NCBI GenBank assembly: GCA_947085505.1 | Contig: CAMTWI010000004.1 | Location: forward strand, 1,800-65,799 | Length of the DNA: 64,000 nt | Direction of reading: 5' to 3' | DNA from: an uncultured bacterium | GTDB taxonomy: Bacteria > Patescibacteriota > Minisyncoccia > Phycocordibacterales > Phycocordibacteraceae | Shown here: piece after piece, positions 1 to 64,000 of the stretch | Numbering within the stretch: the stretch's first letter is position 1 | How the letters are laid out: every line of letters begins with the position of its first letter | Made by a program: the position numbers and the translations under genes | The notes under the pieces: model-generated | What the model was told of the DNA's origin: nothing | Databases searched by the model: none | What the model saw: the letters and a program-made list of their open reading frames with translations, nothing else

Positions 1-17
1 AGGGGCTTTCGTTCCCG

Positions 18-1157
18 ATGATGTCTTCGTGGGCACAGCCGAGTCAGACTCCTGGTTCAGGCACCTACGCTCTTGATGCAGGAAACAACTATCAAGCCAT
101 GACTGCTGAGATGGCAGAAGGATCGTCCTACAGCACGAATGAGGATGTGAGCGGGGAGAATGTGGACGCCACCTGTACTGAGGGTGGTGCGCCGTACGCT
201 CTTATAGGCTACACGACCGGCAACACGTACGAAGAAGCAGCGGCTGGAACACCGAGCCCTACGGCACCAGCGTTCACCAACTTAACGCAGGATAAGTTCG
301 TAATTGTATGGAATGACGACTGTTCGATTCCTAACGAGCCAGAAATGGTACACGTAACCATCCTCAAGTACGTTGATGGTGAGCCTGCAACAGCATCGTC
401 CACACAGAGCACGGGCTTCGACATGGTTTCGTCCTCAACGAATCCAGAGGGAGCACCAGCGGGTGGTGGCTCATACGAGCTCAATCCTGGAAACGATTAC
501 ATGGCTATGACTAATCCTATGGAAGAGGGTTCGTCATACACAACCTACGAGGTTGTTGATGACGAGACCGTAGCGATGAGTTGTACTGAAGATGGTGCGC
601 CGTACGCGTTCCAGGGCTACACATCGGGTTCTTCAATTGAAGAGGCTGAGAATGGAACAATGGCGACAACATCGTCCATTACACTTCAGAACATACAGGA
701 AGATACGTTCATCATTGTATGGAATGAGACTTGTGATGGAGAGGCAGTCCCTGGAGAAGGTGAGCTCACGGTTGATTCAGTGAACGCACTCGACACTGAC
801 GGACAAGCAACGGGCAACTATGCGGATGGGTGGTCATACCGCTTTAACCTAACGGTACCAACCGATGAGCAGAATGTAGCGTTCCGTTTCGCTAATTGGA
901 TGAGCGGTAACGACATGCTTCCGGTAGCAAACAACATGCGCATCTCGTCTGAACAGGCGGATAACAATGGCGCAACGGTAAGCATAACGGCTGCTAACGT
1001 ATATTCTGCAGACCTCCGCATGGTTGAGGATCTTAACCCCCTCCTTCCAGGTCTTCAGGTAGCAGTATTGGTCGAAGTGCGCATCCCGTCCGGCACGAAT
1101 AACGGTTCGTACATCACGAGCTATGGTATCCGTAGCACTCCGGTCGTGGCACAGTAA
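18..1157 (+). CDS. Surface/secreted repeat protein, probably 5'-truncated by the window edge
   Basis: 379-codon ORF; the frame stays open back to nt 3 and the annotated Met has no signal peptide. Two tandem ~125-aa repeats (YALDAGNNYQAMT..FVIVWNDDCS and YELNPGNDYMAMT..FIIVWNETCD). Lies directly upstream of a sortase substrate and the sortase. Confidence 0.6.
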   Translation: MMSSWAQPSQTPGSGTYALDAGNNYQAMTAEMAEGSSYSTNEDVSGENVDATCTEGGAPYALIGYTTGNTYEEAAAGTPSPTAPAFTNLTQDKFVIVWNDDCSIPNEPEMVHVTILKYVDGEPATASSTQSTGFDMVSSSTNPEGAPAGGGSYELNPGNDYMAMTNPMEEGSSYTTYEVVDDETVAMSCTEDGAPYAFQGYTSGSSIEEAENGTMATTSSITLQNIQEDTFIIVWNETCDGEAVPGEGELTVDSVNALDTDGQATGNYADGWSYRFNLTVPTDEQNVAFRFANWMSGNDMLPVANNMRISSEQADNNGATVSITAANVYSADLRMVEDLNPLLPGLQVAVLVEVRIPSGTNNGSYITSYGIRSTPVVAQ

Positions 1158-1169
1158 CCGACTGACACT

Positions 1170-1682
1170 ATGGAAAAACTCTTAAAAATGGTTCCCCTTG
1201 GAGCGCTCTCCTTCCTCTTTGTTGGGAGCACTGCGGCGGCACAGTCTGAAATAACTGGAACCCTTACAGGGTCTGGAGAAACGACTGACACTACTGATAG
1301 TGGAGACGGCACACTTGGGGGCACTGTGACTGACGACTCTGATGGGACGCTTGGGGGCACGGTTTCTGGAGGGGGCTCAAGCGGCACCCTTGGAGGAACG
1401 GTCTCCGACGGCAGCACCCTCGGCGGTACTGTTTCTGGAGGAAGCTCTGGAGGCGGAGGAGGCAGTAGTGGTGGCGGCGGGGGAGGCTCTTCTAACAACA
1501 ATCAAGGAGAGGTTCTCGGCGCTAGCGACGACAACACGGGCGGTAGTGTGCTCGGCGACTCTACCGGATTCCCGAATACGGGACTTGGTGGAGAGGGTTT
1601 GACGCTCATGTTCGCACTTATTGCAGCAGCAATGATTGCCAGTATCGGCATCTATCTCGCATCGCGTCGCGCAGTACGCTAA
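1170..1682 (+). CDS. Gly/Ser/Thr-rich cell-surface protein with C-terminal sortase sorting signal
   Basis: Signal peptide (LSFLFVGSTAAAQS). Low-complexity TLGGTVS/GGGSS repeats. C-terminus is FPNTG, then a hydrophobic stretch (LTLMFALIAAAMIASIGIYLA), then the basic tail SRRAVR, i.e. an LPXTG-type tripartite signal. Confidence 0.8.
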   Translation: MEKLLKMVPLGALSFLFVGSTAAAQSEITGTLTGSGETTDTTDSGDGTLGGTVTDDSDGTLGGTVSGGGSSGTLGGTVSDGSTLGGTVSGGSSGGGGGSSGGGGGGSSNNNQGEVLGASDDNTGGSVLGDSTGFPNTGLGGEGLTLMFALIAAAMIASIGIYLASRRAVR

Positions 1683-1743
1683 GCGTCTTTGGACGTTCGC
1701 AAGGCAGCGGGATTCGTTCCGCTGTTCTTGCGATACCTACACC

Positions 1744-2307
1744 ATGACTCGATACTCCCTACTCATTCTCATTGGCCTGGCCACTCTAATCGCACTTGCT
1801 GCGGGAATGTACTATCTCAACGCGCCCATCAGTACTGAACCAAGTCAGAAAGTTGTTCTTACGCCAGACACCCCGGCTCGTCTCATGATTCCAGTACTTG
1901 ATGTTGATGCATCGGTTGAATCTGTCGGACGCACGCGAGCGGGAAATATGGGAAGCCCCACATCATCAACGGGTATTGCGTGGTTTAAAGAGGGCGCGAG
2001 ACCTGGCGAGCGCGGGAGTGCCGTTGTTGCAGGACACTTGGATAATGCACTCGGTCGTTCAGGAGTCTTCAAGAACCTCGAGAAGCTTCAAGCTGGTGAC
2101 GAGGTGCTCGTTGAAACCGTCTCTGGTGAGACTTTGCGCTTTAGAGTAGTTGAGATGGTGATCTATCCGCACAACGCAGCTCCTGACGATCTCTTCACTC
2201 GTGCTGACGGCAGTTTACTTAATCTCATCACCTGCACAGGTGAATGGCTCCAGGAAGAGAAGACGTATGACGGTCGGCTGGTTGTGTACACGGAGTTAGT
2301 ACCGTAA
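1744..2307 (+). CDS. Sortase (transpeptidase)
   Basis: ORF 1636..2307 with the start moved to ATG 1744, which gives an N-terminal TM anchor (LLILIGLATLIALAAGMYY). Conserved His (VVAGHLD), catalytic Cys in LNLITCTG (TLxTC type) and a downstream Arg (YDGRLVVY). Confidence 0.8.
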   Translation: MTRYSLLILIGLATLIALAAGMYYLNAPISTEPSQKVVLTPDTPARLMIPVLDVDASVESVGRTRAGNMGSPTSSTGIAWFKEGARPGERGSAVVAGHLDNALGRSGVFKNLEKLQAGDEVLVETVSGETLRFRVVEMVIYPHNAAPDDLFTRADGSLLNLITCTGEWLQEEKTYDGRLVVYTELVP

Positions 2308-2339
2308 GTGGGTACGGCTGGAATGTTTTTGCAGTTGGT

Positions 2340-2409
2340 GACCCCACGTTAGTGAGAATTGGAATCAGTTAGTATCTGAACTCAATACTTGGCTGGTGTA
2401 TGGACGGTC
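2340..2409 (-). repeat. Pseudo-tRNA-Glu-3'-end direct repeat, distal copy
   Basis: Plus strand reads GACCCCACGTTAGTGAGAATTGGAATCAG... The first ~29 nt are near-identical to 3083-3110. Read on the minus strand it is ATTCCAATTCTCACTAACGTGGGGTCAC, resembling the tRNA-Glu 3' end TTCGATTCCCCGTGGGATCAC. Confidence 0.6.
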
Positions 2410-2423
2410 TCTAGATAAAGAAG

Positions 2424-2456
2424 TAGCCCCGCAACCAAGTTAATGGCGGCGGGGCT
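2424..2456 (-). terminator. Intrinsic terminator of the 162-aa high-GC gene
   Basis: Minus strand: AGCCCCGC..loop..GCGGGGCT followed by ACTTCTTTATC, just after the stop at 2480. Confidence 0.55.
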
Positions 2457-2479
2457 CCCGTGACTAAATCGGGTTGAGT

Positions 2480-2968
2480 CTAGTTGGCTACAGCCGAGGC
2501 TTCGCGATCCAGCTCATGCTGAAAGCGATTCCAGTTGCGGTCGATGGTGATTTCGCCCGTACGAACGCGGTCATAAATCTCCTTGACCGTGCGAATACTG
2601 CCGCCGCTGATTGAGATGTTCTGGTGACGGACCGCAATCGCGGGGCCATCGCCGAAGCCGCCCTGGGTGTCGTTGTAGGTCTCGACACGCAGTGTGGCCC
2701 CTTTGTGCCTGTAGAGGCCATCCTTGCGGAAGCCCTCATGGATTTTCCCTTCGTAGGTCACGCGCTTGATGTGCTCGCGAGCCACGGTCGGAAGCACTGC
2801 CGAGGGATCCATGATGTCGGCGTAGATGGGAACGAAGTTTTCGCCACTCACCCGGTCGGTATCGACATCAGGTCCGTCGGTGCCGAGTTGGCTGCGCGAC
2901 TTTCCTTCGGTGGTGACGAGGGCGCTCGAGGTGGTGGTTTTCAACCAAATCCTTGCACTCATTTTCAA
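2480..2968 (-). CDS. Hypothetical protein (high-GC ORFan cassette)
   Basis: 162-aa ORF, visibly more GC-rich than its flanks. Has its own promoter, an SD (GGAAGGA) and a terminator. No motif recognised. Confidence 0.55.
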   Translation of the reverse strand: MKMSARIWLKTTTSSALVTTEGKSRSQLGTDGPDVDTDRVSGENFVPIYADIMDPSAVLPTVAREHIKRVTYEGKIHEGFRKDGLYRHKGATLRVETYNDTQGGFGDGPAIAVRHQNISISGGSIRTVKEIYDRVRTGEITIDRNWNRFQHELDREASAVAN

Positions 2969-3047
2969 AGTCCTTCCATGTTTCCGCCCTTTGGTTTTCT
3001 CCCGTAATCGCTTTTAACGAATATCGGCCCATCAGTACGGTATTTAA

Positions 3048-3076
3048 ACCGTACCATATAGTATATAAATAGTCAA
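3048..3076 (-). promoter_or_regulatory. Sigma70-like promoter of the 162-aa gene
   Basis: Minus strand: TTGACT-N17-TACGGT, about 80 nt upstream of the ATG at 2968. Confidence 0.5.
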
Positions 3077-3082
3077 GAGTGT

Positions 3083-3151
3083 GACCCACGTTAGCGAGAA
3101 TTGGAATGAGCCCGTGCAGGAGCTTAATACCTGGCTAACGTTTGAGGGGTC
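3083..3151 (-). repeat. Pseudo-tRNA-Glu-3'-end direct repeat, proximal copy
   Basis: Plus strand: GACCCACGTTAGCGAGAATTGGAATGAG...GCTAACGT..GGGGTC. Minus strand: ATTCCAATTCTCGCTAACGTGGGTCACA, compared with the tRNA-Glu 3' end plus flank TTCGATTCCCCGTGGGATCACA. Confidence 0.6.
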
Positions 3152-3164
3152 CCCTTGGAGAAGA

Positions 3165-3530
3165 CTAACCTTTAGCCATTTCTGCTTCTATCTTGGAAAC
3201 CAGATCAGATGAGTCTGTGTACTCAATGAGCTTTCCTTTGATGAATTTGAGTGCAGAAGAAGGGGTTGTGCCAGTCTTATATACGAAGAATGTCGGAATG
3301 CCCGCTGCTTGTACCAAGCCTATTTCTATACCCGCACCCGTGGAAGGGTATGAGACTTCAGCGATCATAAGGTCTGTATCCGGGATCTGAGAATTCGTCT
3401 CAATCTCTAGATTCTCCTCGTCATGAGGAAAGATAATGGTGTGTTCCGTTGCGAGCGCTGATTGCTTTAGAGGCTCGTACAGCTCGGTCTGGTAATCGTA
3501 ATTGCTGGAATGGGCAACAAGGATTTTCAT
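3165..3530 (-). CDS. Nucleoside 2-deoxyribosyltransferase-like (YtoQ-like) protein
   Basis: 121 aa. MKILVAHSS.. and DLMIAEVSYPSTGAGIEIGLVQAAGIPTFFVY fit the E..PS.G.G.E.G pattern of this fold (recalled, not searched). Confidence 0.5.
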   Translation of the reverse strand: MKILVAHSSNYDYQTELYEPLKQSALATEHTIIFPHDEENLEIETNSQIPDTDLMIAEVSYPSTGAGIEIGLVQAAGIPTFFVYKTGTTPSSALKFIKGKLIEYTDSSDLVSKIEAEMAKG

Positions 3531-3605
3531 AGCGATATTGTATCAGGTTCCAATGACTAATTGGGTACCGTCATGACGTGGCTTAAAATAAGCACAAAAA
3601 CATTG

Positions 3606-3677
3606 TGATCCCACGGGGAATCGAACCCCGATTTCCTGCGTGAAAGGCGGGCGTCCTAACCGTTAGACGATGGGACC
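3606..3677 (-). tRNA. tRNA-Glu (UUC)
   Basis: Minus strand: GGTCCCATCGTCTAACGGTTAGGACGCCCGCCTTTCACGCAGGAAATCGGGGTTCGATTCCCCGTGGGATCA. Cloverleaf folds by hand; anticodon loop is CTTTCAC. Confidence 0.9.
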
Positions 3678-3763
3678 TTTCTTGTAGCACTTTGCTACGG
3701 AAGGCACTGTACCACTTTTCTAGCGAGCTTCAAACGTTGTAATGCCTTATACTCCGTGAATAT

Positions 3764-4726
3764 ATGGGACTTATCATATCGCTTGCCTTACTTTTCATTG
3801 GGCTCCTCATCTTAATACTCGGGGCCGATTGGCTCGTGAAGGGGGCATCCTCTATAGCGCGAAGGTATGGAATCTCGCCCCTTGTTATAGGTCTTACGGT
3901 AGTGGCGTTCGGGACTTCAATGCCGGAACTTTCCGTGAATATCTACGCGGCACTTTCTGGTGCCACGGGACTTGCGGTAGGGAACGTCGTTGGTTCGAAT
4001 ATCGCAAACATCCTGCTCGTACTCGGTGCGTCGGCTATTATCTGCAGTTTGTCGGTAAAGTCGAGTACGGTGAGGTGGGAGATACCACTCGCGCTCCTTG
4101 CGAGCGTGCTTGTGCTTGTGGTGGGTAGTGACCGGCTTCTCGACGGTGCGGTTATCGACGTTATTACACGGACTGATGGCATCGTGTTGCTCGGATTGTT
4201 TGCGATATTTATGTTTTATATCATCGCGCTCGTTAAAAGCGACTCGAGTGCAATTGAGATTGATGATAGTGAAGCGCTCCCGAGAAGGCGCGCGGTGCTC
4301 TACACCGTTGTCGGACTTGTCGGACTTGTTGCGGGCGGGCGACTACTCGTAGATCAAGCGGTATCGTTCGCGACACTGGCCGGACTCTCCGAAGCTGTTG
4401 TCGGACTTACGGTAGTTGCGATTGGTACCTCGCTTCCTGAACTCGCAACCTCTGTAGTCGCCGCGTGGCGTAAACAAGTAGATATTGCCGTTGGCAACGT
4501 TATTGGCTCAAACATTTTCAACGTCTTCCTTGTACTTGGCGTAAGCTCGGTCATCGCGCCTTTGCCGGTACGTGATGGGTTCGTGGTCGATGCGCTCGTG
4601 ATGATTGCTGCGACACTCTTTTTATTTGTTGCGCTTTTCCTTGGCAAGCGCGGGCACATCGATCGATGGCAAGGAATACTATTTGTGCTTCTGTATTTTG
4701 CATACGTGACGTATTTGCTCCTCTAA
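3764..4726 (+). CDS. Ca2+/cation antiporter (CaCA, YrbG-like)
   Basis: 320 aa, about 10 TM segments. Two alpha-repeat motifs, GTSMPELSV and GTSLPELAT, each followed by GN(V)(V/I)GSNI. Confidence 0.85.
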   Translation: MGLIISLALLFIGLLILILGADWLVKGASSIARRYGISPLVIGLTVVAFGTSMPELSVNIYAALSGATGLAVGNVVGSNIANILLVLGASAIICSLSVKSSTVRWEIPLALLASVLVLVVGSDRLLDGAVIDVITRTDGIVLLGLFAIFMFYIIALVKSDSSAIEIDDSEALPRRRAVLYTVVGLVGLVAGGRLLVDQAVSFATLAGLSEAVVGLTVVAIGTSLPELATSVVAAWRKQVDIAVGNVIGSNIFNVFLVLGVSSVIAPLPVRDGFVVDALVMIAATLFLFVALFLGKRGHIDRWQGILFVLLYFAYVTYLLL

Positions 4727-4781
4727 GCCGACCCTTATCATTTACTGCTTCTCTTGATAGGATGCAGGGGTTCCAACACAG

Positions 4782-4869
4782 GGAGAGGTGCGTGAGTGGT
4801 TGAAACGACCGGTTTCGAAAACCGGCATACCGAAAGGTATCGGGAGTTCGAATCTCCCCCTCTCCGCCA
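4782..4869 (+). tRNA. tRNA-Ser (CGA), CCA encoded
   Basis: GGAGAGG...CCGGT TTCGAAA ACCGG, long variable arm, GGAGTTCGAATCTCC CCTCTCC G CCA. Confidence 0.9.
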
Positions 4870-4910
4870 AAGAAAAAGGGCGCTCGCTTTCGCGGGCGCC
4901 CTTAGAAGGT

Positions 4911-6080
4911 CTAGTACAACGTTGGCTTGTTGCGATCCTTCAAGAATGCAGCAATGGTTTCCGGGGCTGAGAGCCCCGGGTACGCCACTGATCCATTCAC
5001 GAACATTCGCATCGGCACGCCTGCTCGCTCGAGCATCTCAAAGCCCGCACGACCAGTTGGGTTCAGGTTGTCCGTTATGAATCGAAGGCTCTCCCCAACA
5101 TGCCGTAGTCCGAAACGAGAATCATTACGATCGAGATACGGCGCAAGTGGGGAATCACCCACAAGCAGGAAGGTAGCGCGTAGTGCACGCCCGGCGTAGC
5201 ACCCAGCCCGAAGGTCAGGAACTTGGTCACCAGCGATGAGGAGATCCTCGATCATCTCTCCACGGGAGAGAATTGCGAGTGTCTCGTCCACCATTTCTTC
5301 CTTCGATGCATACCGCGGCATGAGATAGAACTGAAACTTTTCGATAGTTTCATCGCTCTCGTCCACAATCCGCAAGTTTTGGTGAATGTTTCCAAACTCC
5401 TCAACGAGCGAATTATTGTTCTCAACCGTAATACCGGAGAGGTTTGCAATCTGTTGCAAACCAAGTAGGGCTGTTTGGATATCGTTCTTAACGCGATCTT
5501 TGATTGCCCGATTCTGGAACTGGAACTGAATGCGATACTCAAGAGGCATCACGTCCGTTCTCGCTGCCCGGTAGTTCTCTTCGAACTCGATGGGCGCGAG
5601 ATAGTCCCGGTAGTCTTCCAGGAGTGGATTACGAATGAGTCGTATGAAGTTGAGCGCATGCGCGCGCCAATTAATGCCAAGCCGTCGCTTGTATGAGCGA
5701 CGTTCTCGGTACCACTCCTCAGGCTGTAGGAAATAACAGCCGGTTCCCATACTCATGATCGCTTTCGGATCCGTGAACGGCACACGACATGCAATCGTTT
5801 CCGGCTTCAGGTAGTATCGTCTTCCCGGCGTTCCCCCAAGGAGTGGGCGAGGCCGGCTGAAGCCGTTATGAACTGATGTTGTGTGGTATTCGTTCGACAT
5901 TAGCATTTCCGCGGTTTGCGCTGAGGCAACCGTGAATGTGCCGTTTGCGTCGACGTAATCACGCACGAATTGGGCGGCGGCAAGCGCTTCAGGCGCTGCC
6001 GTGCCATCCTTCATGGCCTCGGTCATTAAGGTGCCGTCGACATCAAAGACGCCAACATACCCCAAGCTCGGCGTCTCCAT
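4911..6080 (-). CDS. HAD-superfamily hydrolase-like protein with large cap insertion
   Basis: 389 aa. N-terminal FDVDGTL (HAD motif I) and C-terminal LLIAGDQVPD (motif IV-like). Substrate unknown. Confidence 0.5.
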   Translation of the reverse strand: METPSLGYVGVFDVDGTLMTEAMKDGTAAPEALAAAQFVRDYVDANGTFTVASAQTAEMLMSNEYHTTSVHNGFSRPRPLLGGTPGRRYYLKPETIACRVPFTDPKAIMSMGTGCYFLQPEEWYRERRSYKRRLGINWRAHALNFIRLIRNPLLEDYRDYLAPIEFEENYRAARTDVMPLEYRIQFQFQNRAIKDRVKNDIQTALLGLQQIANLSGITVENNNSLVEEFGNIHQNLRIVDESDETIEKFQFYLMPRYASKEEMVDETLAILSRGEMIEDLLIAGDQVPDLRAGCYAGRALRATFLLVGDSPLAPYLDRNDSRFGLRHVGESLRFITDNLNPTGRAGFEMLERAGVPMRMFVNGSVAYPGLSAPETIAAFLKDRNKPTLY

Positions 6081-6181
6081 TGATATTTCCCCCTATGTAA
6101 ATGAACAGAGCTCATCCGACTGTATATGAACTGTTCTGAAGACTTCATGAAGTCTCACAGAGAGCCTAGATACGATATACT

Positions 6182-7396
6182 GTGCCAATCATGCCAATGT
6201 CTCTCCCAAAGCCGAAAGAGTGTGCTGAGTGTGGAGACGGAGCAATCTTTCACAAGGTTACGTATATAAGTATCGTCGTGGACGAGATAATGGCGCCCTT
6301 CTCCCAACCAAATCCCTTTCTTCGGGGATTTGTACGACTGGTGTATGGCATTGAACGCAAAGTTACACCAAAGATACTGAAGGGTCTTATGCGGCTTAGG
6401 TGGGCAAGGAACGTATCGGAACCGGATAACGATACGCAGTTGCTTGCGCTTATGCTCTGGAACGAAGCAAAGGAACGAGGTATTGAAGTCGCTGAATTTC
6501 GCCTGTTTGGATTGCCGCGCAACATATTCGTTGCTACGTATCCAGACGGGCTTGAGATAGCGTACGAAGGCATCCCCATGCCTGGGAACTCTGATCTTGA
6601 GCGTGTGCCATGGATGGACAACAAGGCGGTTCTCAAACAGAAGTTCCGGAAGCTCGGACTCCCGGTTGCAAAGGGAGGTGCCGTATCAAACCTCAAAGAC
6701 GCGAAGAAGCTCTTCGCGACACTCACACCACCTGTTATTGCAAAACCGTTCTCTGGATCTGCATCCCGCCATACGGTGCTTCACATAACGAACGAGAAGG
6801 AACTCGAACGAGGATTCAACGTTGCGAAGGAAATCGCACCGAAGGTTGTTATAGAAGAAGAGTTAGTTGGCGCCGTATATCGCGCAACGGTTGTGGATGG
6901 GAAGTTTGCTGCGGCACTCCGCAGGGATCAGCCGCATGTTGTGGGCAATGGCGTCAGCACTATAGCCGAGCTCGTTGCAGATGCGAATAAGCACCCGGGA
7001 CGCCAAGGACCCTATTTCCATCACATGAAGCTCGACAATTTTGCAAAGGAAGAACTCGCGTGGCAGGGACTTACATTTGAGAGCATCCTTCCAGAAGGCG
7101 CGCGTGCAACGCTGCATCAGAAGATTAATTGGAGTGTCGGAGGAACAACCTGTGATGTTACGGACGAGACGCACCCGGACAACATCGCGCTCTTTGAGGA
7201 GGTAGCGAGAGTGCTCAACACCAAGATGGTGGGTCTCGACTTCATAATCGGCGACATGAACAAGTCCTGGAAGGAGCAAGAGCGATGCGGCATCCTTGAG
7301 TGCAACAGTATGCCGTTCTTCGATAACCATCATCTGCCGTTTGAAGGGAAGCCAAGGAACGTTGCGAGTCTCATTTGGGACATGAATAGGGGGTAG
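6182..7396 (+). CDS. ATP-grasp ligase related to the cyanophycin-synthetase ATP-grasp domain
   Basis: 404 aa; GTG at 6182, first ATG at 6191. The C-terminal GILECNSMPFFDNHHLPFEGKPRNVASLIWDM resembles the CphA EVNAAPG..H..PSEG.PRNV motif (recalled). Confidence 0.65.
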   Translation: MPIMPMSLPKPKECAECGDGAIFHKVTYISIVVDEIMAPFSQPNPFLRGFVRLVYGIERKVTPKILKGLMRLRWARNVSEPDNDTQLLALMLWNEAKERGIEVAEFRLFGLPRNIFVATYPDGLEIAYEGIPMPGNSDLERVPWMDNKAVLKQKFRKLGLPVAKGGAVSNLKDAKKLFATLTPPVIAKPFSGSASRHTVLHITNEKELERGFNVAKEIAPKVVIEEELVGAVYRATVVDGKFAAALRRDQPHVVGNGVSTIAELVADANKHPGRQGPYFHHMKLDNFAKEELAWQGLTFESILPEGARATLHQKINWSVGGTTCDVTDETHPDNIALFEEVARVLNTKMVGLDFIIGDMNKSWKEQERCGILECNSMPFFDNHHLPFEGKPRNVASLIWDMNRG

Positions 7397-7451
7397 GAAT
7401 TCATTTCCTTTTAACCCCTGCCTCTGTTAAACTTCATATATAGGTCGAATT

Positions 7452-7482
7452 GCCAGCCAATATCTTGGATGGCTTTGTTTTT
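7452..7482 (+). terminator. Intrinsic terminator after the ATP-grasp gene
   Basis: GCCAGCCAA-TATC-TTGGATGGC followed by TTTGTTTTT. Confidence 0.6.
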
Positions 7483-7523
7483 GGGCCTTTTAGGTCCTTA
7501 CAGGGTCGTTCACACAAAACAAC

Positions 7524-7652
7524 ATGACTGATGACACACAGATGGACCCTATGGTCGGTGGCGAGGAGGAGGTAGCTCCTGTCGCACCAGCTGAGGGCAT
7601 GGAGGAGGCACCTGCAGAGGCTGCTCCGGCTGGCGAGGAGGAGGCTGCATAA
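7524..7652 (+). CDS. Possible 42-aa acidic small protein
   Basis: Below the ORF-track cutoff. Sequence MTDDTQMDPMVGGEEEVAPVAPAEGMEEAPAEAAPAGEEEAA; GC-rich; contains the internal DNA repeat GGCGAGGAGGAGG twice; followed by a strong T6 terminator. No clear SD or promoter. Confidence 0.25.
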   Translation: MTDDTQMDPMVGGEEEVAPVAPAEGMEEAPAEAAPAGEEEAA

Positions 7653-7665
7653 GCCCCCTTTAGCT

Positions 7666-7706
7666 AAAGAAAGAACCGCATCTAAGGATGCGGTTCTTTC
7701 TTTTTT
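7666..7706. terminator. Bidirectional intrinsic terminator (small acidic ORF / trxB)
   Basis: GAAAGAACCGCATC-TAAG-GATGCGGTTCTTTC followed by TTTTTT on plus, with an A-tract on the other side. Abuts the trxB stop. Confidence 0.75.
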
Positions 7707-8631
7707 AGGAGTGCTTCATGAGCCACTGATAGATGTCTTCAAGTGCTTTCACGGCGTCTCCGGCCGCGATGTTGTTCTGGTGATAGAGTTCGTCGGTGCA
7801 GTCTCCGGCAGCCCACACACTATCCACGGATGTGTGCTGATTTCGGGGATCTGTTATAACGCGTCCAACCGCATCAAGATCAACGAGGTCTTTCGCATAA
7901 TCCGTGTTCGGTATAACCCCAACCTCAACAAAGACGCCCGTAACCGGAAGCTCGGTAACGACTCCTGTTGTTCGGTCCTTAACGGTGAGTCCCGAAACAA
8001 ACTTGTCGCCAAGCACCTCTACAGGTTCCGCGTTGAGTACCGCTTTCATGTTCGGGTGTGCGAGCACCTTTTCAACCGTTATCGCATCACCCTTAAAGGA
8101 TGCATGGCGATGGATGAGTGTCACAGACTTCGCGTATGCAAGAAGTTGGGCTGCGGTCTCAAGGCCGGCATTCCCGCCCCCCACAACGGCAACGTCTTGT
8201 CCTGAGAACATGGGGCCGTCACACGATGCGCAGTAGGTAACACCCATATTCTCGAACTTCTCAGCGCCCGGTACGAGAAGTTTCTTTCGGCCGGCACCAG
8301 AGGCCAAAAGAACAGAGCGGCTAGTATAGGTCTTGCCGTCGCGTGTAGTAGCCGTAAACCCTCCCTCAGCCTTCGAGAGGCTCTCCACACGATCTCCTTC
8401 CACTATCTCGAGTACATCCTGCTTGTAGGCCTCAAGGTGCTCCTTGAAGGATTTCTTAAGATCATCTCCACTAATATTTACGGTACCAATCCAGTTCTGG
8501 ATTCCTTCTGAGACGGTAGACTGTCCGCCAATCTCTTCTGCGATAAGTACTGTCTTGAGGCGCTTGCGAGCGGCGTACACGCCGGCAGCGACGCCCGCCG
8601 GTCCGCCGCCAATGATGATGAGGTCTTTCAT
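7705..8631 (-). CDS. trxB: Thioredoxin-disulfide reductase
   Basis: 308 aa. IIGGGPAGVAAGVYA FAD fold, redox CASCDG, second GGGNAG dinucleotide fold. Confidence 0.9.
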   Translation of the reverse strand: MKDLIIIGGGPAGVAAGVYAARKRLKTVLIAEEIGGQSTVSEGIQNWIGTVNISGDDLKKSFKEHLEAYKQDVLEIVEGDRVESLSKAEGGFTATTRDGKTYTSRSVLLASGAGRKKLLVPGAEKFENMGVTYCASCDGPMFSGQDVAVVGGGNAGLETAAQLLAYAKSVTLIHRHASFKGDAITVEKVLAHPNMKAVLNAEPVEVLGDKFVSGLTVKDRTTGVVTELPVTGVFVEVGVIPNTDYAKDLVDLDAVGRVITDPRNQHTSVDSVWAAGDCTDELYHQNNIAAGDAVKALEDIYQWLMKHS

Positions 8632-8637
8632 AGAAGG

Positions 8638-8646
8638 AGTATAGCA
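8638..8646 (-). promoter_or_regulatory. Extended -10 (TGCTATACT) immediately upstream of trxB
   Basis: Minus strand: TGCTATACT ends 6 nt before the ATG, implying a leaderless or very short-leader mRNA. No SD. Confidence 0.35.
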
Positions 8647-8679
8647 AAATCCCCTGGAGCTAGCTCCAGGGGATTTTGC
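8644..8679 (-). terminator. Intrinsic terminator after ftsZ
   Basis: GCAAAATCCCCTGGAGC-TA-GCTCCAGGGGATTTTGC perfect hairpin flanked by A/T runs. Confidence 0.7.
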
Positions 8680-8688
8680 TCATCTCAT

Positions 8689-9972
8689 CTACTTCTTGTG
8701 CCTACGGAGGAAGGAGGGGATAGCGCCCCATGCTTCATCTTCGTCCTCGGTAGCGTTCTGTTGTGCGGAAGGCGGGGTGACGGTCTTTGTGACCGCTTCC
8801 TCACGCCGTTGCGGCTGGGCAGTTACGAGAGGCTCCTCGCGACGTTTCTCAACCTTTGGCTCTTCAACAACAGGCTCAGGGAGTGGTGCAGGTGCTGGCT
8901 CCTCGCGGCGTCCTATCTCGTTGTAGATCTTTCCACGGGTCTCCTCTTGTTCATCAGGCTGCATTGCAAAGAGGGAACGCTCGATACCGCCCTGGCTGCC
9001 GTCTCCATTGTCGCCCTCAGGGAAACCGGTTGCGATAACAATGATGCGGATTTGGCCCTTCTTAAGCTTCTCGTCGCGCATAATACCGAAGATAACTTTG
9101 GCGGTTGGATCAACAGAATCTGAGACAACCTTCGCCGCCTCCTGAACCTCGAGGATACCGAGATCGTCTGCACCAGCGACAACGAAGAGGACACCCTTCG
9201 CGCCCGTGATAGAGACGTCGAGGAGTGGGGAATTAACCGCTTGAGCGGCTGCGTCTTGTGCACGCCTGTCGCCATCTGCAATACCAATGCCCATGAGTGC
9301 GGGACCCGCGCCCTCCATGATGGCCTTGATGTCGTTGAAGTCGGTGTTGATCTCTCCTGGGGTAGTGATGATGTCAGAGACACCCTCAACGGCCTGGCGG
9401 AGAATCTCGTCGGCCATAGCGAATGCAGACTTCGCGCTGGTCTGTGCCTCAACAATAGAGAGGAGCTTGTCGTTAGGGATAACGATAAACGCATCCACTT
9501 CTTTCTTGAGCTCCATGAGACCTCGCTCAGCGAGCTCCTTGCGGTGCATGCCCTCGAACATGAATGGGCGAGTAACAACTGCGACGGTGAGTGCACCGAT
9601 TTCCTTTGCGATCCTCGCTACAACTGGTGCTGCACCGGTGCCAGTGCCGCCACCCATACCGCAGGTGATGAAGACCATATCCGAGCCCTGGAGTGCTTCC
9701 TGGATCTCCTGACGAGTCTCTTCAGCAGCACGCTTGCCGAGTTCCGGGTTCATACCGGTACCGAGCCCACGGGTTAGGTTCTTCCCGATGTGAATCTTCC
9801 GCTTCGCGAGGGAGCGGTGAAGATCCTGTGCGTCTGAGTTAACGGCAATGAATTCAACACCCTTCACCTTGGAATTAACCATGTGATTCACGGCATTGCA
9901 GCCGGAGCCGCCGACTCCCACGACACGTATCCTGGCGAACGTCTCGACTTCTGGTTCTACTCGCTTTGACAT
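8689..9972 (-). CDS. ftsZ: Cell division GTPase FtsZ
   Basis: 427 aa. GVGGSGCNAV and the tubulin signature GGGTGTGAAPV. Acidic/proline-rich linker and conserved C-terminal IPSFLRR peptide. Confidence 0.95.
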   Translation of the reverse strand: MSKRVEPEVETFARIRVVGVGGSGCNAVNHMVNSKVKGVEFIAVNSDAQDLHRSLAKRKIHIGKNLTRGLGTGMNPELGKRAAEETRQEIQEALQGSDMVFITCGMGGGTGTGAAPVVARIAKEIGALTVAVVTRPFMFEGMHRKELAERGLMELKKEVDAFIVIPNDKLLSIVEAQTSAKSAFAMADEILRQAVEGVSDIITTPGEINTDFNDIKAIMEGAGPALMGIGIADGDRRAQDAAAQAVNSPLLDVSITGAKGVLFVVAGADDLGILEVQEAAKVVSDSVDPTAKVIFGIMRDEKLKKGQIRIIVIATGFPEGDNGDGSQGGIERSLFAMQPDEQEETRGKIYNEIGRREEPAPAPLPEPVVEEPKVEKRREEPLVTAQPQRREEAVTKTVTPPSAQQNATEDEDEAWGAIPSFLRRHKK

Positions 9973-10010
9973 ATGGAGCTGTTAAATGGTCCCCTAATAA
10001 GTTCTGCCTC

Positions 10011-10019
10011 ATCATACCA
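10011..10019 (-). promoter_or_regulatory. Extended -10 (TGGTATGAT) upstream of ftsZ
   Basis: Minus strand: TGGTATGAT about 40 nt upstream of the ftsZ ATG. Only a weak -35. Confidence 0.35.
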
Positions 10020-10419
10020 GGCAAATCGAGCATGCAAATACTGACAAAAATCGGAAACGTGCTGTAAAAACAGGACCATTTTGGATACAAATCGGGACCA
10101 ACGCTGAGGTCGGTCCCGAAAAAGAGGTGGAGTGAGCAGGTTTAGGCTTGGATGGAGCTACCTCTAATTACGTGAGTTAGCTTTACCACCCGCTTTTCTT
10201 CGAACGCAGTCCTTGAAAAAGGTGAGCGACTACTTTTCTAGCATCTTCACAGTTGTTCAGTTATACCGCCAACATGACAGCTTTCCTGTTCTACGGTCCC
10301 GTACGTTTCCGGCAACGCGGTAGAAGAAGACACCGGCCTATTTCCTCCTTAGGAAATCTCGTTTGATGTATTCCTGCACACTGCACACATCGCGAGTATA
10401 CAGAGTGGACCTCGCTTGT

Positions 10420-11595
10420 CTACGGAAGGAACTGTTTCAAAAACTTCTGCACCGACGTTGCGAATTCTCCCATTGCAAACCCACTTTTCTTCTTCGGTGT
10501 CTCCGTGTCACCCGTAAGGCCCCAGAGTGCGAGTCCGTACGCAACGGCCCAGGTAGCATCCTTCACCTTCGTGTCGCTTGAAACCTTAAGGTCTGCGATA
10601 CGAGATGGGAGATTAAGCGTGCCCTTTGCAATGTCACTAATAGAGCCTTGTCCTGAGGCTCCTCCAGAGATAATAATGCCGGCAGGAAGATTGCCGCGAC
10701 GTCCAAGTACTTTTAGGTGCTTATCGATGAGTTCAAACATCGCGCGGAAACGAGCCGTAACAATCTCGTCCACTTTCTTGCGCGGATACATAGCGCCGCC
10801 GAGGCGTCCGAGCTTCAAGCGTTCCGCGTCTTCAAGAGAAACCTTAAATCCAAGTGCAAGATCGTCGGTTATATTAGTTGACCCGATAGGGAATACTTTT
10901 ACAGAAATAGGGAGTCCTTCGTCGTACACAACGATAGACACGGTTTCAGCACCAATGTTGGCGAGCACGCAGCCTTTCATCTTCTGGTCCTTGGTGAGGG
11001 TGACGTAGGAGCCAGCTAGTGGGGACGCCATCCGATCAACAACCTCGATGTTTGCACTTTCGGTGGTAGCAGTCAGGACTTCGGCATGCTGCGTGAGGCA
11101 TGTAACGAAAAGATAATCCGCGGTGAGGCGAGTTCCTTTGAGGCCGATGGGCTCGCCGAGTGACTTTGCTCCGTCCACTCGAAACTCAACCGGAATCTCG
11201 TGGAGAATAGTGCGATTCAGGAAGCTTGGCCTTGCAGCCTCGCGTGCGGTTTCAAGTACCTTCTCAAGATCGAGGTCTGTAATCTCCTGATCAGCACGAG
11301 AGATGATTGTCTCGCCCGTAGCTCGAACCTCGTCTAAAGAGACTCCACCAATGGCGAGGAAGCCGCGGCGTATAGGGACGCGAGCAACCTGTTCAGCCTG
11401 AGCGCGTGCCTGGCGCACGCTCTCTGCGGCATCCTCAGCGTCCACCACATACCCGTGTCGCATACCGCGGCTCTCTGCTATACCCGTCCCGATGATATGG
11501 AGCTCAGGTCCCGTCTCCGTCTGCACCTCTTCAACCACCACGACTTTCGTCTGGTGCGTGCCGATGTCGATGCCGGTAGCGATTCGTCGGGACAT
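10420..11595 (-). CDS. ftsA: Cell division protein FtsA
   Basis: 391 aa, actin-like ATPase. GIDIGTHQTKVVV phosphate-1 and IISGGASGQGSI phosphate-2/adenosine motifs. Adjacent to ftsZ. Confidence 0.9.
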   Translation of the reverse strand: MSRRIATGIDIGTHQTKVVVVEEVQTETGPELHIIGTGIAESRGMRHGYVVDAEDAAESVRQARAQAEQVARVPIRRGFLAIGGVSLDEVRATGETIISRADQEITDLDLEKVLETAREAARPSFLNRTILHEIPVEFRVDGAKSLGEPIGLKGTRLTADYLFVTCLTQHAEVLTATTESANIEVVDRMASPLAGSYVTLTKDQKMKGCVLANIGAETVSIVVYDEGLPISVKVFPIGSTNITDDLALGFKVSLEDAERLKLGRLGGAMYPRKKVDEIVTARFRAMFELIDKHLKVLGRRGNLPAGIIISGGASGQGSISDIAKGTLNLPSRIADLKVSSDTKVKDATWAVAYGLALWGLTGDTETPKKKSGFAMGEFATSVQKFLKQFLP

Positions 11596-12014
11596 TAAGA
11601 AGAGCGTTTTTTAGACTGACTAGTAAACCGCTTGAGGAGCAAGCGTTCCTTACGCTCCATTGTAGCCCCGTGACGCTCTCCCTTCAAATGAAGGCATCCG
11701 TGGATAAAGAGAAACCCAACGAATTGCGTGTACGTCATGTCGTAGTCGGGTGCCTGTTTCTTCGCTACCGGAAGACAAATAACAATCTCTCCGGACTTCG
11801 TGCCTGATTCGTACGAGAGTACGTTTGGCACGTAGTCCTTTCCGCGCAACCTGATGTTCATGGACCGTGCGCGGGTGGAGCCGGCAAACACCAAAGACAT
11901 ATCCCAACCGGGTAAGGTTGCTGCGAGCGCCTCTTGGTATGGAAACTTCGGGACAGGGGACTTTGTGAAGTTGCGGGTGTCGAGCGTTGTGGGCATGTCT
12001 ATAGGATATAGCAA
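11595..12014 (-). CDS. ybeY: rRNA maturation endoribonuclease YbeY
   Basis: FIHGCLHLKGERHG matches the H-G-x-L-H-L-x-G-x-x-H zinc motif. The true start may be internal. Confidence 0.85.
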   Translation of the reverse strand: MLYPIDMPTTLDTRNFTKSPVPKFPYQEALAATLPGWDMSLVFAGSTRARSMNIRLRGKDYVPNVLSYESGTKSGEIVICLPVAKKQAPDYDMTYTQFVGFLFIHGCLHLKGERHGATMERKERLLLKRFTSQSKKRSS

Positions 12015-12039
12015 AAAGCGCCCGAAGGCGCTTGTTGTT

Positions 12040-12300
12040 CTACTTGCGGCCGCGGGTCTTTCGAGCGGCTGGATCGATCTTGCCGAGCTTCACCTGCTCG
12101 TTGTATTCCGCAATGCGCTCTCCTCGAATCATGGCGCGAGCGTGATCTACGTTCTTGGACTTCTGGCGAACGAAGTAACGGCGCTTTCGAAGCATACGAA
12201 CGAGACCGAGGCCCTGGCCACGGCGGGAGAAACGGCGGATAAGAGAAGCTGCGCTCTCGTTCTTAGCGCGGCGGACCTCTACGCGTACGGCGTTTTGCAT
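12040..12300 (-). CDS. rpsU: 30S ribosomal protein S21
   Basis: 86 aa, very basic. V.V..NES...LIRRFSRR...RKRRYF.R.SK pattern typical of S21. Confidence 0.7.
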   Translation of the reverse strand: MQNAVRVEVRRAKNESAASLIRRFSRRGQGLGLVRMLRKRRYFVRQKSKNVDHARAMIRGERIAEYNEQVKLGKIDPAARKTRGRK

Positions 12301-12358
12301 ACCAGAAACATAGCATACTGAGGTATTTCCTGTCTAGGATGGGTGCCTAAACGTCCTT

Positions 12359-13516
12359 TTATGCAACAACCTTCAACCGCTCAATGAGTGACGTAAGTGG
12401 AATAAACGTCTCCGTGTGGGTAGAGCGCTCTCTTAGGATTACGTTCCCTTCAAGTGCCTCCTTGCGTCCCATGATGAGGAGATATTGCGGGTTATGAGTC
12501 TCTGCGAGACGCATCTGCTCAGACAAGGACGCGATGCCCATAGCCTGCGTCATCGGGATGCGTGCACGGCGGAGATCGTCAGCCATCTTCATGCTCTCGA
12601 GCTTTGCTTCGTCTCCGATGTGCACGAATACGAAACGAGGCGCCGCACGCTCCTTAACGGGTGCAATTGGCTCGCGATTTGTTGTATTGATACGAATAAC
12701 AGCACCAATTGAATGCACGGCGGACTTGAAGAATGGACGAGCGAGCTCGTTATAGCGAGAACCCCAGGCACTTACGTTCCCGTTCCCGTTGGGTATCGAA
12801 AGATCGAAACACGTCTCTGCCCATGACGAGCCATGCGAAAGAAGATCGGGCGCGAGCTCGTACGGAGTGTCGGTTGTCTCCAGGTACTCAAGCACGCACT
12901 CAAAGTGCTTGCGACTCGCTTCGGAGAGATGATCGGTTGGAGACGGAAGATGTTCAGAATCTTCTTTCGAGCGTGCGAGCATTTGGGCAGCCTCGAGAAT
13001 GTCGCCATCCTTGGCGCAGTTCACACACTCCTCGGGAAGCACCGGTCCGTGCTTGCGGAAGAATTGGGTTAGTTCGCGTGCAAAGCGGCTACGGGTCTCC
13101 TTGTCTCCCATGCTGTTCAACTTCAGATGAGGATCAGACTTCGTAAGGTCCTGCATGAGGGCACGCACGGCGCGGATAAGCACTGCGTCGCCAATGGCGT
13201 GCTCAACACCAAGTACATGGAACTGGATGACGATCTGCTTTGGTGCGGGGCGGCCAGCAGCAGCGTTTGAGTGCCAGAAGAAAAGCGGCTGAAGAGCAGA
13301 CGGCGTAATCCCCGAATCACGTACCTGCTTCAAAAGCGCTACAACTTCTTTTGCGGCAGGATCGAGCGTATCGAGCGCGTAGCCGTCCGGGTACGGAGCC
13401 TTCACATTCTGGCCGCGGCGGGCATGTGTAAGGGTTGAGAGTGGTGCAAAACCGTAGTAGTTGCCAATCGCGTGCGCACGCTTGAGAACATCGGAAGGAA
13501 GAAGCGTGGTTGGCAT
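12359..13516 (-). CDS. Histidyl-tRNA-synthetase paralog (HisZ-like) with degenerate catalytic motif 2
   Basis: 385 aa. QFHVLGVEHAIGDAVLI resembles the HisRS F.Q.G.E..G...DAE segment, but the preceding RYERPQ is replaced by HSNAAAGRPAP. The C-terminal anticodon-binding-like domain (PRFVFVHIGDEA..YLLIMG) is retained. Confidence 0.55.
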   Translation of the reverse strand: MPTTLLPSDVLKRAHAIGNYYGFAPLSTLTHARRGQNVKAPYPDGYALDTLDPAAKEVVALLKQVRDSGITPSALQPLFFWHSNAAAGRPAPKQIVIQFHVLGVEHAIGDAVLIRAVRALMQDLTKSDPHLKLNSMGDKETRSRFARELTQFFRKHGPVLPEECVNCAKDGDILEAAQMLARSKEDSEHLPSPTDHLSEASRKHFECVLEYLETTDTPYELAPDLLSHGSSWAETCFDLSIPNGNGNVSAWGSRYNELARPFFKSAVHSIGAVIRINTTNREPIAPVKERAAPRFVFVHIGDEAKLESMKMADDLRRARIPMTQAMGIASLSEQMRLAETHNPQYLLIMGRKEALEGNVILRERSTHTETFIPLTSLIERLKVVA

Positions 13517-13522
13517 AGTTGT

Positions 13523-14074
13523 TTATTGAACTTCAGTTACAGCACCTGGTAACACCCCTATAGAACTAAACGGTAAGAGCCGTACGTATGCGCGTCCCAT
13601 GACGTCCCTCTCGGGAAGTGCGCCCCACGTACGCGAGTCGGAGCTCTTTGGTCGGTTGTCACCCATAACGAAGTATTCTCCAGTACCGAGGGAGCGATCG
13701 AGTGTGTACGTAGCGTCTTCAGAGACGACATAGGACTCATCAAGTTCAATTCTGGTGCCATCAGTCTTCGTTACGAAAGTCTTTCCTTGCTCGATGTGTA
13801 CTGTTTCGCCTGGAAGACCAATAAGGCGCTTTATATAAAAGACAGTTTCGTCATTTGGATACCGGAATACCACAACATCGCCGCGCTTAGGCTCGCTCAG
13901 GCGATACGAAAGCTGATCAACGATTAAATAATCGCCACTATCAAAGGTTGGATACATACTTTCGCCTTCAACAACGAATGGTTGCGCGACAAAAAGGCGG
14001 ATGGGGACGACGATGACGACAGCAAGGACAACGAAAGTGATGATCTCACGAAACGCGGTCCCAAGAACGTTCAT
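13523..14074 (-). CDS. lepB: Signal peptidase I
   Basis: 183 aa. N-terminal TM, catalytic GESMYPTF, RGDVVVF, YIKRLIGLPGE, GDNRPKSSDSRTWG. Confidence 0.9.
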   Translation of the reverse strand: MNVLGTAFREIITFVVLAVVIVVPIRLFVAQPFVVEGESMYPTFDSGDYLIVDQLSYRLSEPKRGDVVVFRYPNDETVFYIKRLIGLPGETVHIEQGKTFVTKTDGTRIELDESYVVSEDATYTLDRSLGTGEYFVMGDNRPKSSDSRTWGALPERDVMGRAYVRLLPFSSIGVLPGAVTEVQ

Positions 14075-14201
14075 GGGGGCATTGTATTCCTATGAAATCT
14101 CACGTCAACTTTTTGCACAAATGGTTCGTCCTTGCTGCATACATCGCAAGATGCTATAGCATCTGCAGATTCACCTCCTTACGGAAAGGATACTAAGTTC
14201 C

Positions 14202-14585
14202 ATGTGCGATACCTGTGAGACACTCATCTGCGTGCTATTCGACAATCTCGTGCGCGACTACTTCCGTGATTTTCCTGAACCGCAGGAAGCTGCTCGAGCG
14301 TACCGACCGACCTACATGCGGCTCGATGTGCGCAACGCAGCAGAATCTGCTGCAACTAAGACTGGCTTCAAGGCCATGGTTGAGGCGGCGGCCGGCATCG
14401 AGTATGATCCCGGCGAATTCCTCGCGGTGCTCGCCGAGAAGTCCGGATTCAAGGACCACGTCCTCAATTGGGCCCGCGGCATTATCCCGAACGGTCTCGC
14501 GAGAAAGGTCATCCTGACCTGTGCGGAGAACATCATCCGCGAGCGTGGCGCCCAGCCGACCCTGAGTCTGCAATTAGCCGCGTAG
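14202..14585 (+). CDS. Hypothetical protein (high-GC ORFan cassette)
   Basis: 127-aa ORF, GC-rich relative to its neighbours. Upstream TTGCTG-N17-TATAGC (with TG extension) and SD GGAAAGGA; followed by a 12-bp perfect hairpin. Confidence 0.5.
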   Translation: MCDTCETLICVLFDNLVRDYFRDFPEPQEAARAYRPTYMRLDVRNAAESAATKTGFKAMVEAAAGIEYDPGEFLAVLAEKSGFKDHVLNWARGIIPNGLARKVILTCAENIIRERGAQPTLSLQLAA

Positions 14586-14604
14586 CGTATCTTTCACGGC
14601 CTTT

Positions 14605-14635
14605 TATGCCGCGGCACTCACCCTGCCGCGGCATA
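14605..14635 (+). terminator. Hairpin terminator after the 127-aa gene
   Basis: TATGCCGCGGCA-CTCACCC-TGCCGCGGCATA (12-bp perfect stem), then GCTCTTTCCC. Confidence 0.55.
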
Positions 14636-14662
14636 GCTCTTTCCCTGGTACAATTCAATGTA

Positions 14663-15262
14663 ATGGCACACGTTATCATCGGTCTCGGGAATCCTGGCGG
14701 GGAATATGCGAACACCCGACACAATGCTGGAAGGATGACAGCAGAATTATTTGCACACCAGGAAAGACTCTCTGAGTTCAAACTAAAGAAGACCGCACAA
14801 GCGCTCCTCTCGGAAGGTGTGGTAGATGGAATTAAGGTGCAGGTTGTACTTCCAGAGGTCTATATGAACCTCTCAGGCAAGAGCGCTCTCGCGCTTGTGA
14901 AGTCGAAGCCCGCCGCAAAAAAGCTCCTCGTTATTCGCGATGATCTCGATCTGCCGCTTGGTGTCATTAAGATGACGACATACGGGCGAGGTGCGGGCGG
15001 ACACAAAGGTGCTGAAAGCATCATGCGTGCACTTAAGACCAAAGACTTCGCACAAATGAAGATTGGTATTGCAGGACAGACTCCCAAGGGAAAACTCAAG
15101 AAAGTGTCAGGCGAGGAGAAGGTAATTAACCACGTCATCGGGAAGTTCAAGCCTACAGAAGAGGCGCTTCTTAAGAAGACGCTGAAGAAGGCCGCTGAAG
15201 CCGCTCATCTTTTTGTTACGGACGGCATCGACAAGGCGATGCTCTACGCGAACACCCGTTGA
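14663..15262 (+). CDS. pth: Peptidyl-tRNA hydrolase
   Basis: Start moved to ATG 14663 (MAHVIIGLGNPGGEYANTRHNAG). The upstream part of ORF 14468.. overlaps the preceding cassette and its hairpin. Confidence 0.9.
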   Translation: MAHVIIGLGNPGGEYANTRHNAGRMTAELFAHQERLSEFKLKKTAQALLSEGVVDGIKVQVVLPEVYMNLSGKSALALVKSKPAAKKLLVIRDDLDLPLGVIKMTTYGRGAGGHKGAESIMRALKTKDFAQMKIGIAGQTPKGKLKKVSGEEKVINHVIGKFKPTEEALLKKTLKKAAEAAHLFVTDGIDKAMLYANTR

Positions 15263-15282
15263 TTGCTCTAAGCGGCAATTAG

Positions 15283-15933
15283 TTGCATACTCCGGCCAGG
15301 ACTGTTCCAAATGCTTGGGGGATACACGTGACCAGCAACAAACGAAAGAAGAAGGTCCCGGCAGGACCTTGTAAGGTTAAAAGCCTAAAGTCGCTTCGAG
15401 CCTTGTTGAAGCGCCACGGCGTGAACTATGCAGACTGGGGTGTAGGATACACGAAAACCCCGCAAGAACTGATGAAGGAGGTTAGGCTCGGCGAGTCTTT
15501 GCTTCTCATCAAGCGCGGTATGCTGCGACGTCAAGCACGGCACTCGCAGGCGAGTATCACCTGCATGGTCGACGGCATCTTGTACGAACTCGTTGAAGAC
15601 CGTCAGGTATTCGCGAATGGTACGGTCCGCCGTAGAGAGGGCGGCCGAAGCGTAAGCGAGAAGATCCAGTCTGGTGAGTCACCTAAGGCAGCGATGATAC
15701 GAGGGATCCACGAGGAACTCGGTCTTGTTGATTACACCGGCGAAGGACTTGTGCGAGAAATCCGCCGCCCGCGCAGACGCAGTAACGATTCTGCCGAATC
15801 CTATCCCGGACTTGCGGTTGACCACATCGAGTTCCAGTTCTCGTGGGCCATGCCGCTCAAGTACTTTTGTGCTGATGGCTATGTTGAAGTGAAGAGACGG
15901 AAGTCTACCTATTTCGTTTGGAAGGTAGCGTAA
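15283..15933 (+). CDS. Nudix-like hypothetical protein
   Basis: 216-codon ORF (TTG at 15283; GTG at 15328 with GGGGGA upstream is an alternative start). GESPKAAMIRGIHEELGL is a degenerate Nudix box. Confidence 0.5.
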   Translation: MHTPARTVPNAWGIHVTSNKRKKKVPAGPCKVKSLKSLRALLKRHGVNYADWGVGYTKTPQELMKEVRLGESLLLIKRGMLRRQARHSQASITCMVDGILYELVEDRQVFANGTVRRREGGRSVSEKIQSGESPKAAMIRGIHEELGLVDYTGEGLVREIRRPRRRSNDSAESYPGLAVDHIEFQFSWAMPLKYFCADGYVEVKRRKSTYFVWKVA

Positions 15934-15956
15934 ACTCAATCGTGCATACAAACGAA

Positions 15957-15984
15957 AACGCCCGGAACGAAAGTTCCGGGCGTT
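15957..15984. terminator. Bidirectional terminator between convergent genes
   Basis: AACGCCCGGAAC-GAAA-GTTCCGGGCGTT followed by GTCTGTTTG. Confidence 0.7.
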
Positions 15985-15997
15985 GTCTGTTTGCTTG

Positions 15998-17146
15998 TTA
16001 CTTCTTCGCTCCCTTCTTCGCTCCTTCGTAGGAGAGTGTCATGCGCTGATCCTTTGGCTCAAAGAGGGTAATGGAGAATGGGTAGGTCTTGCCGAGCTCG
16101 AGAGACTCGCGAAGCTCCACAGGGGAGGCGAACTCTGAGATGTGGACGAGACCTGCAACACCTTCCTCGATGGAGGCGAGAGCTCCGTGCTTGTTGTACT
16201 TGATGATGACACCGGATACTTCCATACCCTTTTGGTAACGGTCACTCGCGGTCTTCCATGGGTTTTCCATGAGAGCCTTTACAGAAAGGGAAACCTTGCC
16301 GTCCTTCACCTCGATAACCTTTACGGATACCTTGTCGCCAACCTTAAAGAGAGTGCGTGGATCTTCAACGAGACCCCAGTCGAGCTCAGAGATGTGCACG
16401 AGACCCTCGAGACCCTGCTCGAGCTTCACGAACACACCGAAGTCAACGGCTCCCGTAACCTCGCCCTCAACAACGTCGCCAACCTGGTACTTGTCGATGA
16501 GCGATGCCTTCTCATTCTCTTCGTCGCCTGCGCGCTCAGAGAAGATAAGCTTGCCCTCCTTCGCGTCCGCTGTAATGATGCGGACCGAAAGCATCTGGCC
16601 GGTAAGCTTCTGAAGCTCGCCGAAGATCTTGTCCTTGTCGCCCTCAGGAACGCGCGGGTAGTGTTCCTTGGTGAGCTGGGAAGCCGGAAGGAATCCCTGG
16701 ATGCCCTGCCACGAGAGAATGAGGCCGCCCTTGTTCGCCTCGTCGACGGTAAGGGTGTAGACGGTCTGTCCTGCGATAGCGAGTTCAGCCTCGCTCCAGA
16801 TAGCGGCCTGGCGAGCCTCCTTAAGAGAGAGCTCGATGTAGCCATCAAGTCCCGCTGCGTCAACAACCTTTGCGGAGATTGTATCGCCAGGGTTCGCTTT
16901 GCGGAGAACGTCTGCGGCGTTTAGGTACTCGCGGCCGTAGATGATACCGGTACCAAACGGAGGAAGGTCTACATAGAGACGTCCGCGGACGAGCTCGATG
17001 ATAGTTCCTTCGATAAGGTCGCCAGCACGTGGCGGGGTAGCAATACCGTCAAGCATCCCCTCCATGGGGTGTCCTGGCTCTACAGTAACGGTCGAGACAA
17101 CTGGGGGAGCTTTGCGCTCCTCAGTTGCCTGAGTTTCTTCAGGCAT
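15998..17146 (-). CDS. rpsA: 30S ribosomal protein S1
   Basis: 382 aa with four S1 (OB-fold) repeats, e.g. GDVVEGEVTGAVDFGVFVKL..GLVHISEL and GMEVSGVIIKYNKHGALASI..GLVHISEF. Confidence 0.9.
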   Translation of the reverse strand: MPEETQATEERKAPPVVSTVTVEPGHPMEGMLDGIATPPRAGDLIEGTIIELVRGRLYVDLPPFGTGIIYGREYLNAADVLRKANPGDTISAKVVDAAGLDGYIELSLKEARQAAIWSEAELAIAGQTVYTLTVDEANKGGLILSWQGIQGFLPASQLTKEHYPRVPEGDKDKIFGELQKLTGQMLSVRIITADAKEGKLIFSERAGDEENEKASLIDKYQVGDVVEGEVTGAVDFGVFVKLEQGLEGLVHISELDWGLVEDPRTLFKVGDKVSVKVIEVKDGKVSLSVKALMENPWKTASDRYQKGMEVSGVIIKYNKHGALASIEEGVAGLVHISEFASPVELRESLELGKTYPFSITLFEPKDQRMTLSYEGAKKGAKK

Positions 17147-17263
17147 GATTAGAATACGAGGCGCTCATATGTGACGGGTACTAGCTGCCTTTCGGTATGC
17201 CAGGGATAGCCCGCTCACGGCTTGTATACGCGCTCGCGATAGGGAAAAGCTATCATATATATA

Positions 17264-17299
17264 GGTAAAAAAGAAGCCCCCGCGTATTAGGCGGGGGCT
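17264..17299 (-). terminator. Intrinsic terminator at the left edge of the high-GC island
   Basis: Minus strand: GCCCCCGC-CTAATAC-GCGGGGGC followed by TTCTTTTTT. Confidence 0.7.
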
Positions 17300-17433
17300 G
17301 CTGATTATGACCCTTGCGGGTACGAGCCCTGGTGTTACTTCAGCCTTTGACTGAAGCTCGTCAGGGTGTCACGTCGGTCACCTCCATCGTAGCCATTGCG
17401 GGTTGCAGGCGTGCGCTCGGCGCCGCCCAGGGA

Positions 17434-17559
17434 TCAGGCCGCGGTGTTGATGCCGGCGGCGATGGTCGGCGGCGAGGCGGCCGGGGCGATCAGGATCATG
17501 GCGGCCATCAGGCCGGCGGAAAACTCAGAAGCAAGGGACTTGTTCGGCGGTCGCTGCAT
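17434..17559 (-). CDS. 41-aa hydrophobic/Pro-Ala-rich small ORF
   Basis: Not in the ORF track. Sequence MQRPPNKSLASEFSAGLMAAMILIAPAASPPTIAAGINTAA. SD GAGGAG lies 8 nt upstream. Has its own TTGACA promoter and a downstream terminator. Very GC-rich. Confidence 0.4.
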   Translation of the reverse strand: MQRPPNKSLASEFSAGLMAAMILIAPAASPPTIAAGINTAA

Positions 17560-17596
17560 TGGTGTTTCTCCTCTTGATGCAGGCTTGAACAGATGT

Positions 17597-17624
17597 AAGT
17601 TAACACACCCCAAAATATTGTCAA
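17597..17624 (-). promoter_or_regulatory. Sigma70-like promoter of the 41-aa ORF
   Basis: Minus strand: TATTGACA-N16-TAACTT. Confidence 0.5.
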
Positions 17625-17640
17625 TACTCTGTGGATATGT

Positions 17641-17681
17641 CGTAATAAAAGGAAAAGGCTCGGACCGAGTGGGTCCGAGCC
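17641..17681 (-). terminator. Intrinsic terminator after the 349-aa gene
   Basis: Minus strand: GGCTCGGACC-loop-GGTCCGAGCC followed by TTTTCCTTTTATT. Confidence 0.7.
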
Positions 17682-17707
17682 TGCCTCCTAAGAGGACTTA
17701 AAGGTTC

Positions 17708-18757
17708 TTACTTCTTCTTGTTCGACTTGCCTTTGAGGGACATGTCGGCCGAGGAACCCCGACGGGCCTGACGTTCGGCCTGGTCACGCTGCGAGCGCGC
17801 GGCCAGTTTGGCTTTGCGTGCAGGCGGCGGGCCTTTGGATCGAGTCGCCGACACCGTCGGCAGCGGGGTGCTCGTCACTTCGTTGACCGTCCCGCGCTTG
17901 GCGCAGGTGATCTTGAAGCGCAGGGCGTAGTCCGGCCGGTGCTGCAGTGCGTCGAGGACGTGCTGCTGCACACCTCGGCCCAGCAGGCCGCGATCACCGT
18001 CGTCCTCGAGCAGCTTGTAGGCCGCTTCGAAGACCGCGGGCGAACGCTTGCCGCCCACAGCCAGCACGGCGACGAGCTCGTGGTAGAGCTTGTCTTCCGC
18101 GCGGGTGCGCTGATCACCCTTCAGCTCCTCGCGCAGGCGCGCTTGGGACTGACGGATGTACAGGATGCGGATGTCAGCCACATCCTCGGTGCTGAGGTTC
18201 TTGATCTCGAGCGTGCCGTCGGTGTTGGCCAGCTTGCGGACGTTGCCGTCCGCGTACAGGATGTCGATGGACTCGCCGTCGGTGAGGCCGATCAGCATCT
18301 CGTCCTGGTAATTGGAGCTGGTCACGACGCTGCCGTCGGTGACGATCTTCGAGGAGAATGCCTCCTTGAACGTCGTACCCTTCGTGCGGGCGAACTTGGT
18401 GTCCACGTGCACGAGAACGGAATCGTCGGCCTTCATGCGCTGCCGGAGCAGCGGAAGCTGTCCGTCCTTGCCGGCCCAGCGGATGCTGGCGGCCCGGACG
18501 ATGTGGGCTTCGTTGATCGCGCACGGCTGGTGCGAATCAACCATGATGTAGCGTTTGCCGATGAACAGCGGCGGCTGGGTCTGCATCGAGGAATTGACGT
18601 TCAGGAGGAGACCCTCCTCGAGAACGCCTTCCAGGAAGCGGAAGCAGTTGGTGGCCGGCTGGACGATGCCCAGCTGCGGCGCCTTCAGACCCCGAAGGGA
18701 CTGGGCCGGGTGGGCAGCGACGAAGTCGATGTGGTCCTGGGTGTTTTCGGCGGACAT
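17708..18757 (-). CDS. Hypothetical 349-aa protein with basic C-terminal tail (high-GC island)
   Basis: Long ORF with a GC-rich third-position style unlike its neighbours. The C-terminus is lysine/arginine-rich (ARKAKLAARSQRDQAERQARR..KGKSNKKK). No recognisable domain. Confidence 0.6.
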   Translation of the reverse strand: MSAENTQDHIDFVAAHPAQSLRGLKAPQLGIVQPATNCFRFLEGVLEEGLLLNVNSSMQTQPPLFIGKRYIMVDSHQPCAINEAHIVRAASIRWAGKDGQLPLLRQRMKADDSVLVHVDTKFARTKGTTFKEAFSSKIVTDGSVVTSSNYQDEMLIGLTDGESIDILYADGNVRKLANTDGTLEIKNLSTEDVADIRILYIRQSQARLREELKGDQRTRAEDKLYHELVAVLAVGGKRSPAVFEAAYKLLEDDGDRGLLGRGVQQHVLDALQHRPDYALRFKITCAKRGTVNEVTSTPLPTVSATRSKGPPPARKAKLAARSQRDQAERQARRGSSADMSLKGKSNKKK

Positions 18758-18813
18758 GAGCAGTCCCTTTCAAGAATCTGAAGGATGCAAAAGCGCATAC
18801 CTTATCCTCTTTA

Positions 18814-18842
18814 ATACTATCATATACTATACATATTGTCAA
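18814..18842 (-). promoter_or_regulatory. Consensus sigma70 promoter of the 349-aa gene
   Basis: Minus strand: TATTGACA-N17-TAGTAT. A T8 tract (plus 18852-18859) sits in UP-element position. Confidence 0.6.
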
Positions 18843-18892
18843 TAGTATGGTAAAAAAAAGACCCACCCCAAAAGGGCAGGCGAGAAGGGAAA

Positions 18893-18955
18893 GAGCTGAC
18901 CCAATCTGGTGTCGGCAACCCGGAAGAACCGGCAGGAACCCAGATGGGTCAGCTC
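18893..18955. repeat. Long imperfect inverted repeat in the island's non-coding arm
   Basis: GAGCTGACCCAATCTGG ... CCAGATGGGTCAGCTC (16 bp, one bulge) enclosing CCGGAAGAACCGG. Confidence 0.6.
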
Positions 18956-19082
18956 TCCGCGCAGCGGCCAACGCGCGCTATAAGAGCCGTATCACTCAAG
19001 CCTCTATTGCGACGCGTATGGCCTGTGCACAGTCCTGACCTCCCTACCTACTCCCCTACAATTGCGGTATAATGAAGGGAAC

Positions 19083-19724
19083 ATGGTCATCACCCACCAC
19101 GGCGGGCAGTGCTTCAAGATCACCCAAGGCGACCTCACGATCGTCTTCGATCCTATATCCAAAGGAGGCTCGCTGCCTGCGGTTCGTTTTGGTGCGGATC
19201 TCGCACTCGTAACCCGAAAGCACACCGACATGAACGGAACCGATGAGGTCTCCTTCGGCGGTAAGGAACCATTTGTTATCGACGGGCCGGGCGAGTACGA
19301 ACATTCAGGTGTCAGGGTCCAGGGCTTCCTCACAAAAAGTCAGTACCAGCCAGTGAAGGGAGCTTTGGACGCAATTAATACCGTCTATGCTATTACCGTT
19401 GACGGCATGACCCTCGTACACCTCGGCGCGCTCTCAGACCCGATGCTTTCTCATGACGCGCGGGAAGCTATCGACGAGATCGATGTCCTCTTTGTGCCAG
19501 TGGGTGGCGCGGGTGTGCTTTCACCTGCTGAAGCCTCGAAGCTTGCAGTTACCCTGCAGCCGAAGATCATCATCCCAATGCACTGGTCGGGGATGGGCGA
19601 GGCAAAGTCCCTTGAGGCCTTCCTTGGAGACGACAGCAAGGACGTTGAGAAGGTAGACAAGCTTACCCTTAAGAAGAAGGATGCTGCAGAGAAAGACGGT
19701 GCTATCATCGTGATAACCCCCTAA
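19083..19724 (+). CDS. MBL-fold metal-dependent hydrolase (UPF0173-like)
   Basis: Start moved to ATG 19083 (MVITHHGGQCFKI) because TATAAT at 19067-19072 lies inside the longer ORF. LALVTRKHTDMNG and VPVGG motifs. Confidence 0.75.
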   Translation: MVITHHGGQCFKITQGDLTIVFDPISKGGSLPAVRFGADLALVTRKHTDMNGTDEVSFGGKEPFVIDGPGEYEHSGVRVQGFLTKSQYQPVKGALDAINTVYAITVDGMTLVHLGALSDPMLSHDAREAIDEIDVLFVPVGGAGVLSPAEASKLAVTLQPKIIIPMHWSGMGEAKSLEAFLGDDSKDVEKVDKLTLKKKDAAEKDGAIIVITP

Positions 19725-19728
19725 CCCT

Positions 19729-20109
19729 ATGGCTACCGAACGCATCATCGATCACATCGACCGCCTCCGGGAGAAGCCGGAGCATGTGCGGCATCGCATT
19801 GCAGTTTTAACTGCCGCCGGCATCACGGGAATCGTTGCGGTTACCTGGATGGGAGCACTCGCGAGTTCAGGGACGCTTGCGCTTAAAACTGGAGCGACTC
19901 CAGAGAATGGATCTGGTACCGGGGAGGTAACGAAGGCTATCTCGGAATCAACATCTGCGTTCTCCAATCTCATGGGTGCTGCAGGGGCAGCATTCAATGC
20001 AACAAGTACTGAAGCAGCACTTCAGATAATCGAGACCCGAACCTCGTCCACGCTTGATGCAAAAGTAGGGCCTGCAAACGCGACGAATAAGACCGTTATT
20101 CCTTTTTAG
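19729..20109 (+). CDS. Hypothetical single-pass membrane protein
   Basis: 126 aa. TM helix VLTAAGITGIVAVTWMGALA. Translationally adjacent to its neighbours. Confidence 0.5.
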   Translation: MATERIIDHIDRLREKPEHVRHRIAVLTAAGITGIVAVTWMGALASSGTLALKTGATPENGSGTGEVTKAISESTSAFSNLMGAAGAAFNATSTEAALQIIETRTSSTLDAKVGPANATNKTVIPF

Positions 20110-20112
20110 TAC

Positions 20113-22596
20113 ATGGCAAAGAAAGCAGTTGTTCCAGAGGAGCCGATTGTACCGCGTATAAACGTGGTTGATCAGTCTATTGTCGGCGAAATGCGTGCGT
20201 CGTACCTCGACTACGCGATGTCCGTGATAACGAGTCGTGCTCTTCCTGACGTCCGCGACGGATTGAAGCCGGTACATCGCCGAATCCTCTACGCGATGCG
20301 CATGACGGGACTTACGCCGTCCGCTAAGTTCCGCAAGTCAGCAACGGTGGTGGGAGAGGTGCTCGGTTCATACCACCCGCACGGCGACAGTTCGGTATAC
20401 GACGCGATGGTGAAGCTCGCGCAAGACTTTGCAACGCGCTACCCGCTCGTGCAGGGCCAGGGTAACTTCGGTTCGATAGACGGGGATCCGGCCGCTGCCT
20501 ACCGCTATACCGAAGCAAAGATGTCGCGTCTTGCGGACGAGATGCTCAAGGATCTTGAGAAGGAGACTATTGAGTGGTCTCCGAACTTTGATGGCTCAAA
20601 GCAGGAACCATCGGTGCTTCCGGCTGCCGTTCCGAATCTTCTTTTGAACGGTACGCTCGGTATTGCCGTTGGTATGGCAACGAACATCCCGCCGCATAAC
20701 CTGCGCGAGGTAGTTGCGGCAACCACACACCTTATTGATGACCCTGACGCAACCATCGACGATCTCCTTACCCATGTAAAGGGACCTGACTTCCCTTTGG
20801 GTGCTGTTGCGTTTAATCAGGCTGACATCAAGCACGCCTATACCACCGGCCGCGGTGGTGTGGTCGTACGCGGGGAAGCCGATATTGTTGAGGAGAAGAA
20901 GGGTACGTCAATCATCATCACCTCAATTCCCTACCGCGTGAACAAGGCGGATCTCATTACCCGCATTGCAGACCTCGTTCGGGACAAGAAGCTCGAGGGC
21001 GTGAAGGACCTGAGGGACGAATCCACAACCGACATCCGCATCAATGTGGAGTTGAAGGGCAGTGCGCACCCACAGGCAGTGTTGAATAATCTCTATAAGT
21101 ACACGGAGCTCGAGTCGACGTTCCATTACAACATGCTCGCGCTCGTTGATGGGGTTCCCGAGACTCTTTCCCTAAAGGGCATGCTTGAGAGCTTCATCAG
21201 CCACCGCAAGGAGGTAGTGAAGCGTCGCACTGAATTTGAGCTTAAGAAGGCACAGGAGCGTGAGCACATCTTGCTCGGTCTTTCAAAAGCGCTCGACCAT
21301 ATTGACGAGGTTATCGCCACCATCAAGAAGGCGAAGGATGTGCCAGATGCGTCTGTGCAGCTTCAGAAGAAGTTTGGCTTCTCTATTATCCAAGCGGCTG
21401 CCATTCTCGACATGCGCCTCCAGAAGCTTGCAGGCCTTGAGCGCAAAAAGATTGAGGACGAACTCAAAGAAGTACAGGATCTTATAAAGCGCCTCCAGAA
21501 GATTCTTTCCTCAGCAAAGAATATTCTTGCGGTTGTCCGCGAGGAGTTACAGGTAATCTCTGAGAAGTACGGAGACGATCGCCGTACAAAGATTGTGAAG
21601 GGGGGTGTGAAAAATATTTCTATAGAAGACCTCGTTGCAGACGAGGAATCCGTACTCGTGCTTACCCAAGGCGGCTACGTAAAGCGTACAAATCCTGAGG
21701 AGTTCAAGCTCCAAAAGCGTGGTGGCGTTGGTGTTATCGACATGTCCACAAAAGAAGAAGACGTCGTAACGCATTTCCTCGCAACAACGGCGCACTCCGA
21801 CCTCCTCTTCTTTACGGATTTTGGCAAGGCGTACCAGCTCAAGATGTACGAGCTTCCAGAAGGAAAGCGCGCAACCAAGGGCAAGAGCATCATGAATTTC
21901 TTACAGCTTTCCGCTGAAGAGAAGGTAACGAGCGTGCTTGCGATGCCAAAGATTGAGAAAGGAAGCGGGGCACGTGACGCGCTTTCCGTGTTCCTTGTAA
22001 CCGAGTGCGGCACTATTAAGAAGGTAGAGGCGAAGTCGTTTGCGGACGTGCGCCGTTCCGGCATCATCGCTATTGCCCTTAAGGGCGGCGACAAGCTCGT
22101 CTCTGCACACCTTGCAGCCCCCGGAGACTCTGTATCGATTGTGACAGCCGAAGGTCAGTCCATTCGTTTCGATGAGAGTGAGACTCGCGCTATGGGACGC
22201 ACCGCAGCCGGGGTGCGCGGTATGACGGTTAAGAAGGGAGACCGCATTGTCTCAGCTGAGGTGGTGCCAGCAGAAGCCGGCAACAACGCCTCGCTCCTGG
22301 TTATCATGGACAAGGGATACGGAAAGAAGACTTCCCTTTCAGAGTACAAGATTCAGGGACGTGGAGGGTCTGGTATCAAGACCGCCGACGTAACCGCAAA
22401 GACCGGAAAGATCATCGGCGCCAAGGTGCTTATTGGGGACGAAGCAAAGGACGAAGAGCTCGTGGTTATCTCGAAGAAGGGTCAGGTTATCCGTTGCTCG
22501 GCAGGAGAGATCTCAACACTCTCCCGTGCAACGCAGGGCGTGCGTATTATGAAGATGCGCGAAGGGGATTCGATCGCATCGATGGTAGCTCTCTAA
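20113..22596 (+). CDS. gyrA: DNA gyrase subunit A
   Basis: 827 aa. [28 protein letters not shown] and the [14 protein letters not shown] region with catalytic Tyr context [12 protein letters not shown]-terminal beta-pinwheel repeats. Confidence 0.95.
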
Positions 22597-22609
22597 CACA
22601 AACTTATCT

Positions 22610-22996
22610 ATGAACATGGAACGTCCGGGAGATATCGGACCGAACGCGCTGAGGAGCGTACCGAACGAGGGAAGGAAGCTGGATGCGGATCCGTACCGCA
22701 AGCTCACCCTCGGCGAAGCGCTCACCAATGCGCTCACGCCTGAAGAGTCTGCACAGTACCAAGCCGTACTGTTCGCGCGGTCCCTCGCGGACCTACGTGC
22801 TGCTATGGACGCATTCAACGAGGTGAGTACACCTAAGAAGGCGTCGCAACTTAACATGTCGCTTGCGGACATGATCATCGACGACGAGCCGCTCTCGCTT
22901 GATGTTCATGACCTACCGAGCGATGTGCGTGTCGTGGTGCGCCGCGGGATGGATGGTAAGACCTCGATGCATTTCGTAGATGTGCCTGCCGCCTAG
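22610..22996 (+). CDS. Hypothetical protein
   Basis: 128-aa ORF downstream of gyrA. No motif recognised. Confidence 0.45.
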   Translation: MNMERPGDIGPNALRSVPNEGRKLDADPYRKLTLGEALTNALTPEESAQYQAVLFARSLADLRAAMDAFNEVSTPKKASQLNMSLADMIIDDEPLSLDVHDLPSDVRVVVRRGMDGKTSMHFVDVPAA

Positions 22997-23047
22997 TGCG
23001 TGTTGATTGCGAGCCGCTTTATGCGGCTCGCTTGCTATACTCTTTAT

Positions 23048-23578
23048 ATGAATTTCAGTAATCCGCAGAGCAATGTGCTCCAGCTTGGCCTGCGTGAAGG
23101 CATGAAGGTAGCGGACCTGGGAGCAGGTTCCGGACACTATGCAGCTGCGGCTGCTGCAATCGTTGGGCCTGAGGGTCGCGTATATGCAGTAGACATTCAG
23201 GAGGATGTTCTGAAGCACGTGAAGGACCATGCGGAGAGCAAGGGTCTCCGGAACGTGGAGACTCTCTGGGGAAACTTCGAGAAGCTTGGAGGGACTAAGT
23301 TAAGAGATGCTTCGGTTGATGCGGTTATTCTTTCAAACACTCTCTTTCAGCTTGAGCATCGTGAAGGAGCTGTTGCTGAAATGAAGCGCATTTTGAAAAG
23401 TGGTGGGCGACTCCTTGTTGTTGACTGGGCAGGTGCCTATGGAGGTATGGGACCACTTCCGCATCATGTTGTCTCAGAGCATGTCGCAGAAGAGCTCTTC
23501 ATCGGTGCAGGTTTTCACAAGGTGAAGGATTTCCGTGCTGGGCCTCATCATTACTCCATAGTCTTTACTGCGCCGTAA
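23048..23578 (+). CDS. Class I SAM-dependent methyltransferase
   Basis: Start moved to ATG 23048. Motif I VADLGAGSGHYA; post-I/II YAVDIQ; GGRLLVVDW. Confidence 0.75.
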   Translation: MNFSNPQSNVLQLGLREGMKVADLGAGSGHYAAAAAAIVGPEGRVYAVDIQEDVLKHVKDHAESKGLRNVETLWGNFEKLGGTKLRDASVDAVILSNTLFQLEHREGAVAEMKRILKSGGRLLVVDWAGAYGGMGPLPHHVVSEHVAEELFIGAGFHKVKDFRAGPHHYSIVFTAP

Positions 23579-23579
23579 T

Positions 23580-24884
23580 ATGGCTAACTTGAAACCGTTC
23601 CAGGTGATTATTATGGGAATCTTCGGATTCATCGCGCTTGCGGGCCTGTTTCTGTTTGCAAACTTCCAAGGCTTTTCAAGCGGGGTACCCAAAGTTGGTA
23701 CCGTATTTATATGGGGTACGCTTCCCGCGGACTCAATGAACGCAGCCCTCATGGCATTCAAGGAGTCACATCAGGAGTATGGGAAGGTTACCTACACAGA
23801 GCGACCCCAGGAGACATTTGATGCAGATGTTGCAGAAGCGATTGCGTCAGGACGAGGTCCAGATCTCCTTATCCTCACCCAGGAAGATCTTCTTGCAGCA
23901 CAAGCGAAGCTTTCTCCAATCCCCTCGTCTTCAATCTCTGAACGTGATTTTAGGGATACCTATCTCCCGATACATGAGATCTTCTTGATTCAGGGAGGAA
24001 CCTACGCCATCCCATTTCTTGTTGATCCGCTTGTCCTTTATTACAACCGGCCAATTCTCGCCTCTTCAGGTGCGGCACAGCCGCCTTCAACCTGGGAGGC
24101 GGTCTCCGGGCTCGCAGCAACCGTGAATAGGCAGACCGATGCGCAAACCGTAACAAGAAGCCTCATTGCACTTGGTACGTATGAGAACATTGAGAATGCC
24201 CGCGCGATTCTATCGCTTTTGTTCCTTCAGGCGGGATACGACATAAGCGAACGAACCGCTACAGGAGCACGCTCAGACCTCTCAGACGCGCTTAACAATG
24301 TGTTTGGTATGGCACCGGCCGAGAGCGCCCTTAACTTTTACACGGAGTTCTCAAATCCAGGGAAAACGGTGTATTCATGGAATCGTTCTCTTCCCAATAG
24401 CCGACAGGCATTCATAGCCGGAGATCTAGCGCTCTATCTAGGCTATGCATCAGAGCGCAGACAACTTGCCACTGCTAATCCAAACCTCGACTTTGATATG
24501 AGTGCCGCGCCAATGCCTGGTACGAATACGACACGCACAACGTATGGCCGTGCGTATGGGTTCGCGATACCTAGAGCAACTCAGAATGGTGAAGGAGCCC
24601 TGAGGGTAGCACTCACGCTTTCTGAACGTAATTCAGTACCGATATTCGCGAGAGCATTGGGCATGGCACCTGCGCATCGTGGTGCCCTTGCTCCTTTGGC
24701 GGGCGATCTCTTTGAGCCGGTCTATTACCCGGAGGCGCTTGTTGCACGGGCCTGGCTCTCCCCAGCACCACGCGAGACTGATCGCATCTTTGCTACCATG
24801 ATTAATAACGTGCTCTCTGGAAGGGAAGGCATTAGTAGTGCCATAACAACCGCCAGCCAGTCCCTCAACGCAGCATTCAAGTAA
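23580..24884 (+). CDS. Membrane-anchored extracellular solute-binding-like protein
   Basis: 434 aa. N-terminal TM (IIMGIFGFIALAGLFLFA). DLLILTQEDLL, IPFLVDPLVLYYNRPIL and WEAV resemble family-1 ABC substrate-binding proteins. No permease or ATPase gene is adjacent. Confidence 0.6.
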   Translation: MANLKPFQVIIMGIFGFIALAGLFLFANFQGFSSGVPKVGTVFIWGTLPADSMNAALMAFKESHQEYGKVTYTERPQETFDADVAEAIASGRGPDLLILTQEDLLAAQAKLSPIPSSSISERDFRDTYLPIHEIFLIQGGTYAIPFLVDPLVLYYNRPILASSGAAQPPSTWEAVSGLAATVNRQTDAQTVTRSLIALGTYENIENARAILSLLFLQAGYDISERTATGARSDLSDALNNVFGMAPAESALNFYTEFSNPGKTVYSWNRSLPNSRQAFIAGDLALYLGYASERRQLATANPNLDFDMSAAPMPGTNTTRTTYGRAYGFAIPRATQNGEGALRVALTLSERNSVPIFARALGMAPAHRGALAPLAGDLFEPVYYPEALVARAWLSPAPRETDRIFATMINNVLSGREGISSAITTASQSLNAAFK

Positions 24885-24886
24885 CC

Positions 24887-25285
24887 ATGACCTCTATGAA
24901 GAAAAGTCTCTGGATTGGTATCGGTGCCTTACTAGCACTTGTTCAGCCGCTATCGGTTGCTGCCCAGCCCACACCTCCCAACACACCTCCTCCAACTACT
25001 GGATCATGTGGTAGTAGTGGGGGGCTTACCAATCCGTTGAATGGGGTCTGTTCACTCTCTGACTTCCTAAAAGCGATTCTCGCGGGTGTCGTCCAGATTG
25101 GTACGATTATTCTCATTATGATGCTCGTGTATGTCGGCTTCTTGTTCGTTGCCGCACGCGGGAACGCAGAGAAGCTTCAAAGCGCGAAGAGCGCCCTTGT
25201 ATGGACCGTTATCGGTGGGCTTATCCTTCTCGGTGCTACTTCTATACAGCTTGTGATCGAGGGAACGGTTAACTCACTCCGTTAG
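24887..25285 (+). CDS. TrbC/VirB2-like (pilin-like) small membrane protein, divergent member
   Basis: 132 aa. Signal peptide (..LVQPLSVAAQP), Pro/Thr linker, two TM helices separated by ARGNAEKLQSAKS. Confidence 0.55.
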   Translation: MTSMKKSLWIGIGALLALVQPLSVAAQPTPPNTPPPTTGSCGSSGGLTNPLNGVCSLSDFLKAILAGVVQIGTIILIMMLVYVGFLFVAARGNAEKLQSAKSALVWTVIGGLILLGATSIQLVIEGTVNSLR

Positions 25286-25286
25286 T

Positions 25287-25586
25287 ATGAAAAAAATTCT
25301 TCTTGCGATTGCCGCGTTTGCCTTTGTGCCAGTCTCTGCACACGCAGCGAGCCTCAAGGAGTTAACGCAGGATATCGTTGAGTTGGTAAACACTTCAGTA
25401 GTGCCTCTCTTCTATGCGCTTGCATTTCTCTTATTCATATACGGCATGGTCCGATTCTTTTTCTTCGGGGGAGAAGAGAATCGTGCGAAGGGTAAGACCT
25501 TTATGCTCTGGGGAATCATTGGATTCGTGGTTATGTTTTCAGTTTGGGGCATTGTCAGGCTCCTTATGACCGCGCTTCCTGGTTAG
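25287..25586 (+). CDS. TrbC/VirB2-like small membrane protein (paralog 2)
   Basis: 99 aa. Signal peptide, VPLFYALAFLLFIYGMVRFFFFGGEENRAKGKTFMLWGIIGFVVMFSVWGIV. Confidence 0.6.
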   Translation: MKKILLAIAAFAFVPVSAHAASLKELTQDIVELVNTSVVPLFYALAFLLFIYGMVRFFFFGGEENRAKGKTFMLWGIIGFVVMFSVWGIVRLLMTALPG

Positions 25587-25632
25587 TGTATAAACCCTTG
25601 TTCTGCCCTCGTATCCTGTTACGCTTTATACT

Positions 25633-26040
25633 ATGAAAACATTTGTCACAGCACTCCTTATAGGTCTCTTTTCAGTTGCTACTACCGTATCCGCTCAGGT
25701 TGTGCCCGCCACCTCAGCACGAGGCAATATCGGTGGCAATACACTGGGAGCATATCTCGCTAGCATCGTTGATTTCATCAATGTCTATCTTGTACCCTTC
25801 CTTTTCGCAATAGCCTTCTTCGTCTTCATCTGGGGTATCTTCAACTATTTCATTGCAGGAGGAGCCAACGAAGAGCAGCGAGACAAAGGAAAGCAGCTCG
25901 TTATGTGGGGGATTATCGGATTCGTGGTTATGGTCTCTCTCTGGGGTCTTGTGAACCTAATTACCAATACCCTTAATTTTGGGGAAAGCGGAAACGCACC
26001 AAAGATACCACAATTCGATCCTCCTAGGTCAGGCTCCTAA
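25633..26040 (+). CDS. TrbC/VirB2-like small membrane protein (paralog 3)
   Basis: 135 aa. VPFLFAIAFFVFIWGIFNYFIAGGANEEQRDKGKQLVMWGIIGFVVMVSLWGLVN. Confidence 0.6.
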   Translation: MKTFVTALLIGLFSVATTVSAQVVPATSARGNIGGNTLGAYLASIVDFINVYLVPFLFAIAFFVFIWGIFNYFIAGGANEEQRDKGKQLVMWGIIGFVVMVSLWGLVNLITNTLNFGESGNAPKIPQFDPPRSGS

Positions 26041-26150
26041 CCCAAGGGCTGTTTCGCGTTTTCCACACGGAATTCCTAGCTCTATTGACCTCCCCCCATT
26101 ACCGACTATCCTATAGGTATACGCCATCGCGTTACCCGTAATCAAACATT

Positions 26151-26513
26151 ATGAAGAAACTAGGTTATCTCAGTGCCGCATTTGCGCTTTCGTTCCCGCT
26201 CTTCGCTTTCGCGCAGGTGAACGCAACGAACGTACAGAACCTTGGCCAGGGCATCATTGGTCTTATTAACAACGTTGCAGTGCCTCTTCTATTCGCGGTC
26301 GCATTCATCGTCTTCATCTGGGGTATCTTCACGTACTTCATATCAGGCGGTCACGACGAGGAGAAGCGTGAGACCGGAAAGAGTCTTATGCTCTGGGGAA
26401 TCATTGGATTCTTCATCATGGTTTCGGTATGGGGTCTTGTGAACATCCTTCGCGGAACATTCAACTTCGACAACCGCATCGATTACGGACAGCCGCTTCC
26501 GCCGAGCCGCTAA
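26151..26513 (+). CDS. TrbC/VirB2-like small membrane protein (paralog 4)
   Basis: 120 aa. VPLLFAVAFIVFIWGIFTYFISGGHDEEKRETGKSLMLWGIIGFFIMVSVWGLVN. Confidence 0.6.
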   Translation: MKKLGYLSAAFALSFPLFAFAQVNATNVQNLGQGIIGLINNVAVPLLFAVAFIVFIWGIFTYFISGGHDEEKRETGKSLMLWGIIGFFIMVSVWGLVNILRGTFNFDNRIDYGQPLPPSR

Positions 26514-26570
26514 ACGCTCTCTCCACACAAAAGCCCGCGCGCAAGCGCGGGCTTTTGCTATGATGAGTAT

Positions 26571-26819
26571 ATGAGCCCCTTCCAAACATTCGTCGGGAAA
26601 GTACAGGAGAATATTCTCACACCGATCATCACGCTCCTTTCGCTCGCTGCGTTCCTTTTGTTCCTCTGGGGCATTGTGGAGTTCATTGCTGGCGCTGAAG
26701 ACGAAGAAAAGCGTAAGAGCGGACAGCAACATATGATCTGGGGAATCATTGGTCTGGTTATTATCTTTGGCGCGAACGCCATTGTCTCTCTCATTAAAGC
26801 AACAGTTGGTGCACCATAG
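26571..26819 (+). CDS. TrbC/VirB2-like small membrane protein (paralog 5, no signal peptide)
   Basis: 82 aa. LSLAAFLLFLWGIVEFIAGAEDEEKRKSGQQHMIWGIIGLVIIFGANAIV. Confidence 0.55.
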   Translation: MSPFQTFVGKVQENILTPIITLLSLAAFLLFLWGIVEFIAGAEDEEKRKSGQQHMIWGIIGLVIIFGANAIVSLIKATVGAP

Positions 26820-26890
26820 GGAAGTATATGTATAGAAAAAAGCCGGTCCCGGAGGACCGACTTTTTGGTGCGTCAGAGACGCAAGATGCT

Positions 26891-27658
26891 TTACACAGGT
26901 GGCGAGAATATGAAGGCATACTCGAGCTTGATAGGCTCGTTCCCTTTTGACTGGGGACGACAGGCATTCACAGCCTGATCGCCACTGGTCTCGAGAGGAA
27001 GTTCAGTGTTGCGGGTGCGCGTCGTGCACCAGACATTGAACCGTGCACCGTCAAAGGTTGCTGCCGTACATTCAGGATCCTGCTTTTTATCGCAGAACCT
27101 GAGGTAGTGGCAGTCGGGGATGGGAATCATCGCCGACTTTGCGTCCCTGCGTGGCGGGGCTGTAACGCTCCGCCATTCTACCGGCACTGGCGTGCAGACA
27201 GCGGCAACGGGCGTTGCCCGAGCTGCAGTCTGTTCGATGTGTCGGTTGAAGCGCTCCACATGCGAGAGGCCAGGCTTTTGCCCGAACCCCATGCCCACCA
27301 GAAGCCACCACACGAATGTACCGACAATTACAGCCGCGCCGATTGCGAGAGACCAGTTTAGGATGGTCTTCCATAATGGCGACGAGCGGTGATCGTCGTG
27401 ATGCCCGTGACCTCCGCCGTGTGATGGGTGGGGATCAGGGGTATGCGTCACAGGTCCAGGCACATGAGGCTCAGGAGCTTTCTTCGGCTCCTTATGCCCT
27501 TTCTTACTGTGTTCGGTACGCGGCTTGAGCATGTTCAGGACCCCGAAGAGTATGAAGATGATCAAGAGAATTCCGAGCACAAGAAGCACGTACGTCCCCA
27601 GCAACCAGTTAAGGCCGCCCAGAACGGTAGAGAAGATTACATCGAAGAACTTTTCCAA
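26891..27658 (-). CDS. Membrane protein with His-rich linker and Cys-containing C-terminal domain
   Basis: 255 aa. Two TM helices flank HPSHGGGHGHHDDH. Downstream partner of the SPFH gene. Confidence 0.5.
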   Translation of the reverse strand: MEKFFDVIFSTVLGGLNWLLGTYVLLVLGILLIIFILFGVLNMLKPRTEHSKKGHKEPKKAPEPHVPGPVTHTPDPHPSHGGGHGHHDDHRSSPLWKTILNWSLAIGAAVIVGTFVWWLLVGMGFGQKPGLSHVERFNRHIEQTAARATPVAAVCTPVPVEWRSVTAPPRRDAKSAMIPIPDCHYLRFCDKKQDPECTAATFDGARFNVWCTTRTRNTELPLETSGDQAVNACRPQSKGNEPIKLEYAFIFSPPV

Positions 27659-27667
27659 TGTGACCCC

Positions 27668-28861
27668 CTACTTCGCCAGTTTGTCGATGATTTTCGCGAC
27701 TGACGGCATATCAACCGCAATCACCTTGCCGGCTCCGGGCGACTTGAGTGCGTCGTTTCGGAGCTGGATTTCTGCCATTTCCGGATGCTCAGCGAGCTCC
27801 TTAAGCAACATTGCTGTTGCTTCTGCAGTTGCTTTACCGATGTCACGAATGCCATCAGCCTTTGCACCGTTGACGTTGCGCAGCGCCGTTGCTTCCGCTT
27901 CGGACGCTGTTACTGCCATGGTTGCCTCTTGATCAGCCTGGTAGGCAGCGATACTGAGCTTCTCGTTCTCGATGGCGTGCTGGCCAGTGAGGACGATTTT
28001 CTCGAGGTTGGCAGAGTAGACGGTTATGCCGATGGTACCCTTTGTACCTTGGGCGCCTTCCGGACTTTCGTCCGGAAGGCGATCAGTTAGATCACGCATC
28101 CGCTTCGAGAAGTCCTCGCTGTCGCCGTGTTCGGACTCATCTGTCTCGGAACGCAGCTCGTCATACGTGAACGTACCGATGAAACTCCGTGCCTGCCGAT
28201 CGATGTAAGACTCCAACTGGACAAGCCAGTCGTCAGAATCGATAAGCGCTTTCTTCGGATTCGTCATACGGACGACAGTGACGAATTCAGCCCGCACCGT
28301 CAGGTTGTCGGCGGTCTTGGCCTCCTTCAGCACCATCACATAGGCGAAGTCGTTGGCCTTGAAGATCTTTGTGTCTGCTCTGCGTGACTTGATGGCGAGG
28401 TCACCGTCCCCCTCTTCCTGGCGCTGATACTCGTTCCACGAGAACTCGTAGGAGCGAATCTCGCGCATCTTCGGAAGCCCGACCCAATACAGGCCGAATT
28501 CCCGCAGTAGCCAGGGACGGTTGTCGTAGTGGTTTGCCGGGTACTCCGTATGCTTCGGCAAGAATTTCTTGGGAAACCAAGGCTTGCAAAGGTAGGATAC
28601 GCCTGCCTCATTATCCAGAATTTCCCACCGTGGTTTGTCTTTATCGAACCACGGCTTCGAAGGGTCGTTGAGGTGATGATCCTCGAACGACATGATGATA
28701 CGGTGGAATGAGCTACCTTTGTTGATGATTTTTCCCGTGCCCTCTTCGACTTTCGTGAAGATGTGGTCTCGGTCTGCCCATCCGCTAAACACGAACGGGG
28801 AGAGGATGGCTGTACCCGCGAGAAGCGCGGTGACAAAGCCAGCAGCGATAACATTGAACAT
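27668..28861 (-). CDS. SPFH/band-7 (flotillin/stomatin-like) membrane protein
   Basis: 397 aa. N-terminal TM. TADNLTVRAEFVTVVRMTNPKKAL..IDRQARSFIGTFTYDELRS fits the SPFH pattern. Ala-rich coiled C-terminus. Upstream minus-strand TTGACT-N18-TATACT. Confidence 0.65.
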   Translation of the reverse strand: MFNVIAAGFVTALLAGTAILSPFVFSGWADRDHIFTKVEEGTGKIINKGSSFHRIIMSFEDHHLNDPSKPWFDKDKPRWEILDNEAGVSYLCKPWFPKKFLPKHTEYPANHYDNRPWLLREFGLYWVGLPKMREIRSYEFSWNEYQRQEEGDGDLAIKSRRADTKIFKANDFAYVMVLKEAKTADNLTVRAEFVTVVRMTNPKKALIDSDDWLVQLESYIDRQARSFIGTFTYDELRSETDESEHGDSEDFSKRMRDLTDRLPDESPEGAQGTKGTIGITVYSANLEKIVLTGQHAIENEKLSIAAYQADQEATMAVTASEAEATALRNVNGAKADGIRDIGKATAEATAMLLKELAEHPEMAEIQLRNDALKSPGAGKVIAVDMPSVAKIIDKLAK

Positions 28862-28978
28862 TTTAATACCCTCGTATTCGTGTTGATGTGTTTCAGCACC
28901 TTGCTCTCAAGGAGCTGGTTTTCTAGGAATAGTATACCACTAAAATTGACAAAAAGTCAAGTAGTAGCTTGGTTGTTG

Positions 28979-29059
28979 TGCTGGAGAGAGGACTCGAACC
29001 TCCACCCCCGAAGGGACCTGCTCCTAAGGCAGGCGTGTCTACCATTTCACCACTCCAGC
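28979..29059 (-). tRNA. tRNA-Leu (UAG)
   Basis: Minus strand: GCTGGAGTGGTGAAATGGTAGACACGCCTGCCTTAGGAGCAGG + variable arm + GGAGGTTCGAGTCCTCTCTCCAGCA. Confidence 0.85.
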
Positions 29060-29123
29060 GTCCCTCTATCCTACCAGGAATAGGAAAGGGCGGGAATCCT
29101 TAGATACCCGCCCTTTCCCCATG

Positions 29124-29196
29124 TGCACCTGCCTGGGCTCGAACCAGGGACCATCTCCTTAAGAGGGAGTTGCTCTACCAACTGAGCTACAGGTGC
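29124..29196 (-). tRNA. tRNA-Lys (CUU)
   Basis: Minus strand: GCACCTGTAGCTCAGTTGGTAGAGCAACTCCCTCTTAAGGAGATGGTCCCTGGTTCGAGCCCAGGCAGGTGCA. Anticodon loop CTCTTAA. Confidence 0.85.
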
Positions 29197-29248
29197 AAGC
29201 AATACCGAAGTACTCCTAGATACTAATAGATATGCCTCTCTAATTCAA

Positions 29249-30388
29249 CTACACAACCGTTCGGTACAGATGAGTAGGGATATGCGCGAGTATCACGTAG
29301 GGCGTGGTGCTCGCCAGACGAGCCATAGAGAGGACAGAGTTTGTGTCTTCAGGATTCCGGCTTATAAGCGTAACTAGGTCTCCGCGCTTAACCTCTGTAT
29401 CGGTTACATCGATTGAAACCATATTCATCGACACACGCCCGACTATAGGACAGGCAATCTCGTTTACCTGAAGACTGCCAGTGTTCGAGAGATTGCGATC
29501 TATACCCTCGTAGTAGCCGGCAGGGACGGTTGCGATACGCGAAGGACGCGTAGCACGATATGTCGCGTTATACCCAACCGTGTCGCCTTCAGGGATGGTT
29601 CGAATTGATGTAACGAACGAGTGCATAGAGAGCACAGGCTTTAACTGAAGGGTGTCTCCTGGAGCGGTATTGTATCCGTATAGACCCATACCAATACGCA
29701 GGACATTCATAGGATGATTTACACTCGTTCGTACACCTTTTGTTGCGGCGGCATGCGTGTACTCAATCGAAGGGAATGCAGCTTTGACGGTCTCAAGTAG
29801 GGAATCCCAGAGGGAGAGTTGTGTATCCGTAAACGTGGCGTCGATATTGTCAGCGTCGGCCAAGTGCGTGGCAACACCTACAACTGAGATGCGGGGATTT
29901 CCCTTGATCAACTTTACTGCTTCATTAAGTCCTTCTGGAAGGAGACCCTGCCGATGCATGCCGGTATCGAGTTTCAGGTGCAGACGTACAGAAGTACGGG
30001 CCTCCTTCGCCACAGACCGAAGCTGCTCAATATCAACGATTGCGAAGTCTGTATTGGGTAATTTGCTTAAGACTATGGCCTCAGGCCGCACATAGCCCAT
30101 AACGACGATCCTGGAGCGTATTCCAGCCTTCCGGAGCATGTCTGCCTCATAAAGGGAATCAACCATAAAGAAGGCAATGTCTTCCTTGTCGAGGAGTTCT
30201 GCGATAACAACGAGTCCGTGCCCATAGGCGTTACTCTTGAGGACCGGAGCAATTGCTTGATCCGGGTACGCTTCTTTATATGTGCGGAAGTTATGTAAAA
30301 GGTTCTCTTTGGAGATTGCTACTGTTATGAGCGGCTCATGACGTCGTAGTAACCGGCGGAGCCTTCTCGCTACAGGACGGATATTCAT
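29249..30388 (-). CDS. alr: Alanine racemase
   Basis: Start moved to ATG 30388 (MNIRPV..) because the longer ORF runs into tRNA-Leu. PLP lysine context VLKSNAYGHG; C-terminal GRVSMNM. Confidence 0.9.
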   Translation of the reverse strand: MNIRPVARRLRRLLRRHEPLITVAISKENLLHNFRTYKEAYPDQAIAPVLKSNAYGHGLVVIAELLDKEDIAFFMVDSLYEADMLRKAGIRSRIVVMGYVRPEAIVLSKLPNTDFAIVDIEQLRSVAKEARTSVRLHLKLDTGMHRQGLLPEGLNEAVKLIKGNPRISVVGVATHLADADNIDATFTDTQLSLWDSLLETVKAAFPSIEYTHAAATKGVRTSVNHPMNVLRIGMGLYGYNTAPGDTLQLKPVLSMHSFVTSIRTIPEGDTVGYNATYRATRPSRIATVPAGYYEGIDRNLSNTGSLQVNEIACPIVGRVSMNMVSIDVTDTEVKRGDLVTLISRNPEDTNSVLSMARLASTTPYVILAHIPTHLYRTVV

Positions 30389-30390
30389 AG

Positions 30391-30475
30391 TACCGGGGGC
30401 GGGACTTGAACCCGCACGGCATTGCTGCCAAAGGTGTTTAAGACCTTCGTGTATAACCAATTCCACCACCCCGGC
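30391..30475 (-). tRNA. tRNA-Leu (UAA)
   Basis: Minus strand: GCCGGGGTGGTGGAATTGGTTATACACGAAGGTCTTAAACACCTT + long variable arm + GCGGGTTCAAGTCCCGCCCCCGGTA. Confidence 0.85.
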
Positions 30476-30965
30476 TTCTGTAACGAATGTTACTTCCTCT
30501 GTGCGTAGGTTTCAAACTGTGACAATTTGGACAAAGAATCCTCAAGTTCTCAAGTCTGTTATCCCTATTGTCTCCATTGATATGATCAAGCTCAATGGGT
30601 ACACGTCCATCAACACTCTTTTGGGCCCAACCACATTCTTCACATTGAGGTTTCTTAAGACCAGATGAAAATAGTCTTCTTTTTAAGTTTATGCGTGATG
30701 TGGACGTATTCTCTACAAGTAGCTCTTCCAATGAGTACACAGGCTCCTTTGGTATCTGCATGCCCTTACACCACGCCTTACCCTTAAAGTGAGTAATATC
30801 TATATCGTACTTATCAATATAGAGATAACACTGACTATAATTTCCACCCGCAGGAACAAGCCCAAGAGTCTGAATTAATCCTCGAATACTGCTTGAGGAA
30901 TTAACCGCTTTTCTTAGATTTCCTTCTTCCCAACGTTGAGGAATATGCTTGGCCACTACTGCCAA
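30438..30965 (-). CDS. Free-standing HNH homing-type endonuclease
   Basis: 175 aa, lower GC. CEECGW..ELDHINGDNRDNRLENLRILCPNCH is the HNH/zinc motif. The ORF fills the tRNA-Cys/tRNA-Leu spacer and its last 12 codons read into tRNA-Leu. Confidence 0.8.
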   Translation of the reverse strand: MAVVAKHIPQRWEEGNLRKAVNSSSSIRGLIQTLGLVPAGGNYSQCYLYIDKYDIDITHFKGKAWCKGMQIPKEPVYSLEELLVENTSTSRINLKRRLFSSGLKKPQCEECGWAQKSVDGRVPIELDHINGDNRDNRLENLRILCPNCHSLKPTHRGSNIRYRSRGGGIGYTRRS

Positions 30966-30979
30966 TTATAGCTCTATCT

Positions 30980-31054
30980 TGGAGGCCCAGACGGAAATCG
31001 CATCCGTGCATAGCGGGTTTGCAATCCGCCGTGTTTCTACTTCACCACTGGGCC
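30980..31054 (-). tRNA. tRNA-Cys (GCA), CCA encoded
   Basis: Minus strand: GGCCCAGTGGTGAAGTAGAAACACGGCGGATTGCAAACCCGCTATGCACGGATGCGATTTCCGTCTGGGCCTCCA. Unusual T-loop TGCGATT and an A-C pair closing the anticodon stem. Confidence 0.7.
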
Positions 31055-31088
31055 GTACCGCAATACTAGCGCGATGGAGGCGCTTACG

Positions 31089-31442
31089 CTACGCAGCGTC
31101 TTCTTCCTTCTCGGGGACTATGAGACCCCGAGTAGCGTCTTCAAATGCCTGGCGAGCACGTTCGCCCTTATCAATTTCAAACCAAATGAAGGGAAGGCGA
31201 GCGAAACGGGTAGTCTTCTTGAGCTCATTGCGGAAGAGATCCTTGTGCCGCATTAAGAAATCAATAGCATTTCCTTCCTGGGCCTCAGGATAGACGCTCA
31301 CATAAATGGTTGCGTTCTTGCGGTCCTTTGAGAATGTCGCGCGCATTGGCGTAATAAGGGTACCGCGACCCGCCTCACGAGCGATGTAGCGTCCGATGTT
31401 CTCTAGGAGTATTGAAACTGCTCGTTCGTCGCGTGCGCTCAT
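31089..31442 (-). CDS. rbfA: Ribosome-binding factor A
   Basis: 117 aa immediately downstream of infB. KNATIYVSVYP..FLMRHKDLFRNELKK..LPFIWFEID pattern. Confidence 0.8.
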   Translation of the reverse strand: MSARDERAVSILLENIGRYIAREAGRGTLITPMRATFSKDRKNATIYVSVYPEAQEGNAIDFLMRHKDLFRNELKKTTRFARLPFIWFEIDKGERARQAFEDATRGLIVPEKEEDAA

Positions 31443-31443
31443 A

Positions 31444-32928
31444 CTATTTTGTTTCAGTCATGCGGAAGGCAATAAGAGTGTCTCCCGCAACGGTCTCGTA
31501 CTTGCTCTCAATTTGAAGGCCGAACTCGCCCTCGACCTTGATTTCGTTTACGTCAGCACGAGCAACCTGGAGGTTCGTGAGCTTTGCGTTTCCGATGTGG
31601 AGTCCACGACGATCTATCTTCACCTGGTCGCCAACCGTAAGAACGCCTGAATTCCAGCGCGCACCGAGTACCTGCTTAACGCCGGCAGTGCTGAATGCTT
31701 TGAGGACCTTGGCTTCGCCGAGGATCTGTTCAACGGTAATGCGTGGTGCGCGTTCAGTAACGAGCTCCTCGATACGCTCCTTCAAGTTGTAAATAATTGA
31801 GAACGTATCGATAGAAACGTGCATCCGCTCTGCGGAGTCACGTGCTGCGGAGTCCGTACCAACGTTGAAGGCGATGACATAGCCGTTACCGGCTGCTGCT
31901 GCCTTTACGTCGTTCTCAGAGACTGCACCGATGCCCTCCATAACGATCTTGATGGTCACGCGGTCGTGCTCGATCTTGGCGAGCTCGTGCTTAATTGCGA
32001 GGATGCTGCCCGTTACGTCGGCCTTAAGGATGAGCGGAAGGAGTATCTTTCCATCCGCTTCGCCGCGTTCCTGGGTGTGTGCGGGGTTGGCCTCAACGCC
32101 CATAAGTGCGAGTTTCTCTGCCTCCTTCTTGTTTGCGGTTGAGGAGAATGGCGTGCCTGCTGGGGGAAGACTGGTCCAGCCGCTAATACGAATAGGCTGA
32201 GACGGAAGTGCCTCTTTGATTCGTGCGCCGGTGAAGTCCTCAATAAAGCGGACTGGGGCGAGGGCGGCACCTGCGATTGCAAACGAACCAACCGGGAGTG
32301 TGCCGTTCTTCATAATGAGCGTCGCAGAAAGGCCGCGCTTCGGGTCCTGCGAGGACTCAAGCACGAAGCCCTCAGCCGGAGCGTCCGGGTCTGCGGTGAG
32401 TTCTGCGAGGTCTGCAGTGAGGAGTACGAGATCAAGAAGCTCTGGAACTCCGTCACCAGACTTCGACGAGACACCAGTGAAAGGAATAGAACCGCCAAGG
32501 CCTTCAAGATAGATACCGTTCTCAAGTGCCGAGATGCGCGCCTTTTCGATATCAGCTCCTGCCTTATCAATCTTTGTAAACGCAACAATGAATGGAATGT
32601 TCGCCTCAGTGATCGCCTCAAATGCCTCTAGTGTCTGTGGCTTCACGCCTTCTTCAGCGGCAATAACGAGAATAGCTATATCGGCAGCAGCGGCGCCGCG
32701 AGCCCGAAGTGCACGAAAGGCTTCGTGCCCTGGTGTGTCGAGGAAGGTGATTCGACGGCTCGTACCTTCGTGTTCGTGCTCAGCCTCGTATGCTGATACG
32801 TGCTGCGTAATACCACCCGCTTCGCCAGCGGTTACGTTTGCCTTACGGATGTAGTCCAGCAAGGAGGACTTGCCGTGATCAATGTGTCCCATGACGGCCA
32901 CGATCGGTGGTCGGGTGCTCGATGCCAT
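31444..32928 (-). CDS. infB: Translation initiation factor IF-2 (short form)
   Basis: 494 aa. VAVMGHIDHGKSSLLD G1, DTPGHEAF G3, TKIDK G4. Begins directly at the G domain. Confidence 0.9.
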   Translation of the reverse strand: MASSTRPPIVAVMGHIDHGKSSLLDYIRKANVTAGEAGGITQHVSAYEAEHEHEGTSRRITFLDTPGHEAFRALRARGAAAADIAILVIAAEEGVKPQTLEAFEAITEANIPFIVAFTKIDKAGADIEKARISALENGIYLEGLGGSIPFTGVSSKSGDGVPELLDLVLLTADLAELTADPDAPAEGFVLESSQDPKRGLSATLIMKNGTLPVGSFAIAGAALAPVRFIEDFTGARIKEALPSQPIRISGWTSLPPAGTPFSSTANKKEAEKLALMGVEANPAHTQERGEADGKILLPLILKADVTGSILAIKHELAKIEHDRVTIKIVMEGIGAVSENDVKAAAAGNGYVIAFNVGTDSAARDSAERMHVSIDTFSIIYNLKERIEELVTERAPRITVEQILGEAKVLKAFSTAGVKQVLGARWNSGVLTVGDQVKIDRRGLHIGNAKLTNLQVARADVNEIKVEGEFGLQIESKYETVAGDTLIAFRMTETK

Positions 32929-33008
32929 AATGGTCCTGATTATCTCATAAAATAAGGCTTTTACAACTCCACACCCATTTCCATGGTGGATGGGCGTACA
33001 ATACGCTC

Positions 33009-34175
33009 ATGAAGAAGAAACGAGTCTATCTGGATTGGGCCGCCGCCGCACCGGTATTGCCAAAGGCGTATCGTGCGTTCTCGAAGACACTTTCAGTCTT
33101 TGGGAATCCTTCTTCGCCTCATAAAGAAGGTCGCGAGGCACACGTGCTCCTCACTGATGCGCGTGTGCGCATTGCACGTCTTGCTGGCGTGAAGCAGGAC
33201 GCAGTGATTTTTACCGGAGGTGCGACAGAGGCAAATGCAATCGCTATTCTCGGTCAGGTGCGAGCAGTTAGAAAAAATATGAAGGACGTACATGTCCTCT
33301 ACCTCCCGAGCGCGCATGCGTCCACACGAGGAGCAATAATGGAACTAGAAAAGGAAGGCGTTCAGATTGAGCCACTAGTTGTTACAGGGGGATCGATTGA
33401 TTTGGTTGCACTAAAGCGTCAAATTCGTCCCGAGACCGGACTTGTTGCACTCGAAGTGGTGTGTGGGGAGACAGGAACGCGATTTGATACGCGCGGCGTG
33501 CGACAGGTACTCGACCTTGCTCAAAAGGAAGGCGGACCAAGAATCCGTATGCATGCAGACGCGAGTCAGCTGCCACTCGTTGAATCATTTGAATTAACCC
33601 GCATTGCGTCCGATACACTCGCACTCGATGCGCAAAAGGTGGGCGGTGTTCGCGGTATCGGTGTCTTGCTCGCCCCGCGTCAGGTTTCTATTGAACCTTT
33701 AATCCTTGGAGGAGGACAGGAGCGGGGACTACGCCCGGGCACCGAGTCTGCAGGACTTGCGAGTGCGTTTGCCATTGCGCTCGAAGAAGCTCATGATACT
33801 CATGTATCCTTTGCACTAAAGGCAAACCTTCTAAGAAGTCGGCTAATAGAGCGTCTCCATGTAACTATTCCTTCCCTAGAGATTAATGGCGGAAAAAACA
33901 CCGTGCCACATATACTCAATGTCTCACTTCTCGGTCGCGACACAGATTACGTCGCGGCACTTCTTGATGAAGCAGGCTTTGCGGTATCAACGCGAAGTGC
34001 GTGCGCTACAGACGACGAAGGTTCGGTCGCTGTACTCGCGTATACGGAGGATTCTAGGAGAGCCTCTTCAACGCTTCGCATTTCGTGGGGACCAACCACT
34101 ACGGAGCAGGAGCTTAACCGTTTCTCAGATACCCTTATCCACGCAGTTCGATTCGTAGACACGAACACGGTATAA
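33009..34175 (+). CDS. Cysteine desulfurase (class V aminotransferase)
   Basis: 388 aa. TGGATEANA, HADASQ, PLP-lysine context LDAQKVGGVRGIGVLL, catalytic-loop STRSACA. Confidence 0.85.
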   Translation: MKKKRVYLDWAAAAPVLPKAYRAFSKTLSVFGNPSSPHKEGREAHVLLTDARVRIARLAGVKQDAVIFTGGATEANAIAILGQVRAVRKNMKDVHVLYLPSAHASTRGAIMELEKEGVQIEPLVVTGGSIDLVALKRQIRPETGLVALEVVCGETGTRFDTRGVRQVLDLAQKEGGPRIRMHADASQLPLVESFELTRIASDTLALDAQKVGGVRGIGVLLAPRQVSIEPLILGGGQERGLRPGTESAGLASAFAIALEEAHDTHVSFALKANLLRSRLIERLHVTIPSLEINGGKNTVPHILNVSLLGRDTDYVAALLDEAGFAVSTRSACATDDEGSVAVLAYTEDSRRASSTLRISWGPTTTEQELNRFSDTLIHAVRFVDTNTV

Positions 34176-34184
34176 TTTCTCTAT

Positions 34185-34937
34185 ATGGATATCGAAGACC
34201 TCAACAAAACACAGCTGCTTCTTCTCACGATTCTCGTTAACTTCGTGATTGCTATTGCAACCGCCGTTATGACGGTGTCCTTGCTTGACCAAGCGCCCCC
34301 AACCGTTACCCAGACAGTGAACCGCATCGTTGAGCGTACGGTTGAGACTGCAGCCCAGACCCCACTCCCTACAATCCCCGGCATCGCTGCGCCTCCAAAG
34401 GAGACTATTGTAATACGTGACGAGGACCTTCTTTCGGCTGCTATTCGTGCTGACGCTGGAAGGCGCGTGATGATTCATAAGGGAGCCACGACAACACCGG
34501 TACTTGCTATTGGTACGTATCTTCCAGACAAGCGTGCGGTGGTAACCGCTACAGGCGCTGCGCTTCCTAAAGAGGCCACAATTGTGTTTGCAAACGGCGC
34601 GATAGCTGAGGCGTCGCTCTCGCGTGCTGGTGCAACACTCACCATCTTCGGATTCTCGGATACAGCGACATTGCCAGCTGCCACAACACCAGACCTTGTT
34701 ATGGCGGCGAGTCTCAAGCAGGGGCAGACTCTTGTATCGCTTACGCGCGAGCTTGCGGCGGTTTCAGGCATTGTTTCGATTATTGACGACGTGGGTATCC
34801 GGGCAAATGTTACCGGTGTTCCGCCAGGCGCTGCCGCTGTGAACATTTCGGGCGACATCATCGGTATCGCAACAGCAATTCCGGGCGTGTTTGCGCCTGC
34901 TGATCGCATCAACACACTTCTCTCAGAGGCACCGTAA
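34185..34937 (+). CDS. Membrane-anchored protein with degenerate trypsin/HtrA-like C-terminal region
   Basis: 250 aa. N-terminal TM. PGAAAVNISGDIIGIATA resembles G-N-S-G-G-P-L-V-N..G.VIGINTA but lacks the Ser. Confidence 0.45.
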   Translation: MDIEDLNKTQLLLLTILVNFVIAIATAVMTVSLLDQAPPTVTQTVNRIVERTVETAAQTPLPTIPGIAAPPKETIVIRDEDLLSAAIRADAGRRVMIHKGATTTPVLAIGTYLPDKRAVVTATGAALPKEATIVFANGAIAEASLSRAGATLTIFGFSDTATLPAATTPDLVMAASLKQGQTLVSLTRELAAVSGIVSIIDDVGIRANVTGVPPGAAAVNISGDIIGIATAIPGVFAPADRINTLLSEAP

Positions 34938-34982
34938 CAAGACGCTTCCCGGTACGTCATTATTAGTGTAAAACTCTATCCC

Positions 34983-37667
34983 ATGCCCCCATTCAAGAAC
35001 TTCACCGCAAAGGCTAAGGAAGCTATTAGAAAAGCGCACGAGCTTGCTATTGAGCGTGGACAGAACCACGTAAGCTCCTTGCACCTCCTAACAGCCCTCA
35101 TACATCAGGAGGAGAGTCTCGTATTCTCGGTCCTCGACCGGATGGACGTCGATACCATGATGTTTGCCGACACGCTTCTTGAGACGCTCGAGATCCCGGA
35201 GACGTCGTCGACTCTGTCGCCGTCCTACAATCTCTACCTCACGCCAGACCTCGCGCAGGCTCTTGAGGCGGTTGATAAGGTAGCAGCGCGCATGGGGGAT
35301 GCGTTTGTGGGTACCGAGCACCTGTTCGTAACGGTCCTTGAGCACCCGGGCCCCGCTGCAGAAATACTCTCGCGGTTCCGCATCGATTCCGATATGGTGC
35401 TGCAGCTTTTGAAGGATTTGAAGTCTGCCAAAGACGGGGAAGTGAAGGAACCGAAGAAGTTTCGCGCACTCGCAAAATACACCCGCAATCTCACAAAGAT
35501 GGCGGCAGAGAATGCACTCGATCCTGTTATTGGCCGCGACCAGGAGATTGGACGTGTGGTCCAGATTCTCTCGCGTCGCACCAAGAACAACCCGGTTTTG
35601 ATTGGCGAGCCAGGAACAGGAAAGACCACAATCGCCGAAGGACTTGCAACACGCATTGCAGCAGGTGACGTGCCGGAGTCTCTTAAGGGCAAAGAGCTAC
35701 TTTCCTTGGATCTCGGGCTCATGATTGCTGGCACTAAGTACCGCGGCGAGTTCGAGGAGCGTATGAAGGCGGTTATGAAAGAGGTTGAGAAGTCTGACGG
35801 AAAGGTCATTCTCTTTGTGGACGAGCTTCATACCATTGTTGGTGCTGGTGCTGCTGAAGGTGCGCTTGATGCGTCAAACATGCTGAAGCCAGCGCTCTCG
35901 CGTGGCGAGATCCGCATGATTGGTGCAACAACCATAAAGGAGTACCAACAGCACATCGAGAAGGATGGTGCGCTTACGCGTCGTTTTCAGCCAGTGTATG
36001 TCGAGGAACCATCAATTGAAGACGCAACGGCAATTCTTCGTGGACTGCGCGACAAGTACGAGCTTTTCCATGGTGTCCGCATCACAGACGGCGCGGTTGT
36101 GTCAGCCGTTGAGCTCTCAAGCCGCTACATAACGGATCGCTACCTTCCGGACAAGGCAGTTGATCTTATAGACGAAGCTGCGTCAGGTCTTCGTATTGCG
36201 CTTGAGAACAAGCCGCCAGCACTCGAGGAGACAGATCGCAAGATTCGCAGACTCGAGATTGAGCGCGAAGCGCTTAAGAAGGACGAGGAAGGAGACCATG
36301 CAAAAGATATGAAGGCACGTCTTTCCACTATTGATACGGAAATCGCTGATCTTCGCGAGAAGACCGCAGAACTCGAACTTAAGTGGAAGAATGAGAAGGA
36401 GGTTCTCGAATCAATTCGCACCCTTAAGACTGAACTCGACAAAGCACGCGTTGAGGCGGATAACGCAGAAGCTATGGCAGACCTTGGTACTGCCGCAGAG
36501 ATTCGCTACGGACGCATACCGGCTTTGCAGAAGGAGCTTGATACAAAGACAAAGCGCTTGAAGACGCTCCAGAAGTCGCGTCGCATTCTCCATGAGGAAG
36601 TTACTGAGGCAGAGATCGCGGGAGTTGTTGCACGCTGGACCGGTATTCCGGTTGCGAAGATGCTCGAAGAGGAAGCAGCGAAGCTTGCACGCATGGAAGA
36701 GGCGCTTACGGGTGCTGTTATCGGCCAGGATAGTGCAGTAAAGATAATCACGAATGCTGTGAAGCGCTCTCGTGTGGGTATTAGTGATCCGAATCGTCCG
36801 ATTGGCTCGTTCCTATTCCTTGGCCCTACTGGCGTGGGAAAGACAGAACTCTCACGACGTCTTGCGGAGTTTATGTTCAACGATAAGGAGTCCTTGGTCC
36901 GTGTTGATATGTCCGAGTTTATGGAGAAGCACTCCATTGCAAAGCTTATCGGTGCGCCTCCAGGCTACGTAGGGTACGAGGAAGCAGGATCACTCACGGA
37001 GCGCATCCGCCACCGTCCGTATGCGGTTATTCTCTTCGATGAGATCGAGAAGGCACATAGCGAGGTATTCAACATACTTCTTCAAGTTCTTGATTCCGGA
37101 CACCTCACTGATGGCAAGGGAAGAAAGGTGAACTTCAAGAACACCATCATTGTCCTCACCTCAAACATTGGTGCCGAGTTTATGGACCGCGCCGCAAATA
37201 TCGGGTTTGCACCTGGAGACGGATCAGCATCAGCTGAGGCCGCACAGATGAAAGAGAAGGTCATGGGAGCGCTTAAGGAACACTTCCGTCCAGAATTCCT
37301 CAATCGTCTTGATGACATTGTTATGTTTGAGTCGCTCTCAAAGGAAGCGCTCATGGATATCGTTGAGGTGCAGGTAGCAGAGATTGTGGAGCGCCTTTCT
37401 AATAAGCGCATCACGCTTACTGTTACTCCTGAGGTACGTGCTTGGCTCGCAGAGAAGGGATATAACCCACAGTACGGCGCCCGTCCTTTGAGACGTGCCG
37501 TTCAGGACCACATCCTCACCCCTGTGGCCACGCTTATGGTTGGTCAGGGAGTTATGGAGGGTGGGACCGTTAATGTAAGCCTTAAGAACGGAGAGCCTCA
37601 CTTCGAGGTTAAGAAGATGCCAGGGCGCGCTAAGGCCAGGACGAAGGCCGTTGCGCAGGCGAGCTAG
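34983..37667 (+). CDS. clpB: Chaperone disaggregase ClpB
   Basis: 894 aa. Clp N domain, two Walker A motifs (GEPGTGKT and GPTGVGKT), long coiled-coil middle domain, GARPLRR sensor. Confidence 0.95.
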
Positions 37668-37689
37668 GGCTGGTATAGTCCTCCTATCT

Positions 37690-37842
37690 ATGTCACAGGA
37701 TCGTCTAATTCTACTGCGCTCTGCTTCCGGGCACGTTCGCCGTACTCGTAAGAACAAGAAGAAGGTTGAGCGTAAGATTGAGCTTAAGAAGTTTGATCCA
37801 AACACTCGCACGCGCGAAATCTACAAGGAGGTTAAGAAATAA
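37690..37842 (+). CDS. rpmG: 50S ribosomal protein L33
   Basis: Start moved to ATG 37690. 50 aa: MSQDRLILLRSASGHVRRTRKNKKKVERKIELKKFDPNTRTREIYKEVKK (non-zinc form). Confidence 0.8.
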   Translation: MSQDRLILLRSASGHVRRTRKNKKKVERKIELKKFDPNTRTREIYKEVKK

Positions 37843-37845
37843 GAG

Positions 37846-37870
37846 AAAGCCGCCCGAAAGGGCGGTTTCT
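37846..37870 (+). terminator. Intrinsic terminator after rpmG
   Basis: AAAGCCGCCC-GAAA-GGGCGGTTTCTCGTTT. Confidence 0.75.
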
Positions 37871-37896
37871 CGTTTACGTATTGAAATGTCTCCTGG

Positions 37897-37977
37897 GGAA
37901 ATGGAAAAACCGTCCGGAGACGGTTTTTCCAGTACGTTCGTGAACTCTTTGGCCGAAACCTCGGAAATCACGAACGT
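37897..37977 (-). ncRNA. Candidate ~80-nt small RNA
   Basis: Minus strand. Starts ~7 nt after a TTGACA-N17-TAGAGT promoter. Has a 10-bp perfect stem ACGTTCGTGA..TCACGAACGT enclosing the CCGAGGTTTCGG hairpin, then the terminator hairpin GGAAAAACCGTC-TCCG-GACGGTTTTTCC + ATTT. No start codon. Confidence 0.45.
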
Positions 37978-37983
37978 TTGATC

Positions 37984-38012
37984 ACTCTATCCTAAGCGAT
38001 TTTTGCTGTCAA
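37984..38012 (-). promoter_or_regulatory. Consensus sigma70 promoter driving the candidate sRNA
   Basis: Minus strand: TATTGACA-N17-TAGAGT. Confidence 0.55.
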
Positions 38013-38040
38013 TACCCAAAAAGCAGGTTGGGGATAGCGG

Positions 38041-38067
38041 GCGGGCCCTGTGGGACGAGATTCGAAA
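38041..38067 (-). repeat. Pseudo-tRNA-3'-end element at the distal edge of the tRNA-Trp island
   Basis: Minus strand: TTTCGAATCTCGTCCCACAGGGCCCGC. T-loop-like TTCGAAT plus AGGGCCCGC, compared with the tRNA-Trp end TTCGATT..AGGCCCGC. 19/27 ungapped identity to the tRNA-Gln-locus repeat GTTCCAACATCGTCCCAGATTGCCAGC. Confidence 0.55.
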
Positions 38068-38090
38068 TATAATTCAGTTATAATAATGCA

Positions 38091-38993
38091 GTGAACACCA
38101 CTCTCATTCTCGAGGAGCTCTACTCAAAGGAGGAGATCGAAACTGCTTTCGATACTAATTTTGGTCCGCGCATAAAGGGTATTACTCAGCGACGTTCTTC
38201 AGATAATGAGCCATATATACTCATATTTGCTTCCGCTCGCGGCTCAATAGTGTACGGGGATAGGGTTGAGGGTAGGATTTTCTATTACAAGGGTGAGGGA
38301 TCAGACGGTGACCAGAAGCTTACAACCGCAAATAAGGCACTGATAAATTCAAATCTAAACAAGACACCCATCTTTGGTTTTCGTCAGCATGAGATTGGTG
38401 GCAAATACCAGTATCTTGGATTGGTATCGGTCCTTGAGTGGACCTATGCAGATTTCAATGGCAGAAAGGTGTATGAATTTAAATTCGAACAGGAGGGCTT
38501 AGAGAATCCTCTGCAAAGTACTAAAGAGTGGAATGAAATAAAGAACCAAAGTGAGCTTCCGGACCCATCCCTCACGGGAACGGGTGAAGTAGCTGTATCT
38601 ACTGTATCTAGCATAAAACGAAATGCAGCCTTTCCATTAAAGATTAAGGAGCAGTATCAGAATCGATGTGCTGTGTGTAGAAAATCACGGTGTACGGCTG
38701 CTGGGTACCCAGAGGTTCAGTCCGCCCATATATACCCAAAGGAGAAGAATGGAGCAGATGACTTAAGAAATGGCATAGCTCTATGCAGGCTTCATCACTG
38801 GGCTTTTGACGAGGGGCTGCTGGCTATTTCTGATGATTTAACTCTACTCGTTAACAATGCCATTACAAAGGATGAAGACTACGAAGAAATTAGCAAGTAC
38901 GCCGGAGTAGCTATCCTGCCTCCTCTGGACAAACGATATACACCGTTGCCACTTTTTCTGACAGAGCATAGAAAGCTACATGGGTTTGAGTAG
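38091..38993 (+). CDS. SRA(YDG)-like domain fused to HNH nuclease; putative modification-dependent (type IV) restriction enzyme
   Basis: 300 aa, GTG start. N-terminal YILIFASARG..FYYKGEGSDGDQKLTTANKALINS parallels the SRA motif Y.L...GGY....F.YTG.GG...DQKLT..N.AL. C-terminal CAVCRK..AHIYPK..NGIALCRLHHWAFD is HNH. Confidence 0.75.
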   Translation: MNTTLILEELYSKEEIETAFDTNFGPRIKGITQRRSSDNEPYILIFASARGSIVYGDRVEGRIFYYKGEGSDGDQKLTTANKALINSNLNKTPIFGFRQHEIGGKYQYLGLVSVLEWTYADFNGRKVYEFKFEQEGLENPLQSTKEWNEIKNQSELPDPSLTGTGEVAVSTVSSIKRNAAFPLKIKEQYQNRCAVCRKSRCTAAGYPEVQSAHIYPKEKNGADDLRNGIALCRLHHWAFDEGLLAISDDLTLLVNNAITKDEDYEEISKYAGVAILPPLDKRYTPLPLFLTEHRKLHGFE

Positions 38994-39083
38994 GTGTTGA
39001 TGAGTGCGAGTGCCCCCTAGGACAAGATTCAGCTTGCTTTAGAAGGGTATTGTGCCCCCAGGTACGAGTAGTATGATTCCTTC

Positions 39084-40088
39084 ATGAAGCTAAACTACGA
39101 AATAACGCCTGAGAATCTCAAGATTCTGGAAATCAAGCAAGTACTGCTGGATAAAGAGAAATTCGGTGCTCTTACGTTTGATCGGGCTTATTTACCTCTG
39201 CATGAGCTCAGGAAGATGTTTGTAGAGTTTCAAGAGCTCGACTACGCTTCTAAACTGGCTCCTGACGAAGTGCAAGAAGTGGAAAACTACAAGAATCAAC
39301 TTCTTGACTATGTTCGCCGAGTTCACTCAATAGATCCTACTACTGATCCTACTTTTAATACGAATGTTCGTGAGAATTTAGAAAATGAAATAATAAGTTT
39401 TTGTCAGCGAGTGAGTAAGGTTTTGAGAAACAACCTTGTCTATCTTAGACAGGAGCTTGCTCTTAGGAATCAGGACCAGCAAAGCTTAGCTGAAGAACAA
39501 AAAGCTACTGTGCAAGCGAGGAAGCAGGCAGAAGAAACGTTAAGTCAACTACAAGCAAAGCTTGAGGAACTAACTAGTAGAGAGCAGCAGCTCGAAAACA
39601 AATCAGGCGAGTTTGGTGCGAAGGCTCTCGGAATTCATTTTGGTACCGAGACAGATAACTATTCGGATGTAGCTAATAAGTGGTTTGTTGCCTCAATCGT
39701 TGCCTATCTTTTTCTTGTTTTCATCGTAATTGGTATAGGAATCTATTACAGTTTTTTCCATGGCGGCGGCTGGGAAACTCTTACGTGGCAGGAGGGAACC
39801 GCAAAGCTCTTTCTCTTTGCGGCTCTATGGTACGGATTAACCTTCATTACACGAAACTACAATGTAAATTCACATCTTGCTGCTGTAAATCGGCATCGTG
39901 CAGCAGTCGCTAAAACTCTCGAAGATTTCCTTGCTTCAAGTCCATCTGCTACTGGTGAAATGTTGAAGAATGGTACAGAAGCCATGTTTCGGCATGTAGC
40001 GATCGGTTTCATAACGAAAGCCGAAAAGGATTCTGGAAACCCTCTTCTTGAAGTCGTGAATAAGGTGGTGAATCCAAAAGGGGAATAA
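39084..40088 (+). CDS. Coiled-coil protein with C-terminal double-TM domain (unknown function)
   Basis: 334 aa. Heptad-rich QQSLAEEQKATVQARKQAEETLSQLQAKLEELTSREQQLE, then WFVASIVAYLFLVFIVIGIGIYY and LFLFAALWYGLTFI helices. Confidence 0.55.
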   Translation: MKLNYEITPENLKILEIKQVLLDKEKFGALTFDRAYLPLHELRKMFVEFQELDYASKLAPDEVQEVENYKNQLLDYVRRVHSIDPTTDPTFNTNVRENLENEIISFCQRVSKVLRNNLVYLRQELALRNQDQQSLAEEQKATVQARKQAEETLSQLQAKLEELTSREQQLENKSGEFGAKALGIHFGTETDNYSDVANKWFVASIVAYLFLVFIVIGIGIYYSFFHGGGWETLTWQEGTAKLFLFAALWYGLTFITRNYNVNSHLAAVNRHRAAVAKTLEDFLASSPSATGEMLKNGTEAMFRHVAIGFITKAEKDSGNPLLEVVNKVVNPKGE

Positions 40089-40203
40089 AATCAAAGGATA
40101 CGGTTGATTTCAAAATGATTCAGACCGTATGGAATGAGATAAAATTAGGTTACGGCTCCACACATCGTTTAAAATTTTAGGTAAACCAACTTTTCAATCA
40201 TCT

Positions 40204-40770
40204 TTAGGACAAAGAGTCTTTGGGGGTTGCAAGTTTTATATAGTCTAGCAATCGGTACTGATCTATAAGTTCAATCGGCTTGTCTTCAGCAAACTTTCTA
40301 GCTTCAAGAGTGAATCCTGCAGTAGTGATGAAATAGGCTTGCCCGTTTGCTAGGCGACCTGCTATAGCCCCGTAGAAATCTCTAATAGCTGACACCGGCA
40401 CCTGTCGAGTGATGTATCTCTTGCACTGAATATAGTTTGTAACACCGTTTTTCGTGGCAATCACATCAATCCCACCGTCGTAAGATTTTCCGACCGCTTC
40501 AGCCTGATACCCAAGTTGTATAAAAAGCTCAGCAATATAATCCTCGAACTCTTTAGGACTCATGCCCCGTATCCACTGGATAAGATCTCTATCAGATCTC
40601 CATTGCGCACCAGCCTTGAACTGCCGCTTGTTCCTCCATGAGCGATAGAGATCAGGTAAAACGACTTCGACCAGTACCCGAAGAACAAGCATTCCGAACA
40701 CGAAGACAATAAGCCATCCGAACACGGGTGAAAGCATTTCCACAATAGGATTGCTCGGAAAGATATCCAT
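40204..40770 (-). CDS. Membrane-anchored Mrr-like restriction endonuclease
   Basis: 188 aa. N-terminal TM (FGWLIVFVFGMLVLRVLV). FEDYIAELFIQLGY..DGGIDVIA...IQCKRY..V..IRDFYGA..FITTAGFT matches the Mrr_cat D-(Q/E)xK core (recalled). Confidence 0.8.
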   Translation of the reverse strand: MDIFPSNPIVEMLSPVFGWLIVFVFGMLVLRVLVEVVLPDLYRSWRNKRQFKAGAQWRSDRDLIQWIRGMSPKEFEDYIAELFIQLGYQAEAVGKSYDGGIDVIATKNGVTNYIQCKRYITRQVPVSAIRDFYGAIAGRLANGQAYFITTAGFTLEARKFAEDKPIELIDQYRLLDYIKLATPKDSLS

Positions 40771-40773
40771 TTC

Positions 40774-40974
40774 TTAAATACTATCACTCGGGCGTGCCTG
40801 CGTTTGAGGCTCTTCGGATAAGGCATCATAGAGCCTGGCCAAAGATCCTAAGAAAAGCTGAGCCTCGCCGGGAGAAACTTCAAGGTCGTAACTATTCTGG
40901 AAATAAGTGATCAGCCTTGTTTCCAAGCTTTTAGAAAACTTAAAATCAGAAGAGACGCTCTCTACAGTCCTCAT
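40774..40974 (-). CDS. Small hypothetical protein, paralog of 42340..42537
   Basis: Start moved to ATG 40974 (66 aa). LETRLITYFQNSYDLEVSPGEAQLFLGSLARLYDAL aligns with ELTNRTIAYYLGRGESISPETAQEYLRDMSSLYGSF. Confidence 0.4.
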   Translation of the reverse strand: MRTVESVSSDFKFSKSLETRLITYFQNSYDLEVSPGEAQLFLGSLARLYDALSEEPQTQARPSDSI

Positions 40975-41311
40975 ATACAAAAGTCTTTTGAGCCTCTGAA
41001 CTACACTTTGACCACTTGATATAATCCCCGTCAAAAGTGCCACAAGTACTCTGCGTGTGTGTTCCCATGGCAATACCCATTTCAGTAAGGCAGTCTCCGT
41101 ATGCTTTCATTTTAGTGTCCTGCGCTTTCATGGCTCTAATATTTGCTTCCTTCTGCGCGGCTTGCTGTTCAGGAGTTGGATTCGCACGCTGTACGGCCTG
41201 CTGGTGTACCTGAACGTCTTTCTGAGGCAGATAATAGCCGTAGTAATAACCAACAGAAATACCTCCTATTATCACGGCTAGGAGTGCAATCGGATCGAGG
41301 AAATTCTTCAT
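40946..41311 (-). CDS. Hypothetical membrane-anchored protein
   Basis: 121 aa. N-terminal TM (IALLAVIIGGISVGYYYGYY). Gln/Ala-rich linker and a Cys-containing C-terminus. Confidence 0.45.
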   Translation of the reverse strand: MKNFLDPIALLAVIIGGISVGYYYGYYLPQKDVQVHQQAVQRANPTPEQQAAQKEANIRAMKAQDTKMKAYGDCLTEMGIAMGTHTQSTCGTFDGDYIKWSKCSSEAQKTFVYEDCRERLF

Positions 41312-41340
41312 GGTCAGTAGGGGGACTGACCTCCCCTCAG

Positions 41341-41562
41341 TTATTTGAGGAAATAAGAAATATCTTTCTTGTAGATCTTGGCAAAGCGCTGAAGTTCTAT
41401 GACATCAACACGTTGTTGTCCCGACTCTACATTTGAGATATGCGACTGAGGCCTGTCGAGTTTCTTGGCAACTTCAGTCTGGGTCAGTCCTGCATCAAGG
41501 CGAGCCTTTCTAAGACGCTCGACAAAAACGGCATATTCCTTGGTATGAACTGACTTCTTCAT
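41341..41562 (-). CDS. XRE-family helix-turn-helix regulator
   Basis: 73 aa. RLRKARLDAGLTQTEVAKKLDRPQSHISNVESGQQRVDVIEL is a canonical HTH_3. Confidence 0.85.
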   Translation of the reverse strand: MKKSVHTKEYAVFVERLRKARLDAGLTQTEVAKKLDRPQSHISNVESGQQRVDVIELQRFAKIYKKDISYFLK

Positions 41563-41589
41563 ACACTAGAGCGTGTATCCAAGAAGTCA

Positions 41590-41608
41590 ATATCCAAATT
41601 ATGGATAT
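41590..41608. promoter_or_regulatory. Candidate operator palindrome in the divergent XRE intergenic region
   Basis: ATATCCA-AATTA-TGGATAT, a perfect 7-bp inverted repeat between divergent genes. Confidence 0.5.
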
Positions 41609-41653
41609 CGGTGGCAATTCGTAAAACAAGCGCTTTAGGTATATTCTTCGGCC

Positions 41654-42295
41654 ATGAGTCCAGAGGTAAGAAAGACCCTAGAGATTGTTTGTGCCGCAAT
41701 GCCTACTCGGCGTCAAGACGAGGAGTCTGATTTTTATTCGGTTCTCCTTACAGAGAAAGATTTTAAAAGGCAGGATCTAAGTATTGATGCTGGAGTCGCT
41801 GCGCTTAAGCATCTGGCTAGTACTGGTTCTGCTTTTGTCGAGGTTGGAAACATTTATGAAGCATCAATTGAAAACTTCGATGACCCTACGTTGGATGGGG
41901 AGCATTGTGTCGACATTTATGTTCACTCCTCTGTTCACCTAGAGCTGTTTGGAGGGTCTTCCATACCTGAGACAAAACCTACTTTTAGCTTTAGTGAAAA
42001 TATTCTAAAAGTAAATAGTCAGGACATATTATTTGGATCAATTGATGCAAAGGAAAAGGGAGCATATATATTGCAGTACATATTCGAGCATGATCTATCA
42101 GAACCTTCTGATTACAATGAAATACATGATCGTTTCTTTTTCGATGATCCAAGTTCTGGTTTTGGGAAAAGATTATACGAGGCATGCCGGATCATACGGC
42201 AAAGAGTTTTTGATATTTCCGGTGTGCGGGACTTTCTAATTTTTAACTCAAGCGACAAGGGCTCTGTAAGGATTAATCCTAAATATCTACCGTAG
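41654..42295 (+). CDS. Hypothetical protein (element-borne)
   Basis: 213-aa ORF divergent from the XRE gene. No motif recognised. Confidence 0.5.
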   Translation: MSPEVRKTLEIVCAAMPTRRQDEESDFYSVLLTEKDFKRQDLSIDAGVAALKHLASTGSAFVEVGNIYEASIENFDDPTLDGEHCVDIYVHSSVHLELFGGSSIPETKPTFSFSENILKVNSQDILFGSIDAKEKGAYILQYIFEHDLSEPSDYNEIHDRFFFDDPSSGFGKRLYEACRIIRQRVFDISGVRDFLIFNSSDKGSVRINPKYLP

Positions 42296-42339
42296 CTATA
42301 CGGTAGGATACCGTACGCCAAATTTTCTAAGCTCCCTTA

Positions 42340-42537
42340 GTGGAGCCTTTTTCATTTAGCCCAGAACTCACAAACCGCACTATTGCCTATTACTTGGGTC
42401 GTGGTGAATCCATATCTCCTGAAACAGCCCAGGAGTATTTAAGGGATATGTCGAGCCTCTACGGGTCGTTTATGGCGTTTGCGGACGTGCAGGAGGGGAA
42501 GGCGGCAGCGGCTTCAGCCGCGCCGTCGCACCCCTGA
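42340..42537 (+). CDS. Small hypothetical protein, paralog of 40774..40974
   Basis: 65 aa. Shared pattern L..R.I.Y(F/Y)......(V/I)SP(G/E).AQ.(F/Y)L...(A/S).LY. Confidence 0.4.
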   Translation: MEPFSFSPELTNRTIAYYLGRGESISPETAQEYLRDMSSLYGSFMAFADVQEGKAAAASAAPSHP

Positions 42538-42577
42538 CTTGATAAATAGCACATACAAGACACATACGAGATGAATC

Positions 42578-43351
42578 ATGGGATACACAAAAATTATTCA
42601 GTCAGGAGATCTAATCGAAAAATATGAGTACGAAAAACCTCCGCCCGAGCGTGTGCCTCGAAAGGTTAAGCCGGGGCGTATCGCTCCGTGGTCCGATCAA
42701 CTTACCGAAGAAAGGAGAGCAGATTGCATACACAAGAGACGAATATCAAGCATTAATCGTTGCCGCCAGTCGTTTTTCCGTCTCGTACGAGCGAATCTAC
42801 ACGCGGGCGCTCCCATCCTGCTCACACTCACAATGCTGGATATCGTGGACCTCAGAACTGCATACGCTTGCTACCACGAATTCGGACAAAGGCTGCGTCG
42901 AATTATCGGAAAGAATACTTCTTGGATTGCTGTGCCGGAGTTTCAGAAAAGGGATGCCGTACATTTCCATGTTCTGATCTGGAATCTACCCCATGAATAC
43001 ATTGAAACCGAACCAGACACCCGTCGAATTCAGAATCTCTGGAGAGCCGGTTATGTTGATCTTGTTCAGACAGACGGTTCGCCTAAGCTTGCTACCTACC
43101 TCGCAAAGTACATGTCCAAAGCGATGCAGGACCCTCGGCTCCTGGGACAAAAAGCGTATAGTGCTAGTCGGAATATATTGCGCCCGGTGTCGTTCAACAC
43201 TCAAACGTCGGTTAACACTGCTTGTGAGGTCTGGGGCATAACTGACGAGACAAAGCCAGAGTATGATCGGGAATTCGACACAAAGTGGATGGGGAAATGT
43301 CGCTATACTTCCTATTCTATCCAAAATATAGATAATGCTAAGGACGCATGA
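42578..43351 (+). CDS. HUH-type rolling-circle replication initiator (Rep)
   Basis: 257 aa. AVHFHVLIWN is the HUH motif and ATYLAKYMSK the Y-x-x-K-Y catalytic Tyr motif, as in small ssDNA phage/plasmid Reps. Confidence 0.7.
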   Translation: MGYTKIIQSGDLIEKYEYEKPPPERVPRKVKPGRIAPWSDQLTEERRADCIHKRRISSINRCRQSFFRLVRANLHAGAPILLTLTMLDIVDLRTAYACYHEFGQRLRRIIGKNTSWIAVPEFQKRDAVHFHVLIWNLPHEYIETEPDTRRIQNLWRAGYVDLVQTDGSPKLATYLAKYMSKAMQDPRLLGQKAYSASRNILRPVSFNTQTSVNTACEVWGITDETKPEYDREFDTKWMGKCRYTSYSIQNIDNAKDA

Positions 43352-44811
43352 AATACATTCTCTACTGTCGAAAATCTACGGATAACGAAGATAAGCAAGT
43401 CCTCTCACTCGATTCCCAGAAGATCGAGCTAGAACGTCTTGCTGAGCGTGAAGGTATAGAGATTGTTGCGACACTTACTGAAAGCCGGTCTGCAAAGGAG
43501 CCGGGTCGTCCCGTCTTCAATGAACTTATGCACCGAATCGCATCCGGTGAGGCCGATGCGGTTCTCTGTTGGAAAATAGATCGCCTTACTCGAAATCCTG
43601 TAGACGGTGGACAAATCCAATGGCTTCTCCAAAAAGGTTTGATCAAATCTATTCGGACCTTTGAACGAAGCTACAGCCCTTCTGACAATGTGCTGCTCAT
43701 GAGTATTGAACAGGCAATGGCTACTCAGTACCTTCGGGATCTGTCTGAGAATGTTAAACGCGGGAATAGAACCAAATTGGAACGAGGAGAGTGGCCAAGC
43801 TACGCACCTTTTGGCTACAAGAATGACAGGGTAAACAAAACTATTCTCGTAGATGAGAATCGCGCTCCTTATATTCGTCGGGCGTTTGAGCTATATGCAA
43901 CAGGTGGGTATGGCCTGAACCAAGTGGTAGAGATTCTTTATAGTGAGGGTTTCAGATCAAAGACTGGAGGCAAGGTTTTTAAGAACCAGATACATCATTT
44001 CCTAAATAGCCGTTTTTATATTGGCCTTATGGAAAGACAGGGAAAACTCTACCAGGGGAAGCATGAACCTCTTGTTTCTCAAGCTACGTTTGATCGAGTT
44101 CAAGAAGTGCTGCACGGAAGACTTCGTCCTTGCATGAAAAAGCATTTCTATTCTGCGCGCGGGTTCCTTAAATGCGAACTCTGCGGATGCATGATCACTG
44201 CTACTACCGCTAAGGGCCGGAAGTATTACTACTGCACAAATGGTAAGGGAAATTGCGGGGCCCACAAGAAATACCTAACTGAGGAAAAAACAGATCTTCT
44301 TGTCTCAAAACTCTTTTCCGAACTGGATATGGATGAGGAATTCATATTGCTCTGCGCGCAAGCCTTTCGAGAGGAGCACGGAAGTACCTCAACATATGAG
44401 GATCTACGTCCTGCAACTATCCAAAAGGAACTGGACGCTCTCGCTCTCAAAGAATCTCGCCTTACCGATTCCATGGCCTCTGGGGTCCTCAAAATGGAGC
44501 TGTACGAAGAGAAAATGCGTGAGATCGAGAATGGACGAACAGAACTCAAATCCCAGCTAAAAAGTATCGAAAATGAGAAGGGGGCCAATGCTACTTTCGA
44601 ACAGGTTCTAGATGTGTTTCTAGAAAGCAGTAGAGCCGCCAAACGATATTTGGAGGTTGATGAACAGGAAAAACGAAAGATGCTCGAAAAACTACTTTCG
44701 AACGCCTCTATCCTTGGAGAAGAAACGGCTTACTTTAAGTTTAAAAGTCCTTATCAGGCACTAGCTCTAGCACCTAAAAACAGGGATTTTCAAATGATGC
44801 GGGCCTACTAG
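43348..44811 (+). CDS. Large serine recombinase
   Basis: 487 aa. N-terminal resolvase catalytic domain (ILYCRKSTDNEDKQVLSLDSQ..CWKIDRLTRN), recombinase domain, Cys zinc-ribbon (CELCGC..YYYCTNGKGNC), C-terminal coiled coil. The 3' end overlaps tRNA-Trp. Confidence 0.9.
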   Translation: MKYILYCRKSTDNEDKQVLSLDSQKIELERLAEREGIEIVATLTESRSAKEPGRPVFNELMHRIASGEADAVLCWKIDRLTRNPVDGGQIQWLLQKGLIKSIRTFERSYSPSDNVLLMSIEQAMATQYLRDLSENVKRGNRTKLERGEWPSYAPFGYKNDRVNKTILVDENRAPYIRRAFELYATGGYGLNQVVEILYSEGFRSKTGGKVFKNQIHHFLNSRFYIGLMERQGKLYQGKHEPLVSQATFDRVQEVLHGRLRPCMKKHFYSARGFLKCELCGCMITATTAKGRKYYYCTNGKGNCGAHKKYLTEEKTDLLVSKLFSELDMDEEFILLCAQAFREEHGSTSTYEDLRPATIQKELDALALKESRLTDSMASGVLKMELYEEKMREIENGRTELKSQLKSIENEKGANATFEQVLDVFLESSRAAKRYLEVDEQEKRKMLEKLLSNASILGEETAYFKFKSPYQALALAPKNRDFQMMRAY

Positions 44812-44870
44812 GAATCGAACCTAGGACGTCGGTTTTGGAGACCGAAGTTATACCATTTAACTATAGACCC
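44800..44870 (-). tRNA. tRNA-Trp (CCA)
   Basis: Minus strand: GGGTCTATAGTTAAATGGTATAACTTCGGTCTCCAAAACCGACGTCCTAGGTTCGATTCCTAGTAGGCCCG. Anticodon loop CTCCAAA. Confidence 0.9.
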
Positions 44871-44948
44871 GGTATTGCCCACGATACCAGATACAGGGGT
44901 AGTGGAAAAGAACCCGTAATTAGAGCGTGCGCGGGATACAATCACTCT

Positions 44949-45983
44949 ATGAAAAGGCTCCTAGCCCCGCTCCTCCTTTTGTTCGTGCTCTTCATACCGT
45001 TTGCTGTGAGTGCACAATCGAATCTCCCACTCTTTGATCCGGACTGGCAGCTCGTGCCGGATGCACACAAGATTGATCCAGAGAACTGTCCTGAAGGGTA
45101 TCCTCTTGGATTTGCAGGAGTGTTGCAGCTCATACAAAACGGCATGAACGCGGCGATATCATTCGGCGTTATTATTTTTGTTTTGATTATCGCGGGCGCT
45201 GGTATCCTCTGGATTCTTACCCCAACGAATCCCGAGAATCATTCACAAGCAAAGAAGATTCTCACGAATGCGGTTATTGGTCTCCTGATTATTCTTTCAG
45301 CGTGGCTTATCGTTGATTTCGTTATGAAGCTTCTCTACAACCCTAACGCTCGTAATTTCGGTCCCTGGAATCAAATTCTTACCGGAGGAGACCTCTGCAT
45401 TAAGCCGATGGAGAATCTTCAACCTCTGTTTAGTGGGAATATTTTCTCAGTTCCAGGACGAGGAACTGGTGCCGATAGTGGAGGACCCGCAAGTCTCGGT
45501 AGTGGGTCTTGTTCTCCAACACTCATAAGCAATGCAGCATACATGGGAGGATACCCTCTTACGCAAGCTCAGGCGAATACGTTTTCCTGTCTGGCACAAG
45601 CAGAAAGCTCTTGCGGCACCAATATTTCAGGAGCCAAGACAGTTGATGGAAGACCAACAACTGCACACGGCATGTTCCAGATCGTCATGGGGTATAACGA
45701 CAAGTGTCATAATTTGAATGTTACGGTGTGTTCTTCAGCTGCAAGGAATGCTGGCTGGCGAGGATCAGGGGATTTAAATTGCTCGCAGGCATTTTCAGGA
45801 GGTAGAGTTAAGCAGGGTCAGGAAGAGCTTGCGCGAGTCTGTAGAGCAGCAGCAGCGAATATTGTTTGTAATGTCTCAGCTGCCGCATGCCTTCTTAAGG
45901 AGCGGCCTGATTTCGGCGACTGGACATCGGACCCCCGAAGTACGAGACAGAAAGCATGCATTGCTACCTTTTCTGGCCAATAA
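44949..45983 (+). CDS. Pilin-like (TrbC/VirB2-like) module fused to a lytic-transglycosylase-like domain
   Basis: Start moved to ATG 44949 (signal peptide MKRLLAPLLLLFVLFIPFAVSAQS). Two TM helices with ..ILTNAVIGLLIILSAWLIVDFVMKLLYN. C-terminal CLAQAESSCG...AHGMFQI resembles the SLT E-S...G(L/M)(M/F)Q(I/V) motifs. Confidence 0.6.
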   Translation: MKRLLAPLLLLFVLFIPFAVSAQSNLPLFDPDWQLVPDAHKIDPENCPEGYPLGFAGVLQLIQNGMNAAISFGVIIFVLIIAGAGILWILTPTNPENHSQAKKILTNAVIGLLIILSAWLIVDFVMKLLYNPNARNFGPWNQILTGGDLCIKPMENLQPLFSGNIFSVPGRGTGADSGGPASLGSGSCSPTLISNAAYMGGYPLTQAQANTFSCLAQAESSCGTNISGAKTVDGRPTTAHGMFQIVMGYNDKCHNLNVTVCSSAARNAGWRGSGDLNCSQAFSGGRVKQGQEELARVCRAAAANIVCNVSAAACLLKERPDFGDWTSDPRSTRQKACIATFSGQ

Positions 45984-45986
45984 TAT

Positions 45987-46562
45987 ATGAATATGAACTG
46001 GAAAATAATTCTTGCCTCTATTTTTCTCATACTCGGTCTTGCAACCATACTTATTACTGCATTCTTAATGCTAGATACTTCACCAAGGCAGTCTATCGAA
46101 GAGTCCCCTCAGGTTCTGTTTCCAACGAGCGGGGTGTTCGAGGCTACGGATTCTACAGGGAGACTTACACTAACGGGTGAAAGTGGTGAACCCATAACTG
46201 TAAAAGATTTTATTCGTAACGGTGAGACCGTTACTGACACTGTGAATCCTGGATCTTTCGTACTTGCTGGAAGTGTTGGTTATTGCTTGGAGGACGGATC
46301 ATGTCCTGAGGGTGCAAACACCGATAATTTCTCCATTACCTACAATAACGAGATTCAATCGTTCAATATTGTTCTACTTGCAGAGCCTCTTAGAAGATCC
46401 AGGGAGGCATCTGAGCGCTTTCTCATTGAAAGGCTCGGTCTTTCACAAGAGGATCTATGCAGACTGAACTACAATCTAGGAGTTCCTTATTTCGTAAATG
46501 AGCAATTCGCTGGTCAGAACCTACGGTTTAGTTTCTGCAAGGATGCTATCGTTCTACCATAG
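45987..46562 (+). CDS. Hypothetical membrane-anchored protein
   Basis: 191 aa. N-terminal TM (ILASIFLILGLATILITAFLML). Lies between the two pilin-hydrolase fusions. Confidence 0.5.
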   Translation: MNMNWKIILASIFLILGLATILITAFLMLDTSPRQSIEESPQVLFPTSGVFEATDSTGRLTLTGESGEPITVKDFIRNGETVTDTVNPGSFVLAGSVGYCLEDGSCPEGANTDNFSITYNNEIQSFNIVLLAEPLRRSREASERFLIERLGLSQEDLCRLNYNLGVPYFVNEQFAGQNLRFSFCKDAIVLP

Positions 46563-46566
46563 GTAT

Positions 46567-47481
46567 ATGAAAAGAATATTTTTACTCGTTCTAGGATTCT
46601 CCCTACTTCTACCCCTTTCTGTAGAAGCGCAGTTCGGTCCCATAGTGCCTGAAGTGTGCCGCACGTGCGCGTGTGGATTTGGTGGAGTGCTTGCTATTGT
46701 GCAAAATGTCGTCAATTTCATGATCGGTATAGCGATTATTTTCGCCACTATCATCATGGTATGGGCAGGAGGTCTCTACATACTTTCTGCAGCTAATCCT
46801 GAAAGCCGTAGTACGGCAAACAAAATGCTCATCAATGCGGTTATAGGTCTTCTGATTGTTCTGTCTGCGTGGCTAATTGTCGACTTTGTTATGAAGACGC
46901 TTTATAACAACGGCAGCGAATTCGGTCCATGGAACTCCATCCTGCTTGGTGGTTCAGGAGACAGCTGTGTAGTGGCGAAGCCAACGACACCACTTTTTAG
47001 TGGAAATATCCTTGCTGTGCCTGGAATGGGAACGGGGAGTGAAAACACAGGAGCGAGCGGTACTGTGGAGCTTGCTGGGGGCTGTACGGGTACGGGTACA
47101 AATTCAACGTGCTCTCGTTTGCCAAGTAATGTTGTATGTGAGGCGAGAGGCTGTTATGCAGATGCAGGGTTGGCAGCAGCGCTGGGTAATATCCGCAGCA
47201 GTGTAGGATGGGCTGTTACAGAAGGGTACCCAAAATCTCGATCCCATCGTGCAGCATGTCACTCAAATGGAACATGTGTTGATGTAGGTCTTCGTCCTAG
47301 AAATTACACCATAGAAAATATTATTGCATTTGACACTGCAGCTAAGGCAGCTGGTTTACGACCCGTTTACGAGGAGAAAGAGGACAGAGATTTCGTCGAA
47401 CAACTCAAGAGAAGAGGGGTGAATGCAATTTTCTTAGGCGATCACATTAGTGCTGATCACTTCTCTGTCTACGCTAATTAA
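46567..47481 (+). CDS. Pilin-like module fused to a putative zinc D,D-peptidase (M15/hedgehog-fold-like) domain
   Basis: Start moved to ATG 46567. N-terminal ~130 aa are paralogous to 44949.. (MLINAVIGLLIVLSAWLIVDFVMKTLYN, GPWNSILLGG, PLFSGNI). C-terminal SRSHRAACHSNGTCVDVG ... ADHFSV resembles H-x-x-G-x-x-x-D ... H zinc ligands. Confidence 0.55.
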   Translation: MKRIFLLVLGFSLLLPLSVEAQFGPIVPEVCRTCACGFGGVLAIVQNVVNFMIGIAIIFATIIMVWAGGLYILSAANPESRSTANKMLINAVIGLLIVLSAWLIVDFVMKTLYNNGSEFGPWNSILLGGSGDSCVVAKPTTPLFSGNILAVPGMGTGSENTGASGTVELAGGCTGTGTNSTCSRLPSNVVCEARGCYADAGLAAALGNIRSSVGWAVTEGYPKSRSHRAACHSNGTCVDVGLRPRNYTIENIIAFDTAAKAAGLRPVYEEKEDRDFVEQLKRRGVNAIFLGDHISADHFSVYAN

Positions 47482-48323
47482 TAGTGTTCTTGTCTCAATT
47501 TGCGTAACCACCCTTTTTGGTGTCTGGCGTAATGCCAAACCTTTGTCGAAAGAGAATCAAGAAGCGTGTCCTCACTTCGTTCGTTACGAAGGAATTCTCC
47601 AACGATTTTGTATTCAAGACCGAGCTCGTTGAGGCGCTCGTCTCTCACGTATTCACGTACGCGTTGTACCTCTTCAATGAGACCGTTCTCGAGCGCCCTT
47701 GAAAGACGTGTCCTGATGCGGGATCGAAGTTCGTCTCGCTCTGGGTTGAGAATTACCCACTCAACAGGGAACCGGGCTTCAGTTGCATCGCGTTCAGGTA
47801 CCTTGCCGTGCGTTTCAATTATTTCAAGTGCTCTAACAAGCCTTCGTTTGTTTAAAGGATCAATGCGCTCTGCACGGCGCGGATCCTTAGCGCGTATCTC
47901 TTCCATAAGAGAATCAGTACTGCGCTTTTCAAGTTCTTTTCGAAGATCTGCATTTGGTTCGGTTTCTTCAGGTAGACCATACAGAAGTGCATCAAAGTAG
48001 AAATGGGTGCCACCAGCCAGAATAGGGCGTTTGCCGCGACCGCGGATCTCTTCGATAAGTCGTTCCGCGTCCTTCACAAAGTCTCCAGCACTATAGGTTT
48101 CTTTTGGATCCCGGATGTCGATAAGATGGTGCGGGATGCCATCCATCTCCTCTTTAGAGGTCTTCTCCGTGCCAATATCGAGCATTCGGTATACCTGTCG
48201 GGAGTCGACAGAGATAACTTCGCCGTTAAATTCTTTTGCGAGTGCTACGGCACGCGCAGACTTGCCCGAGGCAGTTGGGCCGGCAACACACAGTATGGGG
48301 GAAGGGTCATCCACGTGGCTCAC
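47478..48323 (-). CDS. miaA: tRNA dimethylallyltransferase
   Basis: 281 aa. VAGPTASGKSARAVALA P-loop, SVDSRQVYRMLDIGTEK, GGTHFYFDALL. Confidence 0.9.
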   Translation of the reverse strand: MSHVDDPSPILCVAGPTASGKSARAVALAKEFNGEVISVDSRQVYRMLDIGTEKTSKEEMDGIPHHLIDIRDPKETYSAGDFVKDAERLIEEIRGRGKRPILAGGTHFYFDALLYGLPEETEPNADLRKELEKRSTDSLMEEIRAKDPRRAERIDPLNKRRLVRALEIIETHGKVPERDATEARFPVEWVILNPERDELRSRIRTRLSRALENGLIEEVQRVREYVRDERLNELGLEYKIVGEFLRNERSEDTLLDSLSTKVWHYARHQKGWLRKLRQEHY

Positions 48324-48367
48324 TGTGGCCAGAATGGTATCATGCCTCTACGTAACGAAACAGCACC

Positions 48368-49030
48368 ATGAACAAGGAACAAAAGAGCAACTATTGCGGC
48401 GAGTGTGGAGATTTCCATGATCCGTTCAATGAATATCGGTCGAGCGTCCGGGTGGGCGAGACGGTGCCTGACTACGAGTTTGAGACCTTCTACAAGGGAG
48501 ATGTGAAGTCCATGAAGTTCTCAGACTTCCGTGGCAAGTGGCTTGTCGTGATGTTTTATCCGGCAGACTTTACCTTCGTGTGCCCGACAGAGCTTGAGGA
48601 GATGGCGCTCTACTATCCAAAACTTCAAGCGATAAACGCTGACGTAGTATCATTCTCGACCGACACTGTCTTCGTGCATAAAGCATGGCACGACACCTCT
48701 GAGGCAATCAAGAAGATAACGTTCCCTATGGGTGCAGATCCGACGGGCAAGATTGCCGACGCGTTCGGTGTTCTTATTGAGGGTGGGGATCTTCCGTTTG
48801 TTCCAGACGAGGGCCTGGCACTCCGTGGTACGTTCATCATCGATCAGACCGGTACCCTCCGTGCTATGGAAGTGAACGACAACAGTATCGGACGTGCAGC
48901 AAAGGAGACATTTCGTAAGCTTCAAGCTGCGCAGTTTGTCGAAAGCAATGCAGGCCAGGTGTGTCCTGCGTCTTGGGAGCCGGGAGACGATACGTTAGAG
49001 CCAGGGATGGATTTGGTTGGAAAGATCTAA
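48368..49030 (+). CDS. 2-Cys peroxiredoxin (AhpC/Prx1 type)
   Basis: 220 aa. FYPADFTFVCPTELE peroxidatic Cys and a resolving Cys in GQVCPASW. Short Cys-containing N-terminal extension. Confidence 0.9.
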   Translation: MNKEQKSNYCGECGDFHDPFNEYRSSVRVGETVPDYEFETFYKGDVKSMKFSDFRGKWLVVMFYPADFTFVCPTELEEMALYYPKLQAINADVVSFSTDTVFVHKAWHDTSEAIKKITFPMGADPTGKIADAFGVLIEGGDLPFVPDEGLALRGTFIIDQTGTLRAMEVNDNSIGRAAKETFRKLQAAQFVESNAGQVCPASWEPGDDTLEPGMDLVGKI

Positions 49031-49035
49031 GCGAA

Positions 49036-49070
49036 AAAAATCGCCCGGACTAAGTGTCCGGGCGATTTTT
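49036..49070. terminator. Bidirectional intrinsic terminator
   Basis: AAAAATCGCCCGGAC-TAAGT-GTCCGGGCGATTTTT. Confidence 0.8.
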
Positions 49071-49076
49071 CATGTG

Positions 49077-49158
49077 TGCCGGGGGAGGGACTCGAACCCT
49101 CGACCTTTGCAGGAGCGGGTTTTGAATCCGCCGCGTATACCAACTCCGCCACCCCGGC
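49077..49158 (-). tRNA. tRNA-Leu (CAA)
   Basis: Minus strand: GCCGGGGTGGCGGAGTTGGTATACGCGGCGGATTCAAAACCCGC + variable arm + CGAGGGTTCGAGTCCCTCCCCCGGCA. Confidence 0.85.
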
Positions 49159-49302
49159 ATGCCGGAGCATCTAGGGGCGTACCCTCCAGATGCCCGAACG
49201 AAAGCTCCGTAGAGCAGGGTGTACCAACGTATCGGTACGAAGAGTATCGTACTTCACAGCTTGCGGTCCTGCAAAGTGAATGGGCGATGATACAATGCAC
49301 TT

Positions 49303-50310
49303 ATGTTTGGGAATAAGACACCAGAAGCGGAATCATTCGCGCAGCCTACGAAGTACGACTCCGTGTACTGGGTGGAGGTGAGTCGTATCGAGCCGAACCC
49401 ATACCAGCCTCGTATCGAGTTTGATGAGGAGCGCTTGAAGGCACTTGCTGAATCAATTCGGCAGTACGGCGTGCTCCAACCGCTTGTGGTGACGCGTAAC
49501 GAGGTTGAGAAGGCTAGTGGCGGCCTCCAGGCCTCCTACCAGCTTATTGCAGGAGAACGACGTCTCCGTGCCTCGAAGCTTATTGGGCTTCGTGAGGTAC
49601 CAGTCGTCATTCGTGCGGGTGAGCAGTCTGACAAGATGAAGCTCGAGCTCGCTATCATCGAGAATCTCCAGCGCGAAGATCTGAACGCTATAGATCGTGC
49701 AAAGGCGCTTGCGCAACTTGCTGAAACATTCGCGATCTCGCACTCAGAGATTGGAGCAAAGATCGGACGCTCTCGCGAGTATGTTTCGAACTCCATTCGT
49801 CTCCTCATGCTTCCCGAAGCTATTCAGATGGCGGTTGTTGGAAAGGAATTGTCCGAAGGACATGCTCGAGCGCTCTTGATGCTTAACGACAAGCCAGAAG
49901 AGCGAGATACACTCTTTAAGGAGATTGTTCTTAAAAAGACGTCAGTGCGTATGGTAGAGCAGATGGCACGACGTCTTGCACAGGATAAGATTCGTAAGCA
50001 CGACAAGACGCCAGAAATGATGGCGCTCGAGAAGTCGTTGACCGAGACGCTCGGCACCCGTGTGCTAATCGAGAGCCGTCCGCAAGGAGGACGCCTTCTC
50101 ATTGAATTCTTCTCGCCGGAGGACCTCTCACATATCGCCGCAATCCTTGCGACACAGGAAGAGGTTGTTATGCAGGAAGCAGATCAGCCTGCAGCAGATG
50201 CAGGAGAGCCAGAGATAGTTGTGAACACCACACAGCTCCCGCCGCTCGAGGCTCCCAAAGCGCCTGTGGTAGAGGAGGACCTCTACTCAGTCCGCAACTT
50301 TACAGTCTAG
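49303..50310 (+). CDS. parB: Chromosome partitioning protein ParB/Spo0J
   Basis: 335 aa. NPYQPRIEFDEERLKALAESIRQYGVLQPLVV, GERRLRA box, HTH region. No parA adjacent in this window. Confidence 0.9.
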   Translation: MFGNKTPEAESFAQPTKYDSVYWVEVSRIEPNPYQPRIEFDEERLKALAESIRQYGVLQPLVVTRNEVEKASGGLQASYQLIAGERRLRASKLIGLREVPVVIRAGEQSDKMKLELAIIENLQREDLNAIDRAKALAQLAETFAISHSEIGAKIGRSREYVSNSIRLLMLPEAIQMAVVGKELSEGHARALLMLNDKPEERDTLFKEIVLKKTSVRMVEQMARRLAQDKIRKHDKTPEMMALEKSLTETLGTRVLIESRPQGGRLLIEFFSPEDLSHIAAILATQEEVVMQEADQPAADAGEPEIVVNTTQLPPLEAPKAPVVEEDLYSVRNFTV

Positions 50311-51903
50311 CTACTTAGATTTCTTCCCACGCTTCTCTTTCTTTGGTTTCGCGCTCTCTGCGTGAGGACGCCCACGGTCACTAGCGTCGAGCGTTGCGCG
50401 AATATGACGCCGTGCCATGCTGGTGCGTGCGTAATCCATCCACTTCGCTGTTGGATGCGCAGATTTTGATTTGAGAATTTCAATGATGTCTCCGTTCCTG
50501 AGCTTTGTATCAAAAGAGACGAGCTTTCCGTTTACCTTCGCTCCCTGCATGTGGTCTCCGAGATCGCTGTGAATGGCATACGCAAAATCAATCGGTGTTG
50601 ATTCGGTTGGAAGATCGATAACGTCTCCTACAGGAGTGAAGACAAAAATGCGGTGCGAGAAGAAATCGCTCTTAAGTCCCTCGACAAATTCATCCGACTC
50701 GACTTCCGCATGCGCTTCCTTAAGATCTGTAAGCCAGCGCGGTATGTCTCCTGCTGCTAGTGCCGCCTTTTGATTCGCGGCAACAGGACGTTTCAGGTTA
50801 AGAAGTGCAGGAACAAGGTCCTTGATCCAAGGAAAGGAAAGTCGCTGGAATGCATTTTTGTTTGCTCCCTTCGCAAGCGACTTGTATGACATGTGCGAGG
50901 CGATCCCAAATTGTGCTCGCTGGTGCATGTCCTTGGTGCGCACTTGCATCTCAACGATACCCGCGTCACCCGTTACAACGGTGGTATGGAGAGACTGGTA
51001 GCCGTTTGGCTTTGGAAAGGATATGTAGTCCTTGAACTCGCCTGGAAGCGGCTTCCAGAGGGCGTGTATAACCCCGAGCACGGCATAACAGTCGTCAACG
51101 GTAGGGACGAGTACACGCAGCGCAGCTATGTCGTGGATACGGGTGATATCGTCACCCTTACGCTTCAGCTTCTGGTGTAAGCTCCACAGTCCTTTTGTGC
51201 GGATAGACGTTGAGAAATCCTTTACTTCCTTTCGCGCAAGCGCGTGACGAAGGTCCTTTTGTACGCGTGCAAGTCCCACCTCCGTCTCTTTGCTCTTGAG
51301 TTTGCGCACCTCAACGGCATGCTGGTACGCGTCAGGATCAATAGCAGGAAATGCAAGGTCCTCAAGTTCTTTCTTAAGAGAACCCATACCAAGACGGTCT
51401 GCAATTGGCGCGAATATCTCCAACGTCTCAAGCGCGATACGTTTCCTTTTCTCCTCGGGCACATGCTCGAGTGTTGTCATGTTGTGATAGCGGTCCGCGA
51501 GCTTGATGATGAGCACGCGTACGTCAGCAGACGTCGCAACAAGGAGTCGTCTCAGTGATTCTGCGTGGCGCTCGCCGCCTTGATACTTGTGTTGGCCAAG
51601 TTTCGTTACGCCTTCCACCAGAAAAAGAACCTCGGCACCCAGTTCCTTTTCAACCTCCTCGGCGGTTATGTCGACATCCTCAATTGCGTCATGAAGAAGA
51701 GCTGCTGCAACGGTTGGGGCGTCCATACCGAGTTCTGCAAGGTGTTTCGCAACGGCCGCGGGATGTATGAAAAAGGGCTCGCCTGAATAGCGGGTATGGT
51801 CCTTGTGAGCGTTCTGGCCAAATGCGTACGCTTTCTCGATAAGCGCCTCGTCCTCGGGGGTGAGGACGCTCATCTGGGCGAGTATTTCCTTAACAGTAGT
51901 CAC
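50311..51903 (-). CDS. rel: Bifunctional (p)ppGpp synthetase/hydrolase (RelA/SpoT homolog)
   Basis: 530 aa. HD hydrolase domain (HPAAVA..LLHDAIEDV), synthetase domain (YQSLHTTV), TGS-like C-terminal part. Short form lacking a long regulatory tail. Confidence 0.9.
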   Translation of the reverse strand: MTTVKEILAQMSVLTPEDEALIEKAYAFGQNAHKDHTRYSGEPFFIHPAAVAKHLAELGMDAPTVAAALLHDAIEDVDITAEEVEKELGAEVLFLVEGVTKLGQHKYQGGERHAESLRRLLVATSADVRVLIIKLADRYHNMTTLEHVPEEKRKRIALETLEIFAPIADRLGMGSLKKELEDLAFPAIDPDAYQHAVEVRKLKSKETEVGLARVQKDLRHALARKEVKDFSTSIRTKGLWSLHQKLKRKGDDITRIHDIAALRVLVPTVDDCYAVLGVIHALWKPLPGEFKDYISFPKPNGYQSLHTTVVTGDAGIVEMQVRTKDMHQRAQFGIASHMSYKSLAKGANKNAFQRLSFPWIKDLVPALLNLKRPVAANQKAALAAGDIPRWLTDLKEAHAEVESDEFVEGLKSDFFSHRIFVFTPVGDVIDLPTESTPIDFAYAIHSDLGDHMQGAKVNGKLVSFDTKLRNGDIIEILKSKSAHPTAKWMDYARTSMARRHIRATLDASDRGRPHAESAKPKKEKRGKKSK

Positions 51904-51939
51904 CGCATAAGGATACTGCCGTAACGAGGATGCAGCAAA

Positions 51940-54339
51940 CTATTTCAAATACTCAGCTGCTTCAAGTGGTGTAAGGGCATCGGCGTCCTGACTCTCCGGC
52001 AAGTAGATGCGACGAAGTCCTTTCTTCAAGAAGAGACCAGCTTTTGATTTGTAGAGCACGAGTGCCTTACCGGTTTTCGGATGTTTCCCGATCTCGCGTA
52101 CGATCTCGACGCCCTTGGGTGGACGCTTTGGTTCAGCAAGGACTTCTACCGCACGATCGAGCGTAACAGTATATGGGTCGTCTGCACCCTTGAGTGAACG
52201 GAACTCGCCGTCATGTCCCACATACGGACCAAACCTACCAACGTTCGCAATGATAGACTTTCCAGTTCCTGGATGATTGCCAAGCTCACGTGGAAGGGAA
52301 AGAAAATGAAGCGCATCAGCGAGCGTAACGGATGCGAGATCTGTTCCTGGCGGGATACTTGCACGTTTCAATGCTTTCTTTGGTCGTCCGCGCACTTTCT
52401 TGGGCTTGCCAGCCTTCGTAAGTTCAACAGGTGCCTCAACCTCAGGGAGCTCCATCTCAACGTATGGTCCGTAGCGTCCAGTCTTCACAAATATGGGAGC
52501 GCCGGTAACGGGATCCGTTCCAATCGGCTCGTCACCCTTGAGCTCCAATCCATCTTCCTGTCGTGCGCCTTCGCACTCAGGGTAGCGCGTACAGCTCATA
52601 AACACGCCTCCACGGCCGAGCTTGAACTCCATTGAGGCGCCGCACGTAGGACACGGGAAATCCTCAGATACAGGACCAAGCGAAGTTGCTTTCGGAAGCT
52701 TGTCTTTTGATGCAACCGCTTTTGAGAACGGTCCGTAGAACTCAGTGAGAGTTGTCTCATACCCACGTTCTCCTCGTGCGATCTCGTCGAGCTCATCCTC
52801 CATTTCGGCAGTAAAGGAGTCCGAGATGTATTCTGCGAAATGCTCTTCGAGCCATCCAGAGACAACCATACCGGTTGCGGTTGGGGTGAGGGTGCGTCCG
52901 GTCTTCTCGACGTAGCCACGATCTTGAATCGTTTTCATGATGCTCGCGTATGTAGACGGCCTGCCGATACCGCGCTTCTCAAGCTCCTTAACGAGCCCCG
53001 CTTCGGTGTAGCGGTTTGGCGGCTCAGTTTGCTTCTCGAGAGACCCGAGAGAGATAAGCGTAAGAGGCTCTCCTTCGTTAAGTTTAGGTAGCTCTACGTC
53101 TTCCCCGCGTGCGCGTGTGTCGCAGGCAAGCCATCCAGGGAACACGACACGTGACCCGTTTCCGGAGAAGAGCGGTATATCCGCATCTGCTTTTGCCTTA
53201 ACGCTCGTGCGCAACATCTGCGCTGGTTTCATTTGGCTTGCGAGCGCACGAGTGCGGATGAGTGCGTAGAGATTCTGTTCGTCTCCCGTTGCGCCTGCGG
53301 TTGCACGAGTCGGATCGGTTGGACGCACCGCTTCGTGTGCCTCCTGCGCATTCTTGCTCTTGGTCTTATACTCATGTCTCTCGGCATAGTCCTTGCCGAA
53401 TTCTTTCTCAACGGTCTCCAGAAGAACCGTCATTGCATCCTTTGATAGATTCACCGAGTCCGTACGCATGTACGTGATATGTCCAGCTTCGTAGAGCTTC
53501 TGTGCGGCACGCATGGTGCGGCTTGGCGAGAGACCAAGGCGTGTTGAACCTGCCTGCTGCAGTGTGGACGTCGTAAACGGGGGGCGTGGCTGGCGTTCTT
53601 CAGCACGTTCCTTCACTTCCGCAACAGTCCACGATGCAGTACGGCCGAGCGTCACAATACGCTCTGCTTCCTCTGCAGTCTTCGGTTCCTCAACGCAACT
53701 AGCGGGGAACTCGGCCTTTGCTTGTTTTGTGTCTGCTTTGAAGACGGCATCAAGAGTGAAATAGGTTTCAGGAATGAATGCCTGGATTTCACGTTCACGC
53801 TCAGCAAGGATGCGAAGTGCTGGAGACTGTACGCGGCCCGCAGACAGTCCGTACCGCACTTTCTTCCATATGAGACCTGAAAGGTCGTAGCCAACGAGGC
53901 GGTCAAGCACACGACGTGCTTCCTGGGCGCGACGTAGATGCTCATCGATTGCCCGCGGGTGGAGAAGGGCTTCTTCAACCGCAGCCTTGGTTATCTCATG
54001 GAAGACAACGCGCTGCGGCTTCTTTAGGCCCACCGCTTCCTTCACGTGCCAAGCAATAGCCTCGCCTTCGCGGTCCGGGTCAGTTGCAAGGAACACCTCG
54101 TCCGCTCGAGCGGCCGCTTTCTGTATCTTTTCGATAACCTCACGCTTGTCCGGAGAGATGACGTAGCGCGGAACAAACCCGTCTTCGATGTCCACGGCAT
54201 CCTTATTGCTCTTTGGAAGGTCGCGAACGTGACCCACGGACGCAAGCACCTCGTAGTCTTTTCCGAGGTACTGCTGGATGGTGCGCGCCTTGGCTGGCGA
54301 CTCAACGATAAGAAGTCTCTTAGTCATAGGTATACCCAC
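51940..54339 (-). CDS. topA: DNA topoisomerase I
   Basis: 799 aa. TOPRIM LLIVESPAKA, active-site region HITYMRTDS, C-terminal zinc ribbon (CPTCG..CTRYPEC) and repeated basic domains. The start may be ATG 54327. Confidence 0.95.
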   Translation of the reverse strand: MGIPMTKRLLIVESPAKARTIQQYLGKDYEVLASVGHVRDLPKSNKDAVDIEDGFVPRYVISPDKREVIEKIQKAAARADEVFLATDPDREGEAIAWHVKEAVGLKKPQRVVFHEITKAAVEEALLHPRAIDEHLRRAQEARRVLDRLVGYDLSGLIWKKVRYGLSAGRVQSPALRILAEREREIQAFIPETYFTLDAVFKADTKQAKAEFPASCVEEPKTAEEAERIVTLGRTASWTVAEVKERAEERQPRPPFTTSTLQQAGSTRLGLSPSRTMRAAQKLYEAGHITYMRTDSVNLSKDAMTVLLETVEKEFGKDYAERHEYKTKSKNAQEAHEAVRPTDPTRATAGATGDEQNLYALIRTRALASQMKPAQMLRTSVKAKADADIPLFSGNGSRVVFPGWLACDTRARGEDVELPKLNEGEPLTLISLGSLEKQTEPPNRYTEAGLVKELEKRGIGRPSTYASIMKTIQDRGYVEKTGRTLTPTATGMVVSGWLEEHFAEYISDSFTAEMEDELDEIARGERGYETTLTEFYGPFSKAVASKDKLPKATSLGPVSEDFPCPTCGASMEFKLGRGGVFMSCTRYPECEGARQEDGLELKGDEPIGTDPVTGAPIFVKTGRYGPYVEMELPEVEAPVELTKAGKPKKVRGRPKKALKRASIPPGTDLASVTLADALHFLSLPRELGNHPGTGKSIIANVGRFGPYVGHDGEFRSLKGADDPYTVTLDRAVEVLAEPKRPPKGVEIVREIGKHPKTGKALVLYKSKAGLFLKKGLRRIYLPESQDADALTPLEAAEYLK

Positions 54340-54388
54340 ACATACCGCGCATACCTATATATGGTCAAGCACGGGATATGCGCGAGGA

Positions 54389-55063
54389 TTATGAAAAGGG
54401 TTCGAAACCGAGCGTCTCAAGGATATCTTCAGAGCTTGTTATGAGCTCTGCACCAAGTCGAATGAACATATGTGGTCCCTCGCTATGTGGGTCACCAATG
54501 CGATGCGGTACGCACATGAGGTCGCGACTATATTCGCTCGCAAGGCGGGCGGTTATGAGCGTTCCTGAGCGCTCACCTGCTTCAATAACCAACACGGCGT
54601 CAGCCATCCCAACCATAATGCGGTTCCGTGAAGGGAAGTACTGGGGCCGTGCGGTGGTATCCGGTTCATGCTCAGAGAGAAGTGCACCGCCGGCAAGAAG
54701 GATCTCCTTTGCGAGTCCGAGATTGGTTTGTGGCGCTATAGCCTTGTCGCTGAGTCCTGACCCAGGAACAGCGATGGTATGAAGTCCTACGGAAAGTGCT
54801 GCCCGGTGCGCGCAGGCATCGGTACCAAGAGCGAGACCTGAGATGATGGATATCGGATAATCAGAAAGTCCTTGGATAAGTTTTTCGCATGTTGCTTCTC
54901 CATAGGGAGTGAGCGCGCGCGAGCCGACTACTACGAGCTTTTTCACGTCCGTGGCAGGAAGAGTCCCACGTATCCACAACGCAGAGGGCGGTTGTGGTAT
55001 CTCATTAAGAGCGCCGATACCTTCAGCTGAGTATGCACTCTTCACTATAGTGCGTATGTCCAT
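54389..55063 (-). CDS. dprA: DNA processing protein DprA (short form)
   Basis: Start moved to ATG 55063 because the longer ORF covers an upstream terminator. SGLALGTDACAHRAAL, FPSRNRIMVGMADAVLVIEAGERSGTLITA. Confidence 0.8.
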   Translation of the reverse strand: MDIRTIVKSAYSAEGIGALNEIPQPPSALWIRGTLPATDVKKLVVVGSRALTPYGEATCEKLIQGLSDYPISIISGLALGTDACAHRAALSVGLHTIAVPGSGLSDKAIAPQTNLGLAKEILLAGGALLSEHEPDTTARPQYFPSRNRIMVGMADAVLVIEAGERSGTLITARLASEYSRDLMCVPHRIGDPHSEGPHMFIRLGAELITSSEDILETLGFEPFS

Positions 55064-55134
55064 ATATATAAGTATGCGGCATACAGACACCGGAAAAGGG
55101 GCGTATCGGTATAACCGACACGCCCCCTTTTTGA

Positions 55135-55305
55135 TCACTTCCCGTCGCGCGGAAAGACGCTGCGTCCAGCGGATCGTCGCTGATGATCAATAATCCTGGC
55201 TTGCTCTTCAGGCGATAGCGCCTTGAATCTTGCAGCCCCCTGTTGGACGACCAGGTCGAACTCGTGATCCTGGTTCTGCGAAAGCATCATTCTCTTGGTT
55301 GCCAT
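55135..55305 (-). CDS. Possible 56-aa small protein
   Basis: Not in the ORF track. Sequence MATKRMMLSQNQDHEFDLVVQQGAARFKALSPEEQARIIDHQRRSAGRSVFPRDGK. SD GGAGAGGAAGG upstream. Followed by the hairpin GGGGCGT..ACGCCCC + TTTT (55095-55131). Confidence 0.3.
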   Translation of the reverse strand: MATKRMMLSQNQDHEFDLVVQQGAARFKALSPEEQARIIDHQRRSAGRSVFPRDGK

Positions 55306-55391
55306 TCACTATCCTTCCTCTCCCAACGTCTACCACAAAGATACCATGCGGTCCCTTTTCGGTAGAGGGATCCTGCCGTATAGTGCAAGGA

Positions 55392-56660
55392 ATGCTCGAT
55401 ATCCATTTCATCCGGGAGAATGCGGACGTGATTAAGATGGGCGCCGCTAAAAAGCATATTGCTATTGATATTGATCGTCTCCTTGTAGTAGACGATGAGC
55501 GCAAGTCGCTCCGCCAGCAGCTCGACGCTAAGCGCGCGGAGCAAAATCTTGCGAGTCGTACCATAGCGCTTTCAAGTGGCAATGAGAAAGAAAAACTCCT
55601 TGAGGCGATGCGTTTTGTAAAGGAGGGAATGCAGGAACTTGATGAGAAGCACAAAGCGGTCATGGAAGAATGGCAAAAGCTCATGCTTATGGTGCCAAAC
55701 ATTCCGGACATGACGGTACCCGAAGGCGAGAGCGATGCAGATAACCAGGAAGTTAAGAAGTGGGGTCAGCCAAAGGAATTTTCGTTCACACCAAAGGACC
55801 ATGTCGAGCTCATGACGAAGGCGGGCATGGCAGACTTTGAGCGCGGTACTAAGGTCGCGGGATTCCGCGGGTACTTCCTAAAGGGAGATGGCGTGCTTTT
55901 GAGTAACGCCATTTGGCAGCTCGCGCTGAAGCACTTTGCAGCGAAAGGTCTTGAGCCGATGATTGTGCCCTCTTTGGTTCGTCGCGAAGCATTTATGGGA
56001 ACAGGGTATTTGCCGCAGGGCGAGGAGGATCTCTACAAGACTCAAGACGGCGAGTATCTGGCGGGTACTGCTGAGGTTGCAACCATGGGGTACTACATGG
56101 ACGAGACCCTCGACAAGAGCGTGCTTCCTGCAAAATTCCTTTCCTTCTCTCCGTGCTTTAGGCGTGAAGCAGGTGCGCACGGCAAGGATGTGCGTGGTCT
56201 TATTCGCGTGCATGAGTTTTATAAGTGGGAGCAGGTTGTTTTGTGCGAAGCGTCGCACGAAGAGTCCGTAAAAATGCACGAGTGGTTGAATCGTAATACC
56301 GAGGAGTTTATCGAGCTTCTCAATATTCCGTACCACACGGTGGTTAATTGTGGCGGAGATCTCGGTCTCGGTCAGGTAAAGAAGTACGACATAGAACTGT
56401 GGGTCCCGGGTGAAGGGAAGTATCGTGAGATTAGCTCTGCATCCTACTTCCATGATTTCCAGACGCGTCGTCTCAATATTCGCTACCGTGCAGAAGATGG
56501 CACCATGAAGTTCCCCCACTCATTGAACTCAACCGCAATTCCTACGCCGCGCATCCTTGTCTCCATCGTTGAGAACTATCAGCAAGAAGATGGCACGATT
56601 CGCGTTCCTGAAGTCCTCGTCCCGTATGTCGGCAAAGAAATCCTGGGACATAGCGCCTAG
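55392..56660 (+). CDS. serS: Seryl-tRNA synthetase
   Basis: Start moved to ATG 55392 (MLDIHFIRENAD). N-terminal coiled-coil arm. Class II motifs FRREAG..G..R.HEF and GGDLG...KYDIELW..REISS. Confidence 0.95.
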   Translation: MLDIHFIRENADVIKMGAAKKHIAIDIDRLLVVDDERKSLRQQLDAKRAEQNLASRTIALSSGNEKEKLLEAMRFVKEGMQELDEKHKAVMEEWQKLMLMVPNIPDMTVPEGESDADNQEVKKWGQPKEFSFTPKDHVELMTKAGMADFERGTKVAGFRGYFLKGDGVLLSNAIWQLALKHFAAKGLEPMIVPSLVRREAFMGTGYLPQGEEDLYKTQDGEYLAGTAEVATMGYYMDETLDKSVLPAKFLSFSPCFRREAGAHGKDVRGLIRVHEFYKWEQVVLCEASHEESVKMHEWLNRNTEEFIELLNIPYHTVVNCGGDLGLGQVKKYDIELWVPGEGKYREISSASYFHDFQTRRLNIRYRAEDGTMKFPHSLNSTAIPTPRILVSIVENYQQEDGTIRVPEVLVPYVGKEILGHSA

Positions 56661-57627
56661 AGCGCGCTCAAAACTAAGTGAACCTGCGAAGACATCCTCT
56701 TCGCGGTCAACTCGTTCTATGGACATGCAGCGCCCGCGTGTTAAGGCGCCGGCCGCGTCTGTTCCCGTATCCAAACGCAATGTAACGATCACACGAGGTA
56801 AGAAACCCCGTACAGAGTCGCGCGAGCCGCTTAAGAAGCGTCGCAAGAAGACGCAGAAAGCATTCTTCGTTGCGGTGGGTATTTTAATTCTTGCCCTTGT
56901 TGCTGCTTCGTTTTATGTCGCATGGCTTCCTGCGTTTCGTATTAGTAGCGTAACGGCGAAAGGCCCTCATGCCGAGGAGGCACAGCGTCTTGCGAAGCGC
57001 ACGCTCGAGGGCACACATGCGTTTGTGCTTCCACGCAACTCGCTATTCTTCATTCCAGAAAGCGACGTGCGTGCGCGTATCCTTGCGGAGTACCCAGATA
57101 TCGAAGCGGTATCTATCTCTGCAAACGGTTTGAACGAACTATCCATAACAACCTTGCCCCGAGCAGAAGCGTTCGTGTGGTGTGGTACGTCTCAAGACGT
57201 TAGTGACGGTCAGTGTTACAGCACAAATGCTGAAGGGTTTATTTTTGCGCAGGTGCCACTTGAGATTTCTTCCACCTCAGAAGCGCTCCGTGTTTATGCG
57301 GGCATAGAAGGTCAACAGGGTGAGACTCCCATTGCGGCCCACATTAGCTATGCCTCCCGCATTCCCGAAGCACTGCGGTTTATCAAAGCCATTCAGACGC
57401 TTGGCGCGAATGTGGTATCGGTATCCTTCCGTGCAGATGAGGCGGATATCTATACTCAAGCTGGAACCCGCATTACCTACGTCCTCGGACGGGAGCAAGA
57501 AGCAGCTGGTATCGCGGCGAGTGTATTCCCGCAGTTATCCTTGAATGATGGGTCGGTATCATATGTTGATCTTAGATTCTCCGGGAAAGCGTATTTTAAG
57601 AGAACGAACGAGGTACCGATCGAGTAA
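56626..57627 (+). CDS. FtsQ/DivIB-like cell division protein (POTRA)
   Basis: Basic N-terminus, TM helix (AFFVAVGILILALVAASFYVAWL), POTRA-like FRISSVTAKG... The start is uncertain (ATG 56626 or 56719) and overlaps the serS end. Confidence 0.6.
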   Translation: MSAKKSWDIAPRARSKLSEPAKTSSSRSTRSMDMQRPRVKAPAASVPVSKRNVTITRGKKPRTESREPLKKRRKKTQKAFFVAVGILILALVAASFYVAWLPAFRISSVTAKGPHAEEAQRLAKRTLEGTHAFVLPRNSLFFIPESDVRARILAEYPDIEAVSISANGLNELSITTLPRAEAFVWCGTSQDVSDGQCYSTNAEGFIFAQVPLEISSTSEALRVYAGIEGQQGETPIAAHISYASRIPEALRFIKAIQTLGANVVSVSFRADEADIYTQAGTRITYVLGREQEAAGIAASVFPQLSLNDGSVSYVDLRFSGKAYFKRTNEVPIE

Positions 57628-57666
57628 ATAAAAAACCGGCGCCGAGAGATTAATCTCATGCGCCGG

Positions 57667-58149
57667 TTAGGCCTTTTTGGCAAGGCCGGGAACCAGCCCG
57701 TGTTTCTGTATGAATCTTTGATGTAGAGGCAAAAAGTTTTTCATACGCCGGTATTCAGAGAATTTGAAGAAGCGAACTTGCTCCATCGGGTCTAGGGTAC
57801 GTAGCGTTGTGACGTCATAGTCCTGAAGCTCAATGACGAAATAGTAGAGCTCGTAGAAATGCTTCTGCTTTACGCGTTGTCCCTTCTGGTGCTTGAGCGT
57901 CGATCGAGAGATGTGGTCCTGCACTTTGAAGGCACCCGGAGGTAGTTTAATCCCTGTTTCCTCCCAGAGCTCGCGCGATGCGGTCTCTTCTATGGAAAGC
58001 TCGTACGGTTCCCGCTTTCCGCCGGGATTGTGCCACGGTCCCAAGGTTCCATCTTTTCTTCGCTTACGCACGGCAACAAGGCCACCTCCAATTCTCATGA
58101 AGATGGCGACTGACCAGTCGAACGGTTCGGTCATGACGCACTCCTTCAC
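57667..58149 (-). CDS. Nudix hydrolase
   Basis: 160 aa. GGKREPYELSIEETASRELWEETGI matches the Nudix box G-x5-E-x7-REUxEExGU. Confidence 0.8.
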   Translation of the reverse strand: MKECVMTEPFDWSVAIFMRIGGGLVAVRKRRKDGTLGPWHNPGGKREPYELSIEETASRELWEETGIKLPPGAFKVQDHISRSTLKHQKGQRVKQKHFYELYYFVIELQDYDVTTLRTLDPMEQVRFFKFSEYRRMKNFLPLHQRFIQKHGLVPGLAKKA

Positions 58150-58238
58150 TGTCCTGTCCCGAAGCGGAACATCTGGTGAAACTTTACTCCTGCCATTCTA
58201 TATTGTCGAATAAAGCCAGGAACGGTAGGATAGCGCGT

Positions 58239-59213
58239 ATGGAATCGTTCTGGACTGGGCTTGCGAAGCACTTTTTCGTACTCGCGCCTATGGCGGACGT
58301 AACCGACGCTGCCTACCGGAAGCTCATTGCAAGCAAGGGGAAGCCGCACGTTACCTGGACTGAGTTTGTCTCGGCAGATGGTTTGTATTACACCCGCGAG
58401 AAGAAGGGTATTCCAGACGACGAGAACCCGCTCATGCGAGATCTGAAGTTTACGGATGCAGAGCGTCCTATTGTTGCGCAGCTCTTTTCCTCGAACCCCG
58501 AGACCATGAGCTATGCGGCAAAGCTGTGCAAGGAGCTCGGCTTTGATGGTATCGACATAAATATGGGATGTCCTGACAAATCGATTGAAAAGCAGGGATG
58601 TGGCGCCGCAATGATAAAGAATCCGGAGAAGGCGCGAGAGATAATCGCTGCTGCGCGCGAAGCGGGACTTCCCGTTTCCGTGAAGACGCGTATCGGCTAC
58701 AACACAGAAAGTATCGACGAGTGGCTAGGGATGCTTCTTCAAGAGAATCTTCCGGCACTAACGGTGCACCTGCGAACGCGCAAGGAGATGTCGAACGTAC
58801 CAGCACACTGGGAGCTCATGCCGCGTGTTGTAGCGCTTCGCGATACAATCGCGCCTCAAACGCTTATTATCGGGAACGGCGACATTGTAGACCTTAAGGA
58901 TGCGGAAGAGAAAGTTCGTACTAGTGGTTGCGATGCAGCTATGATCGGGCGCGGCATATTTGGAAATCCCTGGGTATTTGCAGGGCGCTCAACTGATGAC
59001 ACTACCCCTAGAGAGCGTCTTGAAGCTCTCATTGAGTTTGCATATGCATTTGAAGCTATGCAGCCTGCGAAATCTTTTCATTTGGTGCGTAAACACGTAA
59101 AAGCGTTCGCAACAGGCTTTGAGGGCGCCGCTGAGCTCCGTGCGAAGCTTATGGAGACCAGTTCTGCCGCCGCTATGGAGGGGGTCCTGCGCGAGCACGG
59201 GCTCCTGGTATAA
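58239..59213 (+). CDS. dus: tRNA-dihydrouridine synthase
   Basis: Start moved to ATG 58239. LAPMADVTDAAYR, GFDGIDINMGCP (catalytic Cys), VKTRIG. Confidence 0.85.
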   Translation: MESFWTGLAKHFFVLAPMADVTDAAYRKLIASKGKPHVTWTEFVSADGLYYTREKKGIPDDENPLMRDLKFTDAERPIVAQLFSSNPETMSYAAKLCKELGFDGIDINMGCPDKSIEKQGCGAAMIKNPEKAREIIAAAREAGLPVSVKTRIGYNTESIDEWLGMLLQENLPALTVHLRTRKEMSNVPAHWELMPRVVALRDTIAPQTLIIGNGDIVDLKDAEEKVRTSGCDAAMIGRGIFGNPWVFAGRSTDDTTPRERLEALIEFAYAFEAMQPAKSFHLVRKHVKAFATGFEGAAELRAKLMETSSAAAMEGVLREHGLLV

Positions 59214-59221
59214 TTGGTGCC

Positions 59222-60253
59222 ATGGCACACCAGTCCCTCTATCGCGCATATCGTCCTTCTACATTCAAGGATGTTATAGGCCAGGACCAGATAGTGAGAC
59301 CGCTTGAGGATCAGATTAAAAGCGGAAAGGTAGGGCATGCATATCTCTTTGCGGGGTCCCGTGGACTCGGGAAGACCTCTATTGCACGCATATTCGCGCG
59401 AGCGCTCAAGACTGACGAGCGAGATATTGTTGAGCTCGATGCTGCGTCAAATAACGGTGTTGACGAGGTTCGTGCGTTGAATGAGAGCGTGCATACGCTT
59501 CCCTATAATTCAGAACGGAAGGTCTATATCCTCGACGAGGCCCATATGCTCTCAAAGAGCGCCTGGAATGCATTCCTAAAGACACTTGAAGAGCCTCCTC
59601 AACACGTGGTTATTATCCTTGCGACCACTGAACTTGAGAAAGTGCCTGAGACCGTCCGTTCTCGCTGCCAGGTATTTCAGTTTAAGAAGCCGTCGCGGTC
59701 TGGCCTTGCGAAGCTTGTGCTTAATGTTGGCAAGAAGGAGGGCTACTCGATTGAGCCTGCTGCTGCAGATCTTATTGGCATGCTTGGAGACGGCTCGTAT
59801 CGCGACGCGCTCTCGGTGCTTGAGAAGGTGCTCGCATCATCTACGGACAAGACACTTACTCGTGAAGACACAGAGAAGGCGACAGGCGCACCCCGTCATG
59901 CGCTTGTGCACAATCTGGTGTCGGCCCTTTCCGAAGGGAATCAATCAAATGCACTTGCAACCATTCGAACGGTCTCAGAGCAAGGAATCGATATGCCGTT
60001 GTATCTAGCGCTCGTACTTGAGTATGTGAGGCAGATACTTCTTCTTCGTCATGCACCGGAGCTTGTTAAAGAAATTCAGGAGGAACTCGGAGAGGATGCA
60101 TATACAGAAGCCTCGGATCTTGCGTCGGCAAAGGACTCACAATTGTCGCACGAGACACTCCGGACCTTTCTTGATGCAATGGGTCGTATGCGTTTCTCGC
60201 CAGTGCCCTCGCTACCTCTCGAGCTCGCTGTTCTTGAGCTCGCACGCTCATAA
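59222..60253 (+). CDS. dnaX: DNA polymerase III subunit gamma/tau (short form)
   Basis: 343 aa. FKDVIGQDQIV, HAYLFAGSRGLGKTSIARIFARAL, YILDEAHMLS, SRCQVFQF. Confidence 0.85.
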   Translation: MAHQSLYRAYRPSTFKDVIGQDQIVRPLEDQIKSGKVGHAYLFAGSRGLGKTSIARIFARALKTDERDIVELDAASNNGVDEVRALNESVHTLPYNSERKVYILDEAHMLSKSAWNAFLKTLEEPPQHVVIILATTELEKVPETVRSRCQVFQFKKPSRSGLAKLVLNVGKKEGYSIEPAAADLIGMLGDGSYRDALSVLEKVLASSTDKTLTREDTEKATGAPRHALVHNLVSALSEGNQSNALATIRTVSEQGIDMPLYLALVLEYVRQILLLRHAPELVKEIQEELGEDAYTEASDLASAKDSQLSHETLRTFLDAMGRMRFSPVPSLPLELAVLELARS

Positions 60254-61170
60254 TGCTGAAATACCTAAAACCATTCTTTACCTATCTTGTGCCAGTTTTC
60301 GCGGTTGCGCTTCTAGCGTACGTTGCGCTTGGGACGAACGGTCTTTCTTTATTCAATCCTTTCTATAAGCCATGCGCAGAACCGCTTGGGTACGCAATTG
60401 ATGGTTATGACGAGCGCTTCGGTATCTCTCAGGAAGAATTTGCCGCCGCCGTTGCAGAAGCAGCAGCACTTTGGAACGACGCAGCTGGAATACAGGTACT
60501 CGCTCTAAGCGCTGAACCATCTATCTTTGTGGGTATGCTCTATGACGAGCGGCAGAGAGCGGTTGAGCTTGGCGAAACTATAGGCGGAGAGCAAGGAGCC
60601 TATAATTCCTTAAAGATGGAAGTAGAAAGACTGAATGACGAGTTCGTTACACTCCGTAGGTCTCATGAAGCAAAAGCCACTTCGTTTGAGCGAGACGTTC
60701 GCAAATATGAAGAAGAGGTTCAGATGTGGAATGCAAAGGGAGGTGCACCACCAGCAGCGTATGAAGAGCTTGAGGCAAAGAAGCGAGAGCTTGAGCGCCG
60801 GAAAAAGACGCTTGATGCTGGGGTAGCAACACTCAACAGTCTTATTGCGGCGATTCAAGAGCGGGTAACGCAGCTCAATGTACTTGCTGATCAAACCAAC
60901 GAAAAGGTGAATACGTATAACAAAACCCTTGGCCATGATTTTGATCAAGGAAATTATGTTGAAGATGAGGCGGGGAGGCGCATTACGATCTTTACGTTTG
61001 AAGATCGTATGGAGTTGAAGCGTGTGCTTGCGCATGAGTTCGGGCATGCGCTTGGTATTGGGCATCTTGAGGACCCGGGTGCCATTATGTATTCCTACAA
61101 TATCGGGAATGAACTTGTCTTAACCGCAGAAGATGTCGCGGCACTTAAAGAAGTCTGCGAGATTGAGTAG
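60253..61170 (+). CDS. Membrane-anchored metzincin-type zinc metalloprotease with coiled-coil insert
   Basis: 305 aa. N-terminal TM. HEFGHALGIGH..DPGAIMY is HExxHxxGxxH plus a Met-turn. Central heptad-rich segment. Confidence 0.7.
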   Translation: MLKYLKPFFTYLVPVFAVALLAYVALGTNGLSLFNPFYKPCAEPLGYAIDGYDERFGISQEEFAAAVAEAAALWNDAAGIQVLALSAEPSIFVGMLYDERQRAVELGETIGGEQGAYNSLKMEVERLNDEFVTLRRSHEAKATSFERDVRKYEEEVQMWNAKGGAPPAAYEELEAKKRELERRKKTLDAGVATLNSLIAAIQERVTQLNVLADQTNEKVNTYNKTLGHDFDQGNYVEDEAGRRITIFTFEDRMELKRVLAHEFGHALGIGHLEDPGAIMYSYNIGNELVLTAEDVAALKEVCEIE

Positions 61171-61215
61171 CTTGCGAGAGAAGTGATTTGCAGGCAGGAT
61201 TAACGGTGTGCGCAT

Positions 61216-61286
61216 TGGGAGATCGTCTAATGGTAGGACAGCGGCCTTTGAAGCCGTGAATCTAGGTTCGATCCCTAGTCTCCCAG
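61216..61286 (+). tRNA. tRNA-Gln (UUG)
   Basis: TGGGAGATCGTCTAATGGTAGGACAGCGGCCTTTGAAGCCGTGAATCTAGGTTCGATCCCTAGTCTCCCAG. Anticodon loop CTTTGAA. Confidence 0.9.
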
Positions 61287-61307
61287 CAATCTTGATACAA
61301 TTTCCTT

Positions 61308-61580
61308 ATGGCAACCGTAACTAAGAAGATTGATTCTGAATGGTTTGAGATGATTCTCTCAGGGAAGAAGAAATTTGAGCTGCGCCTCGCAGACTTTGAG
61401 TTTGCTGAAGGCGATACACTTCGCCTTGAGGAATGGAGTGGCGAAGGAGCTAGTCGTGCACCAACAGGAAGGTTTGTTGAAAAGGTCGCTACCTATGTTC
61501 GCAAGCCTGATCTAAAAGGTTGGCTAGAACAGCAGCCTGAACTAATGGAGAAATCATTCTACGTGATTCAGTTTGATTAA
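61308..61580 (+). CDS. ASCH/DUF3850-like (PUA-fold) small protein
   Basis: 90 aa. WFEMILSGKKKFELRLADFEFAEGDTLRLEEW fits the DUF3850 pattern (F..I.SG.K.FE.R..D..F..GD.L.L.E), recalled. Confidence 0.65.
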   Translation: MATVTKKIDSEWFEMILSGKKKFELRLADFEFAEGDTLRLEEWSGEGASRAPTGRFVEKVATYVRKPDLKGWLEQQPELMEKSFYVIQFD

Positions 61581-61604
61581 CGTTACTAGCTTAGACAAAG
61601 CAAA

Positions 61605-61630
61605 GGGCCGGCTCTCTGAAGAGCCGGCCC
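61605..61630. terminator. Bidirectional terminator between convergent genes
   Basis: GGGCCGGCTC-TCTGAA-GAGCCGGCCC. Confidence 0.7.
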
Positions 61631-61636
61631 CTGCGC

Positions 61637-61969
61637 TTATGCGCTTGCCATCACTTTCGGCACCCGGGCGGCGAGTTCGTCGCCAGACATATCAAGTTCT
61701 TCGGCGAGCTTCAGAACGTTGACGAGCATTTTGGTCGTAGCGACCTTGAGGGCCTCTTCGTCCATTTGCCCGCCATGGTCTGCAGCTTCAGCTTCGGCTG
61801 CGATCTTTCCGACTGACTTCATCATGTGAAGCGCACTGTGCCGGACAGCAAAAAGCAGTTTCTGCTCGTCCGAAAGTCGATCGTAGCCCGGGTAGTGTTC
61901 TTCGGTAAAAGTGTAGCGTTCCCCAATGAAGGCCATTAGGGAAGAAAGGTCTGCTGTTGGTGCGCTCAT
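61637..61969 (-). CDS. MazG-like all-alpha NTP pyrophosphohydrolase-like protein
   Basis: 110 aa, GC-rich. HSALHMMKSVGKIAAEAEAADHGG...KMLVNVLKLAEELDMS resembles the MazG-like helix pair (recalled). SD GGAGGG. Confidence 0.5.
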   Translation of the reverse strand: MSAPTADLSSLMAFIGERYTFTEEHYPGYDRLSDEQKLLFAVRHSALHMMKSVGKIAAEAEAADHGGQMDEEALKVATTKMLVNVLKLAEELDMSGDELAARVPKVMASA

Positions 61970-62017
61970 TACGCCCTCCGTTGTTTCTAGACAGAACGTA
62001 GCATATGTTGCAAAAAG

Positions 62018-62046
62018 GTTCCAACATCGTCCCAGATTGCCAGCAA
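62018..62046 (+). repeat. 29-nt pseudo-tRNA-Gln-3'-end repeat, copy 1
   Basis: GTTCCAACATCGTCCCAGATTGCCAGCAA, preceded by CAAAAAG. TATAGA hexamer lies 34 nt from the repeat start. Confidence 0.8.
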
Positions 62047-62057
62047 TAAAGTATAGA

Positions 62058-62318
62058 AAAATCCCCCAGAGCTACTTGCGCGCGGCTCATGGGGGAGTTG
62101 TTGGCTCTATAAAGAGTTTTTGTTCGCTGCTTCTGACACACATGCCTGCATGTCTGAGGGGCGGGGTATGATTTACTTTTATCTCCAGCTGTACCACATA
62201 GGCTGGCTAGTGGACTTGCTCTCCCTTTTTTGGAAGAGATATCCTGCGGTCCATCCCTGACCGTGTTCTTTTATCTGAGATTAACATACTTTAATTAATC
62301 TATACTGTCAATAGCATA
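62058..62318 (+). pseudogene. Non-coding module resembling a skeletonised 23S rRNA domain I segment
   Basis: No credible ORF. Colinear short blocks match recalled E. coli 23S: UCCCCCAG.AGC..GGGGAG; ACACA..AUGC..CAUG.CUG.G; GAG.GGGCGGG; AUAUCCUG; GGUCCAUCC; CUGACCGUG. Confidence 0.35.
62283..62311 (-). promoter_or_regulatory. Sigma70-like promoter pointing leftward (antisense to the module, toward the MazG-like gene)
   Basis: Minus strand: TATTGACA-N17-TATGTT. Confidence 0.4.
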
Positions 62319-62347
62319 GTTCCAACATCGTCCCAGACTGCCAGCAA
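62319..62347 (+). repeat. 29-nt pseudo-tRNA-Gln-3'-end repeat, copy 2
   Basis: GTTCCAACATCGTCCCAGACTGCCAGCAA. TGCTATACT (extended -10) begins 32 nt from the repeat start. ATG of the next gene is at 62376. Confidence 0.8.
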
Positions 62348-62375
62348 TACTGCTATACTCTTTTTGTAAACACAT

Positions 62376-62798
62376 ATGAAATGGTTCGAGACAAAGGAGA
62401 TAAGAAAAGTAGAGACTTTGTCCGAGAGGCAAGCAGCTTTTCTTCGTGAGCCTTCCATAGCTATCTTTGGTCCGTTCAACGTACTATTTAGGGGACATTT
62501 TGATTTCCTATTAACCGGTTTAGCGATTTACATTGCTCTTGGGTTTGTGCTTACGTCTCTTTTTTCTGTACCGATCGAGAGCCCGCTACTGCTGTTAGCT
62601 TCCTACGTGCCTTATGTAGTATTGGCGTACTTTGGAGTTAGACATGGTCGCAGGCTGTCCTGGAACCGCAGAGAGTGGAAGGACTTTAAGGAATTCCAGG
62701 AATCCGAGGGTGTGTGGGTGTTCTGGGGGTGGATAGGCTTAGGAGCACTGCTGCTATGGCTTGCTGTCGATACGTATACTTATATCCAGACGCTCTAG
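62376..62798 (+). CDS. Hypothetical multi-pass membrane protein
   Basis: 140 aa. Three predicted TM helices (LLTGLAIYIALGFVLTSLF, LLLLASYVPYVVLAYFGV, VFWGWIGLGALLLWLAV). Confidence 0.5.
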   Translation: MKWFETKEIRKVETLSERQAAFLREPSIAIFGPFNVLFRGHFDFLLTGLAIYIALGFVLTSLFSVPIESPLLLLASYVPYVVLAYFGVRHGRRLSWNRREWKDFKEFQESEGVWVFWGWIGLGALLLWLAVDTYTYIQTL

Positions 62799-62840
62799 GG
62801 ATATTTTAAGGCTACAAGTGCCAAGGTTCGTGTATTCTTA

Positions 62841-62868
62841 TTGACTTTTTCTAGAAACAGAGTATTGT
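62841..62868 (+). promoter_or_regulatory. Sigma70-like promoter of the high-GC lipoprotein gene
   Basis: TATTGACT-N16-TATTGT, then SD AAAGGAG 8 nt before ATG 62911. Confidence 0.5.
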
Positions 62869-62910
62869 ATCCAACAACTGACACACCGTCAGAAGCAAAG
62901 GAGTTCCTTG

Positions 62911-63360
62911 ATGCGTGCATTACTCGTTACGATTCTTGTGTTGAGCGCGTGCGCCATCCACGGCCCCACAAACGCACAAACGCTTTCGGCAACCCCGATC
63001 GAGCCCCGCGGCCAATCGCACTACCAACAGCACGAGTGCCGCGTGAGCCACGGCTATGCCGTGTGCTACGGCATCAGATATCGGATTATCGAGCGAAGAC
63101 CGGACGGACTCGTCCTTCAGCGGGACCGTTCGCCCGGATACGAGTCAGCCTTTCGACCCAGTCGACCCTACGAGCCGCCTCGTTATGATCCCCAGCATCG
63201 CGCTTTCGGGTCGGACCTCTGCAACGGCAGGCCCTGCCGGGGTCCAGACAGGAGCCCGAACTTCCAGGAGCGGCGCTTCTCCTCCGAAAGGGTCCGAGAA
63301 TGTGGCCGCCTCTCTTCGGAAGAGCTGATGCGGCGACAGAGACGCAACGATTGTCCCTAA
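62911..63360 (+). CDS. Putative secreted lipoprotein, Arg/Pro-rich (high-GC ORFan)
   Basis: ATG at 62911 (the track starts at TTG 62908). Signal peptide with lipobox-like LVLSAC. GC-rich. Followed by a strong terminator. Confidence 0.55.
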   Translation: MRALLVTILVLSACAIHGPTNAQTLSATPIEPRGQSHYQQHECRVSHGYAVCYGIRYRIIERRPDGLVLQRDRSPGYESAFRPSRPYEPPRYDPQHRAFGSDLCNGRPCRGPDRSPNFQERRFSSERVRECGRLSSEELMRRQRRNDCP

Positions 63361-63380
63361 GAGGACAAAACGAAAAGAAG

Positions 63381-63411
63381 GGCGGTCCGGGTTACCTGGA
63401 CCGCCTTTTTT
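63381..63411 (+). terminator. Intrinsic terminator after the lipoprotein gene
   Basis: GGCGGTCC-GGGTTACCT-GGACCGCC followed by TTTTTT. Confidence 0.8.
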
Positions 63412-63454
63412 CCTACGCTATCTAAAAGCTACACTTTGCTTCAATTCGCAAAAG

Positions 63455-63483
63455 GTTCCAACATCGTCCCATACACCCAGCAA
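63455..63483 (+). repeat. 29-nt pseudo-tRNA-Gln-3'-end repeat, copy 3 (variant)
   Basis: GTTCCAACATCGTCCCATACACCCAGCAA, preceded by GCAAAAG. TAAAAT hexamer lies 34 nt from the repeat start. Confidence 0.8.
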
Positions 63484-63495
63484 TGTTCTAAAATC

Positions 63496-63850
63496 TAGCT
63501 CGCACAGCAGAGCAGATTGATACTTTAGAACTATGCATCTGAAAGGCTAGACAAAAAGAAGGTCAGTGCTACGCTACTTATGGATCGGAAATGTCTCCCA
63601 CAGAGAGTACAGGCTCGCTTGGAGGCAGAAAGGGACGAACCCTAACCGACAGCTAAGGTCCTTAAGTTGGTGCTAATAGTGTTTTTCAGAAGCCCCATGC
63701 GGGCCCATGGATGAACGCAAAAACCGAGGGGTTAAGCACACCACCGAAGCTTCGGAGACAAGACCAATCCTGTTAATGGTCAACAAACTGTCTGGTACGA
63801 TCCAACCGAAAAAGCCCGTCGCAGCAATGCGGCGGGCTACTTCTTTATAT
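63496..63850 (+). ncRNA. ~345-nt 23S rRNA domain II-like RNA (mimic or decayed fragment) with its own terminator
   Basis: No ORF. GAAAGGGACGAACCCUAACCGACAGCUAAGGUCC and GGGGUUAAGCACACCACCGAAGCUUCGG match the recalled E. coli 23S H41-region strands. The segment corresponding to H43-H44 is missing. Ends in GCCCGTCGC-AGCAAT-GCGGCGGGC + TACTTCTTT. Confidence 0.5.
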
Positions 63851-63858
63851 ACAAAAAA

Positions 63859-63887
63859 GTTCCAACATCGTCCCAGACAGCCAGCAA
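63859..63887 (+). repeat. 29-nt pseudo-tRNA-Gln-3'-end repeat, copy 4
   Basis: GTTCCAACATCGTCCCAGACAGCCAGCAA, preceded by ACAAAAAA. TAGCAC hexamer lies 34 nt from the repeat start. Confidence 0.8.
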
Positions 63888-63924
63888 ACTCGTAGCACGT
63901 CTCCGCGTTCGCGCGGTTGGATAT

Positions 63925-63952
63925 TTGTCATTCACATTTTCTATGATATAAT
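63925..63952 (+). promoter_or_regulatory. Sigma70-like promoter of the gene starting at 63979
   Basis: TTGTCA-N16-TATAAT. Confidence 0.55.
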
Positions 63953-63978
63953 CATTCCACTATCCCTAGATCCCTTTC

Positions 63979-64000
63979 ATGAACGATTTTAAGAAAAGCA
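63979..64000 (+). CDS. 5' end of an unidentified gene (MNDFKKS..), truncated by the window
   Basis: ATG 27 nt downstream of a TATAAT box. Only 7 codons are visible. Confidence 0.35.

Follow-up and report, generated by a model that had tools for sequence, protein, structure and literature searches.

Arrangement of the tRNA-Gln locus

The window, by which we mean the whole 64,000-nt stretch of DNA that was analysed, comes from an ultra-small bacterium of the Patescibacteria and contains near its end a tRNA-Gln(UUG) gene followed by four short modules, referred to here as cassettes A to D (Table 1). The tRNA gene, in which the CCA is not encoded, heads the array as an earlier note on this DNA had proposed, and the first cassette begins directly 3' of its attachment-like end. 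Each cassette is closed by one of four direct repeats of the form GTTCCAACATCGTCCCA..CCAGCAA, all on the plus strand. The same repeats had been reported before, and the number of matches expected from shuffled sequences is 0.00. A fifth copy was not found in the 64 kb, even when the 17-nt core was searched with up to 3 mismatches, and the remaining 61 kb of the window, with all its core promoters, lacks the motif.

Table 1 Features of the tRNA-Gln locus and its cassettes, in window coordinates
Feature	Position	Strand	Remarks
tRNA-Gln(UUG) gene	61216-61286	+	End at 61286/7; ARAGORN and Rfam, 63.8 bits
Primary attachment-like site	61265-61290	+	tRNA-Gln T-loop-to-3'-end segment plus flank, GGTTCGATCCCTAGTCTCCCAG followed by CAAT
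Cassette A	61291-62046	+	DUF3850/ASCH-like gene, bidirectional terminator, 110-aa ORF, motif copy 1
DUF3850/ASCH-like gene (A)	61308-61580	+	TGaTACAAT, leaderless-type ATG
Bidirectional terminator (A)	61603-61632		
110-aa ORF (A)	61637-61969	-	
Long-form extension of copy 1	61986-62017	-	Predicted extended -10 promoter/5' UTR; reverse complement ..TTGCAACATATGCTACGTTCTGTCTAGA
Motif copy 1	62018-62046 (62012-62046 with A-tract)	+	AAAAAG followed by GTTCCAACATCGTCCCAGATTGCCAGCAA; nhmmer 43.9 bits
Cassette B	62047-62347	+	Non-coding cargo, then motif copy 2
Terminator (B)	~62095-62060	-	Hairpin and T-run
Promoter (B)	62311-62283	-	TTGACA-17-TATGTT
Motif copy 2	62319-62347	+	3' end of cassette B
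Cassette C	62348-63483	+	Membrane protein, lipoprotein-like ORF, terminator, motif copy 3
ORFan membrane protein (C)	62376-62798	+	
Lipoprotein-like ORF (C)	62908-63360	+	High GC, 0.62
Terminator (C)	~63380-63411		Hairpin visible
Motif copy 3	63455-63483	+	3 mismatches; closes cassette C
Cassette D	63484-63887	+	Non-coding cargo, then motif copy 4
-10 box (D)	63489-63494	+	TAAAAT
Terminator (D)	63813-63838		
Motif copy 4	63859-63887	+	1 mismatch; closes cassette D
Conserved core flank	63888-64000	+	3' of array; ~91% identical, syntenic in L051
Core-flank promoter	63925-63952	+	Canonical TTGTCA-16-TGaTATAAT; promoter scan 11/12
Zinc-finger (zf_Tbcl_2) gene	Starts 63979	+	Gene and Pfam assignment from L001

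The cargo measures 0.27-1.1 kb in the window and 0.3-1.8 kb family-wide. The DUF3850 gene of cassette A had been recognized in the earlier note, but the MazG-like identity proposed for its neighbour is unsupported: the 110-aa ORF has no Pfam, PHROG or PDB match. The 32-nt long-form block that separates this ORF from copy 1 is its predicted promoter. Such a block lies ahead of 33 of the 278 motif copies in other genomes and serves a minus-strand ORF in 32 of the 33 cases, the ORFs being non-homologous. The membrane protein of cassette C has zero homologues among 5.8 billion clusters. The cargo of cassette B, which is not covered by any ORF of at least 45 aa, is probably a minus-strand sRNA of ~230 nt (fold z = -3.2), and that of cassette D is probably a plus-strand sRNA of ~340 nt (fold z = -3.4); no Rfam family was found for either. 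The earlier description of 23S-like pieces is weakly supported: positions 63638-63667 match E. coli 23S 983-1012 at 25 of 30 nucleotides, accompanied by weaker colinear pieces, but there is no Rfam LSU match even at E<=10.

Relation of the repeat to the tRNA-Gln 3' end

The consensus of the repeat family is A.AAAG-GTTCCAACATCGTCCCAGACnGCCAGCAA, 35 nt in length. The A-tracts noticed previously ahead of copies 1, 3 and 4 are part of it, and an A occupies position -6 in 85% of the 158 unique copies. Conservation sets in at position -6 and stops abruptly after ..CAGCAA; family-wide, no position 3' of this point is conserved (information content <0.35 bit). The motif contains two conserved boxes, the 17-mer and CCAGC, and exhibits no hairpin, dyad symmetry, or RNA or ssDNA structure. 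Conservation is restricted to the left side, which, together with the absent dyad, is unusual for sites of tyrosine or serine recombinases.

Global alignment of the motif gave a score of 9.0 for the tRNA-Gln end in the window and 4.0 for the runner-up, a tRNA-Ser. Shuffled motifs scored -3.4 +/- 2.7, and none of 5000 reached 9.0. Among all tRNA types, tRNA-Gln is the best match to the motif. We also detected approximately 25 orphan 26-mers, GGTTCGATCCCTAGTCT[G/C]CCAGCAAT, which are copies of the tRNA-Gln 3' end, occur at the 3' ends of housekeeping genes and head arrays at other loci. The motif and the orphan end agree at 23 of 26 positions when two gaps are introduced, a score attained by none of 5000 shuffles. 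Relative to the tRNA end, the motif has a fixed 5-nt insertion in all lineages. Judged by these alignments, which uphold the resemblance first seen in the window, the motif is a diverged T-loop-to-3'-end sequence of tRNA-Gln that is 5 nt longer.

Turnover and boundaries of cassettes

All the genome comparisons were between species-level genomes. In the closest relative, L051, which is ~91% identical in the flanks, the interval from tRNA-Gln to the position of copy 4 contains one 411-nt NUDIX cassette, versus 2.56 kb with four cassettes in the window, and the two sequences diverge exactly after ..CCCAGCAAT. Cassette A is missing entirely from L051, and only its 110-aa ORF and motif are conserved in L058. 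L051 contains an extra insert, composed of a 368-nt cargo and a motif, after ..GCTAGCAA of an orphan site; the corresponding site is empty in the extension of the window, where ..GCCAGCAA runs directly into ACTGATATAG. L028 and L061 share one cassette with 86% identity, which lies behind a motif in L028 and behind an orphan tRNA end in L061. The similarity extends from right after CCAGCAA to right after the cassette's own 3' motif, and the pairs L040/L108 and L003/L082 repeat this pattern. Identical cassettes occur in unrelated contexts with similarity that stops at the motifs, the ends of the HSPs lying within 0-6 nt of them, and the motif travels with the upstream cargo, not with the downstream gene. 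Individual cassettes are thus gained, lost and shared between genomes. As read from these boundaries, the unit is the cargo with its 3' motif, inserted right after ..CAGCAA. The module-level polymorphism, the position of the junctions, the shared cassette behind a motif or an orphan end, and the specific resemblance of the repeat to the tRNA-Gln end all support the serial capture at a tRNA-derived site that the earlier note had put forward as one of two readings.

Distribution across Patescibacteria

The 35-nt motif was found in >116 stretches from >50 Patescibacteria assemblies. At 70 of 71 multi-copy loci every copy is on one strand, with a median spacing of 611 nt (5-95% range 290-1840 nt). 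Arrays typically start with tRNA-Gln or the orphan 26-nt copy of its 3' end: 31 of 70 arrays have such an end upstream, compared with 1 of 64 that has one downstream, a polarity that also agrees with serial capture. For the other 39 of the 70 arrays, no tRNA-like end was recognizable within 2.5 kb upstream. Where the motif lies away from tRNA genes, it follows orphan tRNA-Gln ends in arrays and does not show the scattered distribution of a promoter or REP element, which the earlier note had considered. In the loci fetched with the motif, tRNA-Gln dominates among the tRNAs (36 genes), and 28 of these 36 genes have a motif <=1.5 kb downstream on the same strand. Arrays are also present at five of seven tRNA-Gln loci that were fetched independently of the motif. 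The 121 cargo proteins yielded 64 Pfam families, most proteins having no match, and the GC content of the cargo varies from 0.45 to 0.62. That dozens of related species possess this tag and this layout, filled with other modules, suggests a previously undescribed system of gene capture resembling integrons.

Search for a recombinase and a parent element

The sequence past nt 64000 was recovered as L001. Neither a recombinase nor a further motif copy was found in these 3.2 kb, in line with the previous failure to see a recombinase at the locus, and no recombinase recurs among the 294 ORFs nearest to arrays. The window encodes only one recombinase, of the large serine type, which is located at a distance of 17 kb within a separate integrated element; at tRNA-Trp the window carries a separate integrated element. 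No intact motif-bearing parent element was identified in 2.9 million viral contigs, which were also searched with the tRNA-Gln end, or among PLSDB plasmids and INPHARED phages. The 34 matches of the motif in viral contigs trace to a methyltransferase gene of a phage, whose coding sequence resembles the motif by chance.

Possible mechanism of cassette capture and alternative explanations

Based on the structure of the arrays and the genome comparisons, we consider it fairly probable that four miniature mobile cassettes have inserted serially at the 3' end of tRNA-Gln and form an integron-like array. Each cassette would consist of cargo and a 35-bp site. The cargo, which may lie on either strand, would be a single small gene, a pair of them or an sRNA, equipped with an extended -10 promoter and a terminator of its own. 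We infer that the cassettes move by site-specific recombination through circular intermediates, mediated by a dedicated or host recombinase. This enzyme, presumably encoded elsewhere in the genome, may read the conserved left arm (GGTTC...CCAG) and exchange strands in or just after CAGCAA(T), so that a circular cassette would integrate immediately behind the tRNA-Gln end, an orphan copy of it, or the site that closes a cassette already in place. Cassettes would be excised when two direct sites recombine with each other. As the junction follows the last base of the tRNA gene, the gene itself would remain undamaged. If this mechanism is correct, the arrays constitute a fast-turnover store of accessory genes with one site 'currency' across Patescibacteria.

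Alternatively, the motif might be the binding site of a conserved DNA-binding protein, such as a boundary or insulator factor, a silencer, or a regulator of accessory genes, and the mosaic would be a secondary product of RecA-type recombination. RecA and competence-type uptake are usual in hosts of the Patescibacteria type, and a RecA gene is among the ORFs flanking the arrays; after DNA uptake, the 30-35-bp repeats would provide portable homology for swapping, deleting and duplicating units. The extreme conservation of the two boxes suggests read-out by a protein, and the invariance of the 17-mer across classes could reflect a protein with another role. Promoters abut the motif on both sides, including the minus-strand block common to 32 unrelated genes, and this explanation also accommodates the lack of a recombinase near arrays. 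Nevertheless, we regard it as unlikely. The insertion sites share just ~5-12 nt with the motif (AGCAA in the L051 orphan end; the tRNA end), a length insufficient for homologous recombination. Polar arrays with a tRNA-Gln-type start and a motif ending each cassette are not a prediction of that process by itself, and the variable distance of the motif from promoters, on either side of them, is unexpected for a regulator site. Less likely still, the repeats may be att scars of a larger tRNA-Gln-targeting element that integrated repeatedly and decayed, each event leaving an attP-derived arm and a small remnant of cargo by tandem accretion and erosion. Islands are classically recognized by integration at a tRNA 3' end that duplicates the 3' segment, and such a history fits the orphan 26-mers and the tandem partial copies of tRNA-Gln (55 nt) in L004, L052 and L124, as well as the element at tRNA-Trp. 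However, the modules are not truncated remnants but compact, complete units, each equipped with a promoter and a terminator; the same module recurs across genomes with both boundaries exactly at motifs; and neither the fixed 5-nt insertion nor the lack of a parent element in the viral contigs, PLSDB and INPHARED is in keeping with scars.

The earlier note had also considered a family of dedicated promoter or RNA-processing modules, in which small genes would form a regulon and the motif would serve them as a promoter/operator or as tRNA-like punctuation. A TAnnnT box is indeed positioned 34-35 nt after GTTC for each copy in the window, but family-wide its position is not conserved. In 85 of 169 modules the cargo is on the same strand as the motif, with start codons clustered 15-25 nt 3' of it, and the reverse complement of the motif contains a TTGGAA that, in the long form, is 18 nt away from a TGnTAGGTT box. 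Nonetheless, about one quarter of the modules (44 of 169) are on the opposite strand and 16 are non-coding. The first cassette behind the bare tRNA end has the identical extended -10/leaderless start with no motif upstream, and the same extended -10 and ATG are found directly 3' of orphan ends. Plus-strand terminators are usually located just upstream of the motif, which is therefore mostly untranscribed. The diversity of the cargo, on either strand and with its own promoters and terminators, indicates that the motif is not a promoter, a conclusion consistent with its lack of structure, its absence from core promoters and its linkage to the upstream cargo. We consider this explanation highly improbable.

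Comparison with known systems

CALINs are clusters of attC sites without an integrase, and attC sites are folded sequences of 57-141 bp with R''/L''-L'/R' boxes. Both integrons and CALINs are the subject of the IntegronFinder paper (PMC4889954). The arrays described here resemble them in being unidirectional series of small cassettes, each with cargo and one 3' recombination-type site, and, as in integrons, a distinct primary site (attI there, the tRNA-Gln end here) heads the array, the cargo is very diverse and mostly uncharacterised, cassettes turn over between close relatives, and the site has a uniform sequence inside a genome and among related ones, as do the Vibrio VCRs. The absence of a hairpin in the motif and of an integrase nearby indicates that this is not a classical integron: no IntI adjoins the array and none recurs near any array, the site is 35 bp long, sequence-defined and non-palindromic rather than folded, the head site is the end of a tRNA gene, cassettes have their own promoters and terminators with about one quarter inverted, and the hosts are Patescibacteria.

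Islands, CIMEs and IMEs that target tRNA genes share insertion at the 3' end of the gene and direct repeats derived from its 3' segment, and CIMEs and IMEs may be stacked in tandem, most without their own integrase. In contrast to the islands, the units here are 0.3-1.8 kb instead of 5-500 kb, the junction is after the last base of the tRNA and not inside the gene, and the repeat is a fixed variant of the tRNA end, 5 nt longer than the original, that is conserved across classes; an integrase-bearing partner element was not found in viral contigs, PLSDB or INPHARED. Xer-dependent modules (Acinetobacter pdif modules and IMEX at dif) are likewise small elements without a recombinase of their own, bounded by short conserved sites, presumed to use a host-encoded enzyme, and arrayed at one chromosomal site. 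Sites of the dif type are 28 bp long and consist of a 6-bp spacer and two 11-bp arms in inverted orientation, and pdif sites alternate in orientation, whereas the site described here lacks inverted arms, is always direct, and is similar to a tRNA end rather than to dif. Neisseria intergenic mosaic elements are composed of RS units between 20-bp dRS3 repeats, which are also prophage attachment sites. They resemble the present arrays as mosaics of short variable units with one short, highly conserved repeat, a presumed target of recombination. However, their units are non-coding and 50-150 bp long, whereas those described here are expressed genes or sRNAs, as predicted from sequence, and dRS3 is of the inverted-repeat type with hundreds of copies genome-wide, whereas the motif occupies a few anchored loci.

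A repeat family in Patescibacteria genomes

The repeats behind tRNA-Gln(UUG) are a real and widespread feature of the gene-cassette-array kind. They are apparently undescribed; a literature search found the motif sequence on neither strand, and the papers searched on Patescibacteria cassettes, integrons, genomic islands and tRNA-Gln describe no such arrays. The four direct copies of GTTCCAACATCGTCCCAGAYTGCCAGCAA pointed out in an earlier note on this DNA are present at positions 62018, 62319, 63455 and 63859, and none is expected in shuffled sequence. The rest of the 64 kb lacks both the 29-mer and its invariant 17-nt core, even when the core is allowed three mismatches. The note had raised the wider distribution of the 29-mer as a question, and when one genome from each species was scanned with the query GTTCCAACATCGTCCCANNNNNCCAG, the family appeared in many Patescibacteria MAGs, with at least 116 stretches in more than 50 assemblies. 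All matches listed belong to Patescibacteria MAGs (Paceibacterota/Parcubacteria, Nomura-, Kaiser-, Azam-, Jorgensen-, Nealson-, Berkelbacteria and others).

The consensus from 158 unique copies is A.AAAG-GTTCCAACATCGTCCCAGACnGCCAGCAA. Its conservation sets in at position -6 and stops abruptly past ..CAGCAA, with all downstream positions at or below 0.35 bit. A profile search recovered many more diverged copies, 278 of them unique at 18 bits or more. The copies are clustered at a median spacing of 611 nt (5–95% range 290–1840 nt) and share a single strand in 70 of 71 multi-copy loci. The motif is conserved purely at the sequence level, and the exact 17-mer is constant across classes. Single-stranded DNA folds of both strands of the four window copies range from -0.1 to -5.8 kcal/mol and have no hairpin in common; seven of the eight fold z-scores lie between -1.2 and +1.1, and the single outlier, the bottom strand of copy 1 (z = -2.9), is owed to its flank. 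Rfam matched only tRNAs, both in the whole window at the gathering threshold and, at E ≤ 10, in the array region and each non-coding cassette, so that the motif and both non-coding cargos are without a family. Readings of the motif as a sigma54, ECF, -35/-10 or attC core site were dropped by eye because spacing or register did not fit.

Relation to tRNA-Gln

The likeness of the repeat to a tRNA 3' end, proposed in the earlier note, stands out against shuffled controls. The tRNA-Gln end of the window scores 9.0, shuffles score -3.4 ± 2.7 and the next-best window tRNA scores 4.0; tRNA-Gln(UUG) is the best among 23 tRNA types. Global alignment of GGTTC---GATC--CCTAGTCTGCCAGCAAT with GGTTCCAACATCGTCCCAGACTGCCAGCAAT matches 23 of 26 positions with two gaps, and its score of 14.5 was reached by none of 5000 shuffles. 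By these comparisons, the motif is a diverged derivative of the tRNA-Gln 3' end. CCA-encoding tRNA-Gln genes (..CCCAGCCA) mirror the common motif variant ..CCAGCCA. The variable part of the motif shows only a weak trend towards the tRNA-Gln end of its own lineage (mean score 0.89 versus 0.12), which is not used as evidence.

The loci fetched by the motif only contain 36 tRNA-Gln genes, 28 of which have a same-strand motif within 1.5 kb downstream, and other tRNA types are rare there. When loci were fetched independently, via the metalloprotease gene upstream of the tRNA, five of seven had arrays behind tRNA-Gln. The tRNA-Gln gene of the window is preceded by Dus, DnaX and an M10 peptidase, and many genomes share the order Dus-DnaX-metalloprotease-tRNA-Gln-[array]-(zf)-HI0933-like-NUDIX with motif copies numbering from zero to at least seven.

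About 25 orphan tRNA-Gln 3' ends, which consist of the last 26 nt (GGTTCGATCCCTAGTCT[G/C]CCAGCAAT) and no tRNA body, are located behind housekeeping genes, for example AlaS, YchF, YebC, Xth and HI0933-like genes. Of 70 arrays, 31 have a tRNA-Gln gene or orphan end in the 2.5 kb upstream, mostly at a distance of one module; on the downstream side only one of 64 has such an end. The orphan end on the HI0933-like stop codon, found in L001 (a contig that extends the window), is also present in the closest relative (L051), in L027 and in the distant L034 (60% amino acid identity). It is absent behind the HI0933-like gene of L119 (91% amino acid identity), L126, L076, L056, L082 and L005. Orphan sites are thus themselves gained and lost.

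Tandem partial copies of tRNA-Gln (about 55 nt, from the anticodon stem to the 3' end) were observed behind the full gene in several loci, and in several genomes a conserved spacer of about 30 nt, acagcacatttcactcNctcNcttg, separates them. They are a second kind of repeat at the tRNA-Gln hotspot. Four more distant relatives have a 224–227-aa ORF between the metalloprotease gene and tRNA-Gln, with an N-terminal HTH, a LAGLIDADG-like motif (..WLIGIALYWAEGSK..) and no Pfam match.

The unit of gain and loss

The organism is a Patescibacteria/Paceibacterota bacterium, and its nearest public genome is the MAG JALHML01 (Bin_32_2_1), whose flanking genes are about 91% identical at the nucleotide level. 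The synteny of the tRNA-Gln locus, to which the earlier note had looked for module-level polymorphism, does differ by modules between L051 and the window. The flanks are 91–92% identical, and the interval from the tRNA-Gln end to the position of copy 4 is occupied in L051 by one 411-nt cassette with a 129-aa NUDIX gene, whereas in the window it spans 2.56 kb and contains three more motif copies. The two sequences diverge exactly past ..CCCAGCAAT. A clean pair of filled and empty sites is formed by the orphan end of L051 (..GTCTGCTAGCAA / TATTCAGG..(368 nt)..GGTTCCAACATCGTCCCAGACACCCAGCAA / ACTGATATAG) and the window extension (..GTCTGCCAGCAA / ACTGATATAG). Each indel between the window with its extension and L051 takes in cargo together with motif, and none involves just the motif.

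Cassettes are also shared between unrelated genomes, with HSP ends 0–6 nt from motif copies. One of these is located behind a motif in L028 and behind an orphan tRNA end in L061, and the similarity runs from just past CCAGCAA through the cassette's own 3' motif and then ends. As judged from these alignments, the unit of variation is the cargo plus its 3' motif, with the junction right after ..CAGCAA. The indel and shared-cassette boundaries imply as many motifs as cassettes in an array, one at the 3' end of each cassette, behind a tRNA-type head site. Exact look-ups of three window proteins returned only the Logan sample ERR3478709, and one metagenome scan gave only relatives of 46–72% identity; the evidence for turnover comes from species-level comparison.

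Features of the array, related loci and the tRNA-Trp element (window positions unless a fetched locus, L, is named)
Feature	Position	Strand	Description
tRNA-Gln(UUG)	61216-61286		inside stretch 61216-64000
Cassette A	61291-62046		DUF3850/ASCH-like gene and 110-aa ORF without assignment
32-nt block	61986-62017		also in L008, L036, L037, L046, L075, L082, L114 and others
Cassette B	62047-62347		fold z = -3.2
Promoter, cassette B	62311..62283	minus
Terminator, cassette B	near 62095-62060	minus
Cassette C	62348-63483		ORFan membrane protein and GC-rich lipoprotein-like ORF
Cassette D	63484-63887		fold z = -3.4
Terminator, cassette D	63813-63838
Orphan tRNA-Gln 3' end	L001 3488-3513 (window-equivalent 65809-65834)		directly on HI0933-like stop codon
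Shared cassette	L003/L082		765 nt, 79% identity
Shared cassette	L008/L086		633 nt, 88% identity
Shared cassette	L040/L108		472 nt, 84% identity
Shared cassette	L028/L061		474 nt, 86% identity
Tandem partial tRNA-Gln copies	L004 6284-6594; L052 3818-3984; L039; L124 9537-9660
224–227-aa ORF	L123 8853-9527; L124 8795-9601; L125 492-1166; L126 8977-9660
HNH/SRA protein	38091-38993		low-GC element
Rolling-circle-type Rep (REP_ORF2-G2P/RepSA)	42578-43351		low-GC element
Large serine recombinase	43348-44811		low-GC element
tRNA-Trp	44799-44870	minus	low-GC element
Two T4SS-pilin-domain proteins	44835-45983, 46498-47481		low-GC element

Cargo and its expression

Sorted by main ORF, the 169 modules comprise 85 on the motif strand, 44 on the opposite strand, 24 ambiguous and 16 non-coding. 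Same-strand genes start 15–25 nt past the motif and have an extended -10 (TGnTAnnnT) about 6 nt before the ATG, a leaderless-type layout. The identical layout occurs in the first cassette behind a bare tRNA end (window extension, L003, L027, L036, L044, L051, L087, L120), which indicates that the promoters are part of the cargo and independent of the motif. Terminators are located upstream of many motifs. The 121 cargo proteins matched 64 Pfam families (e.g. HAD and serine hydrolases, NUDIX, AKR, SDR, GNAT), and most had no match.

The label "MazG-like", given in the earlier note to the 110-aa ORF of cassette A, finds no support in Pfam, PHROG or PDB, and the closest relative alone has a homologue of it. 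In cassette C, the 140-aa membrane protein (62376-62798) has no relative but itself among 5.8 billion protein clusters. The GC content of cassette genes is heterogeneous, from 0.45 in the DUF3850 gene to 0.62 in the lipoprotein-like ORF. Cassette B likely encodes a minus-strand sRNA and cassette D likely a plus-strand sRNA, as suggested by their predicted signals. Both had been called 23S-like, and short partial matches to 23S rRNA exist, whereas Rfam has no LSU rRNA match at E ≤ 10. Positions 63638-63667 of cassette D match E. coli 23S 983-1012 at 25 of 30 positions (31 bits; best of 200 shuffles 28.3), and a colinear second match within 63638-63755 covers 1136-1163 (21 of 28). The minus strand of cassette B (62121-62156) matches 1045-1080 at 28 of 37 positions, which is within the shuffle range. 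All three stretches map around the domain II GTPase-associated region.

A conserved 32-nt block (cT[A/G]GACAGAACcTAnCAtannTTGCAnAAAG) is located directly 5' of 33 of the 278 motif copies, including copy 1. Its minus strand reads as an extended -10 promoter, one that serves 32 ORFs on that strand. These ORFs fall into 31 unrelated clusters, which rules out the upstream region of one conserved gene. The block and the motif appear to form a promoter-plus-site unit reused by unrelated cargos.

Searches for a recombinase and a parent element

Contig L001, a Logan contig from the same organism, extends the window to about 67.2 kb and encodes a zinc-finger protein, an HI0933-like flavoprotein and a NUDIX protein. 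The remark in the earlier note that no recombinase is visible at the locus extends beyond nt 64000, as none is encoded in the 3.2 kb downstream; nor does the extension contain a further motif copy. No integrase, resolvase or transposase family recurs in Pfam matches of 294 array-flanking ORFs from 116 loci, clustering of 1307 ORFs yielded no recurrent recombinase, and Pfam identified none among the 121 cargo proteins. The only recombinase in the sampled window ORFs is a large serine recombinase in a separate element at tRNA-Trp. The motif has no match in PLSDB plasmids or INPHARED phages, the tRNA-Gln or orphan end has none in viral contigs, and none of the viral, plasmid or phage collections yielded a parent element that carries the motif.

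The tRNA-Trp element is a low-GC region (0.45 versus 0.53) at window positions 38000-48000, and from its gene content it looks like an AICE/ICE-like element in a Patescibacteria genome. A Sigma70 region 4 and a HARE-HTH domain occur together in five array-flanking ORFs (L010 820-1938, L072 40-1059, L117 3153-4271 and two more). Those of L010, L072 and L117, at least, are syntenic, a few kilobases upstream of one orphan-end-anchored array locus. The encoded protein may be a candidate DNA-binding protein for the motif, or its position may reflect mere synteny.

Origin of the arrays

Based on the cassette boundaries and their turnover, the arrays are best explained by site-specific capture and loss of circularisable cassettes, which we consider probable. 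Strand exchange would take place in or just past CAGCAA(T), and the conserved left arm GGTTC...CCAG, diverged forms of which occur in the tRNA end, the orphan ends and the cassette sites, would serve as the recognition element. The absence of a recombinase beside any array examined and from the L001 sequence past the window speaks against such a process or leaves it open, as does a site that is asymmetric and unstructured. The motif might instead be a protein-binding boundary element, with cassettes exchanged by homologous recombination. Insertion sites share only 5–12 nt with the motif, the arrays are polar and the exact 17-mer persists across classes, all of which favours a site-specific process over plain homologous recombination. 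We consider the boundary element unlikely.

It is somewhat more doubtful that the copies are att scars of a decayed larger element; direct repeats of a tRNA 3' segment stacked in tandem recall tRNA-integrated islands, and no parent element turned up in the collections searched. The earlier note had weighed a promoter or processing family against tiny-cassette capture. Promoter-like hexamers do follow the motif in same-strand modules, whereas the motif keeps no fixed register to a -10 or transcription start site and no consistent co-orientation with the downstream gene, which makes a promoter, operator or processing function very improbable.

Site-specific capture may be part of something more general, and we tentatively propose, with less confidence than capture itself, that Patescibacteria own a phylum-wide gene-cassette system independent of integrons. 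The tRNA-Gln end and its 26-bp copies would act as docks, the 35-bp non-palindromic derivative would be the cassette site, and a new type of recombinase or a host enzyme reading tRNA-end-like DNA would insert self-expressing gene and sRNA mini-cassettes past ..CAGCAA.

Comparison with known systems

Like integrons and CALINs, the arrays begin at a head site, their cassettes have a single 3' site apiece, and the cargo is diverse and turns over rapidly; they are unidirectional, and cassettes are gained and lost as cargo plus one 3' site. In integrons, the gene of an IntI-type tyrosine recombinase adjoins the array head (attI), whereas no IntI is located beside, or recurs near, the arrays described here. 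Integron attC sites are imperfect inverted repeats (R''-L''/L'-R') that fold as single-stranded hairpins; the motif forms none. Integron cassettes are mostly promoterless, share one orientation and depend on a common Pc promoter. In contrast, the cassettes here have their own extended -10 promoters and terminators, and the main ORF of many modules is on the opposite strand. By these three criteria the arrays do not qualify as integrons.

A tRNA gene followed by direct repeats of its 3' segment (the orphan 26-mers are near-identical) and tandem stacking are shared with tRNA-integrated islands and CIMEs. Such islands measure from kilobases to 100 kb, and their integrase is encoded in the element or in a related resident one. 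The units here are an order of magnitude smaller (0.3–1.8 kb), their junction is past the tRNA, and an integrase-bearing partner was not found in or near the arrays. CRISPR repeats of 23–50 nt are separated by spacers of near-constant length (20–70 nt); the repeat length here (29–35 nt) fits, but the "spacers" measure 290–1840 nt and contain genes, so the arrays are not CRISPR. REP and MITE sequences are palindromic or bounded by TIRs, are themselves the insertion unit and are scattered intergenically, whereas the motif has no palindrome, is never inserted alone and is confined to arrays. The Xer/dif site has 28 bp, with two inverted arms and a 6-bp spacer, and the motif lacks inverted arms when compared with this general dif layout rather than with the host's own dif.

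Implications

Patescibacteria (CPR) have tiny genomes that are thought to be short of room for accessory functions, and to our knowledge the ways in which they acquire and exchange genes are largely unknown. Through a phylum-wide cassette system, these reduced genomes would share a pool of accessory genes that is exchanged rapidly, and a conserved cassette platform found across dozens of species would amount to a general route of gene flow and adaptation for a very large uncultivated radiation. It would also be a second, independently evolved answer to the problem solved by integrons, the capture, stockpiling and reshuffling of small genes. Its 35-bp site, defined by sequence and descended from a tRNA end, would imply a new type of recombinase with a compact, potentially useful target specificity.

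Short-read Logan contigs L001 and L002 from the source sample ERR3478709, compared with window positions 61259-62345 and 62319 onwards, break within the tRNA gene and exactly at motif copy 2, and the closest MAG, JALHML01, is also broken at motif copies in L018, L051 and L058. Assemblies of such genomes thus fragment at array loci because the motif repeats. The 17-mer can be used as a probe that pulls cassette arrays, and with them the mobile pool of accessory genes and sRNAs, straight from metagenomes. The 17-mer is also present in 34 high-GC phage contigs (L127-L160, IMG/VR), where the match reaches as much as 21 nt of the motif. All 34 matches lie on the other strand of one conserved C5-cytosine DNA methyltransferase gene (..VVWDDVGTFDG..PCQPFS); they are a chance coding match and a trap for motif searches.

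Follow-up and report, generated by a model that had tools for sequence, protein, structure and literature searches.

A stand-alone RNA with the architecture of the 23S rRNA domain II core junction, carried as cassette cargo in a CPR genome

To our knowledge, the mimicry of ribosomal RNA described so far is confined to the leaders of ribosomal-protein (r-protein) operons, where it takes the form of short cis-acting operators. The L20 leaders, namely the Bacillus subtilis infC leader (RF00558), the Escherichia coli rpmI operator and the Deltaproteobacteria L20 motif, mimic the H40/H41 junction of 23S rRNA with its AA dimer and G-C pairs. They are cis elements before infC, rpmI or rplT in which only minimal determinants are set on unrelated scaffolds, and those of Bacilli have a terminator behind the mimic (PMC1865079, PMC7247131). 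In 23S rRNA, bL20 recognises the H40/H41 junction via the AA dimer and consecutive G-C pairs (PMC1865079, PMC7247131), and its globular domain bL20C contacts only nucleotides 991-1163, while the binding site of uL13 comprises H41 and the H41/42 junction (PMC13351717).

Here we describe an RNA encoded near the end of the window, by which we mean the whole 64-kb stretch of DNA that was analysed. Judged by its sequence and predicted fold, the element at 63582-63803 (+) reproduces the five-way junction of 23S domain II on a small scale: H36, H40 and H41 are present, together with a hairpin where H39 would be and an H45-like hairpin. Like the L20 leaders, it holds an H40/H41 mimic with the AA dimer and G-C pairs; unlike them, it keeps the whole native junction, adjoins no r-protein gene and has no match to RF00558. 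As rRNA mimicry is already known as such, the novelty lies in the stand-alone copy of the whole native junction. We consider it very probable that 63582-63803 is a real, selected, rRNA-derived structure. The elements of the locus are as follows.

62018-62046 and 62319-62347 (+): repeat copies 1 and 2 of the same array, enclosing a 270-nt module without an ORF
63449-63483 (+): repeat copy 3, an A-rich lead followed by GTTCCAACATCGTCCCAtACaCCCAGCAA; left cassette boundary
63489-63494 (+): alternative -10 element TAAAAT, whose start would give a ~345-nt transcript
63548-63575 (+): candidate promoter TAGACA-N16-TACGCT, read by eye and below the promoter-scan threshold; would give a transcript start at ~63582
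63582-63587 (+): 5' strand of the closing stem P1, GGAUCG, at the H36 position
63588-63592 (+): joiner GAAA(U); the E. coli counterpart is CUCCCC-GAAA at 812-821
63593-63626 (+): hairpin P2 at the H39 position, with H37-H38 absent; aligned to H39 by Rfam at low confidence
63627-63645 (+): joiner AGAAA, H40 mimic GGG-ACGAA-CCC (63632-63642) and joiner UAA
63646-63674 (+): H41 5' strand CCGA-C-AGCU-AA-GGU, bulge CCUUAAGUUG and GUGCU; holds the AA dimer of the L20 site
63675-63734 (+): 60-nt distal capped stub in place of H42-H44, its 3' end the conserved CGAGGGGUUA
63735-63755 (+): H41 3' strand AGCAC..ACC-GA-AGCU-UCGG
63756-63793 (+): hairpin P5, abutting H41, at the H45 position
63794-63803 (+): joiner GGUA (compare E. 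coli 1186-1189) and P1 3' strand CGAUCC
63813-63848 (+): intrinsic terminator AGCCCGUCGC-AGCA-AUGCGGCGGGCU with a U-rich tail
63853-63887 (+): repeat copy 4; right cassette boundary

Pairwise blastn against the E. coli 23S gene rrlH aligned window positions 63638-63667 with 23S positions 983-1012 (25 of 30 identical, E-value 4e-4) and 63728-63755 with 1136-1163 (21 of 28, E-value 0.16). These two best matches, which are colinear, are the second and third of three pairings proposed in an earlier note made from the letters of this DNA. The first pairing, GCAGAGCAGAUUGAU with GUAGAGCACUGUUU, could not be upheld: it is not among the significant matches, lies 5' of the conserved fold and has its counterpart at E. 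coli 859-872 in H38, which is absent from the RNA. When the whole window was cut into 335 overlapping tiles, the tile with the RNA ranked first for single hits (31.1 bits, next 26.8) as well as for colinear pairs (53.7, next 43.6). Within a 301-nt stretch, the Rfam model LSU_rRNA_bacteria matched 63560-63797 at model positions 942-1230 (20.4 bits, E-value 1.9e-4), with H39, H40, H41, H45 and the GGUA joiner in register. The earlier note had named an LSU score as a check on its reading, and the score proved significant though below the gathering score of RF02541 (50 bits); like the 34.3 bits of the second member described below, it represents a significant local match only. A permissive Rfam scan of 63300-64000 (701 nt) had given no LSU match, which was a filter artefact; laxer filters apply at 301 nt. 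Searches by blastn of all complete E. coli genomes and of phages returned nothing, these databases being too large or too unrelated for 30-nt matches. Apart from the sub-threshold LSU match, no Rfam family covers the RNA. RNase P, tmRNA, SRP, 6S and group I introns were judged by eye, gave no Rfam match at E ≤ 10 and were dismissed. In the whole 64-kb window, nine tRNAs are the sole Rfam matches at the gathering threshold, and there is no other rRNA match.

Compared with the domain II core (RF02541; E. coli nt 812-821, 946-1018 and 1144-1195), the RNA has the same order of helices, from H36 through the H39 position, H40 and H41 to H45, and the secondary structure of this LSU junction is present. 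The two have the joiners GAAA, RARA and GGUA in common, the boxes CAGCUAAGGUCC and CACCGAAGCU are near-identical, and covariance models give local matches in both directions. H41 keeps its bulged C, the L20-type AA dimer, the GGU/ACC pairs and the CC(N)UAAG bulge. The differences are that the RNA is a putative stand-alone transcription unit of ~265 nt outside rrn operons, that two large protrusions, the A-site finger (H37-38) and the GTPase-associated centre (GAC, H42-44), are cleanly excised and capped, and that the hairpins standing where H39 and H45 would be are unrelated in sequence to their 23S counterparts. The absence of the GAC helices had been reported before and was borne out by the LSU alignment, in which 32 residues stand for the 95 model positions of H42-H44. 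What had been read as a remnant of GCGUAAUAGCUCAC in H44, namely GCUAAUAG, is aligned by Infernal to UAAGUG of the H41/H42 5' strand instead. The deletion of H37-H38 is a feature that the earlier note overlooked.

We scanned metagenomes for the pattern CAGCTAAGGTCC-N60-90-CACCGAAGC, which consists of two exact conserved boxes at a gap too short for real 23S. This yielded one convincing, divergent relative on contig Ga0172369_10044345 (L128; 35% GC), which matches the Rfam LSU model with 34.3 bits (E-value 4.8e-9). A promoter, TTGCAA-17-TATAAT (254-282, 10/12), and a terminator (494-515) enclose ~233 nt of this contig that hold no ORF. On either side of the L128 RNA is a direct repeat, cTATTCCA[A/C]CACCGCTTTAAT, in the opposite strand; it exists in two copies only, and its common part with the window repeat is just TTCCAACAYCG. 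The remaining pattern matches were due to chance or to true 23S. Metagenome records also include a true 23S gene that lacks H43-44 (L130) and a 23S resembling that of E. coli from which exactly the GAC is deleted (L133).

Minimum free energy folds, computed for each RNA separately, gave the same design (z = -3.25 for the window RNA and -3.18 for L128). In its 5' half are the closing stem P1, the GAAA joiner, hairpin P2, the RARA joiner and the GGG-loop-CCC of H40. The long P4 arm, whose beginning resembles H41, follows with a base of 3-4 bp, a bulged C, AGCU/AGCU, an AA/GA loop, GGU/ACC, the CC(N)UAAG bulge and a short upper helix. Completing the design are a capped stub of 57-60 nt, P5 abutting P4, GGUA and the 3' strand of P1. 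Written as a regular expression, these elements match both RNAs and E. coli 23S 812-1195 in the same order, and the 23S departs from the expression only by extra nucleotides at the H37-38 and H42-44 positions. Sequence changes in the helices are compensatory: in the order E. coli, window RNA and L128, the pairs at the base of H41 read CCGC/GCGG, CCGA/UCGG and CAG/CUG, and those of upper H41 CAUGG/CCAUG, GUGCU/AGCAC and GCUA/UAGC. P1 (CUCCCC/GGGGAG, GGAUCG/CGAUCC and CUUUC/GAAAG) differs wholly in sequence, with its pairing kept. Conversely, a covariance model built from the two small RNAs alone (R1) found E. coli 23S at 977-1163 (31.1 bits, E-value 1.7e-6), as well as the 23S records L130 and L133. 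From the colinear blastn matches, the LSU match, the common architecture, the covariation and this reciprocal match, we conclude that the RNA truly derives its structure from the domain II core, and that a chance match is ruled out. The two members, which are all that are known (n = 2), may stem independently from the 23S of their respective hosts. A fuzzy box search together with model R1 found no third member in ~1 Mb of CPR loci, and viral contigs gave no match to the box pattern at two gap ranges. A match in L037 was discarded because it sits within an ORF.

As the A-site finger and the GAC are both missing, the RNA cannot have a role in a working ribosome, in agreement with the earlier note; the other LSU domains and the setting of an rRNA gene are absent too. 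Three further readings of the locus are extremely improbable: a functional part of a split 23S, an artefact of assembly or chimera formation, and a similarity due to chance. The truncated 23S records from metagenomes speak for this group of readings. Yet a split rRNA is contradicted by the lack of both centres and by close relatives that do without the RNA; an artefact is contradicted by the identical sequence of the RNA in three independent samples; and chance is excluded by the reciprocal covariance-model matches and the structural congruence. Nor is the RNA a recent copy of a normal 23S gene, a possibility raised earlier together with that of an artefact, since neither P2 nor P5 is recognisable as H39 or H45 in the Rfam alignment.

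The signals around the element point to a transcription unit of its own. As noted earlier, the module between repeat copies 3 and 4 has no ORF: the longest frames in 63496-63850 have 36-62 aa, overlap each other and are unsupported, leaving no credible candidate. The clean intrinsic terminator was likewise confirmed, with a stem at 63813-63838 of 11 bp (8 GC), a loop of 4 nt and the tail ACTTCTTTAT. An A-run on its 5' side means that it could also terminate transcription of the minus strand. The promoter is weak or ambiguous and was read by eye. We infer from these signals that the RNA is an independently transcribed, structured ncRNA. It would extend from ~63582 to ~63845 (~265 nt); an upstream start would lengthen it to no more than ~345 nt. 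The ~345 nt given in the earlier note are uncertain, with the conserved fold beginning at 63582 and the promoter-like site at 63548-63575 giving the shorter product.

A terminator behind an H40/H41 mimic is also what the B. subtilis infC leader has (PMC1865079), and the earlier note accordingly considered an L20/L10-type leader, attenuated at the terminator, for a gene beginning at 63979 that might be infC or rplJ. That gene is neither. Followed past the window on Logan contig L003, it encodes a 160-aa CxxC-x17-CxxC zinc-finger (zf) protein (PF23477, zf_Tbcl_2), with HI0933-like and NUDIX genes on its 3' side. It has its own strong 11/12 promoter (TTGTCA-16-TATAAT, 63925-63952), which, like the four repeat copies, had been recognised correctly before, and both this promoter and repeat copy 4 lie between the RNA and the gene. 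The RNA thus does not occupy a 5'-UTR before infC, rpmI, rplT or another r-protein gene. No L20_leader match was found in 63560-63860 at E ≤ 10, and L10_leader likewise has none on the RNA; the only L20_leader match, at 63300-63418 (15.7 bits, E-value 2.9), is the terminator of a neighbouring gene. The 64-kb window contains no L20-like ORF. Behind the L128 RNA come unrelated small ORFs, and the zf genes of relatives lack the RNA. Because of the zf gene with its own promoter, the missing leader match and the missing L20-like ORF, we reject a cis-acting leader as highly improbable.

We next consider the repeats that bound the RNA. The window contains four copies of their 17-nt core, GTTCCAACATCGTCCCA, against 0.2 expected by chance; all of them are on the plus strand within its last 2 kb, with copy 3 at 63455 and copy 4 at 63859. 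The full repeat is a sharp, asymmetric site of ~35 nt, A.AAAG-GTTCCAACATCGTCCCA-gAC.GCCAGCAA, with flanks that are not conserved. The 17-mer was found in more than 120 stretches of GTDB genomes, mostly Patescibacteria of many lineages, and usually in 2-7 copies on the same strand. With mismatches allowed, there are 238 repeat copies delimiting 124 modules with a median length of 573 nt. In most of these modules there is a single small ORF, on one strand or the other, and homology between modules is very rare; the cargo proteins are small enzymes, e.g. methyltransferases, HAD, NUDIX and HIT proteins. The window array itself is flanked by genes for an M10 peptidase, a tRNA, the zf protein and an HI0933-like protein. 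Relatives whose zf genes are 93% and 75% identical have repeats in the same place, with other cargo and no RNA, while a 66% relative has the M10 peptidase, one gene and then zf. Given the repeat bounds and the differing cargo without the RNA in relatives, one cassette of the array, which is strain-variable and lies in a Paceibacteria-like (CPR) genome, carries nothing but the RNA. Since close relatives live without it, any role of the RNA is accessory.

Integron cassettes offer the nearest comparison. They also form arrays of short, highly diverse and mostly single-gene cassettes, with a site recurring in direct orientation between modules and with cargo that varies among close strains. In contrast to the structured attC, the repeat described here is a sharp 35-nt asymmetric site conserved in sequence across phyla, and the cargo, which brings its own promoters and terminators, can point either way. 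No integrase gene is found beside the window array, no attC inverted repeats or IntI are nearby, the repeat start GTTCCAAC does not fit the GTTRRRY core, and no conserved partner of the repeat occurs within ±80-100 nt. Two other explanations of the repeat were discarded. As the 3' end of a minus-strand gene ('LLAVWDDVGTF') it would lack long ORFs, and it has stops directly upstream and some non-synonymous variants. A sigma-70 promoter is contradicted by the lack of -10 and -35 elements at a fixed distance and by cargo in both orientations.

The earlier note also suggested an rRNA pseudogene carried as cargo. The cargo part holds, as the RNA is bounded by repeats and absent from close relatives; the pseudogene part is made less likely by L128, the clean excisions, the kept junction and the compensatory pairs. 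A related view is that a piece of a 23S gene or transcript, once rearranged, was taken up during cassette formation and persists unselected as a non-functional relic. The place of the RNA in a highly plastic array and its absence from close relatives would fit, as would other ORF-less modules in that array, a family of only two members and LSU scores below gathering in both. We nonetheless find such a relic improbable: two very divergent copies have the same two clean, hairpin-capped excisions, and both retain the closing helix, all junction strands and compensatory pairs. Each has its own terminator, that of L128 being joined by a strong promoter, and both RNAs fold markedly better than shuffled sequences.

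If the RNA was selected, what it kept suggests what it may bind. The L20 determinants AGCU-AA-GGU and GGG/CCC are present in both RNAs (criteria from PMC1865079 and PMC7247131). A free RNA of this kind is predicted to present the primary bL20 site at the H40/H41 junction, and probably the uL13 site at H41 and the H41/H42 junction. As a trans-acting decoy or sponge, it could draw off these early-assembly proteins, or whatever other factor recognises the junction, and thereby shift r-protein autoregulation and 50S assembly or shield the real site. A decoy for bL20, and probably uL13, is the best-supported reading because the elements of these proteins are kept and the parts bound by other partners removed; still, we regard a trans-acting protein decoy as an evenly balanced proposition. 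A transcribed rRNA mimic or decoy was also among the earlier suggestions, and as far as sequence goes it is supported by L128, with its promoter, terminator, same excisions and compensatory pairs. Similar modes of action exist elsewhere: 6S RNA mimics open promoter DNA, and CsrB and RsmZ are protein sponges. OLE has been proposed to sequester RpsU (PMC12286853). The proposed mode is the same in that a free RNA copies the natural nucleic-acid target of a protein. Those RNAs are core-genome regulators without sequence or structural relation to the window RNA, which is cassette cargo and whose binding is a prediction.

To find other rRNA-like cargo, all inter-repeat modules were screened against the E. 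coli rrn operon. This revealed a sister cassette in another Patescibacteria MAG (L009), where positions 5320-5407 lie in an ORF-less module of 148 nt between two repeat copies. It is identical to 23S 1050-1109 at 47 of 60 positions and matches Rfam LSU positions 1075-1162, a complete H42-H43-H44 GAC, with 43.1 bits (E-value 3.7e-12). The L009 RNA has compensatory pairs relative to E. coli and its own terminator. The window RNA and L009 together show that cassette cargo includes mimics of two protein-binding sub-domains of domain II. Like the GAC mimics of the L10 leader and L009, the window RNA corresponds to an r-protein-binding sub-domain of 23S domain II outside rRNA, and it is found in the same kind of repeat-bounded cassette as L009; it differs in representing the other sub-domain and specifically lacking the GAC. 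Module 1 of the window (minus strand) was tried as the 'missing' GAC on the strength of a blastn hint (28 of 37, E-value 0.045) and rejected, as Rfam and model R2 (2-5 bits) speak against it. Beyond the cassettes, GAC-like hairpins with covarying H43 stems occur beside tRNA genes in at least 120 phage contigs.

The main rival of the protein-decoy reading is that the RNA might be a protective decoy or substrate mimic whose target is a toxin or enzyme directed at rRNA. It would then take up an effector aimed at 23S domain II, for instance a nuclease or an ADP-ribosyltransferase that competitors, hosts or phages deliver. The GAC is a target of thiopeptides. Moreover, Tre23 ADP-ribosylates H44 of the GAC (PMC8661411). 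This rival would suit an accessory, strain-variable cassette cargo, a sister cassette that mimics a proven toxin target, and the wide occurrence of GAC-like hairpins in phage contigs. For H40, H41 or H45, we know of no toxin, antibiotic or modification enzyme, and none turned up. Besides this lack of a known effector, the neighbouring cassettes contain no toxin or immunity gene (Pfam and PADLOC negative), and the kept features are exactly the protein-binding ones. We therefore consider this rival unlikely, and return to the reading as a decoy for bL20 and uL13.

bL20 and uL13 are two of the five early-essential 50S proteins. A free-standing and possibly mobile whole-junction RNA would, if this reading is true, represent a novel means of adjusting or disrupting ribosome assembly through bL20/uL13 titration, and a testable handle on the poorly understood ribosome biology of CPR. 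A literature search on the repeat sequence, CPR cassette arrays and stand-alone rRNA mimics returned nothing relevant. The mimics of two 23S sub-domains in cassettes and the many GAC-like hairpins of phages suggest a phenomenon beyond one locus. More speculatively, and with more doubt than confidence, we propose that a hitherto undescribed integron-like cassette system of Patescibacteria, built on the 35-nt site, spreads decoy RNAs derived from rRNA domains, which together with the phage GAC mimics would form a general class of trans-acting RNAs that manipulate or protect ribosome assembly and function. The H36-H41/H45 junction with the bL20/uL13 site would be represented by the window RNA and L128, and the GAC with the uL10/uL11 site by L009; conflicts among cells, episymbionts and phages would be the setting in which they are used. 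As for the arrays with their bounding repeats, they may constitute a gene-cassette system that has gone unrecognised across a very large bacterial radiation. Occurrences of the 17-mer in viral contigs and alphaproteobacteria are of another kind, being unrelated single copies in an ORF with motifs that, by eye, resemble those of C5-methyltransferases.

The cassettes in the window are bounded by a sharp, asymmetric 35-nt repeat, A.AAAG GTTCCAACATCGTCCCA gAC.GCCAGCAA (window 62018-63887; loci L006-L125, L134 and L135), whose sequence is conserved in many lineages of Patescibacteria. Cassettes between copies of this repeat are about 570 nt long, mostly carry a single ORF and are highly diverse. 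Their cargo is found in both orientations, and close relatives carry different cargo. No recombinase was seen adjoining the array in the window, and we found no description of the repeat or of its cassette arrays in the literature. Logan unitigs of the window's organism (L002, L003, L004 and L005) break at or beside repeat copies:

L003: begins at copy 2 (window 62319-62347, plus strand)
L004 and L005: both terminate within copy 4 (window 63853-63887, plus strand)

Such breaks are consistent with a repeat that has many copies in the genome or population.

Nine tRNA genes are distributed across window 3606-61286, singly or in small groups. The tRNA gene at 61216-61286 is found a short distance upstream of the cassette array. 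The flanks of matches to the 17-mer core of the repeat show that several arrays of other genomes likewise adjoin tRNA genes.

Some cassettes contain no ORF. One of these, from another Patescibacteria MAG (L009), is 148 nt long and holds a complete, stand-alone mimic of the GTPase-associated centre (GAC) of 23S rRNA:

L009 5320-5407, plus strand: GAC mimic comprising H42-H44
L009 5412-5431: terminator

The LSU match of this RNA scored 43.1 bits (E-value of 3.7e-12). Aligned to E. coli 23S 1050-1109, it agrees at 47 of 60 positions, and compensatory pairs are present.

Module 1, the cassette between repeat copies 1 and 2 of the window, is also devoid of ORFs and has the following features:

Window 62047-62312: module 1, 266 nt, longest ORF below 40 aa
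Window 62311-62283, minus strand: promoter-like site TTGACA-17-TATGTT
Window ~62100-62063, minus strand: hairpin and U-run

Module 1 could encode an sRNA of about 200 nt on the minus strand, or a micro-peptide. It was also considered as a GAC mimic, and this reading was rejected. Further ORF-less cassettes with promoter-like and terminator-like signals measure 147, 226, 243 and 358 nt (L024 6095-6241 and modules of L082 and L096). These are candidate small RNAs; at a threshold of E<1, none of them gave a match to the E. coli rrn operon.

An element resembling the GAC also occurs in viruses. The exact GAC 16-mer GGCTTAGAAGCAGCCA was identified in at least 120 IMG/VR viral contigs (loci L173-L292), and no further 23S similarity was found near it in the contigs listed. 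Its flanks are conserved (GGAnGUU...UCnUUUAAAGAGU), and the outer three base pairs of H43 covary, occurring as AGG/CCU (n = 27), AUG/CAU (n = 27), AAG/CUU (n = 15), CUG/CAG (n = 11) and ACG/CGU (n = 4). A tRNA gene lies within 300 nt of the 16-mer in 53 of 80 cases. The sequence of this putative phage RNA family was not found in the text or supplements of the ROOL/GOLLD/OLE paper.

Two metagenomic 23S records lack the GAC. The first (L130 1249-1435) is a bona fide bacterial 23S gene, scoring 1495 bits, that lacks H43, H44 and the tip of H42. The second is E. coli-like, with a precise deletion between GGCCCAGAC and GUAACGGGG (L133 1-133). Both may be artefacts of chimeric assembly or RT template switching, or they may be genuine GAC-less variants.

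The repeat itself shares sequence with H42. CCCAGACAGCCAG, found in the repeat consensus and in copy 4 (window 63870-63882), exactly reproduces the 5' strand of H42 in E. coli 23S (1043-1055); a 13-nt identity was reached in 12 of 5000 shuffles. Two bases upstream of it is CCAACAUC, whose reverse complement is the adjoining stretch of 23S, 1056-1063. In the commonest repeat variant, the variable position is U, not A. The match may be a coincidence or may reflect a link between the repeat and 23S H42.

Outside the Patescibacteria arrays, the 17-mer and six flanking bases also occur inside a GC-rich ORF (...VVWDDVGTFDGRPWRGAVDIV...), once per genome (L140-L171; also L017, L034 and L081, among others). 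This ORF is carried by alphaproteobacteria and their prophages and, by eye, contains C5-methyltransferase-like motifs. Most probably, its 17-mer has no relation to the repeat and matches by chance, the match having been multiplied by conservation of the gene.
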